The position numbers were made by a program, and so were the translations under genes. The notes below the pieces were generated by a model. The model made no database searches, had not been told where the DNA came from, and saw only the letters and a program-made list of their open reading frames with translations. Shown here one piece after another: positions 1 to 64,000 of a DNA stretch of 64,000 nucleotides (position 1 is the first letter of the stretch; the number at the start of each line of letters is the position of its first letter). Source of the stretch: Mobula hypostoma (taxonomy: Eukaryota). The stretch lies in NCBI RefSeq assembly GCF_963921235.1, contig NC_086117.1:25730001-25794000 (forward strand), in the 5' to 3' direction.

Positions 1-3000
1 CAATCACAATTTCCACTTCAATATAGAATGTGCAGGTACTTTTTAATCAAGTAATCACTAATATTTAATATTATGGAATATCCTGTGTAAATGAATGGAC
101 TCTTTTAAAAAGGTGTGTGCATGTAGTCAGGTCTTAGTCAAATAACTTTTTTGTGAAAAATCAGGTCACTGTATTTAGTTAGGCAAGATTTTTCTCATTG
201 ATATTTTTCTTCTCCCAGTAGGGATAGGTAGATTTGCAACAAATAAATGCAGCTTAGTGTTTTATATGGTGACTGTAATTGGCTTTTAGGTTTTAAAATC
301 GTTATTGCTTGAAACATATAGCAAAAGCTTAGAATATTACTTTATTCACAACCGATTCCTACTTAAACTAGTATGTTTTATCATTCCATTTCTAGCCTTC
401 TGTTTGGGGAGATGAATGTGTATCATTCTGTCTACGTTTTTTCCATTTATTTTGGCCATTTCATTATCTTAATGTTTTGGGACTAAATAGTTAACAATGT
501 GAAATACTTTATCGGTGCTGTAATTTTTTTTGTATACCTGAACTCTAGTTTATCTTCGGAAAGAGTGGTGGAGGCTGAGTTGATGTTGCACCCTACCCTG
601 AGCAGTAATTTAAGCTAACAATGCTATAATCAAAAGGGTCTAGGTATTTAACATCTCTAAAAACATGGTGCTGAAGACCATTTGTACCGTCATGTAAATG
701 CTGGGTTTTAGCAAGAGTTAGTGAGTCCTCCACCTCCATTGATGTTTGAGACTTGCAATTGAATTCACCTCAGCGTGATGCAATCAAAGCCTCTGCTCAT
801 TCTGAGTGACCAGACATTTATTTCCAATTTAACTCTTTACAAAAAAGTTTTTAGAGCTAGAAGTTTTGTTATGGGAAACAAGTGTCAAGGGCATTTTGGA
901 TCAAAGTACACATTGGATTGTGTAGTTTTGTTTTCCTAGCAATGCAGCAGCTTTCTCCATTAATCACAATTCTTCAAAGTTTTCTTCTCCTCTCCCCCCC
1001 CCCCCTCATGAGTGACACTATGTACCATCAGCATGCAGGGAAATTGGTAAAGTGAGTAGTAACTTGAGACTGGTAATATGGGTCAAGTATCCAAACTGAA
1101 TATTTAAAGCAAATCAATCTGCTTGAAACTTATTTTAACCAGAATGGAATTGGACTCTTGAAGAAGAAATAATAATAAATCTCCTGTGCCTCTGGGGTAA
1201 AAGTAAGCTGCTATCTAATTTAGACTTTGGTTTGAAACTATCTTAAGCTGGTTGAACAATTCTCTGTAAGGCATCAACTTTAAAGGAAATGTGCATCAAT
1301 GTTCCAATTGTATTTTATGGCAAATACAATGCTTGCCTGTCATAATGTTTTCTTTGCTGTGGTCTTTGCCTGCTTTAGTGATAATAGGTGAGGAGTTGTA
1401 GTGAGTGGAGACACAAACTGGTAAGTTGGATATAGAGTCCTGGTTTGTTTCTAATACATCCTTACAGTCAAGGTAAACTATTTGTAAAGAAAAACTAACA
1501 AGATAGACTGTCCCCTTTTCCACCTCCTCTGGGTGAATGGAATGGATGACTGTTGTAGTCTAAACAAAGGGTATATTTGCATTCCAGTCCTGGAATGGGC
1601 TGAAGACTGTAATTCTTGGTCACATTAAGGTTTCTTTCTATTTGTGAAGCTTGCACATAAACCAGGATTCTGCCTCAATTGATGCAACATTAGGCCAGGA
1701 GCCTGAAATACAGTTCAGGTGAGATAAGTGAGGTACTGATCCTTGAAGGACTACCACAAAAGGTAAGACTGCTACTCGTACAAAGCAACTTAAAAATTGG
1801 TGGCATGCACCTTCTAAAGATTTTATTATATTCACAAACACAATGTCTAAGTATATTGGCAATGACATATTTATGAAGTAAATACTAAAAGCATTAGGGG
1901 CCAATAGCTTCAAAGTATATAGTATACTGTATACAAGAGATTTGTCTTGCAAGCAGCCACAAAACAAAAGCAATAGAATAGATTTAAAAAAAATAAAGAC
2001 CATTAAACACCATGTGTGTGGGAGGTGTGGGGGGGGGGGACAAATTGTGTGCAAACAAAAGTAAACAAGTAACACATAGAATATTGACCAGAATCCCGCT
2101 TGAGTCCACAGCCATGGAGCCAGTTCAGCAACCGCGGGGCTGCTGGCCATAGACACCCATGTTCAGCGCTGAGTTGAGTGCCGATGACGGCAAGCCACAG
2201 TGCCTTCAGTGCTGAAGTGAGTAAACCTCATAGGGTAGCAAGCTGAACACCGGTTCATCTATTGGTCTTGGCATCTTAATCAAATTGCACAAATAGTAAA
2301 ATAAAATAAAGAAAAACACATGGAACATCTCCACAGATGAGTTCCCCTAAGCCTGTCCAGGGCAACAACTGCGCCCAAATCTGGCTATGTGGAAACCAAA
2401 ACCTGCACCTCCTGCCCAACGGAAGTAGCAAGAGAGGGCAGGAGGCACTGAACACCAGTTTGTTTTCCACTCCTGTCAATTTTAATCTTGCTCAAATCTT
2501 TAATTGGAGTAATAGAGCTGACCACAGTTTAATATTTTCACAAAAGCAATGAATCTAAATGGAGCACCAACAGTGTTTTGTCAATGAACAGTCAACTCTA
2601 TTTGTATTTTAATAGCAGATACTAGAAATATGAAATTAAGACAAATGCTGTTAATGATCAGACCAAGTGTGGCAAGAAACTTGCTATTTCAAATGCTGAT
2701 TCTGTTGAAAGTTAATTTATCTGTTTCCAGCTAGTACCTGACCTGTGGTGTTTTAATTATCTCTTATTTTTACTGAAGTGCTGGGTGACAAAAATTAATA
2801 GTAGGCATCATAATTGAAACTGAACACCTTCACAGCAAGATTTCTAGTTTTAATCACTGACTTGTGAAAGACTGATGTCAAATAGATTTGCTTTAAAGTC
2901 GCTGCTTTTGATTGCAGCAGAAATAGCACAATTCTGTAAATATTGCTGAAGTTTAGAGATGACCAAACTTAAAAGATACATAAAGTATCTAGTAGCCACC

Positions 3001-5022
3001 TCAAACTACACCTTTTAAAATATACCAAAAGCAATTTGTGTAATTGTAATTTTTCTATATTTAGAACCTTGCAACTTTTTTCTTGGCCACCTAGCAATGT
3101 TACTTTATTTTTACGTAGGTCCTTTGGGTAATTGTGGTGTAAGTAACTCGCTTCTGCTCTCTACTTCAGAGACAATAAGGCACTTTGTCCCTCCCTAGAT
3201 TTACCTAAGCACAAAGCCTTTGATTAGAAACTGCAAATTCTTAGGAAAGCAACCCTCCATTCCATTTAACTATTATCATTTAGTGCATGAACTGGTATGT
3301 GGTATTTTAGTAAAAACAGCTATCAGGCAAGTGAATTAAATACATTGTCAGCATTAAACAGGCATGGATGCTCTTGGCAGTCCTATTTCATGCATATTTA
3401 TAGAATAAATAACTTGTAGCCCATTGTCTAGTGTCATTTTCCTAATGAGTTAAGAAGCAATCGCTTAAATTCAACCATTAGCTTAGTAACTAAGTACAAA
3501 AAGTTCAAAGTACATTTGTTATTGAAGTATGTATACTATTTACAACATTGTACGCCTCCTTACAAGCAGCTACAAAACAAACATCCCCATTTTTTAAAAA
3601 AACTAAAGAAATGGTACTTTATAGTAGCTAAAATTCATTCAGCTACTTTCTCTCCACCCCCTTTCCATTACCCATACTCTTGCAGATTTTCCCCTTAAAG
3701 AGTAGCCCACTACCATTGGACCTACTTTGATATGTATATTGAACCAGCAGAGATCAAAGGGCTAAATGCCTTTGTGCAAGGTCAGAATGTACATTGTCTT
3801 GCAGAATGCAAAAATCAATCAAACTTGGCCATTACAGTTAATGTTTTACAGCTCAATTCTTGTTGGTATAAAAATACAGCCTGCAAGCACTTTGGGCAAG
3901 ATAGAGTTGGTGATTTCCACATCTCCTCTTCTACCCCTTAACTAGCTATCTGGAGTTGCAGCATTAATTGTACAGTAAGGATAGGTAGCAAACTAATGAT
4001 GTACTAATATCATTACAATAGCACCGAACAAGGCTGCCTGCATTCTTATGACTGCAACAATTCAATGCCAATATTTAAAATACAAGATAATTTTACAAAT
4101 CATCTTTAAAAGCATGAAATACAGTATATATTCCAGATAACTGATTACCTAGGTGATTTGCAGCATCGACCATGAGTACAAGTCCCAAGTCATTTTGAAT
4201 ACTCTATATTTGTATACAAAGATGTGCTGTTCTGCATTCCAGCAATTTAATTATGTTGAATAACTTCATCTGGTACTTACAACTGGCAAAAGTAGTTGGA
4301 TCAGATCAGAAAAGTCAGGTTTATTGCTGGAGAATGGCCATCAAATATAGGAACAGGAGACAAGCATCTAGATGAGATGGGTAAGTCTCTGAGATGAGAA
4401 GGAGCCACATGAACTCCCAATTACTAATCACCAGCTTGCAAATTGATGGTATCAGTAGGTATTAGTATGCAAGGAGAGTACATTGCATAACAAGGAGGTG
4501 GTGGCGAATCGTAGTTCAGTGCCCCGTGGCCGGGGAGGCCAAGAATTTGGGTACAGTTAAACTGGAGGTTGATAGGCTATTAATTAGTAAGGGTGTGGAA
4601 GATCATGGGGGAAAGGCAGAAAATGGGTTTGAGAAGGAAAATGAATTGGCCATAATCAAATGGCTGAGCAGATTCAATGGCCTGAATGGTCTAACTGCAT
4701 GTTTCCAGAGGGAAAGGCACCAGAACAGGGAAACTGAAGAAAAGGCACCATTGTAGCCACTTGTGGATGGAGTTAGTCTGAAAACAAGCAACTTCCATTG
4801 ATTGAACAAGCCTAAGCAACATTAATAGCATTTTCCTAGAAATATTTAGGCAATTAAAAAAATAATTCTGGTCAATAAGTACCCATGGAAAGGTACCTGA
4901 CAGCATTTGGCAAATACCAACTCTTACATCATGATCAAATGGTAATCTTATGCCTGGATGCCAGTTAATGATTATATGGCCAAGGGCAACTGAAGTCCAT
5001 TCAACTTCAATACCCTACTGCT

Positions 5023-5238
5023 TCAGAGTTTTGAGCCATGTGTCCGCATGAGCAGATCCCTTGCATCAACTAGTGCCTGCTCCAAGTAGTGGGCGAGCTT
5101 TGCTGCATTAGTCTCTGCACAGCTGTTGAAAGCAGATACCGCGAAGTTGATGTGGTTGTCCATAGGATTGTAGCACACGCCATAACCATCTGGCACCACA
5201 GGCCCAAAGCACATCAGGCAATCTGTCTTCGCAGGAAC
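5023..5238 (-). CDS. CRAT: CRAT exon 14 (VPAKTDCLMCFGPVVPDGYGVCY...THGSKL*), C-terminal PTS1
   Basis: FGPVVPDGYG motif; ends GGC TCA AAA CTC TGA. Confidence 0.97.
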   Translation of the reverse strand, partial: VPAKTDCLMCFGPVVPDGYGVCYNPMDNHINFAVSAFNSCAETNAAKLAHYLEQALVDARDLLMRTHGSKL

Positions 5239-7185
5239 CTGCAGAGGATACATTAACAGACACTTCAGCTGGCATCCTTAAAGTACAGACCCATGGAAGG
5301 GAGTTTAATGTGTAGGTTGTCAGGATCCCTTCACTACCTCAAGCATCTGTTCTAACCACCATGTACCTTACTGATATTTCTCCCTTTCATCCTGTTTCCT
5401 CGAAGTTTTTCTCCACATCTCCAGGCTGAAGACACCCAACTGTTGGTTCAGGATTTTTAAAAAATGACATTATCAAATCAAGGACAGCCTGGGGATAATA
5501 ACCTGTGGTTTGTGTTTGGTCAGATACTCTGCTGAGTTTAAATGTTTAACGTGGCCATCAACAGGAGCTCCAGACAGCTTTCAATCCCAAAACAGCCATC
5601 AAGTTAATATGGATGGAAGCAGGGCTTTCAACACAACGCATCCATGCCTTCTAAAATGCCAATCTGAGCAAGTCCCATGTCCTTTCAATGTTTTTTTAAA
5701 ATTTGTGACCTGTCTAAATGTCTTTTAAATAGTATAATTATACCTGCCTCTACAGCATTTCTTGACCCATCCCCTCTGGATAAAGTTTCTCCTTGGGTCC
5801 CTTTCAGATCTTTCCCTTCTCTTAACTCTATGGCCTCTGGTTTTAGAGACCTCTACCCTGGGGGAAAAAGCCTGCCGGTGTACACCTTATTCATGACCCT
5901 CTTAAATTCATATATCTCAAAGGCCACACCTTAACCTCTTACACTCCAGAGAGAAAATGTTCACGCCTATTTTAATCCCAGTGTAAGATTAAGATTAGCT
6001 TTTTGTCATTATGTCAATGCATTTTTTGTGTGTCACCACCATAGCATGCCTGCAACTTACCCAACCTGTACGTCTTTTTGGAATGTGGGAGGAAATGAAA
6101 CACTCTAAAGCTCATGGAACCCAGAACAATCAAACGCCTTAGTTACTGGTGGGAATAGAACCTTTATCGATCTTTACAGCTGACATTGTAAAGCTTTGTA
6201 CTAACTGCTATGCTACCATGCTACCTGTAACATCCTCATGAATCTTTCTGCACCCTTTTCAGTTTAATAACATCCTTCTCACCAATGGCTTGTACAGTTG
6301 CAATAAGGTGTCTTACCTTTTGTACTCACTGCACTAACCCAATGAGGCAAAATATACCAGACACCTTCACCCTGTACCCTTCTGTCTCACCAGGGCCGTA
6401 CCATTTACTGTGCAAGTTCTGCCCTGATTTAACTAACCAAAATGCAACACCTCAAACTTGTCCAAGTTAAAATCCATCTGCCATTCCTTCCCCAGATGAT
6501 CTAGATTCTGTGGTAATTCTCCAATTGTCATCCAAATTGTTAACGTAGATGGACCCAGCACCGATCATTGTAGCACACCACTGGTTACAGGTCTTCAATC
6601 TGAACAACACTCCACTACCATCCTTTGTCTCCTGCCATCAAACCAATTTTGTATTCAATTGACTACCTCATCCTGTAGCCCATGTGATCTACTATGCAAT
6701 ACCTTGTGAAAAGGTTTGCTAAATTCCATGTAGACATCATCTACTGCCCTGCTCTCATCAATCATCTTCACTCAAAAAAAAACCTCAAATTAGTGAGGCA
6801 GGATGTTCCCATACAAAAAGGGTGACTTATCCCTCATCAGTGCCTACCTTTGCAAATGCTGGTAGATTCTGTCTCTCTGAATCCCCTCCACTACTTTTCC
6901 TACCCCTGATGTTAGGGTCACTGGCCTGAAGTTCCCTGACTTTGTCCTTGTAGGCCTTGAATAAAAGATTATGCAAATATCTCTGCCAGGTTCATGGCAA
7001 TTTGTCATAGGAAATCCTTCATTAGGCCCGAGGGATTTATCCAGTTTACTTTCAGTAAGACTAACAGCACTTAAGTTGGATTTGTTCTGAAATCACTTAT
7101 TTCCCTTGATTCCCAAGCCTCCATGACCATAATACATATGAGAAATATTAATTTAACATGTCACCCATCTCAAGGCTCTACCCCT

Positions 7186-8217
7186 AGTGCCTAAAAAGTA
7201 TTCTTTTGGAAGTTTTGATGTTTTGTTGTTTTAAAGCATTGAATCACAGTGGATTTAATTTGGCTTTTTTTTAAACATTGATCAACAGAAAACTTTCTTG
7301 TCAAAGTGAAAACATTTCTACAAATTGGTCTAAATTTATTAATTATTAAACAAAATAATTGATTGCGGCCAAAAAGTTCTATTCAAAAGGTTCAAAGGAA
7401 AACGAGCCTGATGCATTTTGGAAACAAGTCCTGTGGACTGATGAAGTTAAAATAGAACTTTTTGGCCGCAATGAGCAAAGGTATGTTTGGAGAAAAAAGG
7501 GTGCAGAATTTCATGAAAAGAACACCTCTCCAACTGTTAAGCACAGGGGTGGATCAATCATGCTTTGGGCTTGTGTTGCAGCCAGTGGCATGGGGAACAT
7601 TTACTGGTAGAGGGAAGAATGAATTCAATTAAATACCAGCAAATTCTGGAAGCAAACATCACACCGTCTGTATATAAAAAAAAGCCAAAGATGAAAAGAG
7701 GATGGCTTCTGCAACAGGATAATGAACCTAAACACACCTCAAAATCCACAATGGACTACCTCGAGGTGCAAGCTGAAGGTTTTGCCATGGCCCTCACGGT
7801 CCCCTGACCTAAACATCGAGAATCTGGATAGACCTCAAAAGAGCAGTGCATGCAAGATGGCCCAAGAATCTCTCAGAACTAGAAGCTTTTTGCAAGGAAG
7901 AATGGGCAAAAATCCCCCAAACAAGAATTGAAAGACTTAGCTGGCTACAGAAAGCATTTACAAGCTGTGATACTTGCCAAAGGGGGTGTTACTAAGTACT
8001 GCCATGCAGGGTGCCCAAACTTTTGTTTCGGGCCCTTTTCCTTTTTTGTTATTTTGAAACTGTAAAAGATGGAAGTAAGTTTTCTTGCTTAAAATATTAA
8101 AGAAATGTGTCATCTTTAACTTTATGCCTTTTGGAAATCAGTTCATCTTTACTCGCTTAGCTATTCATAGTAACAGAAATTTTGACCAGGGGTGCCCAAA
8201 CTTTTGCATGCCACAGT
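7186..8217 (+). mobile_element. Decayed Tc1-like transposon (DDE domain fragment)
   Basis: Frameshifted ORFs contain WTDEVKIELFG, VKHRGGSIMLW, QQDNEPKH and WPSRSPDLN-IEN. The right end has two GGGTGCCCAAACTTTTG direct repeats (about 8009 and 8190) and ends before TA. Confidence 0.9.
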
Positions 8218-9252
8218 ATATCCTCAAGGAGGCCTAGTTGCCCTTTTGCTCTAAATATACTTGTAAAATATCACAGGAATTTCCTTTATTGTATCTTCTA
8301 AAGTTGTGTTATTTCCTTTTTGTTTCCTTGATTTGCCTCGTGTATTCCTACATCTCCAATACTAAAAGGATTTACTGGAACTCAGCTGTCTATATTTGAA
8401 ATAAGCTTCCTTTTTCTTGGCCAGTGTGTCAATATCTTCTGGCAAACAGGTTTCTTTAATCCTGCTGGCCTTGCCTTTCACTTTAACAAGAATATTCTGC
8501 CCTGAATTCTCCCCATCTCACTTAAAGAAAACTTGTACTTGCAAACAGCCTCTCTCAAAACAACCTTTGCAAGTTCCTGCCTAATTTCTTCAAACTTTGC
8601 CTGGCCCCAATTTAGGATTTTTAATAAGTAGATGAGTACTGTCTTTCTGAACAAATATTTTTAATTAGTAATAGAATTACAGTCACTATTCCCAAGGTGC
8701 TCTCCTACTAAAAGTTGTCACTTACCCAGCCTCATTTTCATTGAGGTAGAGTGTTTGATTTTGTCCCACCCAACTTTATCATATCGTTCGTTCTCAGAGA
8801 AACTGAACTTCAACCTCCAATGAAATCATTAATCATCAGTTTCACTGCTAGTGCTGGAGATTACAACCCTTGTTAAACATCACCAAAATCTCTAGCTTTT
8901 CCTTTGGTCTTAAGGTATAACTTTGAAAAGCATGAAAGTTATTCATTATCTTTTGTTAACATTTATACCTGAACTAACATCAGAAAAATGATTCATCCAA
9001 TCACTCATTCTGTTGTATTGCAGGAAATTCAACAGCTCACTTCACAAAGCCAATGACCATGAATGACTATGTTTCACAAATTGCTTAAGTGCTTGGAAAA
9101 CATTCTGGGGCATCCCAGATTGCAACAGAAACAGAAGTTTGATCTTTTCTTTTTCCATTGAGACATGACTATATCAGAGTGATGTTGATTCCTCTGCAGA
9201 TTCATGTACTATTTTGTTACTTACTGAACAAGGAGAAAACAGAACGCCTCAC

Positions 9253-9390
9253 CTGGCTGCTTGATAAATTGAAATGAAAGGCAGCAGCATAGGATGTGTC
9301 CATGAATATCTCTGGGACTCGAACCAGCTCTTCTATCGCCTGAAGTTTAAGGCCCAATAGATGTCTATCAATTGCTTGGCCTCTTATTGC
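9253..9390 (-). CDS. CRAT: CRAT exon 13 (AIRGQAIDRHLLGLKLQA...HFNLSSSQ)
   Basis: DRHLLGL motif; 138 nt; donor GTGAGG. Confidence 0.96.
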
Positions 9391-9845
9391 CTGAAAATAA
9401 AATGATCACCTATTATATACACAATGGTACTTTGTACCACAGCAGCCTATCTGTAGCTATAAAACCTCTTTTACAAATTCCACTTCCTATCTTCTCACGA
9501 GCTTCACTCCTATGTCATTACTACCCCCTTACCACTGAGTTTATACAGCCATAACATAGCATTGCTAATAACTATGTGAATTATCTAATTTGTCACTGAA
9601 CAGGTCATGTTGTATAAGATGGCAAACTATAGTTAACAGTCCTTCCCAATTAACTGATTGATTTATATCATTCCCCACCCTTCAGACAATAATAATGCCT
9701 TGAGTAATGACAGGATTGATTTGGAAGTGCTTCATGAACAAAGGATGGGCGTTCAGTCATTTTGGTTTACAATTAACGATTATTAGAGGAGGAAAGGTAC
9801 ATCTGGGAACGAGAAATGTCGAGCACAGATCAATAATTTCCTTAC

Positions 9846-9908
9846 CAGGTCTGTATAAGTTCTGTGTGCTGTGACAGCTTTTCTCATCAAGGCCACTTTA
9901 TTGTGATC
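9846..9908 (-). CDS. CRAT: CRAT exon 12 (DHNKVALMRKAVTAHRTYTDL)
   Basis: 63 nt; aligns to human EHQKVELLRKAVQAHRGYTDR; donor GTAAGG. Confidence 0.93.
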
Positions 9909-10879
9909 CTAAATAAAGAATCAAAACAACTTATAGTTGCACTATAAATCAAAAGTTTTATCACAGAACCTAAAGCAGACAGCAGCCAAGTCAGCAATTG
10001 ATAAGGAAGAAAACAACAGGTCACATTTCCTTAAACTGAGGACTTGCTCATGTTTTGGTGACCTGGATTGAAAACAATAGTTATTGGGTTTTTTTTAAAA
10101 AAAAAAGAAATCATGATCAGAGTTTTAAAGGAGAGAAAGCTGGATGGAGAAGGTTTAGGAATTAAATCTGAGAATTTAGAACCCAGACATCTATCAATAC
10201 TGAACTCCCCCAGTGCTGGGGAAGCAGCAAGACTATGGAGGGTTTGAAAAGAATGTAATTTTAAATGACATGTTGTCAAACAGAGTTGAAGAAGTTTGGA
10301 GGGTACTGGGTTAATAGGTCGGTATAGTTTGATCCAGGTTAGGAAACAGCATACATGATGGGAGATGCTCAACCTATTGTACATATTACAACACAGAAGC
10401 AGCCCATTTGCACCTTGCTCTTATTTGTCACGTTCCCTCATCCCCCTGCAACTTACTCTCTCACATACAGTAAGCCAATCAATTTCCCATTGATTCTTTT
10501 TAATATTAACCTACACAAGTAGGTCATTTAGAGTAGCCAATTTACCCATTATATCTTCAGGCTGTGAGGGGAGACCAGAGCGCTCAGGAAAACCCCATGG
10601 TTTACAGAGAAAATACAAACTCTTGATCAGACAGTACCAGTGTCAGGAGTGAACCCAGGTCCATGCTGCACCAGCATGAAGAACTGTTACGCCAACACGA
10701 GTGAATTGCCATAGTACATAGGCCTAAGAATTGGGTAAGAAAACTTAGCTTCTTCAGGGAGGAAAGCAAATGTAGCTGGGCGAGGAAGTGTTCAGAAATT
10801 AACAATACACCTGTGAGGTAGTTGATAGCATAGCTCTGTTATTGAACCAGCAACCAGAGACCTGTACAACTGAAATAGT

Positions 10880-12150
10880 AGCAACACACATAAAAGTTGC
10901 TGGTGAACGCAGCAGGCCAGGCAGCATCTCTAGGAAGAGGTACAGTCGACGTTTTGGGTTGAGACCCTTCCTGGGCCCTCAGAGGCCCCCTCTCCACTGA
11001 CACCCCCAGCCTCCCCCCTCCCCCCTCTGATCCCAGCTCTCATCCGTGCTGAGTCTTTACCATCCCCTCTGACCTTCAACTGTCTGAGGCAGAACGCTCT
11101 GTCAGAACCTTTGTCCCCCTTCACCCACACCTCAGCGAGTTCCGTGTTCGCCATGATGTGGAACTCTTCCTCTGCCGTCTCCGAGCCTACTTCTTCAGCA
11201 AGGACTCTTCTATCCCCACCGATGACCCCTTCTCCTGTCTTCAACCCTCCTCCTCTTCATGGACACCCCGCTCTGGTCTTCTGCCTCCTCTGGATCTCTT
11301 TGTTGCTAACTGCTGAAGGGACATCAACCGTCTCGACTTCACCGCACCTTGTTCCCATTCCAATCTTACTCCTTCTGAACACTCTGCTCTCCACTCCCTC
11401 CGCATTAATCCTAACCTTACTATTAAACCTGCCGATAAGGGGGGCTGCTGTTGTAGTCTGGCGTACTGACCTCTACCTTGCCGAGGCACAGCGACAACTC
11501 GCGGACACCTCCTCTTATTTACCCCTCGATCGTGACCCCGCTAAGGAGCACCAGGCCATTGTCTCCCACACCATCACCGACTTTATCCGCTCAGGGGATT
11601 TCCCATCCACTGCTACCAACCTTATAGTTCCCACGCCTTGTACTTCCTGTTTCTACCTCCTACCCAAGATCCACAAACCTGCCTGTCCTGGCAGACCTAT
11701 TGTCTCAGCTTGCTCCTGCCCCACCGAACTCGTTTCAGCATACCTTGACACGGTTTTATCCCCCCTTGTTCAATCCCTTCCTACCTATGTTCATGACACT
11801 TCTCACACTCTTAAACTTTTCGATGATTTTAAGTTCCCTGGCCCCCACCGCTTTATTTTCACCATGGATGTCCAGTCCCTATATACTTCCATCCCCCATC
11901 AGGAAGGTCTCAAAGCTCTCCGCTTCTTTTTGGATTCCAGACCTAGTCAGTTCCCCTCTACCACCACTCTGCTCTGTCTAGCGGAATTGGTCCTTACTCT
12001 TAATAATTTCTCCTTTGTTTTTTAAGGAAGGGTCTCGGCCTGAAATGTCGACTGTACCTCTTCCTAGAGATGCTGCCTGGCCTGCTGCATTCACCAACAA
12101 CTTTTATGTGTGTTGCTTGAATTTCCAGCATCTGCAGAATTCCTCGTGTT
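10880..12150 (+). mobile_element. Penelope-like retroelement fragment with inverted terminal repeats
   Basis: ORF 11111..12025 has YLLPKIHK, GRPIVS, MDVQSLYTSIP and LNNFSF (PLE reverse transcriptase). About 90-bp inverted repeats at 10881-10970 and 12027-12116. Flanking direct repeat AACTGAAATAGT at 10868-10879 and 12151-12162. Confidence 0.9.
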
Positions 12151-13742
12151 AACTGAAATAGTGTCAAGCATTTGAATCTTACCTGGCAGCTGGGGAAATT
12201 TAATGCAAGTAACTAAAATCTGGAATTCAAGACTGATATCGGAATTTGTAATAGTCCCAATAAAGCCTCCAAATTGCTGCAAAAATCCCATATATCTGAC
12301 CAATGACCTTTAGGGAAAAAATCTACTCCCCTTACCCAGTCTAATCTAAACACCCTCCAGTTTGATCAATTTAGTTACATCAGTTTGGGGATAATTAATT
12401 AAAAAGTTCAAAGTTAATTTTGTTGCAGGCATTCACATTAGAACAGAGAGATGCAATAGAATCTGGAAAACTACACAAAGACTGACAAGCAATCAATCTA
12501 CAAAAGATGACAATCTGTAAATATATTTTTAAAAAGATAATTAATTAATACTGAGAACATGGGTCATAGAGTCCTTGAAAACAAGTCCACAGGTTGTGAA
12601 TTCAGTTCAGTGTTGAGATGAGTGAAGTTGTTCATGCTGGTTCAGGAGCCTGATGGTTGAAGGGTAATAATAAACACTAACACTTCTAAAAATATCTATC
12701 TCCCATAAATAAATAAAAAGGATCATCAGATTCGCAAACCACTGTGCCTTGCAACAGAAGAGATGGCCAATCAATTCCTGCTGGTACTCTTTAAACTCTA
12801 CGTGACCTTGGCAGAACTTGTGTGTCCATCTCATTCATCTATTGGATGTATTCTCTTGTCACTGCAGCTCAGTTTTACCTCAATCAGCACATGGTCAACA
12901 TCGCCTAAGACACCACACCAGTGTAATTCTGAGGCAATGTACATTAATGAAAACAACACCAACTTAAACTGACACTGGTCTGCTCTCCTGACTGAATGCC
13001 AATGATCCCACAATCATTACTTTGAAGAAAAACGAAGGCATTCTTTTCAACTTGCTGCTAATTATTGATTCTACTCCCCTAAAGCCAATGTGTATTGCTG
13101 TGTGCAAGTTGGCTGCTGTATTTCTAATTTGCAGAGTCAGGAGCTAATGCAAGTCAAAGGCCGGAGAAATTGGGAGTGGGATAGGGAGCAGCAAACATTA
13201 TATGTAAAATGTATGCATTCGAAAAAGTCTCTTCTCCCCCAACAATCAATTTAAACAGACTTTTAAAAATGTGTAATCGGACAAAACAAAGGTGGCCATT
13301 AGGCCCATCATGTCATTGTTCTGGTTCTGCGAATGATCAATTTTACACTTTTCCTGGGTTTTCATCACAACTCTATATCCTTTCATCCCTCACTTTATTT
13401 ATCTAACACCCTTTCCACATTTTCTGTTTAAGTGACTCCATCACTCTTACAACTTCTCCCCATCGCTGATGCTTTTGTAAAGTGTCACATACTCAGGGCA
13501 TCAAGTAATGAAATGCTAGGACAATTGAGCAGTCCAACATCTGGTATACAATGGACACAACCTTTTCTTTATCAAATCCTTTTAGTATCATCACACTTTT
13601 TCTGAATACTTATTGCTAATAATGTTTGAATCCGTGAATTGGAGATGATGTGAGAAAATAAAGCTTTCAAATTATGTCAAGCTTCTCTGCTCCAAGTGGT
13701 TTTGTTTGTGATAGGAATGTGGCATTTTAGAGATACGAGTAC

Positions 13743-13878
13743 CTGTTCCTGTGGGTCATCCATGGCATGTACAAAGACTGAGGATTCGACTGAGGCTGAG
13801 CGAATTGTGTCAGTGCGCCCAAGGTGAAACTTCCGCAGGGACGCACTTTCATAGGTTGCACACTGCATGCCGTATATC
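13743..13878 (-). CDS. CRAT: CRAT exon 11 (IYGMQCATYESASLRKFHLGRTDTIRS...DDPQEQ)
   Basis: TYESAS...GRTDTIRS carnitine-binding motif; 136 nt. Confidence 0.96.
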
Positions 13879-16800
13879 CTGCCGAGACACAGAAGCAGAC
13901 CAAAGTGACGAAGGGGGACAGTTTTGTGATCTAACTACTTGGCTGAATAAGAGACTTTATTCCCTACAGTGTGTGTGAAAATGAGGGGAGATTAAAGTTC
14001 AAAGTACATTTTATCAAAAGTATGTATACATTATACCTTGAGATTCATCTCTTAACAGGTAGCCACAAAATAAAGAAACCCAAAAAGAAAACTCCATGTA
14101 TATGAAAGACTGTTGATAACACCCAATTGCAGGGAATAAAAAAGCATCATGTCCATAAGAAAACAAAAGAATATTATAACCCCTAAAAAGACTGTCGAAC
14201 ACCCGACATGCAATGGAGAGAGAAAAAACATGCAAACAGTAACCACAAGCAAATAGTGTTTCTGAACTGAAGTTCACAAGAGAGTCCCATAGTTCAGTGC
14301 AGAGTCGAGTAAACGCTGTGGAGCAATGATCTGAACCAGCCCATACCTCGCCTTAGGCCCCAACACCCTGAACTTTTCAATCAAGATCTTTTCAACCTGA
14401 CTTTTTTTAAAATCAAGATTTGATAAGAGTATACAAAATTATGAGGGGCACAGATTGGGTAAATGCAAGCAGGTTCTCTCCCACCCACCCCCCCCCCCCC
14501 ACCGAGGTTGGGTGAGACTAGAACTAGAGGTCATGGATTAAAGTTGAAAGGTGAAATGTTTAAGGAGAACCTGAGGCGGAATTTCTTCACTCACATGGTG
14601 GTGGGAGTGTATAATGAGCCGCCAGTGGAATTGCTGGATGTAGATTCAATTTCAACACTTTCAACAAAGAAATTTGCATAGGTACATGGACTGAAGGGGT
14701 ATGGATGGCAATGGTCCAGGTGCAGGTCAATGAGACTGGGTGGATTAATAGCTCGGCATAGCCTAGATGGGCTAAAGGGCCTGTTTCAGTGCTGTAGTAT
14801 TCTATGACTACAAGGTGGAGAAGGGATTGATTTTAATAGTTAAATTTTGGACAATTCTACCCAGAAAGCATGTTTCCTTTAGATAAGTATCAGTGGTTTT
14901 TGATATTTGGAAAATTGCCCAAGTATGCCCTGTTCATAAAAAGCAGGACAGATTGAGTACAGCTAATAATCACTAAATCTGCATGTGATGAAAGTGTCTT
15001 TGACAGTACTATCAATTAAAGTCACTCTCCAATAACCTGATCAAGTGTCCAGCCTGGTTTTGCCGTAACCACCCAGCTCCACAAAACTTGGTCGAAGTTG
15101 AATGTCAGAGTTGAAAGTGAGTGATCACCTCTGACGCCAAGGGAGCAATTGACCAAATGGCATTGAGGAGCCCTGGTAAAAATGAAATTAGTGGGCAAAA
15201 GACAAAACAAACTTAGTACAAAAAGGATGACGATTACAGATATTGGAGTTCATCGTGCTGTTGCAGGAATTCCTCAGGGTAGCACCAATACCCATTTTTT
15301 ATCTGCTTCATCAGTCGCCTTCTTTCCTTCACAATAAAGAGATGTGTTCGAACATTATAGCACGGGAACAAGCTCTTCGGCCTATGATGTTGTGCTGAAT
15401 TAATTAATCTAATGATCCCCAATTACACTAATACCTTATACCTGCAAATGGTCTACATCACTCCATTCCCTGCATATTCATGTACCAAATAGTTGTCTTC
15501 CCCACAAAAGACAAATATGCTTTGGCCCACTACCATTTTGCTGTTTCTATTCCACGAGCAACTCCTCAGTGATGATACGATCCACACCTCCATTCACCAA
15601 GACATGGACGTCATTTTGGCAGAGACTTGTACATGGAAGTGCCAGTCAATGATCATGTCCAATCATTCAGTATTACCATCACTGAATGCCCCACTGCCAT
15701 TGTCCTGGTATGGGTGTCACTTAATTGTACCAGCCACATAAAAATAGCAGCTCAGAGTCCGGAAACCATCATCTCAATGACTCGTCTCCCGACACCCAAG
15801 CCTCTCCACCTTCTACACGGCACGTCAGGAACGTAATAGAATACTCTACACTTTCCTGGATGGAGTCCGCAGGAACCATCAAGGACAAAGCAGTCCTTCC
15901 ACCAAAGCCGCAGAGCATATCATCTGTAGACAAAGTCAAACAGAACCTCCCAAATCTATGTCCTCCACCACCAAAGAAGAAGCAAAAGGCGTAAGGTAAC
16001 AGCACTGGCTTCTGGCTTCACTCCAGGTTGCACACAATCCTGACTTGGAAATACGCCACTATTCATCGTCATCGCTAAATCCTTTAATTTCCCATCCCAA
16101 ATCATTTCAGAGGTACCTTCAGCAGAAGGCACTACAGCAGTTCAAAAACGATGCTTACTGCCACATTCCCAAGCATAACTGGACATGAGCAATAAATGCT
16201 CTACTTGCTAGGGATGTCAGAATGCAAACAATGAATGTTAAGAATTTCATGTTCATGCAGATGTATATCTGATTGCAAAGATCCTGAACACATTGATGGA
16301 TTTCTTCCAGGGAAGTTGGCTGCATGTGGAGTGGTTCGGTGGACTGTTTGTGCAGCAGCTGCAAGTCCCCAGTATTTAAAATGGGGAATCTACTCAGACG
16401 TCTTATATCTGCTCATCTATTTAAAAGAAGATTTTACAGTTGTAGTGAATACACTTTTAAAAAAAACACTTATGTTTGTGGGAAGCGCAGGAACACCCAG
16501 GTTTGTAACTAGTTCAATTCCTTTCATAAGTTCTTGTGTAGAGTTGCCAATTCTGATCTTAGAAGTGGTTTCAATCTTTAAAAAGTATTTAAAAATTACT
16601 TAAATAAAATGCCCTTTCAGTGTTGTGTATCTAATGTTACATGCCTGAAACCGCTGCTGCAAATTTTCATTGCACCTGGGCATACGTGTCTGTACTTGTG
16701 CCAAGACAATGAACTTGACTTTGACTTTGAATAGCAGAAGAGGCATGGTGGACTGACTGGTTTATTTGAGGTACTATGTTCCAGTGAACAGAAGTGTTCT

Positions 16801-17658
16801 ACGAGGCAGAGAAGAATACTGCTATGATGCCCTACAGAATGTTTGTGCCGCACAAAACACAGATGCAGCTCTAGACGAAACATGCAAGGTGGAGATGGGA
16901 GTTTGTGGATACAAAACAGAGACCAACTTCACTTCATTCTGGGACACAATCAGTGATACCATTAATATGGGATTGGCCAGGATCACCTGCTACTCAACGT
17001 TCTAGGGCTGAGGTAAAGTACGCGCTCAGAAGGATACAAAATGTTACTAGGTTTTTAAAATAACATTTAAAGTAGCATACAGAATTGTGGGCTTTATAGT
17101 TTGGAGCATAAAAATATAAAAGGAAATTGTGCTAAATTTTTTTTTACGAATCTATATTAAGCAAAAGATATTGATCCATTTCTATGCATTACACCAAGAG
17201 AGTTGTTAGGGCTTTGGAAGGGTGTGGAGCAGATCAACTTGAATAGTAATGTTAGAGCTCGGTTAGTGTGGACTGCGGAAAATTGGCTCAGTCTCCACAC
17301 AACTGCAAAGCTTAAGGGGGTTTAAAAGAGATTTTCAAAATTAATAAGACATTTTGATAACTGTCTTAATGGAAGTTAAAAGAAGTAGCAAAAAGAAGAT
17401 AAAAGTACATTTTTTTTTAAAAGTTCAGCATGTTGCTATGAGCTGTTATAATGCATTGGAAAGGATGGCGGAAGCAAATTCCATGGTAACCTTTAAAGGG
17501 AGATTGATACATATTAAAGGAGGGAAAAAAATGAGCTTTTTCAACGAGTGAGCACAACAATGCTGAGGCAAAGAGTTTCTTTTCTATGGTGTAAAATTCC
17601 ACTTTTAGATACACAGGGAATATTGAGTATGTTGGATCTGAGATGACGTTATTCATAC

Positions 17659-17781
17659 CTGTAATAAGCCAGCTGCAAAGCAACCTGGATAAACGCATCT
17701 GGGCTCAACTTCTGGGACTTCACGCATTCTTTCCCAAAATGCTGGAACACAAAGCATTTTATATCCACATCACGCACCATC
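17659..17781 (-). CDS. CRAT: CRAT exon 10 (MVRDVDIKCFVFQHFGKECVKSQKLSPDAFIQVALQLAYYR)
   Basis: SPDAFIQ-ALQLAYY motif; 123 nt. Confidence 0.96.
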
Positions 17782-17929
17782 CTAGTAAGAAAGGAAGACA
17801 ACCATTAGTCTCAAATCACCTTCAAATGACATTGGCATTTTCCCCAACCTCTGCCATTACGTTCATTGTATCACAATGCAATTATGTGTGATGGTTCTCC
17901 CAGCAGTAGCAGTACTTCATGTGCAAATG

Positions 17930-18660
17930 CAGTCAATACTGGATGGGCTATTCAAATGTTTAATGTTGGTTAATGGGGAATATATTGCGAGGTTATTTCA
18001 GTGTGGCGAGAGGTGACTAATGGAGTGCCAAGGTGCGTGCACCTCAGCTATTTACAATCTACACCACCGATTTAGATCATAGGACCAAATTTAATCCTTC
18101 CAAGTTTGCTGATAATGAGGAGCAAGGTGAGAGAAAAAAAAAACTGTCAAGAGAACAGAAAGAGTGTACAAAGAAATACCAACAGAATAAGTGAACGAGT
18201 AGAAAGTTATCATGGAATACAATGTGGGAAAATGTGACATCGTTCAACTTGATCTGAAGTCTGGCAAATATTTTTACGTTGTGGGAAACAGGTAATCATT
18301 TGTATTCAGAGGGATCTGGATCTGGGCCCTTTGCAAATGGATCACAAAAAAAAGGTACAGCAATTATTAGGAAACATACAATATATTTGTCTTTATTGCA
18401 AAAGGGTTGGAAGAATTTTCTACATTTACGTAGGAGTTTTGTGGGTCTACACCACCAGAACAGTGTTTTTGGTCTTACCCAAGGAGAAGGTTACAACAGA
18501 AATTCAGTTGATTGATTCCTGGGTGAAGAGAAGAGGGAGGAGAATTGAGTCTATACGCAACTTAGAATGAGAAACTCGTAGTCTTTGTGGGATAGCTCTT
18601 TAATACAAGAATAAAAGTGAAACAACATCTTGAAGAAAATTGGAAGGTTGGGCATCTATG
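17930..18660 (+). mobile_element. Old degenerate CR1 RT fragment
   Basis: Residual GVP, FTIY, SKFAD and MEYNVGKC-like coding with many indels. Confidence 0.65.
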
Positions 18661-18715
18661 GAACTCTACAGAGTGGGAAAGTGGATTTGATGTAAAAGTT
18701 CAGGAGACTTATTAT

Positions 18716-20525
18716 AGACAAATGTAGGTCCATGCAGACAGAAACAGGTGAATTGATTATGGGGAGCAAGGACATGGCAGACCAATTGAATAATTACTTT
18801 GGTTCTGTCTTCACTAAGGAGGACATAAATAATCTTCCAGAAATAGTAAGGGACAGAGGGTCCAGTGAGATGGAGGAACTGAGCGAAATACATGTTAGTA
18901 GGGAAGTGGTGTTAGGTAAATTGAAGGGACTGAAGGCAGATAAATCCCCAGGGCCAGATGGTCTGCATCCTAGAGTGCTTAAGGAAGTAGCCCAAGAAAT
19001 AGTGGATGCATTAGTGATAATTTTTCAAAACTCTTTAGATTCTGGACTAGTTCCTGAGGATTGGAGGGTGGCTAATGTAACCCCACTTTTTAAAAAAGGA
19101 GGGAGAGAGAAACCAGGGAATTATAGACCAGTTAGCCTGATATCGGTGGTGGGGAAACTGCTGGAGTCAGTTATCAAGGATGTGATAACAGCACATTTGG
19201 AAAGTGGTGAAATGATCGGACAAAGTCAGCATGGATTTGTGAAAGGAAAATCATGTCTGACGAATCTCATAGAATTTTTTGAGGATGTAACTAGTAGAGT
19301 GGATAGGGGAGAACCAGTGGATGTGGTATATTTGGATTTTCAAAAGGCTTTTGACAAGGTCCCACACAGGAGATTAGTGTGCAAACTTAAAGCACACAGT
19401 ATTGGGGGTAAAGTATTGGTGTGGGTGGAGAATTGGTTAGCAGACAGGAAGCAAAGAGTGGGAATAAACGGGACCTTTTCAGAATGGCAGGCGGTGACTA
19501 GTGGGGTACCGCAAGGCTCAGTGCTGGGACCCCAGTTGTTTACAATATATATTAATGACTTGGATGAGGGAATTAAATGCAGCATCTCCAAGTTTGCGGA
19601 TGACACGAAGCTGGGTGGCAGTGTTAGCTGTGAGGAGGATGCTAAGAGGATGCAGGGTGACTTGGATAGGTTGGGTGAGTGGGCAAATTCATGGCAGATG
19701 CAATTTAATGTGGATAAATGTGAAGTTATCCACTTTGGTGGCAAAAATAGGAAAACAGATTATTATCTGAATGGTGGCCGATTAGGAAAAGGGGAGGTGC
19801 AACGAGACCTGGGTGTCATTATACACCAGTCATTGAAAGTGGGCATGCAGGTACAGCAGGCGGTGAAAAAGGCGAATGGTATGCTGGCATTTATAGCAAG
19901 AGGATTCGAGTACAGGAGCAGGGAGGTACTACTGCAGTTGTACAAGGCCTTGGTGAGACCACACCTGGAGTATTGTGTGCAGTTTTGGTCCCCTAATCTG
20001 AGGAAAGACATCTTTGCCATAGAGGGAGTACAAAGAAGGTTCACCAGATTGATTCCTGGGATGGCAGGACTTTCATATGAAGAAAGACTGGATGAACTGG
20101 GCTTATACTCGTTGGAATTTAGAAGATTGAGGGGGGATCTGATTGAAACGTATAAGATCCTAAAGGGATTGGACAGGCTAGATGCAGGAAGATTGTTCCC
20201 GATGTTGGGGAAGTCCAGAACGAGGGGCCACAGTTTGAGGATAGAGGGGAAGCCTTTTAGGACTGAGATTAGGAAAAACTTCTTCACACAGAGAGTGGTG
20301 AATCTGTGGAATTCTCTGCCACAGGAAACAGTTGAGGCCAGTTCATTGGCTATATTTAAGAGGGAGTTAGATATGGCCCTTGTGGCTACGGGGGTCAGGG
20401 GGTATGGAGGGAAGGCTGGGGCGGGGTTCTGAGTTGGATGATCAGCCATGATCATAATAAATGGCGGTGCAGGCTCGAAGGGCCGAATGGCCTACTCCTG
20501 CACCTATTTTCTATGTTTCTATGTA
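18716..20525 (+). mobile_element. 5'-truncated young CR1 LINE with an uninterrupted 566-aa RT ORF (18732-20432)
   Basis: KSPGPDG, NYRPVSL, YLDFQKAFDKV, GVPQGSVLGP and KFADDTK motifs; (CTATGTTT)n tail; no endonuclease domain. Confidence 0.95.
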
Positions 20526-21131
20526 ACAACAGAATGACATTGAAAGGCCATTTGTTTATGCCATTCCTTTTCATTATTGCAGAAGAAACCAATCCTGCTC
20601 TTACTGAATTTGTGCACACATCACAAGGGGTTGTTGGATAGCAGTAAAAGAAAGGAATTCTGACTTTTCTCCTCACTTCCTCCCCCCCCCCACCAACTTC
20701 CACACATGATCTGGGCATCCCAAGCCAATGGCAGCATAACCACCCCCTTCTCAAACCCCACCAGCTGCTTTGGGGGCAAGATGAAAGTAAAATGGGGCAG
20801 TGTATCTTGGTGGTTGGTGTGACTTGGTATTATGAGTACAACCACCTCCTCCGAAGAATAATCAACTCTTTCCAAGTGACAGCGGGCAGCTCCCCAGCAT
20901 TCTGTCCAAACTGCCTACCATCCTCACTCAGACATACATTATTTCTGGGAAGAGATCCTGGGATTCCCTTCCTCACAGCAGTCAGGGAACACCTTCACTA
21001 CACAGGACTGCACCAATGCAAAAAATCAACCTGCTGTCATGTTAAGCACATTTAAGGGGATGGAGAAATAAATACTAACTTTGCCAGTGGCATCCACAAC
21101 CCCACTAAGAGTTAAAAAAAAAAGCTCTCAC

Positions 21132-21251
21132 ATGTTGAGGTTCTGCTTTGCTTTCTCAATGTCCCTCTTTATGTCAGGTGTGATATTGAAACGGAGCTTC
21201 CGAGGCATGGCCAATGGAATCATAGGAGAACGAACCATCTCCAAGGTGTTG
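21132..21251 (-). CDS. CRAT: CRAT exon 9 (NTLEMVRSPMIPLAMPRKLRFNITPDIKRDIEKAKQNLN)
   Basis: 120 nt; matches CRAT; donor GTGAGA. Confidence 0.95.
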
Positions 21252-21384
21252 CTGGAATTTAAAAAAAATGCACTGATCACTTGACTATGTAGCACTCCTA
21301 TAGAATTTACAGAGAAAACATGCCATTTGGCCCAATGTTACATCATCCTATTTCTTATGCCTCAGCAAGATCTAGAAAAACGCG

Positions 21385-22542
21385 TCCATGCATTTATTTT
21401 TAGTAGGCTCGACTGCTGTAATGAAGTTTTCACAGGTCTCTGTAAAAGATCCCTCAGACAGCTGCAGCTCATTCAGAACACTGCTGCTAGTCTTCACTAA
21501 GACTAAGAAAGTAGAACACATCACCCCAGTTCCCAGATCACTACACTGGCTTCCTGTCCATCAGAGGACTGACTTTAAAGTACAAACAATTACTGCAACA
21601 CTCTCAACATGCTGGAGGAACTCAGCAAGTCGGGCAGCATCCGTGGAAACGATGAGTTGATGTTTCGGACCGGAACCCTTCATCAAGACTGTAGGGGGAA
21701 GGGGCAGAGGCCCTATAAAGAAAGTGGGGGGAGGGTGGGAAGGAGAAGGCTGGTAGGTTCCAGGTGAAAAACCAGTAAGGGGAAAGATAAAGGGGTGGGG
21801 GAAGGGAGGCAGGGAGGTGATAGGCAGGAAAGGTGAAGAAGGAATAGGGGAAAACACAATGGGTAGTAGGAGGTGGAACCATGAGGGAGGTGATAGGCAG
21901 CTGGGGGAGGGGGCAGAGTGAAACAGGGATAGAGGAAGGGAGGGGAAGGGAATTACCAGAAGTTGGAGAATTCTATGTTCATACCAAGGGGCTGGAGACT
22001 ACCTAGATGTTATATGAGGTGTTGCTCCTCCAACCTGAGTTTCACCTCATCATGGCAGTAGAGGAGGCCATGTATGGACATATCTGAATGGGAATGAGAA
22101 GTAGAGTTGAAGTGGGTGGCTACCGGGAGTGGTTTATAAAGCACTGAATGGTCGAGGGCCAAAATACATCTCTGATATCCTGCTACATTATGAACTTTCT
22201 TGAGCTCTCAGGTTGTCTGTGTGGGTCTGCTTACCGCCCCCAGGGTCAAAACAACATGGTGAAGCAGCTTTTAGTTACTAAGCTCCACAGATCTGGAATA
22301 ATCTGCCAGAGGATCTGAAGTCTGACCCAACTTTAAGCTCTTTTAAATTGAGGCTCAAAACTTTTCGCTGTAGCTTTTAATTAGAATCTCCTGCACTGTA
22401 ACTTCTATTTATCACATCTATTTTTTGTGGTATTTTATTCTCTCAAATATTGTCTGACATTTGATGTTTGGTTTTTATATTGTTCTATGTAAAGCACTTT
22501 GAACTGTTGTGTTTGAAAAGTGCTCTACGAATAAACTTGCTT
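21385..22542 (+). mobile_element. L2 LINE 3' fragment interrupted by a Penelope-derived insert
   Basis: HAF..SRLD.CN, LQLIQN and EHITPV.RSLHWLPV.QR.DFK motifs; tail ending AATAAACTTG. Confidence 0.85.
21592..22129 (-). mobile_element. Penelope-like 3' end plus terminal repeat
   Basis: Minus strand reads LPVATHFNSTSHSHSDMSIHGLLYC...RLEEQHLI..LGSLQP.GMN (PLE C-terminus), then a pyrimidine-rich tract and a hammerhead-like motif. Confidence 0.85.
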
Positions 22543-23279
22543 ATTTCCTACAAACATCTCCAGCCATCCTTTAAATATATTCGTTATTTGTTGTAATAAT
22601 TTTGTTGCACATTATAACTACTTGCCAGGTAAATAAAACTGAATTTCCTACTGGAAATATTCGTGGTTGTGTAAATATTCATGTTCCCCCCGCCACCACA
22701 TGGAGAAAAATAGTATATTTATCCTACTGAATTCCTTTCTGTTCGCCTCATCAAAGATGGAATCACAGTCAGCAGGTAAGAGAACTAGTTGCATCTCAAA
22801 CACTTTTCTTAATTAAGTCATGAAGCTGCAGCAGATAAGTGCTGACTAAAGTACAATTTCAAAAATAGTGAATTCCGTGTTTCCCCACTGTTAGTAGGAC
22901 CTGGCCGCAGGCAAATTAGTCGCAGCGTTAACCATATTACAACAGCAATTACATTTCAAAAGACATCCTGTTGGCTGTACTGCCCTATGGGAGACTTAAG
23001 GTTTTAACAGCTTGCTCTATAAATAGGAAACATTCTTGATACATATATTGTATATCTGGGATACAGCACTAAAGTAAAACCCTGATAAACCAGCACCCTT
23101 GGGACTATCGGATGGTAGACATGCAGATTTTCCAGATTATTGGATATTACTCCCATTTATAATCCAACACATTTAATTCACTTGAAGTGACTACCCAGTA
23201 GTACACAAGCTATACTGTGAAATCTGGAAGTTGAAAGGTAGCGTAGGAAATGGGACGAAGGCAGTTTAAAGGTAAGGGA

Positions 23280-23607
23280 ACCTGAATCTGTTGAACTTCC
23301 AGCGCAAGGAGATGTCCACGAGTGAAATCTGCTGACATCTGCTCAGGGATGCACTGAAGCTTGCAGCAGACAACTCAAAGGCTTCTTGGGAAAGATCAGT
23401 CAAGGACTGTGCTGCCACTGGATACCAAGGAGTGAGCCCTGTATAACAGACCGTCAGACATTTCATGGCTGTACTCATCAAGGAGACAACACGAATAGGC
23501 TTGGCACAGAATGCATTAAATTGATGGTAAAAAGATCATTGGGACAGACATGACCTTAGATGTATTTACAGTCAATTATAAATAAAATATATTTTTGAAA
23601 TAAAAAA
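23280..23607 (+). mobile_element. Tx1/L1-clade LINE 3' fragment
   Basis: LRDALKLAA...KASWE-like C-terminus followed by AATAAA and an A-rich tail. Confidence 0.55.
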
Positions 23608-23978
23608 TGTTTAGTGAGTGAAAGACACCGAGCCTGTAAGGCAGATGCCAAACCACTGGAATTTCTGGACAATGGGATTGTAGATCAACTGCAAACCGAG
23701 AACTCTTTCAATGAATGGCCTTCTTTAGTACAGCAAGGTTTTATAATATTAGTGATTGCCATCTGCCCTGCACTGATCAAGCCCTAGCAGGAGGTTAAAT
23801 GATCAGAACAGATATTTAGGGTTGGCTAGAGATGGTCAGACATCCACCCAATACGATGCCCACCCAAATATTGGAGAAAGTATGTGTTCTGATCCGTTTT
23901 CTCATTATGTGGGCTTTTCAACCAACACTGCCTCGATACCCCCCCCAATCTACTTCCTAAATAAACCAAGACTCTTAC

Positions 23979-24079
23979 CAATACTCAAAGACATGGTCCA
24001 ATAGAGCAACAATAGGAGGTCCTTCTGATGATGAATGCTCATAGACCAAACCACAAGATCCATCCTCTCCAATAATGAA
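23979..24079 (-). CDS. CRAT: CRAT exon 8, carrying the catalytic His (FIIGEDGSCGLVYEHSSSEGPPIVALLDHVFEYC)
   Basis: Translated by hand, absent from the ORF track; 101 nt; donor GTAAGA. Confidence 0.95.
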
Positions 24080-24449
24080 CTGTGGAAAACATATGAAAAG
24101 GCAACGTCGTTAGTGGGCTGTCTTGATGCATGAGTGACAGAGATGATGAAAGTACCATCAGTACCTCAGGATTTTTGACACTGATATTTTTAAATATGAA
24201 AAAGGAACAGAAAATTCAGCCGAGATTCTGACTTGATCATTATCCAGTGATCTCTACTGGAAATTGTGTGCTGGCTGAATTTCACTGAGAACAAAATCAG
24301 TTTCAACTAGAATGGCCCCTGTGTGAAGCCACTTGTCACAAGTGATATGATGGCACTATGCATCTCCCTCTGCAATGGATACTTATCCTCATCAGCAGAG
24401 CTCAACTGATGAGGATCGATAACATCTTCTCCTAAATGACCCCCAAAAC

Positions 24450-25461
24450 AGGTGCAGCTCGAGGCTGGTGCTTAGCCCTGCACTCTACTCTCTGTACGCA
24501 CGTGACTGTGTGGCTAAGCACAGCTGCATTGCCATATACAAATTTGCCAACAAAAGCACAATTGTTGGATGAATCACAGCTGGCGACGAGTCAGTATACA
24601 GAAGTGGGATAGGACACCTACTGTAGTTGAGAGGAGCTATAACAACAGACTCTTGCTGAACATCAGCAAAAGACTGATCGGTGACTTCAGGAAGGGGAAA
24701 CAGGGTGAACATACACCAATCCACACTGGGGGGAGAGGGGTTGGAGGGGCAGAAGAGAGAGGAAAAAAATCCAATGGTGGAGAAAATCAGTCATTTTAAA
24801 TTCCTGGGCATTAACATATCAGATAACCCATTTTGGACCTTGCAGATCATTGCAATCACAAGGAAAGCACACCAATGTCTTTACTTTCTTAGAAGACAGA
24901 GGTTTGGTATATCACCGAACACTCTACTAAACTTCGACAGATATACTGTTGAAAGTATACTGACTAGTTGCATTAAGGACTGGCATAGCAGTTCAAATGC
25001 GCAGGAACGCAAGGAGTTGCAGAGAGTAGTGGACTGAGCCAAATACATCACAGACACATCGATCCTCATCACTGGTAGTATCTGCATGAGGTACAGTCTC
25101 AAGGCGGCAACACCTAACAAAGATCTCACCACCTGGGCCGTGCAGCTACCATCAGGTGAGACATACAGAAGCTCGAAGTCTCATACCACCAAGTTCCAAA
25201 ACAAGGGAAGCTACTTCCCTTCAACCATTCAGTTCTTGAAGCAACCAGCACAACCCTAATCACTACCTTAGTATATCAACGCTATACTTTGATCACTTTG
25301 TACTAAAATTTAAATTTTTTGTCCTAATTATATTTTCTGTAGTTTATATTTCTCTCCTGAATACTGTTTATATATTATGTGCTTGTGGTACTATTGCAAA
25401 TAAAGTTTTCATTGCACCTGTGCACACCTGTACATATGACAATAAACTCGACTTTGACTTT
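24450..25461 (+). mobile_element. Rex1/Babar-type LINE 3' fragment (decayed)
   Basis: HDCVA, YKFA, FKFLGINISD and CLYFLRR...TVESILT motifs; tail AATAAACTCGACTTTGACTT. Confidence 0.8.
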
Positions 25462-25879
25462 CATTATAGATCTCTAACCAATACAAAACGGTAGCAGCTT
25501 TGGAGTTTTCTCACCCCATTAAGCCCACCCCCACCCCAATCTGTTTGCTTTATTGATATATTAGAACACCAAGAACCAGACAGTGAATACCAAAGTGCTG
25601 CTGGTATTAGGCTGCAGGAAGCCGATGCTCAGATACAAATAACTGAGTGGAGTAAACAAGGGAAGTGGAATTGAAATTGATCTTATTATTGTCACATGTA
25701 CTGAGTGGGATACGGTGAAAAGCTGGCCTTGCATACTGTTCATACAAGTCAAATCATTACACAGTTATTGAGGTCGAATAAGGTAATTAAAAATAATGCA
25801 GAATAAGCTAACAGCTACAGAGAAAGTGCAGTGCAGATAAACAAGCTGCAAGATCTTAACAAGGTAGATTGTGAGGTCA

Positions 25880-26860
25880 AGAGCTCCAACCTTGTACCGT
25901 ATTTAAGTTTGCTGATGGCATCACTGTTGTTGGTCGAATCAAAGCTGGTGACAAATCGGCATATAGGAGGGAGACTGAAAATCTGGTTGAATGGTGCCAT
26001 AACGCCATCTTCTCCTTCGACATCAGCAAAACCAAAGAGATTATTACTGACTACAGGAGGAAGCAGCCAGAGGCCCTCGATCAGTAGTTTTAAACTCCTT
26101 GGTGGTAACACATCAGAGGACCAATCCTGGGACAAGCGCACAAGTATCACAAAAGCGACACGACAGTACCTCCACTTCCTTAGACGCTTGCGCAGATTCC
26201 GCATGTCATCAAAATCTTTGACAAACTTCTATAGATGTGCAGTGGAGAGGATCCTAACTGGTTGCATCCCAGCCTAGAGTGGAAACACCAATGCCGAGGA
26301 ACAGAAAAGGCTACAGAAAGTGGTGGACATAGCCCAGACCATCACAGGCAAAGCCCTCCCCAGCACTGAATATATTTATCTGGAGCACTGCCACAAGAAA
26401 GCAGCGTCCATCATTAAACACCCCCACTATCCAGGCCACTGCATCTTCTTCCTACCGGCTTTGGGCAAGAAGTACAGTACAGAAGCCCCACACCACCACT
26501 CATACAAAATGATACAACATGGAAACAAGACCTTCAGCCACTGAGTCCATGTTAACCATCAAACATGATATCAATTTACACTAATCCTTCACCAAGTTCA
26601 CCAGGCTCCTGAACCAGCGTGTATAACTTCAGTCACACTATTCTGAACTACAGACCTAAGACCTATAGACACACTTTCAAGAATTTCTTACAGCTAATGC
26701 TTTCAGCATTTATTTTATTTGCACATTTGTTATCTATCTTTGCCTGTTTAATACAGTTTCTCATAAATTTTATTTGTATTTTTTTCTGTAAATGTCCACA
26801 AATAAACAAATCTCAAGGTAGTGCATGGTATATATATATATACACACACTTTGATAACAA
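25880..26860 (+). mobile_element. Rex1/Babar-type LINE 3' fragment
   Basis: FKLLG...LHFLRRLRRF.MS.K.LTNFYRC.VE.ILTGCI. Confidence 0.8.
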
Positions 26861-26889
26861 AGTTGTTTGCACGTTGATCTTACCGTACT

Positions 26890-27670
26890 AGGGAACCATT
26901 TAATATTTTTATAACAGCAGGATAGAAGCTGCCCTTGAGTCTGGTGGTTGGGACCTAAAGGTTTTTGTGTTTTCTGTCCCGCTGAACAACAGGGAAGAGA
27001 GAATGTCTGGAATAGGTGGGTTTTTGATACGAGGCAGGGAGAAGTGCATACAGAGTCCATGGAGGAGATGCTGGTTTCTGTGAGGTGCTGAGCTGTGTCC
27101 ATAACTCTACGGTTTCTTGAGGTACATACTGAGCAGCTGTGACACACCCAAATAGGATGCTTTCTATAGTGCATCAATAAAAGCTTAAGGGTTGATGGGG
27201 ATATGCCGAAACTCTTTAGTCTTGTGAAGAAGTAGAGGCATTGGTGAACATCTTTGGTTTTGGTCGAATCAGGACAGGCTGTTGGTGATGTTCACTCCTA
27301 GTAACTTGAAGCTCTCAACCTCAGCACCATTCACGTAGACAGGAGCAAGCACAATGCATCTCTTTTTGAAGTCAATGACCAGCTCTTTTTGTTTTGCTGA
27401 CTTTGAGGGAATGGGATGTTGTCACGACGCCATAAACCCTCTATTTCCTTCCTTTACTCCGACTCATCATTATTTGAGATACGACCCACTGCAGTGCTGT
27501 CATCTGGGGTTGGAGCAATATCTGATCATGCAGTCATGAGTGAACAGGGCGCTGAGGACACAACAGTGTGGAGCACCAGTGTTTAGAATAATCGTGGCAG
27601 AGGTGTTGCTGCCTTTCCTTACTGACTGTGGTCTATTGGTCAGCAAGTTAAGGATCCAGTTGCAGTGGGA
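26890..27670 (-). mobile_element. Rex1/Babar-type LINE fragment
   Basis: Degenerate antisense copy of the same RT 3' region. Confidence 0.7.
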
Positions 27671-28213
27671 AATGGTTCACTCCAGGGGTCCAGATAATGG
27701 AAACAGAGAGAAGACTGCGTGCAAGGAGGAGAATAGGAGGGAAGAGGCCCTTCGGGTTGCTATCTGTTACCTTGTTGAACTTTGAGCTCACATGATGTTA
27801 CTGTTCTATCTCTCCTCCCCCTTCCTATCTCACAACCCTTCCACCCTGCTTCAACCAGCCCTTAAGGCTTGTGCTTGCGAAGGAATTGAAGGAGTTCAGA
27901 AAACAATAATAGTACCTTTAAAGTGTAGGCAAAGAACATTTCAAAGATCTTTAAAACAATTGGAAAGAAAATTATTCATAGAGCAGCTATAGTCACACTG
28001 CCAATGCACACAGTAACATCCCCAATTAGTCCCAGATCAATATTCCTATATACTCTTCAGATATATGTACAAATACAGCCATACACATAGACTTTAAAAA
28101 AAAAACACCTATGTTGATTATGCTTGATCAGAGCCTGACCCAGTTGCTGCCCAGAGGCTGACTGCAACCCCTCACATGCCTGCCCCCCAACATACCTGCA
28201 ACCCCTCACATAC

Positions 28214-28392
28214 CTGCAGGGTTTTGTCAAACCACCTGTTGCCACTGTTCCACCGACTACCTCCACCATGCAACATCTGTGCCGCAATGTGACTCATGTA
28301 GAGTTCGTCTGACACCTTTGGCACTGGAGCATCCAGGCAGAGGGTGAAGATGCTCCGCTGGATACACTTCACAGACTCCTTGTTAACCTTAT
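28214..28392 (-). CDS. CRAT: CRAT exon 7 (DKVNKESVKCIQRSIFTLCLD...NRWFDKTLQ)
   Basis: NRWFDK family motif; 179 nt; AG/GT boundaries. Confidence 0.96.
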
Positions 28393-29370
28393 CTGGAGGG
28401 GCCCGGGGGAAGCAGAAATAGTAAGCACAATTTTAAAATTCTGCAGAGAGGCATTATAGGAAGTTAAAATTAGCTCACACAAATAATGATCTAGTATATT
28501 CCGTTATCACAATATAATGGCAAACAATCACTGGGTTCAAGTGCATAGCTCAGTAAGAACAAGGAGACTAGGAGAACTCCCTGTTGTTTCAAATTCTTCC
28601 ACTGGGTCTGGGCAATCCTGCCAACTCATTCCCAACTTCCCCATGAAAAATAGTTTTAAGCCACATACAGTTGCAGTCCAACTGGTGTCAGATATGGACT
28701 TCCAAGATTTTGAGTTAGCAAAATGGGATAGTGATATAGTATAATTCCAAGTAAGGATGGCATCTGATTTGGAAGAGAACTTGGGGTGAAGGGAGAACCA
28801 GGTTCCCATTGGCTTTCGAAACAGTAAAAACTGCAGGTTTCAGAAGTACTATCAAAGAAGCCTTGGGCACTGTGAACCAGTGTGAACCAGTGCACTGGAG
28901 GGACGAAGGTGTAAGGTCCAAGATTTTGGGTGAGTGCAGAGCTTCTGCCCTGGGTTGTCTTAAGCTTCCTGAGTATTCAGCAGCACTGCCTTTATCTACT
29001 AGTATTGCATCACACTCCTAACATGCCCGTAGATCAGCTTAGCCAAGATTCTGACAGAAATACTAAAGCTAGCCGGTGTCCCATGCAAACCATTCCTGAC
29101 CCCCTTCGAACAATTCCCAAGTGTAGGAATATGTGTGGACTTCAGGACATAGACAGTGATATTAAACCTGATCCTAATTCTCTGTGAGAAGAATGAACAT
29201 GGATCGTTATTGGAGCTATATCATGCAAAAAAAAACCTAAGAAACTTTTGTAAAAGTACAGTTCCTTTGACAATTTCAATGCTCCAACGGTATTTACATT
29301 CAATAATAAACTTCTGAATTATAATCACTGAGATAATAATGAATGAAGCAATTATTTTATGAAGAGCAAC

Positions 29371-29545
29371 CTTTGATTAGCGTGTTGTATGCATTTGCCC
29401 AGCTGTTTCGATGGCCAGTTGTAAGGATCCCAATTGGCTCTTTGTTTGTCTGGAGTGAGGAATGCCAGATCTTCTCCAATTGCATGTAAAGCTGGTCCAC
29501 AGTTAAGGGGCTACCATCGCTGTTATACACAAAGAGCTCAAAGAA
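29371..29545 (-). CDS. CRAT: CRAT exon 6 (FFELFVYNSDGSPLT...AYNTLIK)
   Basis: Inside ORF 29357..29623; 175 nt; weak donor AAG|GTTGCT. Confidence 0.95.
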
Positions 29546-30810
29546 CTGCAAAATACAGATGGAAATCGTGAACTGAAAGTGTGGACTGAAGCTCACAAAG
29601 CAGAACAGGCCAGCATTCAGCACAGTGACAAAGTGAGTTTGAATTAGTCTCAGCGTCCCAGCCTGGAGACAAAATTAGTCTAGATCTCTTACTCGATTAC
29701 CACAAAGTGACGTCACCTTCTTCTCACTAGAAATGCTTACATGTGGAATTTGTTGGTGGGGGTGGGGGGGGGGATAGGAAAAAGTAGTTGAAGGTATTAT
29801 ACGGTCCACTACAAAATCTGCTACACTCCATTTGTGGCAACTGGGTCCTTCATATCCTGCTGCAAACAAGCACGTTTTGTTTTCTGATGATTTGAGTATT
29901 GAATTAACTTTTGCACAATCATCAGTGATTAACTCAACTGCTGACTCAACAAGGAGGTCAGGTGATTTATGAAGCAGGATATCAGAATCTCACTGCTGCC
30001 CCCAAGAACTCCTGTAGCAAGGATCTCCAACAAACACAACCACTTCCTTATTTCAAAAAAAAAATCAAAGAACACTGCAGAATCAAATCAAAGAAATTAG
30101 ATGTTAAAAAACAGAAAATGCTGGAAACATTCCGATCAAATTCTGACAAAGGGTCATTGACCTGAAATCTTTAATTGTTTCTTTCCAAGTTTTTTTTTGC
30201 CTGACCTGAATTTTCCCAGCATTTTCTAGTTTTATACCATCACCTTTTATACAAGACTGACTCCAATCAGTGAAGCTATCCCAGTGGTCAGTTTTACCCA
30301 GGTTCTTTGATGTCACACCGGGTCAAATTCTGTTGTGATACCCTTGGCCTCTGGAATTTGGATGGTTTTACCATCTGAATCGAGGTCATGGAAAGGTCTG
30401 CAAATAAGTGGTCATGATGACATTCAAATGAAGCACGAATTATTAGTGGGAAGTTATTGGTAGCATTGATAGCGTGACTTTCCATCAGCTTGCTAATAAT
30501 CGATGGCAGAATTAAACTCTCATGACTACTGATTAAAATAAAATGTAGCAGCTGGATTTGACCAGCATTGCGTGTTGTGGGGCTTTCCCCACTTATTTCT
30601 GGGTCAATGATTTAAAAAAATAGATTAGTTCCTGTGGTTTGTTTTCAACTAATTAATGTACCTTGGTGGCCCCACGATACAAGGTGAATTAGACAGACCT
30701 TGAATTGCAACGCGAGACAGAAAAGAAAGAAACGTTACTTCAGGGCAGAAACATGGGCAAAGAGAACTTAAAAACCTTTAGCACACTCAAGCAAATGCAA
30801 GCCAACCTAC

Positions 30811-30973
30811 CTGGAAGTTGTGCACAATTGTTACATGGGTTGGTTTTTTAGTTTGGGCATAGTTGACAAAAGAATCACTTTTAGGACCCGGGATCCTGCA
30901 GGATGACAGGATCTGGTAATACTGGTTCATGCAGAGCGGGCTCCCGCCTAGACTCTCCACAGGAAGGGTCTCA
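30811..30973 (-). CDS. CRAT: CRAT exon 5 (ETLPVESLGGSPLCMNQYYQILSSCRIPGP...HNFQ)
   Basis: Inside ORF 30787..30981; AG/GT boundaries; 163 nt keeps frame. Confidence 0.96.
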
Positions 30974-31060
30974 CTGAGCAAAGGAACAAAAGAGGAAAGT
31001 GTTTACTCAGAACAAGACAGAATGACCTGATAAAAACTACAAATGCGCAAAATTTTCAGT

Positions 31061-31576
31061 CGTTCAGTGGCCACTTTATTAGGTATGCCTACTCGTTAAT
31101 GTAAATATCTAACCAGTCAATGCATAAAAGCATGCAGACATGGTCAAGAGGTTCAGTCATTCGGACCAAACATCAGAATGGGGAAGGAACGTGATCTAAG
31201 TGACTTTGATCATGGAATGATTGTTGGTGTCAGAAGGGGTGGTCAAGTATCTCAGAAACTGCCGATCTTCTGGGATTGTCACGCGTTAGCAGTTTCTAGA
31301 GTTTGCAGAGAATTGACAGATAAGCAAAAAACATCCAGTGAGTGGCAGTTCTGTGGGCAAAAACGCCTTGTTAATGACAGAGGTTAGAAGAGAACAGCAG
31401 ACTGGTACACGCCGATAGGAAGGCAACAGTAATTTAAGTAACCATGTGTTACAACTGTGGTGTGCAGAAGAGCAACCCTGAGCACATATCACGTCAAACC
31501 TTGAAGCGGATGGGCTACTGCAGCAGAAGACCACGCCAGGTTCCACTCCTGTACCTAATAAAGTGGCCAGTGAGTG
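31061..31576 (+). mobile_element. Non-autonomous Tc1-like element
   Basis: Inverted ends CAGTGGCCACTTTATTAGGTA and TACCTAATAAAGTGGCCAGTG; HTH remnant MGKERDLSDFDHGMIVG; ends before TA. Confidence 0.9.
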
Positions 31577-31686
31577 TAGGTTTTAAAGTCTGACTATAAA
31601 GTTTGACCCTTTCGAACTCTGCAATGCCTCCATCCTCAACCTGCACCATTTCTACTACTGATTACGTGTCTTCACCTGTCCAGGTT

Positions 31687-31895
31687 ATTACTATTACTAT
31701 TCCTCTCTATGCCTTGTGGCGCATCGGGTGGCAACCTTGCCCTTTCTTTGTCTGTTTTTTGTTTTACGAGGCCGCGAAGCTAGCTCGACCCAGCATGGAT
31801 GGAAAGCATATTAAGAGCTGAACAGATTCGAACCCGGGACCATTTGCCTCCAAGTGTGGTGCTGAAGCCACTACACCTACACCACTGGCTGGCAG
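31687..31895 (-). mobile_element. tRNA-derived SINE
   Basis: A-box-like GGTGTAGTGG and B-box GGTTCGAATC on the minus strand; (AGTAAT)-type tail; 9-bp TSD GTCCAGGTT at 31678-31686 and 31896-31904. Confidence 0.8.
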
Positions 31896-32207
31896 GTCCA
31901 GGTTTTAAAGATTAGCTTTATTTGTCACATCAAAGCAGACGCTGAAGTGTGCTTGGAATGACCACTGCATGCACTTCTCCAGCTTGCTCGTCTCCTTCAA
32001 AATGCTTCTTAACTCCTATCAGTCTGACCTGCGAGCCCTCTCCACAACTCCACTTGCAACTCAACGTCAATTTTTACTCCAATTTATGGTAAAGTGCCTG
32101 GAATATTTTATTAAGTAAAAAAGAAATTGTATTAAGAATCTATATTTTCTTTTTTTCACCAACTTCCCCGTGTTCCTCAGTGAAGTCATAATTTGAACTT
32201 ACTTGTC

Positions 32208-32301
32208 TTTCTTTCTTTTCTTTTTAAATCTTTTTATTAAATTAGTACACAAAAAGTAAACCATGTAGACACTAACACACTGTTGCAATATAAATTTGCA
32301 A
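32208..32301 (-). mobile_element. 94-bp retroposon 3' tail inserted at the CRAT exon 4 donor
   Basis: AATAAA plus A-rich tail on the minus strand; 12-bp TSD AACTTACTTGTC at 32196-32207 and 32302-32313. Confidence 0.8.
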
Positions 32302-32308
32302 AACTTAC

Positions 32309-32362
32309 TTGTCAATCATGGATTTAAAATCCAGCACACCAGCGATCAATTTGGCAGCGAAT
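32309..32362 (-). CDS. CRAT: CRAT exon 4 (FAAKLIAGVLDFKSMIDN)
   Basis: 54-nt exon matching human FAAKLIEGVLDFKVMIDN; donor GTAAGT. Confidence 0.95.
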
Positions 32363-32536
32363 CTGGAAGAGAAGATTGGGACTGAACATTTACAAATGGC
32401 AACAGAACACATTAGACAGGTCCAGGCACTGCTTTACATTGCCCTGGGCAGTTTTATTCACTAATGTTTGAACTTCACATACAAATGGATTTTCATTTCA
32501 TGCTCTCAGGATATCTCGAAGCATTCCATAACCAAT

Positions 32537-33160
32537 GCAACAGGCACAAAATGCTGGAGGAACTCAGCAACCCAGGCAGCATCTATAGAAAAGAGTAAAC
32601 AGTCAGCGTTTCAGACTGAGACCCTTCATCAAGACCGGGAAAAAAGATGCGAAGTCAGTGTAAGAAGAGAGGGGTAGGGGAGGAAGGGGGTAGGTGATAG
32701 GTGAAACCGGGAGATGGGGAGGGCTGAAGTAAAAAGCTGGGAAGTTGATTGGTGAAAGACCAAGAGCTGGAAAAAGGGGAATCTGATAGGAGAGTTCAAA
32801 AGACCATAGAATAAAGGGAAGGGGGGGGCAGAGGGAGGTGATCCATCTGGTGCTCCTCCCCCTTCCCTTTCTTCCATGGTCTTCTGAACTCTCCTATCAG
32901 ATTCCGCCATGTCTAGCCCTTTACCTCTTTTACCAATCAACTTCCCAGCTCTTTACTTTAACCCTCCCCCTCACCCGGTTTCATCTATCACCTACCACCT
33001 TCTCATCTCCCCCACCCCCCCCCCAATCTTGATGAAGGGTCTCAGTCTGAAATGTCGACTGCTTACTCTTTTCCATAGCTGCCACTTGGGCTGCTGAGTT
33101 TCTCCAGCATTTTGTGCGTGTTGCTTTGGATTTCCAGCATCTGCAGATTTTCTCTTGTTT
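32537..33160. repeat. Fold-back pair of Penelope-derived terminal repeats (about 600-bp imperfect palindrome)
   Basis: 32537-32830 is the approximate reverse complement of 32860-33126. Confidence 0.85.
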
Positions 33161-35724
33161 GCCAGAACCATGTGGTCCTTTTGAATTCTTTTCACTGTTG
33201 TAATGCAGGAAATTTGTGCCAAACCAGGTACTATAACCAACAATACAATAATGACCAGATATTCTTGTTATTTTGGTTGAAGGATAAGCATTTATTAGTA
33301 AATAAAAATATTGGCCAGGATAACTCATTGAAATGTGATCGGAGAGGATTGATTTGGATGATGTAAGATTGGTTCCCCTAGCTGGAGAATCCAGAACTGA
33401 ATGCATGTTCATAGCACGAGGTTGGCTGTTTTAGACAGAACTGGGGAGCTTCATTCAATAAAGCTGTGAATCGCTGGAACTCTCTGCACAAGGTAGGTGT
33501 TCAGTTATTAAATACAATCAAATATAAAAACTGTAGTTATCAATCCCATTATTTGAAGCCCCAAATTATCCTGGTCAAACATTTTGGTCCTTTCTAATCC
33601 ATCCACGTCTCTTTTGAAGAGACAATTAATTAGAACTACATATATTAATAATTAAAACTACATACATATCCTACTCCGGAACAGGTCTCAATGTTAATGT
33701 GCTGCATGTTGGTGCATCTTGTTCTGAAGAAATTCTTACCTCCAGCTGCATTATAACAGGAGCCTAATAATGTTGAGATATTTTTGTTTTACAGTCAGAA
33801 CTGTTATGAACAATTTTGAGTCTCATATCTAGGACAGATGTGCTGGAGAATATTAGTAGGTCTGCCTGGATGAATTCCTGATTTTGTCATTATACACGTG
33901 GGGATACATGGAAAGAAGCACCAGAAGTGAAAAGAGGATGATGTTTTGCAACATGAATTTAGAGAGCCAAGTCAGATTAACGAGCAGGACCTCCAAAGCA
34001 ATATCTGTATCATCTCCAATGCCACAGCAGAGTGAGTATAGGTGAAGAGAGGTTAAATGAACGCATGAATAAAGAGATGATGTAGGAGGAAGGGCTTTGG
34101 ACTCCTTGGATCACTGGGATGCTTCTGAGAAGGAGATACCAGTACAAGCAGGATGGGTTGCTCCTGAATCACATTGGGACCAACATTCTTGCTGGGAGGT
34201 TTGCTCGTGCTTTTGGGGAAGGTTTTGAACTAATTTGACAGGGAAATTATGGCGAACAGAGAAATGAAGATGAGTCAGAGAATGATAATGCAGAACAGAG
34301 ATAGTTTTGTAGATCATTTGGACCAAATAATTTGTTTCCATGCAAGAATGAGCCTTAATATCGCTATATACTATATAGAAACACAATTAACAGACTGTGT
34401 CCACAAAGACTGAACTAAGCAGTGGTGAGGTGAGAGAAATAAACAATGACCATCTCTCATTGGGGGGGGGGGGGGGGCTGGCGGCCTGAAGTAGAAGCTG
34501 GTAGTCCAATTACCACTTTGCTGGAGTTCCAGCCCAATTTCTAATCCTTTCCCTTACTCCTGATATTATCCACATTCCATTGCAAGGTTGAAGGTAGTGC
34601 GTCATGTTCCCTGGCCTTTCAGTCACTGTGACTATGCTGAAGAGCTGTCCGTAGTCAATAATATATTCAGGGGATGGGCTGAGAGCTGTGGAAATTAAGC
34701 ATTGTCTCCAGACTACAGCATAGCCTCCAGAGCATGCCTGAAATCGACATACTCCTGTCAGATAATGGCCGCCCCTTGTAAAGAGCTGGGTCAGGCCTGG
34801 AGACTCCCAGCCACACCCCCACAACTTTAATAGTTTTACAGGAAAACTGGCAAATCAATATGAAGCAAGAAACACAATTTTCTCGTCATATACAGGAAAT
34901 CCCATACCCTTGGGGATCATGATCAATCCTGCTCTCGAACACACTGATATGCTAAATGGTTTTTGGGAGCCTGGGTGTTACTGTCACTCACCTTTTATTT
35001 GACATGCACTTTAATTCCAACATCTGCTGCCTTCATCCTAGTTTACGGCAAATCCCCTACACGCCCTCTGACCCGCATTAGCTCTTGTTCTGGCCCTAGC
35101 AGAGTTTTAAAAATTCACACCCTTCTGCTCAGATCTTTCCATAGGTTCTTTATGACTTCCTCTAATGGTACAAACTTCCAAGGTGACGGTGCTTCGCTGA
35201 TTGCAGCTTCTTGCATGTTATTCCCAAACTGCTATGACTCCACCATTGGTGGTGATACCTTCAGTTCTGGAATACCCTCTCTAAATCTCTTTCTTTCAGA
35301 AAGAATTCTGGCCAACGCCCTGTCCACAGGCAGACTTGCTATGCTGAATACAGATTGTTCAATGGTTGAGTCATGGTTGATTATTTGTCTAACTGAAGCT
35401 AAATGCAGGATGCTACCCTTATTCCAATAGAGACTGTTAACTCAAATCATATCAGGAATCAAACTTGCTTTGTGTCACCAAACTCAGCTACACGCACAGA
35501 GCTATTCAAGAGCTCCAGTGAAGACAATAACATTTTACAAAATAAAGGCAAACATCAGGATTTAGGCAGTAAAAACTTAGATTGTTAGAGTGATTTTTGT
35601 GGTTAGGACATGCAGCAATTAACTTTAACTGACTTCAGCCACTAGCCTTCAGGTCTGAATATGCATAGAAGATTAAATTGAAAATGCAGCTCAGAAATTC
35701 AGACCAGACACACCAGGAAACAGG

Positions 35725-36793
35725 TACGTAACTAATTGTCTACATACGACAGAGAGACCACAGTCAGTCCGTGTTGGCAGGAACATCTCTGACTCCATCA
35801 CACTGAGCACTGGATCCCCACAAGGCTGTGTGCTTAGCCCATTGCTGTCTACACTGATAACACATGACTGTGCAGCCAGATTCAAGGAGAACCTGATCAT
35901 TAAATTTGCAGATGATACCACAGTGGTGGGGCTCATCAGCAAAAATGATGAAACAATGTACAGGGAGGAGGTCAAACACCTAGAGAACTGGTGCAGTGAT
36001 AACAACTTGATGCTTAATGCCACCAAAACCAAGGAGATGATCGTCGATTTCAGACGGTCTCAGCCTGAGCACACACCCCTCAGCATCAGCGGCTCCACAG
36101 TGGAGAGAGTGGAAAACATCAAGTTTCTTGGCGTGCAGATCTCGGACAATCTCACCTGGTCCAGGAACACCACTGGGATTGTGAAACGGGCCCAGCAGAG
36201 ATTGCACTTTCTGAGGAAGTTTAAGCAAGCACCACTCCCCACTAACATCTTAATTACATTCTACAGAGGCATGGTTGAGAGTGTGCTGACCTTTTGCATC
36301 ACAAGCTGCAGTGCTGTTGACAAAAAAGCCTTGCAGAGGGTGGTTAGGGGAGCAGAGAAGGTTATTGGGGTCTCCCTACCTTCTGTCCAAGACCTCTTTC
36401 AGAGTCGATGCCTCCAGAAGACACGGTACATCATTAAAGACCCCTCACACCCTCTCCATGAACTGTTTGTTCTTCTGCCATCAGGCAAACGTTACAGGAG
36501 CATCAAAACTAAAACCACAAGGCTACTAAACAGCTTCCTCCCACAGGCAGTCAGACTGCTAAATAGCCGCTCTACCTGACTCTGCTTTGGACACTTTTAA
36601 CTTGCACTGGACACTTATAACTTGATTTTAACTGACATGTGGCTGTTGTGTTTTACTATTTATTGTTATGTTTATTATTTAGTGTTGCGTTTGTTATGTT
36701 ATGATTGCACTGCTCCTGAGAAACACTGTCTCATTCTGCCCTGCAGAGCTGATGTACAGTTAGAGTGACAATAAAGTTTTTGAATCTTGAATC
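35725..36793 (+). mobile_element. Young Rex1/Babar-type LINE, 5'-truncated (ORF 35830-36579)
   Basis: PQGCVLSPLL, IKFADDTTVVGLI, KTKEMIVDFRR and SFLPQAVRLLN motifs; AATAAA plus (TTGAATC)n tail. Confidence 0.92.
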
Positions 36794-36887
36794 CAATCAA
36801 TTCAATCCCATTGCATGGACACAACAGTAATTAACACCTATTTTGGGTGTGATGGTGGGAAAATCCAGGCATTTGAAACTGTTCTAA

Positions 36888-37044
36888 CGCAAACACGAGG
36901 AAAACTGCAGATGCTGGAAATTCAAGCCACACACATCAAAGTTGCTGGTGAACGCAGCAGGCCAGGCAGCATCTCTAGGAAGAGGTACAGTCGACGTTTC
37001 GGGCTGAGACCCAAGGGCTCACCAGCAACTTTGGTGTGTGTGGC
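36888..37044 (-). mobile_element. Short fold-back Penelope-derived repeat
   Basis: Same terminal repeat as at 10881 with a short inverted end; flanking direct repeat TTGAAACTGTTCTAA at 36873-36887 and 37045-37059. Confidence 0.85.
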
Positions 37045-37693
37045 TTGAAACTGTTCTAAGTAGTTCAAAGGAAGCATCGTAAATATGGATTTGTTTGAAT
37101 TCTCCTGAATTTTCTTTGATCTTTAGCACATAAAATGTTGTGTAGTGCTGGATTGAGCAGACCTCCTGCACCGAAAGGGTCTCTCTCTTTCTCTCCCCTC
37201 TCTCATGACTCTTAAGGCTGTCAGCTTATTGGAGATATTTGTCAAATAGAGAGACTGCTTCATATCTACCAGTACTTCTCTCCGGTGACTTCATTCACGC
37301 TACAAGATCATGGTGGCCAGTGAGAACAGGAAACATTTACAGCTTCTAATATAATCAACTATCATCTGCTACTGTAGATCTAAGCAAACTGGCGGAAGGA
37401 ACAAAGGGAAGAAAACAAACTTCACAAATTGTTAGGATCTAGAAAGCTAATTCAATTACAATAATCAAAAGCGAAATAACAATGCACTTGGAAAGGAGGG
37501 TAATAATCAAAGAACAGGAAGTCAGTACCCTTCAAACTATTAAGGGGGAGCACAATAGGTTAAACAACCCACTCGTCAACACCTTCCAAAGAAAAAACAG
37601 AAAAGCGCTCAAGAAGAGAGCGATTTTCCTCCCATGTAAGCCACGAGCAGAAGTAAATTAAATTCTACTACGAGTCCACTGCCACACCATTAC

Positions 37694-37812
37694 CTGAGCT
37701 GTCCTTGACGATCGTGATAATCCTGTTTTGGCAATACCACGCCGGGACTGGAATGAATTACCACAGGAAGTCTGTATTCCAGGTAAGCGGTCCTCAGCCA
37801 CCACTCCGAAAG
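37694..37812 (-). CDS. CRAT: CRAT exon 3 (LSEWWLRTAYLEYRLPVVIHSSPGVVLPKQDYHDRQGQLR)
   Basis: Translated by hand; matches CRAT; AG/GT boundaries; 119 nt. Confidence 0.96.
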
Positions 37813-38487
37813 CTGAACAGAAAAGAAATGAGAAAGTAAACTGGAAGAGGCATGGTTCAAGTATCTACCTAGACTGCAAGTGGAGTAAGGCTTTCCAGCA
37901 ATGGAGAGTTAACTTCCCGATATGTGGTTCTACCTCTTTGCCTGTATCACCCACTCCCCCCACAAAATAGATACTCATCCCTTGAGAGTTCTGCAGCATT
38001 AAGGCTGAATTACTCCCCAAACTGATGAAACACGTAAAGGGGGAGAGAGAATAAAGAAACATTTAAAAAAAACACGCAAAATGAGCTTCCATGCATTTAG
38101 CACATAAATTTACAAATTTACCAATTATTTACTCAAATGTCATCTCTGTATTTCAGTCCACCAGCAGCAATCTTGCACTCCTTTCTTACCCAGAATCTAT
38201 CTACTTCTGCTTTAAAAATATACAAAGACTCCGCTTCCACCATCCTCTGGAGGTTGAGACTCACAAAGACTAAATCCACTGAGAAAATGTCACCTTTTTG
38301 TGTTAAATGGTCAACTCCAAATTCTGTTTTAAATGTGATCCACTGGCCCATTTTCTCCCACAGATGAAACATTCTCTCCATATTCACTTTGTCAATTCCT
38401 CTCAGGTTCTTGTGTGTTTTCAATCACTCTCACTCCTCTAATCTCCACTGGTTATAACATTAAAAAAAATTAAATCTTAGTTCGTAC

Positions 38488-38766
38488 CCAATTTTCTGTC
38501 TTCCTTGCTCTTCTTTCCAAGCTTGCTTGAAGCCTCTCTCCCACTCCGCCCTTTTCAGCAAATTCCTTCACTATTTGTTTAGTGTGTTCTAACTCCTCCT
38601 GACTGAGGATAGGCTCCAATGTCAGCAAGTAGCGTTCAAGAGTTTGTTGGAGAGGAGGAACGGGCAGACGCGGCAAAGACTTTTGGTGGGCGAGGTATCG
38701 CCCAGGCAACTTTGTAGGTGCAATGGGTCGCACTAAGCAGCCAGACCGCAGTGCGCTGGGTCTGAT
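38488..38766 (-). CDS. CRAT: CRAT exon 2 (IRPSALRSGC...AHQKSLPRLPVPPLQQTL...KTENW)
   Basis: LPRLPVPPL carnitine-acyltransferase motif; tctag acceptor and GT donor; 279 nt. Confidence 0.95.
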
Positions 38767-39671
38767 CTAGACAACAAAACCAGATCATGATTAGGTAGCA
38801 AGTTATAAATAAAGACCTTCCGATCATGTTGTTGCTTTAACATAGAAAGATAATTATCAGAATAAATATGACAAACATTAGGACAGGGACAGGTGATTAC
38901 AATCCTGATCAGAGCAACTGTAGGTTTTAAGGAGTATACCAAAGGAAAGAAAAAGATAGAAAAACTGTAGTTCAGGAAGCAATTTCATTGTGTTTGGTCT
39001 TGACAACTGAAGCCATTGGTGCAGCACTGAAAACTGGGAATATGCAAGCCACAATTGAAAAGCTCAGAGATTTTGGAGGTGGATGAAAAAATTACCACTT
39101 TTGGAAAACTTTATAGCCTGGTGAACTCTTATTTTATGCAGAACCTGCAAGGATTTGAATTTTTAGTCGGTCAATGACATTGAACATTGTGGAGACAACA
39201 GCTGCTGACAAATGGCTCCTGTGTTCAAACCATATAGTGCAGACAGGAGCTCAGGTTTCACTTCACTGAATGTCAGAATAAATATTGCACCTCATAATAA
39301 CCACCTAGAGAAAAGAAAACATTTGTACAAACTAAAAACAATCGTAAACATCCCCAAAATCTTGCCTTGCCTCATCACCTTTGCAAGCAAGTGAGAATAT
39401 GAGATTCTCTACAAAATTGAATTCTCTGAGAGGAAATTAAGGATCTGTGGTTAATAAGCAGTGACTTGAATGGATATTCTAGAATAGGACTGTAACTCCG
39501 ATTAAATTATCTGAAGCATCTCCCAGATATAGAACACAGATCTTTAACCCTGCTCTGCAAGCTAATATACAAGCATGTTAGGGAAATTAATTACAGTTTT
39601 GTGTTAGTAGGCAAGCACTGGCAACTGCTTTGTTCTCAGAAAATGTTGATCTGTAATAAATTATACTGTAC

Positions 39672-39695
39672 CTTTTGGGAATTCTTTCTATCCAT
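39672..39695 (-). CDS. CRAT: Putative alternative CRAT first coding exon (MDRKNSQK)
   Basis: ACG-ATG-G Kozak context, 24 nt, then AAG|GTACAG donor in phase 0, compatible with exon 2. Resembles the recalled pigeon CRAT N-terminus MDRKQKQAEK. GC box at 39739-39745. Confidence 0.65.
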
Positions 39696-41269
39696 CGTAG
39701 GAACATAAACATAAAAGTCAAAGCTTTGCCCCTCTAATCCCGCCCTGCTTTCTTTCCACTCCAGAGCAGTTAATCTGGGGTTGAAATCACACACACATGC
39801 ATTAAAGGCTGCGCTTAACAGCCTTCTCTTTCCTCGTCCTAAATCTGTCAAAAACAAAAATAAAAAGAAACGAAAGAAGAGTTCCAAATATTTTAATGCC
39901 AGTAATAATACAGTCCAGACTCATGGGAGACGTGGCTAAAAATTCCCACTGCAAACTTTAAATTCGAGTTGTAAACTTCTAAAAAGGTGAAGGTGTGAAG
40001 ATTCAGAGAATCTCAGTATAAAAGTAGGCTGCTTGGCTCTTCTTGGAAATGTGGGTTAAGAACTCCAATCAATGAGGAGAACAATGTCTTAGCTTCATAT
40101 CCTCTATGTAAGCCAAGCCCATTACTATAGCAGGTATTCTCCAACTCAAAACACTGTCCTCATCAGGCAATGAAGTTCTAATTAAAATGTCTACACTGGA
40201 AAAGTTAATTCATCTGCTCTCTACAGATATTGAGTTTACTCCTGTACTTCATTGCTATCGATCTCAAGTGATGGGGTTTTGGAACAATATCAAAACCTTT
40301 GCCTGCTAACCACTCAGGGAAGCAGAAGACCTCAACTTGTCTGGGAAAAAAAAAGAATATCCAGGCACATGGGTGTCATCTGTACAGATGTGAGCTACTT
40401 TAAGGCAGGAAGCTACTAGAACAGGCTCTGAATGCTACAGTGTCCACATGAAGCACAACAACTGGAGGAGGCACCAGCTTGCAGATCTGCCCCCACTTTA
40501 TATTTTTTTAAAGAAGATTCTTTATATTTTATAATGGTTGAACTTTGTCTTTTACTGCATGTCATGCCCTGACCAACGCACCACAGCAAATTCCTAACAA
40601 ATGTAAATGTATATGGTGAATAAAGTTAACTCTTGTTAGGAGCCTTCCTTCTCGGGGGAAGCCTGAGGGGAACGGCGGTGGGGGGGGAGGGGGCGGGGGG
40701 GAAGATAAATAAATGAATCAGGAAAACAAACTTCCTTTTGTCTCCTATTCTTCTCTTGATAATTTTGAATTGTGAGAGAAGAAAAATATGGCAAACTCAT
40801 AACTGATTCTCATTGGTACATTTTAAACCCTCAGCTCAAGTGATTCCTCCTAAAGACCTAAAAAAATTTATATTGCACATTAGAGCCAATCAAGTGCTTT
40901 TGAGTTGTTTTCGGTAACATACAACCAATTTTGCATACATGTCCCAATGGGTTTGCTAACCAGAAATCTTATACCCCTCCCTCCCCCCTGCCCCCCAACA
41001 CCACCACTGTACCAGTTGAGGGATCTCTTTTTCACTGTCACAATTTATGTCTCATCTAGAGAGGAACCCATATTATCTACTAAGACATAGCTGACAACAT
41101 TTCCTACACATTTGTGAAGTATTTAGTACGATTTTTTTTTGAAATTCAAGTGTCTGAAACTCATTGACAAGAGCAATATGTATTACCCACCCCTGATTAT
41201 ACTTGAAATGATAGCGATGAAATACATTCTTACACTGCTGGGCTCCTTCTGGTGAAGGTAGCCCCACAA

Positions 41270-42640
41270 TGTGGTTGGGTTGGATATTTCTGGAGATAGA
41301 GCTACCAATGAAGAATGGCTGGTGTTATATTTTCAAGTTGGGATGGTGTGCTAATGGAAGGGGAAGCTTCAGGTGGAGGTGTTCCTGTGCCCTTGTTCTT
41401 CTCGGTTGTAGACGTTGCAGGTTTGTGAGGTACGGTTGGAGAAGCCTAAGGTAAATGCAATATAGTTTATTGATGGCACCGCCAGTGGAAAGACAATATC
41501 GGGATGCTTATCAAGAGGGCTGCTTAGCCCTTGATGGATTCAGGCTTCTTGAGAGTTGGCACTGCACACATCCTGGCAAGTGGAGAGTTTTTTTTTGAGC
41601 GTGCTCTTGATTTGTAGATGGTGGAAAAACATTGGGATGTCGTGAGGCAAGTCACTTGGGGCATGATATGCAACCTTTAATCTGCTCTTGAAGCCATTCT
41701 ATTTATGTGGCTGGTCCCAGAGAACACTTGGTCAATGACGTTGGCCAAATATTCCACAATGTTGATGGGAAGGACTTGCCAATGCTAAAGGGACTGAGTG
41801 CCAATAGGTGGTGGTTAGGGTCTCTCTTACTGGAGATGGTCAAAGCCTGGCACTATTGTGGAGCAAAAGTTACTTGCCACTTATGAACACATGCCTAAGT
41901 GTTTCCTTGGTCTGGCTACATGCAGGCATGAGCTGCTTTGTTTACTGAGGAGATACAAATGGATCTTAACATTTATGCAATCATCAACCAACATTCTCAC
42001 ATCTGACTTTATGATGAAAGGAAGTTTATTGATGAAGCAGCTGGAGATGTTTGAGTTAGGAAGTGCCCTGAGGAGTTCTTGCAGCAAAGTCATGAGGCTG
42101 GTATGACCAACCTGTGACAACTAAACCCATCTTCTGTACATTGGATGACTCCAGCCAATGGAGGATGTACCCTTTGACACCCATTGTCTACAATTTTACC
42201 AGTGCATGTTAATGCCATAGTGGTCACTGCCCCCTTGAGGTTAAGGGCAGTCCCTCTCACCGGATCCCCACAATACACCTCTTTGCACCATGCTTGGACC
42301 AAGACCTGAGGTCAAGTATCAAGCCCAAACTATGCACCAGTAAACAGATCATTGGTGAACTTGATGACAGCTTCCATTGCATCAACGACGATTGAGAACA
42401 GGCTGATTGGGCAGTTGCTAACTGGATCGCATTTGTGCTGCTTTTTTGTTAACAGGACCAAGGTTTTTGTGGACTGCATTTGCCCTGCTTGGGTTATTCA
42501 AGGGCAAGTAGTGAACAAATTATTGGAAAGTAACTGCCACCTGACAGCCCTGTTAGACACATGGCTGATGATGGACAGTAGGCTCATAACAATTAACTTT
42601 AATTAGTTTGGCCTGCCTTTTTTGTGAATTGAACACAACC
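41270..42640 (-). mobile_element. Degenerate non-LTR RT fragment (a related copy lies on + at about 14870-16220)
   Basis: Residual PQG.., FSCFIN.LP.II.S.V.M..DDC motif (ORF 41881..42120). Confidence 0.65.
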
Positions 42641-43339
42641 AGGGCAATTTTCAAACAAAATCAACATTTACCTTACAGAGGCACTAGATGACATAGAATT
42701 AATTCATGCCTTCGGGATTTGATTGACTAATAAAACTAATAACATCAACCCCTCAACCATTTTATTTTAATTTTCTCCATCATATATGCACTTCCAGACA
42801 TCCCCTGGGTTTCATACTGCATTCCATAATGTGATTGGGAAGAGTAGTAATGATTTAGAAACAAATTAGGCAAATGGAGTGAAGGAAGAGATCAACCTGA
42901 ACATTTTTAGACTCAGTTTGTCTGTTCTTCTGTCCTCATTTGCCAATCAGAGTTCCCAACGCCAACCAGTAAATTATTTTCAAACATTGATCAGAAACAT
43001 TATGAATGGATGAATTTCCCTGACAGTGGAAGAGCAATGGAAGCAATGGTAGGGTTAGGACTGCCAGCTTGACTTGAAATACAAAGGAAAAATCTATTCT
43101 CGCACCTGGTAAGCCAACCTACTAAACACAATCTTCAGCTTGTGAGAGCAAACTCTAGAGTCACAAGTGAGAACACAGCTGTTGCTCAGATAACGAATGT
43201 GGGGGTGGGGGGGGTGGTTGGCTGAAGAGAAATGTCGGTATGGTCTATCTACAATTAGCTGCCCTTCCCTTTCATGTATGCCCCAGTATGCAAGGAGCTA
43301 AATCTAGTTTGAAATATTCAAATTACTATTAATACAACA

Positions 43340-44168
43340 GCCTGCCCTTTCAAAGCACATTATCAAAGAGTTATGCACCTTGAAAATGGTCTGCTTACAG
43401 GCAGCCACAGAGCAAGAGCCCTGAATAACCCAATAAAACAAAGACCCAAACACCACTGCGCAGTGAGAGAGAGAGAGAAAAAAAGAAGCATGCATCATGC
43501 AAACAATAGATGCAAGCCAACAGCATACTGAACTGGACTGAGTCCCAGATCCACTCCTGCAGCATCTGGAGCAGGCCCAAAGCCTTGGTCCCCAGTTCAT
43601 CACACCAGCAGAGCAGAAGTGCTCAGCAACCGGATGAGTTCACAACCTCGGCGCCGTGGAGTAAGGAATAAACATTCGCGGGAGAGTGAGTGAAATCAGC
43701 CCAACCCTCGCCTCTGTACCCAACATTTGGAGTTCCAGTCTACCCGGACCGACATTTAAATTGTCCGAGCACCGAGTAGTACCACGTTCTAGGACCTGGA
43801 TCCTGGAGCCCCGATACACTGGAGCCACCCAGCCTGTTCTCGATCTCACCAAATCCACTCGGCGTTTGCACCCAGATTAGGTGGGCAGGCATTGAAACTC
43901 TTCCCCCTTGACTCCTCTCCAAAGCGCTCACTCCATCTCCAACAGCGATACCAACTCCATCTGCGACCCCAGCTTGAACACGTTGCGCCTCGCAATGCCC
44001 TAGCACAGCTCATCCTCCAAACCAACCTCACCTCAGTTTGCCTCCTCACTGTCTGTGGAGATAGTTCACCACAATTTTATTTAAAAATTGTTATAAGTAA
44101 CGTTTTTAGTTGAATCTCTTGCCTCATGATTTACCAGTAAGTTGTACATCTTCAGAGGCACCATCTTA
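43340..44168 (-). repeat. Non-autonomous retroposon-like repeat (related pieces at about 1930-2520 and 13995-14400)
   Basis: Shared segments such as CTTGCAGGCAGCCACA and GAACTGAG among the three loci; the 5' end on the minus strand begins AAGATGG; no ORF. Confidence 0.5.
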
Positions 44169-44486
44169 ATCCACAAACCCTTTATAACTAAGTTGGCATA
44201 ATTATGCGTTGGACAGAATTGTTCAGTCATTATTTTACAACGACTGTTGAACTGTAAACCGAATAGTTCGAATATCAAGGATATGGGTCCCACAAGTTAA
44301 GAGCAATCAGACGAAATAAGCTGACGATTAAACTTGTCACACATGTTGACATGAATGTTTAAAAGGGAGTCACGTTTTACTAGTTATTCTGAGGCACTCG
44401 GGTTTCCACAATTCTAAATTAATTGAAGGGCAAAAACTGGAAGGTTCTAGAAACAGCTGTTGTGGAAAGTGAAGCACAGTTAGCGG

Positions 44487-45367
44487 TTCAGAATCAGGTT
44501 TAATATCACTGGCATATGTCGTGAAATTTATTGCTTTGTGGCAGCAGTACAATGCAATACCTAACAACTATAAATTACAATAAGTAAATTATATATAAAA
44601 ATTAAATTAAATAAGTACTGCAAAAAGAGTGGGGAAAAAAGAGGTAGTTTTCATGGATCCATTGTCCATTCAGAAATCTGATGCTGGAGGAGAAGAAGCT
44701 GTTCCTGAAATGTTGAGTGCCTTCAGGCTCCTGTACCTCCTCCTTCACGGTAGCAATGAGAGTGCATGAGCTGGGCCATGGGGATCCTCAATGATTGATG
44801 CTGGCTTTTTGAGGCATGGGCCTTTTGAAGGTGCCCTGGATGCTGGGAAGGCTAGTACCCATAACAGAGCAGACCAAGTTTACAACTTTCTGCAGCTCTT
44901 TCCAATCCTGTGCAGAGGCTCTTCCGTACCAGACAGTGATGCAAACAACTAGAATGTTCTCCACGGTACATTTGTCGAAATTCGCGAGTATCTTTGCAGA
45001 CATACCCGGTCTCCTCAAATTCCTAATGACAAATAGCTGCTGTCATGCCTTCTTTGCAATTGCATCAATACGTTGTGCTGAGGACAGATTCTCAGAGATG
45101 GTGACACACAGGAACTTAAAACTACTCATCCTTTCCACTTCCAATCCCTCAATAAGGTGTGTTTTCCTTCAACTTCCCCTTCCTGAAGTCCACAATCAAT
45201 TGCTTCGTCTTACTGACACTGAGTGCAAGGTTGTTGTCGTGATACCACTCAACAGGCTGACCTCTCTCACTCTTGTACGCCGCCTCATCACCATCTGAAA
45301 TTCTGTCAACAATAACTGTGTCGTCGGCAAATTTATAGATGCCACTTGAACTGTGCCTTGCCACACA
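44487..45367 (-). mobile_element. Rex1/Babar-type LINE fragment
   Basis: IYKFADDT...KTKQLIVDFRK (ORF 45149..45364); tail AAACCTGATTCTGA. Confidence 0.88.
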
Positions 45368-47567
45368 TTCATTTTTAGGTCAATAACTCTTCATTAGAAC
45401 CTGGAACAGTTGATAATCAGACATGTTTTTAAAAGTTGCAGAGAAGGGGGAGGGGAAAGACAACTATGGGAAGGTCTGGGATCGGATGGAGACTAAGCGA
45501 GACTAAATGACACAAATGATGTTGGTGCTGGGTGACAGAGGGTATTAAGACTTGTTGCTAAACGAGAGTGGCCTTCAGCACCACCCCCCCTCCTTCCTCA
45601 ACCAACATCAACACCATCAATCAGTCCATTTTGGACTTCATTCTTTCACAGACGTTCACCTTGTTCTCTCAACTCATCCCATTTTCTCTGTGTCATAAGG
45701 CCCTGTTCATTTTTAAGCATTTCCAGTTCTCATTGAACCAAAGCTTTAACTGCTTCACTTTCCACCGATGCTGCCTCATTAGCCGAGTACTTACACCAAA
45801 CAAAAGATGGAAATGAAGAAATACCAGCTTGGCCCAGCTGCTAGAGCTCAAACTTCAGAATCAGACCTCCGTGGGCTCTTGCTGTACACTGTGTATTTGA
45901 GTTTGACAAAACTAGAGTGCGATAAGGAAACAGGCCCTTCAAAACAAACCATCTCACACTCATTTACATCAATCTTATCCTAATCCACTTTGTCCTCTCA
46001 ATATTCCCATCAACTCTCCCCAGATTCTACACTCATTGACACATTAGGGACAATTTTTTTTTAATATACAAGGTTCCCAATTCAGGCTATGCCATCAAGA
46101 GGAGAACCTTCAATTCACACGCTGCATTTCAGAGCCTGAAGATGATGCTGATAGCAGACCACATGAAGCTGAATGTCATTCCAAAAATTCTACTTGTACT
46201 CAGTCAGCTGATAAGCCAAACAATTCTGCCTTCAGGCTAACAGAGGTTGCGTTTTCAAAAGCAAATATTTATTGCAAGTATCCAAATGTTAAGTACCTTT
46301 CATGGGGTAGGGCAGTTCTGTGCAACCTTTGTAACTGAATCAAGTTTAGTGTACAGACAACATGCAGCATTGCACTTTTGCATGTAAATAAAGATTTATT
46401 AGGCACAACACCATTTTTTGGCTGAGTGGCAACAAAGCAGAGACAATAAGCTCATGACCTGTTCTAGAGGCTTGTCAATCTGAAGTAGAGACTAGATGAC
46501 TTTGGTTTAGAATTTACATGTGAATCTTAATTTCAACACCCCTCACACCACCTGCTCAAAGCACAAAGTTCTGCCTGAAACACGAGCTCACAGTCCCTCA
46601 CAGTGCAACATTCCCACGGTCTGCTGGGGATATCTGACCCACCGCTCAAAGCAGAGGGACACTCAGGATGGTGCTGGAAGTCTCAAGGTCATACATTTGG
46701 GGCACTGTTCAAGTAACAGAAAGCGTGCAACACACGTCAAGCTATCCAGCCATCTCCTCAGACTCTTTCTGTCTCCACTGCCGGAACTCCCACTTGGCTT
46801 CATTAGCCACATCAGAACCTACAAAGCCAGAGTAAGTCATTTCAATCCTGAGTGACTGCTTAAGGAGCTGAATTGCCCACACACAGCATTAACGTTTACC
46901 TGGATATCTCTCCAGAATTAGGGCTGAGAGGCAAGAGACATTTGAAGGGATGTTTACTTTTATCTTATTTTAGTCCAAAGTCCACACAAAGACAAAGTGT
47001 AGATTGGAATTAACCAACTGAAGCCGAGGACAGAAATGTGGTTTTTGCTGAACGAGAAAATAAACTAGAAAGGAAAGGGCCTCGGCTTCTAAACAAGTCC
47101 ATCCAATCCAATGCCTTAGCTCTAAAAACTAAATCAGAATGGGGGGAGAAATATTGAGAGATGATCCTAACAAAAAACAAACTTAAACTCACTAAAGAAA
47201 CGCATGTCCATGACATGCAGTCATTATCATTTCATGATCATTGCTATTTTCCCAGCCCGCCCAATACATTCACTCCTACTACCCCGTTCATTCTTCTTGT
47301 TGAACCTAGACAGTTTTAACGGACTGTTTCACCATGAAAGGCATTACATTATTCCAGCAGGGAATCAAATGTGACAGGCCCGCCTACTTTTAGGCAGGCT
47401 CAGTCAAATAAGCAAGTTCACACAAAGTATGACCTCTATTCCCTGACCACCACAACTCATTTCCACAGGGACTTCAAGTTCCAGGCAGCCCAATTAAATG
47501 ACAACGTAATACTGAGGTGCAAATACATGGATACCAAAACAAATACGACATGATTGTTCAAACTTAC

Positions 47568-47594
47568 CAAAGCACGTCCTAAAATCCCCAACAT
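47568..47594 (-). CDS. CRAT: CRAT coding exon 1 (MLGILGRAL; start of putative mitochondrial leader)
   Basis: ATG TTG GGG ATT TTA GGA CGT GCT TTG followed by donor GTAAGT. 27 nt, phase 0, the same size as human exon 1 (MLAFAARTV). Lies about 600 bp from the PTPA ATG. Confidence 0.85.
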
Positions 47595-48195
47595 TTTCCC
47601 TTCCCACCGCTGGACCAAAAGTTAAGCTTCAAAACATCAGTACGACAACCCAAATAAGATCAGAAGGCGGGGTGAACACCTTGAGTGGCGTTATCATTCT
47701 CTTATCACCCTGCAGATCTGTGACACAAACGCATCAATCAGCAATCAGCAACGGGACGTTACTCTTGGTCTCCATGTTTGTGCGGGGCAAAAGCGCCCTG
47801 CGAACTAGAAAATATGTTAATTTTTTTACACTAGTCAACTTTTGTTAAGGGAGAACGGATGTAGCTTATAAAACGTTTAAAATTATTTATGGCCCTAAAA
47901 GAATGGTTTAAAAAAACTAGTTAAAAGGACAGCGTGCCCCTCACAATAATGGAAGGTCAGTATTTTGATTTTTAACTTAGTTATTCTTCCCACAGTTGTC
48001 GCAGATAGAAACTTCAATATTAGAACGTTATTCGTGTTTCTCTCACTCTTGAATGCAACTAAGTTGTGTACAACTGCATATTTTTTGCAGGAGGCCGAGG
48101 TGACAAGGTGAGAAAGGTCGAAGATCGAAGGGTGGGTGAGGAGTTGTGTTGCACTTCCGGGTTGGGCGTTGTGAAGGAGTTTGCAGGGTGTAAAT
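47595..48195. promoter_or_regulatory. CRAT/PTPA bidirectional promoter and 5' UTRs
   Basis: 601 bp between divergent ATGs; ETS/GABP-type CACTTCCGG at 48152-48160; GC-box-like GGCGGGG near 47666; local CpG enrichment. Confidence 0.8.
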
Positions 48196-48217
48196 ATGGC
48201 AGGTTCCAGTGAGTCAG
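48196..48217 (+). CDS. PTPA: PTPA (PP2A activator) coding exon 1 (MAGSSES G)
   Basis: AAT-ATG-G Kozak context; donor CAG|GTCAGT; phase 1 fits exon 2; head-to-head with CRAT as in mammals. Confidence 0.75.
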
Positions 48218-49630
48218 GTCAGTATCTGGGCAATTGTGCTGCCTTCCTTGTTTATTCTGGAAGGGGCTTCACTGACCAATCTCCCTTCTTACTTCTGACT
48301 CATGTGCTGATAAGTATTTGTCTACATGCATGTAATGTTGATGTATTTCAATCTAACCATAGCTGGCCCTGGTGTGATACAAAGAGCTTGAGTAATTGAA
48401 TATTACTTATTAATTTCTAATTCATCTTTTTAAAAAAACTTGGCAATTAATGAATCCCAGACGCTTAGTAAAAGTTCCGACCAGGTCTATGAATGAACAG
48501 ATACCAATGAAGCTTTTTCAGACTACAAACATAGTCCGTCATTCATTGATATCGTGGCTTATCTGTTTTATGTATTTGGTTCTGTATCTCTTAAATGCCT
48601 TTAGACGCGGACAATTGAAGTACTGACTAAAGGTGAAATGGGGGAGGGGTGTCATAGAGTAGGAAATAATTGAAAAAGGACGTGCATATTAAACGTACCT
48701 AATATTCCCATTTTAAACGTGTGCCTTTTGTTTTCCTGGTGCTAGTAATGTCAGCATAGTACTTTCACTAACGGAAAGGTCTAATGTAAAAAGTCGATCA
48801 ATTTACAAAAGCAGAATATGTATTCAGTTGTTAAGTTCACTCTTTTGTAATTTGTAAAATGGAGATGTTACCAAGTCCACAGTAAACATTGAGCTGTAAA
48901 GTAAGCTTTTATAACAAGTATCACTCACCTGAAATTTGGGTCTGTAACACAGAAACTAGACAGGATGAGAATGGCAGGATTCCTTCCCTGAGCCAGATGA
49001 GTTTATTTGACAGACTAGTCTTCAATATTTATTATTACTGAATCAGCATTATTTTTTAAATGCTGCAGATTTGTTTGACTACTAAAATCTAAGTTTCCAT
49101 TTGAGATGGTGGGATTTAAACTAATGCATCTTGATCATTAACTCAGCCAGGATGATATGGGACCTATTCCAGGGTCTTAATTCTCATAATCGGTGCCATC
49201 ATTTTTGTGCAGCAGTGAAGGAGTTCTGTGTTACAGAAGTCATGTCTTTCAGATAAGCTGTTAAATTAAGACCTACTTTGATATCTTGGTTAGTGTGGGA
49301 GTTTAAGATATTCCTTGCAGAAGGGAGCTCTCCTAGATGTCCTGCCTTTTGCATTTCTCCAATTCTGATTTCATTGCAAGACAGTAAATGAAAGAAATGA
49401 AAAGCTGCAGGTGTAGAAAATCTTAAAACAAAACCAGAAATGTTGGGCACATTCAGCAGTTCAGGTAGTATCTGTGAAAAGGTATAAACGGTCAATGTTT
49501 CTGGTTGAAGACCTTTCATCTGGGACAGTGGGGGTGGGGAAGAAAAAATAATTTAGTTGTAAGCAGTAAGGACAGGGATGGAAAGGTGTAAATTCTGTTT
49601 TGGGTTCAGCTCAGCGGTGATGTGAGGATT

Positions 49631-50075
49631 AGACCATAAGACAAAGGAGCAGAAGTCGGCCATTTGGCCCATCGAGTCTGCTCCACCACTTTATCATGAG
49701 CTAGTCCATTTTCCCATTTAATCCCACTCCTCCGCCTTCTCACTATAACCTTTGATGCCCTGGCTACTCAGATACCTATCAATCTCTGCCTTAAGTATAC
49801 CCAATGACTTGGCCTCCACTGCCGCCCGTGGCAACAAATTCCATTGATTCACCACCGTTTGGCTAAAAAAAATTTCTTCACATCTCTGTTCTGAATGGGT
49901 GCCCTTCAATTCTTAAGTCATGCCCTCTCGTACTACACTCCCCCACCATGGGAAACAATTTTACCACATCCATTCTGTCCATGCCTTTCAACATTCGAAC
50001 TGTTTCTATGAGGTTCCCCCTCATTCTTCTAAATCCAAGGAATACAGTCCAAGAGTGGACAAACGTTCCTCATTA
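49631..50075 (-). mobile_element. CR1 3' fragment
   Basis: FFSQTVVNQWNLLP...KAEIDRYL; (CTTATGGT)n tail. Confidence 0.85.
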
Positions 50076-50944
50076 TTTGTTTTTTTTTAATGATTTTGCT
50101 TTATGTGGGACTTTGTTGTGTGAGATTGGCTGCTACAATTCCTACATTAAATTATTCACTGCTCTTCAAAAGTTCATTGTGAGCTGTAAAAGTGCTCCAT
50201 GAAAAGTCCTGTATGGCTGTCATTTCTCTCTGTCCAGGGGGCATGTGAATTTCTTTTTCCCAGGCTATTAGGAATAATATACATTGTGGAAAAGCCCTCG
50301 TAAATATTCTTCTTCTCTCTCCTGCACAAGTCCTATTCAGTTTTCCACTCTTTCCACAAGGTAGTGATTTAAGCAGTAGTTTAATTTCTAGCCCTTAGCT
50401 GTCCTTCATATACAAGTATGTATATTATTACTGTCTCGTTTTGGGGAACGTTATTTAACATCCTGACACTAAATGGTTGTCTAGTGTTTCCGTACGTGCA
50501 TAGTGGCAGAGCTTATGACTAGGACATCCTTGCTTTGATTGGAGCTGTGCAGACTATACATATTGCTGCATTTTTAGAACAAGCTGCAGGCAGATCAATT
50601 TGTGTGTGAATATTATGGCATTAGTATGCTGCAGGAAAGGATGGCAAATCGGCCTGTATATCTTGAAATATTCTTTCTTACCCCGTTACAGCATCTGCTA
50701 TATTCTAGCTTAGTATTGGCTAATAAGTATTTAAGTAATGTCTGCCTGGTATTGAAGATAGGCTCATCTTGCACAACCAAAGTCTTTCATCAGCTTCTGT
50801 GGCAGAGGAACAAGTAACATTTTGTATGGGCAATTAACAAAATTTTTCCTCCCAGGTTTTTTCCCCTTTTCTTCTGAGGGCTACCAGTCTCAAAACAGAG
50901 CAAATAGGTACCAACAATGATCTTGTATTCTATCTTAATAACAG

Positions 50945-51400
50945 AGCATAAAACATCGAACATTATAGCACAGTACAGGCCCTTTGGCCCACGATGTGGT
51001 GCCAATCTTTTAACCTAATCTAAGATCAACCTACTGAGCCGTCCATTTTCGTATCATCCATGTGCTTATGTAAGAGCCCCTAATGTATTTGCCTTTTCTA
51101 CCTTTCCATGCACCCTCTACCTTCTGTGCAAAAAAAAATTACCTCTGACATTCCCCCCCCCCCCAATACTTTTCTCCAGTCGCCTTAAAATTATGCCCTC
51201 TTGTATTAGCCTTTGCGACCCTGGGAAAAAGCCTCTGGCTAGTCACTCGATCTATGCCTCTTATCATCCTGTACACCTCTCTCAAGTCACTGCTCATCCT
51301 CCTCTGCTCCAAAGAGGAAAGCCCTAGCTCACTCAACCTATCCTCATAACACGTGCCCTCTAGTCCAGACAGCACCCTGGTAAATCTCTGCACCCACTCT
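50945..51400 (-). mobile_element. CR1 3' fragment
   Basis: QRFTR..SGLEG..YEDRL.ELGL.SLE...TRGH (ORF 51139..51393). Confidence 0.85.
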
Positions 51401-52399
51401 AATATTCCCCCTTGTACATTCTTTACTAAAGTACTTGGTATTCACTTAATTGTTTAAGTAAACTCAGGTAGGTTGAAGGATAATAAACAAATTTAAAACT
51501 ACAAGACTTTGGTTGTGCAATATGAGCCTATCTTCAATACTCTTCAGGAGGGATAACAAGGTTAGAGACTAGGTGTCTATGCGAAGAATGTTGTGGTTGT
51601 TAGAGGTCAATTATTCCAGCCCATGTTCTCAGTGCCCGAGGCTCAAAATGTTTCATGTTGCATCGTCCATAACCTTTCAGTTGTAAGCAGAGTGATGATG
51701 ATTGTACAATGATCCGTTTGCAACTCCTTAGCAAGTACACCATCCGTCACTGCAATGCAGCAATGCCCTGGCAAGTAGCAAGTAACATTTAAGCCACAAA
51801 AGTGCCAGGCAGGGTCCACCTTCTAGTCAAGTGTAATGCTTTGGGTGTTCACAATGTGGTATCCTGTACATTGGAGAAACCAGTTGCACTTCGGGTGATG
51901 CTGATCTTTCCTTTGCTTGCCACTCTGATTCTTCATGTCACTGTCACTCTGACCTATCAGTCTGTGGCCTCTGGCCCTATAACAATGAGGAACAGCACCT
52001 CAATCTTTTGGGCAAGATGCTGACATCTGGACCTCTCTTGAATTCTGCAACGTTGAGTAACTTGTTTTCTTGGTCATCAGATGCGATATTGGCTCAGTAT
52101 TGTTGTATTCCACCCTCGTGTTTTCTCTGGGAATTACAAGTCCTGCTCTGCCTGACCTGCTGGGCATTTCAACCTCGTACAGTCTTTTGTTCACGTTCTC
52201 ACCTTCTGACTGTTCCCATTCACCCACTGACTAGATAATCTTGTTTACATTGTATCTCCGTGGTCAACTGCAATGTAGCAGTTGTTTTTCCCCCTCCGTA
52301 CACGTTATCACTGTCGGGTTCCTCACCAATTTGAACAGTATTCTCACTCATCACTGACTCAAAGTCCTGGAGCTCCCACAAAGCAGCAGAATGGGAGTT

Positions 52400-53200
52400 G
52401 GAGGACTCCATTGGTCAGGGTCAACCATGGATGCTGCGTCCTAGCTATCTAAATACGCAAGTCAGAATCGTACAATGTTGAAAGCAAGCTGTTGCCCTTG
52501 TAGCAAGCTCCTCCTCTCCATGCATCTGATGAACCCCAAGGAACGGCAAAGACTGATACAGTTTGGCACCAGGAGCATTGCAGGAATTGCCAGTCAGCAC
52601 TGAACTCAATGTAGCACTGCCTTAGACCATAAGACATAGGAGCAGAATTAGGCCATCTGGCCCATCGCGTCTGCTCCACCATTCAATCATGGCTGACCCT
52701 TTTTTTCTATCTTCTCTTCAACCCCAGTTCCCAGCCTTCTCCCCGTAACCTTTGATACCATGTCCAATCAAGAACCTATCAATCTCTGCCTGAAGTACAC
52801 CCAACAACCTGGCCTCCACAGCTGCCTGTGGCACCAAATTCCACAAATTCACCACCCTTTGGCTTAGGGGCTCCAGTTATGGATTTTTCTCTTGGTTACT
52901 CCCAAGGCCTTCCCCATGAGTGGATATAGCTGCAAGGCAGTAGAGCTTTGAGATCAGAGTTTTCTTCTCCTAGATGAGCTGCCAACCACAGCTGACAAGT
53001 TCCATCTGCCTGAAACTAATGGTTTTAAGGTGCCAGTAAGTCACCTTCGCCCCTTCTATTGGTAAAGGTGGTTCAGCCAGTTTAGGAGGGACACGTGTAG
53101 GCCAGGAGCTGAACTTGGTTGTCAGAGGCTATTGGAGCCGCATGCTTTTGGGAGCATTTAGTAAGTAGTGGGAACTTATCCTCGTTGCCACCCCCACCTA
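52400..53200 (-). mobile_element. RTE-related non-coding element interrupted by a CR1 3' end (about 52626-52862)
   Basis: Recalled RTE 5'-UTR-like segment GGTTGGCAGCTCATCTAGGAGAAGAAAACTCTG on the minus strand; CR1 insert flanked by CTTAG. Confidence 0.55.
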
Positions 53201-55318
53201 TAACAACTTTAAGGTCCCAGAATGGGAGTTCTTCACCAGATACAGTGCCGTTTTGAAGAGGGTGGCTCATTACTACCTTTTCATGAGCACTTACTTAGCG
53301 AGGAGCAATGAATGTTGCACTTGCTGGTGATGCATCCTGAAAGGAATGAACCACTCTTCACATTCCACCACTCAAAGCCTTTCTGTTTGCTACAAGGTCT
53401 TGTCAGGTGTATGATAGAACTCGACCACTGGTCACGGAATCCAGCTCTGACAGCAGTCAACAAGTTTGGCCCACTTATTAGCACTTCCTTCATGACCGTA
53501 GACATCACCACCCCCATCATTAGTGTTGTAGGTCTGCAGTGCATATTTGACGAAGCTGCTTTGACAGCATTCTGAAACCTATGACCTCCAACTTGGCATT
53601 TCCTAAATCCCCTTCCTCCACCAGCTAGATGGACAAGGGAATAGATACATTTGCTTGCCTCACTTGTGAGTTCCCGCCAAGTTACGCCCCACCCTGTGGG
53701 GCAAGTTTGTGGGGCAAATTTATTTCTTTTGTTCCATTGTCTAAATCATGGTAGTTAGCCACCACTTTCTCAAGGGTCATTAGAGATAGGTGCTAGATGA
53801 AGCCTTGCCATGATGTCAAATGTATATTAGTTTTAAAAAGTACAAAGAACATTTGGAGAAAAAAATCACTTTATTGAAAACATCTAGGCAAAATTCAACA
53901 GGATTAAAGTTACTATTTTTAAAAAAGCTTATTTACACCTTCAACTCCTTAAAAACATTGGCACAATAAGGTAGAAATCTTTGGGCAATATAAAATGGTT
54001 ACTTTGTATTGGTATTGATGTGTGGAAGCTATTGCAGTGAGGCCTGGTGCACTCATTTCCTGACACCATGGGCATCTTCCTCTCTAGCAGGACCAGGAGA
54101 GGGGCAAGGCTCCTTTTCCTTTTGAGCCTCAGGTGATAATAGCATGCTGCAGTTGTGTTGTCTGGGACCAGATATGTTGGCAAGCTTGGGATCTTTCTGG
54201 CCTGAAAGCTGGTACTACTGTAAAAGAGTAAAATAATTGTTTTTAAAATAACCTCTAATGTAGCAGAGGCCAGAAAAGCAAGAACCACAATAGGAGAAGA
54301 CTGGCAGAATGCAGTGTGTAAACTGTGAAACCTAACAGTACAAAATGCAAGAAAACATGGACATGATGGGCTTCTCATAGTTCATACTTCTGTTTAAATT
54401 GACATGCTGCTTCTCTTTGCCTCGTGAATGATTCTTATTTCTGTACGGATCATTTCTTGCACAAAATTGTATTTCTTAGCTTTATGCCTCATCTTGCCTT
54501 TCACCAGCAAGGACTTGTTTCTCTCTATCCTGCAGTATTAGTTTAACTGGAACTGGAGCTCCAATCAATATTCCATATAGTTTTATAATACCAAGTCCTA
54601 TTCACTTCGTTTCACTGCCATTTCATGGCTCTCAGTCTGACAAAGCCTCTATTTTAAAAATATTGTTCCTTGTTTTCAAATCCCTCCATGGTTTTGTCCA
54701 CTCTGTGTCTGTAATCTCCCTCAGTACAAAACTGTCCAAGGAATCTACATTTTTTGTCTTGTGGCTTGAGTATTTCTTAATTGAATTATAGAATTATTGC
54801 AATATAGGAGACCATTCAGCCCATTACTCTACTATTAGCTGTCGTAGATTTAATCTTACTCCTTTTCCCCATAGCTGGCCATGTTGTCCCATTGGCAACC
54901 ACTGCTTAAGTAGGTTCATTCCAGAGCCCTGGAGTTCTACCTATAACTTCTTCATTCCCTTTCATCCTTCTTTTTAAAAAAAATGTTCCTTACAATATTT
55001 GGTCACGTCCTAATATTTATTTTCTTGCCCATGTCAAATTTCATTTAACAATTCGATAAGAACATAAATAGAAGTAACAGTAGGCCATATGACCCTTTAG
55101 ACTGCTCCAACATTCCGTAATATTGCAGCTAACCCGGTTTTGCCCTCAACTCTAAATTTCTGCCTTTCCCCATAATCAATGGCTGACTTATCATTTGCAA
55201 ATCTATCCCAGCCGTGAATGTGAGAGTGTGTCCTGGCACCGTAACAACCAGGATCTCCCGATGGCCTGCCATTTTAATTCCGTTCCTCATTCCCACAGAA
55301 AATGGCTAGAAATAAATA

Positions 55319-56127
55319 CAGACATCCCACCCTGCGAAAACTCATTTCAGGGAGGTCTCAACCGGAAGTTTAACCCTCATAGCCGTCTGTGTCAATGAAT
55401 TTGTTAATTTTGCAAGACATCAGATTCACAAGTGCTTTGTGAGACAGCTGACTTCTGAATTCTGTCTTAATGTGACGCACCATGCTGAATGCCGTTTCTA
55501 CATCACAATTAGAATTTGGCAGCACCAAAAGACGCTTCGTCAACTGGCAGAGCTCTTTGAATCTCAATTGCCCTGTGCTCTCAGATTTTACTTTGGACAG
55601 CTTCCCCATCAACTGGCAAACTTTTGTAGTTTGGCACCAGTCCTTCAAGGTTAGTTGAGACATAATCCAGGACTCACCCCAACATGTCTTTTACAGTCAT
55701 TTAACCCACCATGGGCAATAGAAAAGTCACTGTTGCAAACAGTGCAGGGAGCAACACTGTCATTATTTTTGACCCCTATTAGGCAGGAGTACACTTTAGT
55801 GTAGTCTGGGGTGACGTACGTTTTATATTTTCTTTTTTTAAAACACTCTGCCATGGCGCTGCAGGACACTAAACTGAACTGATGGACAATGAAAGAGAGA
55901 GAGAGGTCGACTGTAAAGTCCGCCCACAGAGAAAACCGATAGGTCTACTTAGCACAAAAGAGAGACCAAGCAGGATTGATTCATTCTCATTCTCATTCCC
56001 TCCCCCTCCCCCTCCCCCTCCCCCTCCTCATCGATTTCCAGGATATTGTATATAATTTGTGGGCATCAGGGAACCACTATCAATATGTGGGAGACTCCCA
56101 GAACTTACGGGAGAGGTGGGATGTCTG
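55319..56127 (-). mobile_element. Internally deleted hAT-superfamily DNA transposon
   Basis: 13-bp perfect TIR CAGACATCCCACC; flanked by TAAATA on both sides; N-terminal zinc finger CTVC..FSIAHGGLNDCKRH and C-terminal dimerization motif LLVLPNSNCDVETAFS...KTEFRSQL. Confidence 0.88.
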
Positions 56128-56149
56128 TAAATATTAGGACAAGTGACCA

Positions 56150-56730
56150 AACATATCTGTCCATGGCCACCTTTCCAGCCACATTTGAGGCTAGACGTAG
56201 ATTAGGGAAGCAACATCTCATATTCTGTCTTGGTGGTCTCCAACCTGGCAGCATCAACATTGATTTCTCTAACTTCTACTATTCACTGGTATTGGTTTTC
56301 TTACCTCCTCCCCACCTCACTTTCCTTATCCCTCTGGTCCTGTGCCCCTTCTCTTTCTTGTCTCCTGCCCTCACAAGACCTGTTGATCACCTTCACCTTC
56401 CTCTGGTTCCCCACCTCCTTTTCTTTATTCCATGGTCTACTGTCTTTTCCCTTCAGATTCCTTCTTTCTCAACCATTTGCCTCTTCCGTCTGTTATTCTC
56501 TCCCCCCCCCAGCTACTCTCATCATTCTCGTTCGTTCCCTGTCACCCACCTTCCTACCTCTCACCCCAATCCCCATCACATATCACCCGCCAGCTCGTGC
56601 TCGTGCTGCTCCTCCTCCCCCACTGGCTTCTGCTCTTTCTTCCAGACCTCGGCCTGAAACGTGGATGTTAATTTTCCTCCGTTGACGCGGCCGCACCCAG
56701 CCGAGTTTCTCTGGTGGTTTATGTGTGTGA
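56150..56730 (+). mobile_element. Penelope-like 3' end (continues from about 55235-55295, split by the hAT insertion)
   Basis: QDLPMACHFNSVPHSH then RRLGKQHLIFCLGGLQPGSINIDFSNF, followed by the terminal repeat. Confidence 0.8.
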
Positions 56731-57466
56731 CTCTAGCCACATACTGTATGTACTCAATGACTCAGCTGTCACTGCCCTCTGGGGCAGAGCTGACGGAGAC
56801 TGAACACTCCCCAAGGGAAGAAATTCCTCAATATTTCCTTTTTAAATGGGATACACCCTTACGCTGAGACTGTAACTTATTTCTAGATACGAAGAGAAAT
56901 GTCCACTCAACAGTTACAGGGTTGTCTCCTTCCAAATTCTATTGAGGATAGACCTAACAATCTTTCCTCTTTGGATGACAGTATCATTTCCGGGATCCAC
57001 CCAATGAACCATTGAAAACTTCTAATATGTTCCTCCTTCAGCACTGCAGATGTGGCCTGTGTAGTTGTAGCCAAGCTTCCCTACTTTACTCCATTCTCCT
57101 GCAACAAAGCTTGACTTCTTTTTTTGCCAGTTTGCTGGCTTGCTGCAGCTCATGTACAAGAGCATCCAGATGGGAGTCTTCTGTATTCTCACCAACCAAA
57201 AAATCTGCTTTGCTTTTCCTGCCAAGGAAGGTAATCTTACATTGTACTCCATCTGCCAAATTTTTGTCCACTCATTTAACCTCTTTGTGGACAAAAACCT
57301 TTTCCACCTATCACCTCCCAGCTTCTTACTTCATTCCCCTCCTCTAAAAATCTGGCTTCACCTAACACCTTCCAGCTTACATTTTATGTGTGTTACCATC
57401 TAGCTTGTATTCCTTCCCCTTCTCTCTTCCCCCCACCCTTCCTCTGGCTTCTTCCCTCTTCTTTTC

Positions 57467-57504
57467 CAGTCCTGATGAAAAGCCTTGGCTAGAAACTTCG
57501 GCTG
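57467..57504 (+). ncRNA. Minimal hammerhead ribozyme-like motif in a Penelope-derived repeat (best-preserved core in the window)
   Basis: CAGTC-CTGATGA-aaAGCCttGGCTa-GAAAC-TTC-GGCTG gives stem I, the CUGAUGA box, stem II, the GAAA box and a UC cleavage site; stem III carries a mismatch. Confidence 0.5.
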
Positions 57505-59035
57505 TTTATTCATTTCCTGACCTGCTGAGTTCCTCCAGCATTTTGCGTATGTTACCATGGAGAGATGGTGTTGTCATTAATATGCAGAGCCTGTTGTGTG
57601 TTCCATTAAGGACTGAGGGATTTTTGACAAGTGTGTAGACATTTGTTAGCTTGTGGTTTTCTTTAAGGAGAGCGTATCTTCTGTGAAAATTCAACATGGG
57701 TTACCACAGGATACACACAAACTATGTTGGCCATTGCTCCAGAGGTGTTACTCACGGTTTTGTAGATGATATTTGTGAAGCAATGGACTGTCAGCCCTTT
57801 CATGGAACAGTGCGAATCCTATCCTCCTTTTGAGAAGCTGTCTTTTGACAAATGTTGCCTGTTGAGTGTTTCCAGCACCTTTTTTTATTTCAGATTTTTA
57901 ACCTTGCAGATTTTTGATTTTCAGGATGCCTGAACTGTTGGGTGGATGTGGTTGTGTATCTTGTGTATGAGGTTGGTGAGAATTTTGTATGAAATCAGAG
58001 ATTTTAAATACTTGTAGATGCTGAAAATCCAGAGCAACACACACACAAAATGCTGGAGGAGCTCGCAGGCCAAGCAGCATCTCTGGAAAGGAATGAACAG
58101 TTGACGCTTTAGGCTGAGACTTTTCATTGGGACTGGAAAGGAAGACGGGGTAAGCCAGAATAAGAATAAGTCAGAATTATTCAGGCTTTTTCCCTGTTCC
58201 TTTTGAGTCCTAATGAAGCATCGACTGTTTGTTGGTATATACTCCATAGTATAATGCAATATATGCTGGTATATATTTGTTTGTCTTTTACCATCCAGTA
58301 TTTGTGTGATAATGAATTGACTTAGTGTTTAATTTTTATTGACTAGTCTATAACTGGCCCTGGCATGGTGGGAAAGCTCCTGGGCTGGAAAATTTTGGGA
58401 ACCAAGATGCAAGGGTACCTATTTGCCCTAAACATACTTTACATATTTCACATTCTGTTTAAAATTTTCATCCACTGATTCCCACAATGTTGGATGTGGA
58501 CATGTATTTCAAAGTTATGAAAGGGCTTTGAAAGGGTAAATGAAGGTTGCGTTTTCACTGCACAAGTAACCAGGAAAAAGGCATCTATTTAATATGAATA
58601 ATTAGGGACATTATCACAATTTTTTACATTTTATGATTTGAGTACACTGCTCAAACAATTGGTGGAAATAGATTCAGTGGTAACTATACTGAAAGAGATT
58701 TGGAAGGGAAAATCTTACGGGACTGTGGAAGAGAAGGAAGGAGGAAATAACTGTTTTGTTGGGTCGTATTTTTTTCCCTTCTGTGCTATATGATTCTTTG
58801 AAAGAAATATTGATGCAGTGAGCAGTAGAGCACTAAGGAGTGTGGTAGAACAAAGGAATCTGGGAATTATAGATCCGCACTTCCTTGAAAGTCCCATCAC
58901 AGGTAGATGGGGACCTTCATAAACTAAAATATTTGAGTACAGCACTTGGGATGTTTTGTTGAAGTTGTATAAGACGTTGGTGAGGCCTATTTTGGAGTAT
59001 TGTGCGTAGTTCTGGTCACCTGTCTACAGGAAATA

Positions 59036-59938
59036 CAGGTTACGTATCCCTTATGTGGAAACCTCCAAAATCCAATTTTTTTCCCTCTCTTCTTCTTCTG
59101 CGCACTGACATCATCACAAATGGAAAATTCCTCAATGCCTGGGAAGGTTCCCTGGCAATGTGCAAGTCTCTGTGCATCACAGACAGTTCTGTGAAGTGAC
59201 CTCACATATGCAATAAACAAGAGTTAATAAAAAATAGAAAAACACTGCATAAAATCAAAAATGAAGATCTCGATCGTGTATTGAAAGAGTGAGTCTTGTC
59301 AGTGTCGGAGTGAACACATGCTGCTTACTGGGATACCGATCATGAAATAAACAAAAATGTATCATAACAAACTAAAAATTGGAAGTATTTGTGAATACTT
59401 AGCAGACTTGTTGCAGAAATGTAAAAGGCATGGCATTAAATTTTAATAAAGATTTAAAAAAATTTTAAATATAAAGCATCCGCTGATCACAAAACATTGT
59501 TAAGTTTGTGAAGATCATCACTGATGAAAATCTAACACCAGAACAATTCTACAATGCTGATTATTTTTATACCTTACATAAAACCTGAAAAAAGTAAAAT
59601 ACAAATACAGTGTACTGTAACCTTTTAATCAAAACACGGCATTGTAGGTAGAGACTGAAAGCCTGCGGTTGTTTGTTGTTCAACAGCTGATTCAGGTTTT
59701 CTCCTGGTGCTGCTTTGTTGCTTTTGTTACTCTGCACACATTATATATTCATTATAATAATGGTATGTAACGGTTTTTACTGTTAAGTACAAGTGTAAGA
59801 CAAAGACTGCTTACATAAATATGGTAGCACATAAGTTCAGAGTCGGAAATGATGGCGATCCCAAGCAATCTCATTATATATTCCAAAATCCGAAACACTT
59901 CCAGCCCCAGGCGTTTCAGATAAGCAGTGCTCAGCCTG
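59036..59938 (+). mobile_element. Tigger/pogo DNA transposon (Tigger4-like), internally deleted
   Basis: TA|CAGGTT...CAGCCTG|TA ends; coding remnants RKTLHK.KNEDLDRVLKE, KRHGIKF, KASADH and DENLTPEQFYNAD. Confidence 0.85.
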
Positions 59939-60071
59939 TATATGAATACAGTTGAAAGACTACAGAAGAAATTTACAAGGATATTCTTGGGACTTGAGGA
60001 GCTGGGTTATAGGGAAAGACTCTGAGAATGAGGGGAGATTTGGTTCAAAGTTATGAAGGTTACAGATACCG

Positions 60072-60765
60072 TCAGAATCAGGTTTATTATCACCAGCATG
60101 TGACGTGAAATTTGTTAACTTAGCAGCAGCAGTTTAATACATAATATAAAAGGAAAAAAAACAAAGTAATCATAAATAAGTAAATCAATTACGGGATATG
60201 TGTATTGAATAGATTAAAAATCATGCAAAAAACAGACATACTATGTATTTTAAAAAGTGAAGTAGTGTCCAAAGCTTCAATGTCCACTTAGGAATCGGAT
60301 GGCAGAGGGGAAGAAGCTGTTCCTGAATCGCTGAGTGTGTGCCTTCGGCTTCTGTACCTCCTGCCTGATGGTGACAATGAGAAGAGGGCATGCCCTTGGT
60401 GCTGGAGGTCCTTAATAATGGACGCTGCTTTTCTGAGACACTGCTCCCTAAAGATGTCCTGGGTACTTTGTAGGCTGGTACCCAAGATGGAGTTGATTAA
60501 ATTTACAACCCTCTGCAGCTTCTTTTGGTCCTGTGCAGTAGCCCCTCCATACCAGACAGTGATGCAGCCAGTCAGAATGCTCTCCACAGTACATCTATAG
60601 AAGTTTTTGAGTATATTTGTTGACATACCAAATCTCTTTAAACTCCTATTGAAGTATAGCTGCTGCCTTGCCTCCTTTATAACTGCATTGATATGTTGGG
60701 ACCTGGTTAGGTCCTCAGATATCTTGACACTCAGGAACTTGAAACTGCTCACTCTCTCCACTTCT
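60072..60765 (-). mobile_element. Rex1/Babar-type LINE 3' fragment nested in CR1
   Basis: ORF 60288..60776 reads VERVSSFKFL...FYRCTVESILTGCITVWYG; tail AATAAACCTGATTCTGA. Confidence 0.88.
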
Positions 60766-62372
60766 GGTTCATGCAAACAGGCACTTTTTCCACCAAGGTT
60801 GTGTGAGACTAGAACTAGTGGTCATTGGTTAAGGGTGAAAGATGAAATACTTAAGGGAGAACTGAGGTGAAACTTCTCTCCGGGTGGTGTGAGTGTGGAT
60901 CAAGCTGCCAGCGGAGGTAGCAAATGCGGGTTCAACTTCAACATTTAAGAGAAATTTAGCTAAGAATATGGATGGGGGGGATATGAAGGTCTTTGATCCA
61001 GATGCAGGTCGATGGAACTAAGCAGAATAACAGTTTGGCATGAACTAGATGGGCTGAAGGCCTTATTTCTATACTGTTGCTTTCTGTGACTATCTGATGA
61101 AAGAAGTCGGCTTGCATATCTATAAACTCAAATTGATTACCTCAAATTTGAGCTAGGTTTGCCACAGATCCTTCCCATACAGGATGCAGACATTCTCTGC
61201 AGAATTGGTGCAATGGATCCCGGGCTGTAGCAATCCGTCCTTGTGTCCTGAGTAAAGAATTTATTTTTCTGTCAGTGAAGTGGCCCACTTGGCCATTATG
61301 CACTTGAAAGAGCTATCCAATTAGTTCTACTTGTCCCTTCCTCTTGTTGGTGTCTTGTTGCAGGTACCTAATCCATCATCTGTATTGTTCTGTAGAAGCT
61401 GCCTGTGTTGTGTGAAAGCACTGAATGGGATGGTGCTATTACATTTTAATGAAAGACCAGTTGTCTCTGTTACTGTAGCTGCCGCAGCACACACGGCCAA
61501 ACAAATTACCATCAGTCCTCTCGTGGGGAGCACTCCTTATTTCCTTGCACTCTAAATAACACCTCCACCCACATATTTCAGACTATGCTAAACTCTTATT
61601 TTAAAAAAACTGCTTGCCTTGACCAGAGTGAATCAAGTCAAATTTATTGTCATTTAACTATATACATATATACCATCAAACGAGATGTTTCTCCGAGCCG
61701 GGGTGTAAAGCACTGTAGTACAGTATTCATAAAATACAGAATAACTTGTGAAAGTAAGGATGAAATCTACAGATGGATTGCACATAAATAAACTAACGTG
61801 CATAAATTAAATGTAAGGTACAGAACAGATTAACCAGTGACACTTCGAATGTCATGTGGCAGGGAGTTCAGAAGCTAATGGCCTGAGGGAAGAAACTGTT
61901 CCCCATCCTAACTTTCACACTTAATACACATTTTTTACCCATCATGCCCTGATCCCCAAGATGCCAACTTTCGTTTTGCCTCCACAGATGCTGCTTGAGC
62001 CACGAAGTTCCTCAGGCAGTTTGACTCTTCCCCTGAAAAGAAACGTTGACCTTGAGTCCCATTCAGTAGCTGGATGGCATAATCCAAATTGACACTGGCA
62101 GTGCAGGCGTGAGAAAGCACTACAGTGTCAGGACTGTCTTTTCATTGGTGGAAGGTTACTCTTTTGAGATCCCATGGAACTCTGTCAAGTGAACAGAAAT
62201 GAAAGGAGAAAGGGTCAGGCATTTTCCGGTGAATGATCATTTCTCACTCAATCATACATCCTTGTACGTGTATCATTAGTATGCCTACACACTGACTTAG
62301 GACATCCATAGTTGTAAAAAGTGCTATATAAAAGCAGGGTTTTTATAAAGGCTGTTGTGTGTATGTACGCAG

Positions 62373-62482
62373 GCTCATCTCCTGAAGAAGAGATGCGGAT
62401 CTCATTCACCAATCACACCTTCATTGTACCAAAGAAAGAGATCAACATGTTCCCAGACATGGGCAAGTGGAAGCGTTCTCAG
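62373..62482 (+). CDS. PTPA: PTPA exon 2 (GSSPEEEM...FIVPKKEINMFPDMGKWKRSQ)
   Basis: Matches human FIIPKKEIHTVPDMGKWKRSQ; AG/GT boundaries; 110 nt. Confidence 0.95.
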
Positions 62483-63948
62483 GTACTGGCTTGGGTAGGG
62501 TTTGCCGCAGTCTATTGTGAGTAGCTTGTTTGATCAGATCTTGCTATTAGAGTTGAGCTTCAGATTAATTGCAGTTCAAAATAATTGAACCTTCTCCCTT
62601 CTCACTGAAGCTCCTTGGAATAGAATATGTTAAGAGCAAGGTGTATAATCGTGCTCAACATTGTGAAGGCTTTTGATATTGCTTGTGATCTGGAGCACAT
62701 CGATTAAACAGAGGCTGAAATAGACTCAACTTATTAGCTTTCAAAAGGATTTTGTATAAATACTTTGATAAAAGGTTGTAAGTCTGTTGGGAAGAAGCAG
62801 ATTAGACTACAAGACCTTGAGGGATGGTCTTATGGTCGTAGGGATTAGGGATAACTGTTTGGCTAACTCTTTTAGAGCCATTGCAGGCATGATAGAAGTA
62901 AGGGTGACATTTTGTGCTGTATCATTTTATGATGGTATGTGGAATCATTTCACATTCATTTACTTGCAATTTATAGAGTGGTATATCAAAAATGAAAGGT
63001 GTTTCCTGCTGTACAGTACACTCCTTCAGGTCATCTGCTAGTTCAGTCATGACCCTGTATGCAGGCATACATGTTTTCTGTGTCGAGGATGTGAAGAGTG
63101 CTGTTTTTAACAAAGAGATTTCCTATCTCCCCATAGTTGCTGCAATGTACAGCAGTGACCAGTCAGTTAGATCGTGACTGATTACATACATTATTTTTTC
63201 AAAACTCATCTTGGTTCTGCAACCTTTAATCCTCTCATCCACAAAGCCTAGCAATCTTAGTTTTTAAAAGATCTTTTTATCCAAACTTTTTCTTTGAATT
63301 TTCCAAATTCCAGGCCCCCTTTGTGTTATGAAGTGCTTAATGATCACACTCCTGAAATGTTTACTTCTAACGTTAACTGTTAGACCGGGAGATCTAAGCC
63401 CTTGATCTAATGAAGGTGGAGATGCACTCAACATGGATGTCACTTCTTCTAAATCTGGAAGTGACTCTGAGAGGAGAGCACAGTTTCATATGTTTGGTGT
63501 CTTTACCCTGCTGACAGTAGAGGATGCAGATTTGGGATACGGTGGCAAGGAAACCCTGGAAGTTGCTTCATACGCATGGCACACTACAGTCGCAGTACTC
63601 CAGTGGAGGAAGAAATGGATGCTTAGTGGTGGTGGGAGGGTTGTCGTGTGGACCTCTGAGCCACTTTGAGATTCTCAAGTTCTGCTGTAATTGCACTTCT
63701 TTAAGCAAGTGCAGAAAATTCCATCAGAGTGAGGGAGGACTATTGATTTGTACTCCAGGGAGCGCGAAGCACAGAATCAAATATCGCTGTGATGATTGTA
63801 CGCTCTAGTATCAATTGTTTGGCGACAGTAAAGTAAAGGATTTTATTTTAATTCATATACTTTAAAAAGTGCAAGTTATATTGTAAGATCGCTTAAAGGC
63901 TTGGTTTGCTCTACAATTAACCTTATCACCTTGTCTCACTCCCTTAAG

Positions 63949-64000
63949 GCTTATGCTGATTATATCGGGTTTGTTCTGACACTGAATGAAGGTGTGAAGG
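63949..64000 (+). CDS. PTPA: PTPA exon 3, truncated by the window end (AYADYIGFVLTLNEGVK)
   Basis: Matches human AYADYIGFILTLNEGVKG; preceded by a pyrimidine tract and AG. Confidence 0.95.

What the first reader, a model, noticed from the sequence alone, without database searches (positions are those of the whole stretch)
39660..39760. Second CRAT first exon (MDRKNSQK): a possible mitochondrion/peroxisome isoform switch
Seen: about 900 bp upstream of exon 2, an ATG in strong Kozak context (ACGATGG) encodes MDRKNSQK and ends at a phase-0 donor that joins exon 2 in frame. A GC box (39739-39745) and a DR1-like GGGGCAAAGCTTT lie just upstream. Exons 2-3 contain no Met; the next in-frame Met is in exon 4, so the internal exon-2 AUG used for the short mammalian isoform is not available, yet the protein ends in SKL. 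Recalled: pigeon CRAT starts MDRKQKQAEK. Inference: this gene makes its leader-less (peroxisomal or cytosolic) isoform from an alternative promoter, and the exon may be conserved between cartilaginous fish and birds. Caveat: two out-of-frame ATGs lie just upstream.
Basis: partly seen in the sequence, partly recalled or inferred. Interest (0 to 1): 0.8.

Follow-up and report, generated by a model that had tools for sequence, protein, structure and literature searches.

The report
Conserved alternative start exon of CRAT
An optional 173-base exon in a devil ray's carnitine acetyltransferase gene is truly spliced into the mRNA, where it stops the mitochondrial leader's reading frame and supplies a new start (MDRKNSQK). 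The same exon occurs from sharks to birds and mammals and is already in database gene models, so it is real and ancient but not new.

Summary
ATG 39695 (ACGATGG) encodes MDRKNSQK, ends at a GT donor, and is joined to exon 2 (38766) in assembled RNA contigs of three runs of this species; the same junction appears as a matching contig overhang in one run of a related ray.

The exon is not a first exon. The same contigs splice it, at AG acceptors giving exon starts 39844 or 39774, to a true exon 1 at 47594-47568 (MLGILGRAL, donor TTG|GTAAGT). Another contig joins exon 1 directly to exon 2. It is therefore a cassette exon.
- Skipped: the mRNA encodes the leader-bearing precursor, 630 aa, identical to RefSeq Mobula hypostoma CRAT isoform X1.
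- Included: the exon-1 frame stops at once (ATT TAG), and MDRKNSQK becomes the only start that reads into CRAT.

M[D/E]RK-type N-termini are annotated in most elasmobranchs, turtles, birds, a crocodile, frogs, a caecilian and echidna. The genomic exon and its AAG|GTACAGTA donor are conserved, a chimaera carries a copy with a broken donor, and a bat intron holds a homologue.

The alternative-promoter reading is not supported. The mitochondrion-to-peroxisome switch is plausible (an acidic, hydrophilic peptide replaces the hydrophobic start; SKL is kept) but untested. The kind is known (human CRAT 1994, bird isoforms), so novelty is low.

The parts
47568..47761 (-). Exon 1 of CRAT. The 5' UTR is at least 167 nt; the true 5' end is unknown. 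The first coding segment is ATG 47594-47592, CDS 47594-47568 = MLGILGRAL, with donor TTG|GTAAGT.
   Evidence: The 30-nt overhang of the contigs at 39845 and at 38767 matches 47569-47598 uniquely, with 0 matches expected by chance. Sequence read. The X3 contig carries 194 nt beyond the junction.
39672..39844 (-). Cassette exon, long form (173 nt). Acceptor tttgacag|ATTTAG, donor AAG|GTACAGTA.
   Evidence: Contig pieces cover 39672-39845 in X3, X4 and X5, flanked by exon 2 on one side and exon-1 letters on the other. Conserved in Pristis, Heptranchias and Callorhinchus.
39672..39774 (-). Cassette exon, short form (103 nt), using the alternative acceptor aaccccag|ATTAAC.
   Evidence: X5 has a loose end at 39775 with the same exon-1 letters. 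The acceptor is conserved in Pristis and Heptranchias. The Hypanus RefSeq X1 model reads ...LQ|LTALEWK across it.
39839..39841 (-). TAG that ends the exon-1 (leader) reading frame one codon into the long cassette. In the short form the frame ends at TGA 39720-39718.
   Evidence: ORF tracing of the three transcript forms; coordinates. ATTTAG/ATGTAG is conserved in chondrichthyans.
39672..39695 (-). Alternative coding start: ATG in ACGATGG context, MDRKNSQK, phase-0 end.
   Evidence: It is the only ATG of the cassette-containing mRNA that reads into the CRAT frame. ATGGA..AG...AAG|GTA is invariant across 7 species.
39704..39712 (-). Two out-of-frame upstream ATGs (39712, 39706; weak context T..T) opening a 24/22-codon ORF that overlaps the MDRK start and ends in exon 2. 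Two more upstream ATGs lie at 39802 and 39798 in the long form.
39727..39745 (-). Function unknown; it could be a splicing enhancer or a regulatory element.
   Evidence: Identical in Mobula, Pristis and Heptranchias, with one change in Callorhinchus. (A/C)TTAGAG recurs about 45-50 nt before the ATG in turtle, echidna and bat.
38488..38766 (-). Common exon 2 (93 aa, IRPSALRSG...RKTENW). The first 25 residues precede the catalytic core.
   Evidence: Residues 22-93 align to solved CRAT structures at E 3.5e-26. The Pfam domain starts at residue 43 of the 630-aa form.
5023..38766 (-). The 13 common coding exons of CRAT, ending ...HGSKL-TGA (stop 5025-5023). All have AG/GT sites.
   Evidence: Gene model. 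Its exon1+common translation equals RefSeq XP_062929766.1 residue for residue.

Best explanation
The stretch is the 3' part of an ancient, alternatively spliced internal exon (a cassette, 39844/39774-39672) lying between exon 1 and exon 2 of the carnitine O-acetyltransferase gene of a devil ray (Mobula hypostoma or a near relative).

When the cassette is skipped, translation from the exon-1 ATG gives MLGILGRAL-IRPSALRSG..., the classical precursor with a hydrophobic-basic N-terminal leader.

When it is included, the exon-1 reading frame stops immediately (ATT TAG in the long form; TGA 39720 in the short form). The only ATG that reads into CRAT is then the cassette's own, in strong context. The product is MDRKNSQK-IRPSALRSG..., 629 aa, with the same catalytic body and the same C-terminal SKL.

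Replacing the hydrophobic start of the leader with an acidic, hydrophilic peptide most likely weakens mitochondrial import. More enzyme would then follow its PTS1 to peroxisomes or stay in the cytosol.

Shown here: both splice forms, the ORF logic, and conservation across jawed vertebrates. Inferred: use of the MDRK start by ribosomes (about 0.75) and the change of compartment (about 0.5).
For: RNA evidence:
- Junction 38766<->39672 with GT..AG ends is in X1 (58.6), X3 (19.3, a 5211-nt contig) and X4 (10.7). X5, a related species, shows it as an overhang reading IKPSALRSG.
- The cassette is joined upstream to letters that match only 47569-47598.
- X4 record 17 joins those same letters directly to exon 2, i.e. 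skipping.

Reading frames: exon 1 reads ATG..MLGILGRAL TTG|GTAAGT.

Gene model: the model equals RefSeq Mobula hypostoma isoform X1 and matches PF00755 at 676 bits.

Annotated orthologues:
- MDRKNFQK in Mobula birostris X2, MDRKNYQK in Pristis X3, MDRPNSQK in Amblyraja X2, and MDRKKDFLK/MDRKKDSQK in eight shark genera.
- MERKQQQSEK in turtles, MDRKQKQAEK in birds, MDRNQLPKQ in a crocodile, MERKLQAAQ and similar in frogs, MERKRLADE in a caecilian, MDRRQQEAEK in echidna.
- These usually sit beside an ML... isoform of the same species.

Genomic conservation:
- The order exon 1 - cassette - exon 2 holds in Pristis, Heptranchias, Callorhinchus, Caretta, Zosterops, Tachyglossus and Pteropus.
- The coding length varies only by whole codons (24/27/30 nt), and the donor AAG|GTACAGTA is conserved.
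- The cassette is the only real block conserved between Mobula and Callorhinchus in the 8.8-kb interval (E 7e-17).

Composition: 37 M[D/E]-type N-termini average 2.1 acidic residues and hydropathy -1.9 in the first 10 residues. 70 ML-type N-termini average 0 acidic residues and +1.4.
Against: - Five ATGs precede the MDRK start in the long form: the exon-1 ATG with A at -3, two at 39802/39798, and two at 39712/39706. Translation of the MDRK form needs leaky scanning or reinitiation and may be inefficient.
- The 25 basic, acid-free residues of exon 2 that precede the core are kept, so some mitochondrial import may persist.
- The evidence comes from assembled contigs, which cannot give reliable proportions, strands or transcript starts.
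- No targeting predictor or experiment was available.
- Callorhinchus has lost the donor (AAG|TT), so the exon is dispensable in at least one lineage.
Confidence: 0.6

Rival explanations
1. One reading: the MDRK exon is an alternative first exon driven by its own promoter (GC box, DR1-like site) inside intron 1.
For: The X1 contig runs unspliced from 39672 up to 40686, which could be a transcript starting upstream of the cassette. Bird RefSeq models extend the ORF far upstream of MDRK, so in birds it might be a first exon. Contigs cannot exclude additional start sites.
Against: - X3, X4 and X5 contigs splice the exon at two conserved AG acceptors to exon 1 at 47568.
- The GC box and the DR1-like motif are inside the exon.
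- The DR1-like sequence is not conserved even in other rays and sharks.
- X1 has low-level cover over 28 of 30 bins of the intron, and its contig stops at a low-complexity repeat (40640-40720). This fits retained pre-mRNA better than a start site.
Confidence: 0.12
2. The cassette is a regulatory 'poison' or uORF exon. Its job is to terminate the leader ORF and load the 5' UTR with upstream ATGs, lowering CRAT output (translational repression or nonsense-mediated decay). The MDRK protein would be a minor, non-functional by-product.
For: The stop comes one codon after the acceptor, and four further upstream ATGs follow. The non-coding 5' two-thirds of the exon is as conserved as the coding part in chondrichthyans.
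Against: - The ATG, its frame, whole-codon length changes and the phase-0 donor are kept from rays to echidna and a bat.
- The start has a strong Kozak context.
- The peptide keeps an M-[D/E]-[R/K/D]-K-like pattern.
- Cassette-containing contigs are as deep as or deeper than the skipping contig (X4: 10.7 against 8.0, a rough figure).
- From memory, unchecked: the pigeon cDNA with this N-terminus gave active enzyme (Johnson et al. 1995).
Confidence: 0.15
3. The MDRK isoform is still imported into mitochondria through the exon-2-encoded basic stretch. The exon then tunes translation or import efficiency rather than switching compartment.
For: Both isoforms share IRPSALRSGCLVRPIAPTKLPGRYL, which has 5 basic and no acidic residues. 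Net charge over the first 30 residues is +6 against +5. The short mammalian isoform is said to lack 21 residues, far more of the leader than is replaced here (from memory).
Against: Every lineage replaces the hydrophobic start with a peptide carrying 1-3 acidic residues, which is unusual for presequences. SKL or an equivalent PTS1 is retained throughout.
Confidence: 0.25

Closest known systems
Human CRAT 5' alternative splicing (Corti, DiDonato, Finocchiaro 1994, Biochem J 303:37; cited in PMC10156126 and PMC9549241)
   Same: One gene yields mitochondrial and peroxisomal carnitine acetyltransferase through divergent 5' mRNA sequences. Exon 1 encodes 9 leader residues (MLAFAARTV in the bat locus) and the PTS1 is retained.
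   Different: As recalled, the human short form is thought to start at an internal Met of exon 2. The ray has no Met there, and the inserted exon supplies its own ATG. I could not read the 1994 paper, so whether its 'divergent sequence' is this same exon is not established. A bat intron 1 does hold a homologous ATG..AAG|GT block.
Bird CRAT isoforms and the pigeon CAT cDNA (Johnson et al. 1995, Biochem J 305:439; reference seen in PMC11820905)
   Same: The N-terminus MDRKQKQAEK + ARP.GLLKP is encoded by a homologous exon with the same AAG|GTACAGTA donor, lying between an ML... exon 1 and exon 2.
   Different: It is 10 codons rather than 8. Bird gene models extend the frame upstream, so the exon's 5' boundary may differ. 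The pigeon sequence itself was not retrieved here; its start is recalled, not checked.
RefSeq predicted isoforms in elasmobranchs (e.g. Mobula birostris X2 XP_072096497.1, Pristis pectinata X3 XP_051892936.1, Amblyraja radiata X2 XP_032905233.1)
   Same: Same exon, same junction, near-identical peptide. The ray models come with two transcripts per protein or with an upstream-extended form, matching the two acceptors seen here.
   Different: These are automatic models without any stated mechanism or localisation.
Yeast CAT2 (Elgersma et al. 1995) and Candida tropicalis CAT (Ueda et al. 1998), as cited in PMC9549241
   Same: A single gene gives both the mitochondrial and the peroxisomal enzyme by including or excluding the N-terminal leader, with a C-terminal PTS1.
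   Different: The yeasts use alternative transcription or translation starts, not a cassette exon. The mechanisms are not homologous.

Membership tests
Carnitine O-acetyltransferase (CRAT; Pfam PF00755 Carn_acyltransf) | Full-length match to the choline/carnitine acyltransferase domain | tested here: met
   The window's gene model equals P0323. P0323 matches PF00755 at 676 bits over profile positions 1-574 of 574.
Carnitine O-acetyltransferase (CRAT; Pfam PF00755 Carn_acyltransf) | Orthology to vertebrate CRAT rather than ChAT, CROT or CPT | tested here: met
   Exon 2 scores best against solved CRAT structures (E 3.5e-26) against ChAT 7e-14, CROT 1e-10 and CPT2 1e-7. It is 100% identical to RefSeq 'carnitine O-acetyltransferase isoform X1 [Mobula hypostoma]'. 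In the seven orthologous loci fetched, PTPA is the upstream neighbour in six; this was not checked in the window itself.
Carnitine O-acetyltransferase (CRAT; Pfam PF00755 Carn_acyltransf) | Catalytic His in the YEH...EGPP motif, and a C-terminal PTS1 | tested here: met
   GLVYEHSSSEGPPIV is present and the C-terminus is HGSKL. That this His is the catalytic residue is from general knowledge.
Alternatively spliced cassette exon | Both the inclusion junctions and the skipping junction are seen in RNA | tested here: met
   Inclusion: 39672->38766 plus exon 1->39844/39774. Skipping: exon 1->38766 (X4 record 17). All, with the overhang mapped. These are contigs only, from 2 studies and 2 species.
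Alternatively spliced cassette exon | Canonical, conserved splice sites with conserved flanks | tested here: met
   AG|...|GT at both ends. Acceptors and donor are conserved in chondrichthyans, and the donor from ray to echidna.
Alternative first exon / alternative promoter | Transcripts begin at the exon, with no upstream splice | tested here: not met
   In X3, X4 and X5 the exon is spliced to exon 1. The unspliced X1 contig is ambiguous. Contigs cannot show 5' ends, so a minor promoter is not excluded.
Dual mitochondrial/peroxisomal targeting by N-terminal isoform switch | Two N-termini that differ in presequence character, with a shared PTS1 | tested here: met
   First 10 residues: hydropathy +1.9 with 0 acidic residues against -2.2 with 1 acidic residue in Mobula. 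The same trend holds in 70 against 37 orthologue N-termini. SKL is shared. These are crude indices, not a trained predictor.
Dual mitochondrial/peroxisomal targeting by N-terminal isoform switch | Different subcellular location of the two products | not testable with these tools
   This needs fusion proteins, cell fractionation or at least trained targeting predictors.

The most novel reading that the evidence does not exclude
All jawed vertebrates, therian mammals included, share one roughly 450-million-year-old 'stop-and-restart' cassette exon in CRAT. It ends the leader ORF and restarts translation from its own M-[D/E]-x-K start. The extramitochondrial isoform of mammals would then begin at this exon's ATG (bat: MEDGQQKEK|exon 2) rather than, or as well as, at the internal Met of exon 2 assumed since 1994.
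Probability: 0.3. Interest if true: 0.55.

Novelty: already known. Interest (0 to 1): 0.3.

Why it matters
CRAT moves acetyl units between mitochondria, peroxisomes and the cytosol, and how cells place one gene's product in several compartments is still debated (PMC10156126, PMC11852590). This locus shows, with RNA support, a clean switch: an optional exon closes the leader's reading frame and offers a new start. It also shows that the exon is far older and more widespread than the single human and pigeon reports suggest.

For annotation, the practical points are that the MDRK exon is exon 2 of the transcript, not a first exon, and that it has two acceptors. For biology, the value lies in a ready-made natural pair of N-termini, conserved in dozens of species, for testing what decides mitochondrial versus peroxisomal routing of CRAT.

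Tried and rejected
- Sequence statistics alone do not single out the exon: 27 of 172 upstream ATG..GT candidates have as good a donor.
- Candidate exon MLLFFSL...ALWLP|GTAAGC (43491-43399), beside the CpG-rich stretch 43501-44000, has no junction or deep contig. Dropped.
- Searching with exon 2 alone returned mostly genomic ORF fragments of bony vertebrates and no shark. It was useful only for reaching a full-length id (P0036, Ptychodera).
- Aligning the 13 exon translations to P0036 to build a profile gave a scrambled alignment and was not used.
- Papers not held: Corti 1994, Houten 2020, Johnson 1995. The pigeon sequence was not among the cluster members listed.
- The look-up of encoding contigs found nothing for non-longest isoforms (P0326, P0265) and gave no DNA for the frog.
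- Rfam scan of 38000-48500: no match.
- DR1/PPRE reading of GGGGCAAAGCTTT: rejected. The two A's are GT or TT in Pristis, Heptranchias and Callorhinchus.
- X1's unspliced contig as proof of a promoter: rejected as ambiguous (see the rival explanations).
- My first reading of X4, 28.4 as the depth of the skipped form, was wrong. The skipping junction contig is record 17 (depth 8.0) and the inclusion contig is record 18 (10.7).
Full report
**What is at the coordinates.**
The gene lies on the minus strand. At 39695-39672 the sequence ATGGATAGAAAGAATTCCCAAAAG encodes MDRKNSQK. The ATG sits in ACGATGG and the ORF is followed by GTACAGTA. About 900 bases further on, after ttgtctag, exon 2 starts at 38766 and reads IRPSALRSGCLVRPIAPTKLPGRYLAHQKSLPRLPVPPLQQ.... 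Residues 22-93 of that exon align to solved carnitine acetyltransferase structures at E 3.5e-26, better than to ChAT, CROT or CPT2. I rebuilt the whole gene: 13 common coding exons from 38766 to the stop at 5025-5023, all with AG/GT sites, ending HGSKL. After its initiator Met, the next Met of the MDRK-started protein is residue 156, in exon 4.

**Is it more than chance?**
Not by sequence alone. The 7.2 kb upstream of exon 2 holds 172 ATG-initiated open stretches that end at a phase-0 GT. Twenty-seven of them have a donor scoring at least as well as this one on a crude matrix. The case has to rest on RNA and on relatives.

**RNA.**
Two run searches found small runs whose assembled contigs hold exon 2 completely (organism A) or at about 98% identity (organism B). 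They are labelled only 'RNA?', but the multi-exon spliced contigs show that they contain cDNA. I laid X1, X3 and X4 (organism A) and X5 (organism B) on 38420-44400.
- The table lists only one joint, 38766<->39672. It skips 905 bases with CT..AC ends on the plus strand, which is GT..AG on the gene's strand. It appears in X1 (contig depth 58.6), X3 (19.3, a 5211-nt contig) and X4 (10.7).
- In X5 the same junction appears as a 29-letter overhang at 39672 that translates as IKPSALRSG, the related species' exon 2.

**It is not a first exon.**
- In X3, X4 and X5 the piece that starts at 39672 stops at 39845. It runs on into letters that are not in the laid stretch: AAAGCACGTCCTAAAATCCCCAACATTTTC on the plus strand, 194 letters in X3.
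- X5 shows the same letters also at 39775. X4 has a 57-nt contig (record 17) in which the same letters abut 38767, that is, exon 2 directly.
- The 30-mer occurs once in the window, at 47569-47598, with none expected by chance.
- There the minus strand reads gggaaaATGTTGGGGATTTTAGGACGTGCTTTG|gtaagttt: an ATG at 47594, MLGILGRAL, and a consensus donor after 47568.
- The pieces end one base 'late' (39845, 39775, 38767) because the last base of exon 1 is G, the same as the G of each acceptor AG.
- The gene therefore has a true exon 1 at 47.6 kb. The MDRK exon is an internal cassette with two acceptors, tttgacag|ATTTAG (exon 39844-39672, 173 nt) and aaccccag|ATTAAC (39774-39672, 103 nt).
- Exon 1 can also be spliced straight to exon 2. 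That skipped form translates to a 630-aa protein identical, residue for residue, to RefSeq XP_062929766.1, 'carnitine O-acetyltransferase isoform X1 [Mobula hypostoma]'. It matches PF00755 at 676 bits.
- The window is thus from that devil ray or a very close relative.

**What inclusion does to the reading frames.**
- With the cassette skipped, the exon-1 ATG opens MLGILGRAL-IRPSALRSG... into the enzyme.
- With the long cassette, the same frame reads ...GCT TTG|ATT TAG and stops after ten codons.
- With the short cassette, it runs 27 codons to TGA at 39720.
- In both inclusion forms the only ATG that reads into CRAT is the one at 39695, which has A at -3 and G at +4.
- Before it lie short upstream ORFs. 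Two ATGs at 39802/39798 occur in the long form only. The pair at 39712/39706, in weak context, opens a frame that overlaps the MDRK start and ends in exon 2.
- The MDRK protein therefore needs leaky scanning or reinitiation. That is the main internal argument against efficient production.

**How common is inclusion?**
Contigs give one mean depth each and cannot be trusted for proportions. With that caveat:
- In X4 the skipping contig has depth 8.0 and the inclusion contig 10.7.
- In X3 the main 5.2-kb mRNA contig carries the cassette.
- In X5 the cassette pieces have depths 49.8 and 26.1, against 115 for exon 2.
- Inclusion is not a rare by-product in these samples.
- X1's contig continues unspliced from 39672 to 40686. 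X1 also has thin cover over 28 of 30 bins of the intron, and the contig ends at a low-complexity repeat. I read this as retained pre-mRNA, though a start site in that kilobase cannot be excluded.

**Relatives: proteins.**
A full-length id reached through exon 2 (P0036) let me collect vertebrate CRATs. Their N-termini fall into two classes that share exon 2.
- One class is ML-type: MLGILGRVL in Pristis, MLAILGRAM in Heptranchias, MLAFIARSM in turtles and frogs, MLALVARAA in birds, MLALAARTM in platypus.
- The other is M[D/E]-type:
  - Rays: MDRKNFQK (Mobula birostris X2), MDRKNYQK (Pristis X3), MDRPNSQK (Amblyraja X2), MDRKNSQK (within Hypanus X1).
  - Sharks: MDRKKDSQK (Heterodontus, Heptranchias); MDRKKDFLK or MDRKKDFPK (Scyliorhinus, Carcharodon, Cetorhinus, Hemiscyllium, Chiloscyllium, Stegostoma, Rhincodon).
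  - Tetrapods: MERKQQ(Q)SEK (turtles), MDRKQKQAEK (many birds), MDRNQLPKQ (crocodile), MERKLQAAQ / MEDKSVSIK / MDDKHQSEQ / MDKKLQSEE (frogs), MERKRLADE (caecilian), MDRRQQEAEK (echidna).
- Many species have both classes annotated.
The pigeon entry itself was not retrieved, and the 1995 paper is not held.

**Relatives: genomes.**
I fetched the loci of Pristis, Heptranchias, Caretta, Tachyglossus, Zosterops, Callorhinchus and Pteropus.
- In every one the order is exon 1 (ML...|GTAAG), then the cassette, then exon 2.
- Mobula and Pristis are about 96% identical across the 173-nt exon, including both acceptors and the ATT TAG.
- In a seven-species alignment the ATG, GA of codon 2, AG of codon 3, the final AAG and the donor GTA.AGTA are invariant. 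Length changes are whole codons: 24, 27 and 30 nt.
- Across the 8.8 kb between exon 1 and exon 2, the cassette (39859-39663) is the only real block conserved between Mobula and the chimaera (E 7e-17). It is by far the strongest block against Heptranchias (359 nt, 83%, E 7e-99).
- The chimaera copy still reads MDRKKESQK, but its donor is AAG|TT. This fits RefSeq using a different alternative exon there (MTSILK).
- In the bat, intron 1 holds a homologous block...GCTTAGAG...ATGGAAGACGGGCAACAGAAAGAGAAG|GTATGG. This is MEDGQQKEK in phase 0.

**The promoter motifs.**
GGGCGGG is part of a 19-nt exonic block, GGGCGGGATTAGAGGGGCA. The block is identical in three elasmobranchs and differs by one base in the chimaera. 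(A/C)TTAGAG recurs at a similar distance from the ATG in turtle, echidna and bat. It is conserved, but it lies inside the exon, so a splicing enhancer is at least as likely as an Sp1 site. The DR1-like reading fails: the two A's that create it are GT or TT in the other cartilaginous fishes.

**Function.**
The catalytic domain starts at residue 43, so the switch affects only the targeting region.
- In Mobula the first ten residues change from hydropathy +1.9 with no acidic residue to -2.2 with one.
- Over 70 ML-type and 37 M[D/E]-type N-termini the means are +1.4 with 0 acidic residues against -1.9 with 2.1.
- Presequences rarely carry acidic residues (general knowledge), and the PTS1 is kept. 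The most likely effect is therefore less mitochondrial import and more peroxisomal or cytosolic enzyme.
- However, 25 basic residues of exon 2 remain in both forms, so partial mitochondrial import of the MDRK form is a live alternative.
- These are crude indices, not a trained predictor, and nothing here measures localisation.

**Comparison with what is known.**
Reviews state that acetylcarnitine transferases are dually localised through alternative transcription or translation starts or differential splicing. They cite Corti et al. 1994 for human and Elgersma 1995 and Ueda 1998 for yeasts (PMC9549241; PMC10156126). The ray exon is the same kind of device, and the same exon as in the bird isoforms. 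It is already present in automatic RefSeq models of sister species. What I did not find stated anywhere in the papers searched is:
- that it is an internal cassette whose first codons stop the leader frame;
- that it supplies its own start codon;
- that it is shared by cartilaginous fishes, sauropsids, amphibians, monotremes and probably therians.

I could not read the 1994 paper, so I cannot say whether its divergent 5' sequence is this exon.

**Verdict.**
- Observation confirmed.
- Exon real and ancient.
- 'Alternative promoter' not supported: it is a cassette spliced to exon 1.
- 'Leader-less' overstated.
- The compartment switch is plausible but untested.
- Novelty is low because the isoform is in the databases and the principle dates from 1994-95.
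- The pan-gnathostome conservation and the possible implication for the mammalian short isoform give it modest residual interest.

Noticed in passing
window 43223-43350 (and 44178-44237): A single-copy block in CRAT intron 1 is conserved with the Heptranchias intron (81% over 129 nt, E 3e-28). In the shark the two pieces are contiguous; in the ray they are separated by about 830 bp that include the CpG-rich stretch 43501-44000. The 43220-43419 bin has summed contig depth 60.8/21.9/11.2/41.5 in the four runs, yet the pieces listed are only low-depth. There is no Rfam match. Its nature (enhancer, small RNA, exon of another transcript) is unknown.
   Followed up: partly
L006:12770-13012 (Callorhinchus milii): The chimaera keeps the homologous cassette (acceptor, GGGCGGGAATAGAGGGGCA, ATG..MDRKKESQK), but the donor GT is TT. 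The exon is probably disabled there, and RefSeq uses another alternative exon (MTSILK at L006:11373).
   Followed up: partly
L007:6575-6725 (Pteropus alecto, CRAT intron 1): A block homologous to the cassette reads ATG GAA GAC GGG CAA CAG AAA GAG AAG|GTATGG (MEDGQQKEK, phase 0). The exon may therefore persist in therian mammals. Only one therian was examined.
   Followed up: partly
window 39796-39802 versus L001 (Pristis) 18470-18500: A 1-nt difference (caaccccag versus caa-cccag) puts an upstream ATG of the long cassette in frame in Pristis. That explains its 663-aa RefSeq 'isoform X1'. In Mobula the same ATG is out of frame, so the extension is unlikely to be functional.
   Followed up: yes
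window 44790-45380, minus strand: Open stretches resemble a retrotransposon reverse-transcriptase fragment (…ADDTVIVDRISDGDEAAYKSE…, …VWYGRASAQDWKELQKVVNL…) inside intron 1. The Hypanus RefSeq X1 model appears to splice a similar piece (…RASAQDWKKLQ) onto the short cassette.
   Followed up: no
window 40640-40720: A low-complexity (CCN)n / poly-Pro-coding repeat. Contigs from elsewhere pile up at 40556-40626 (depth up to 139 in X5), and assembled contigs break here.
   Followed up: no
window 47501-48250: The highest CpG observed/expected ratio of the region (0.77-0.82) lies around and upstream of exon 1. In six of the seven orthologous loci fetched, PTPA lies head-to-head within 0.6-2.6 kb of the CRAT start, suggesting a shared bidirectional promoter. 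PTPA was not looked for in the window.
   Followed up: no
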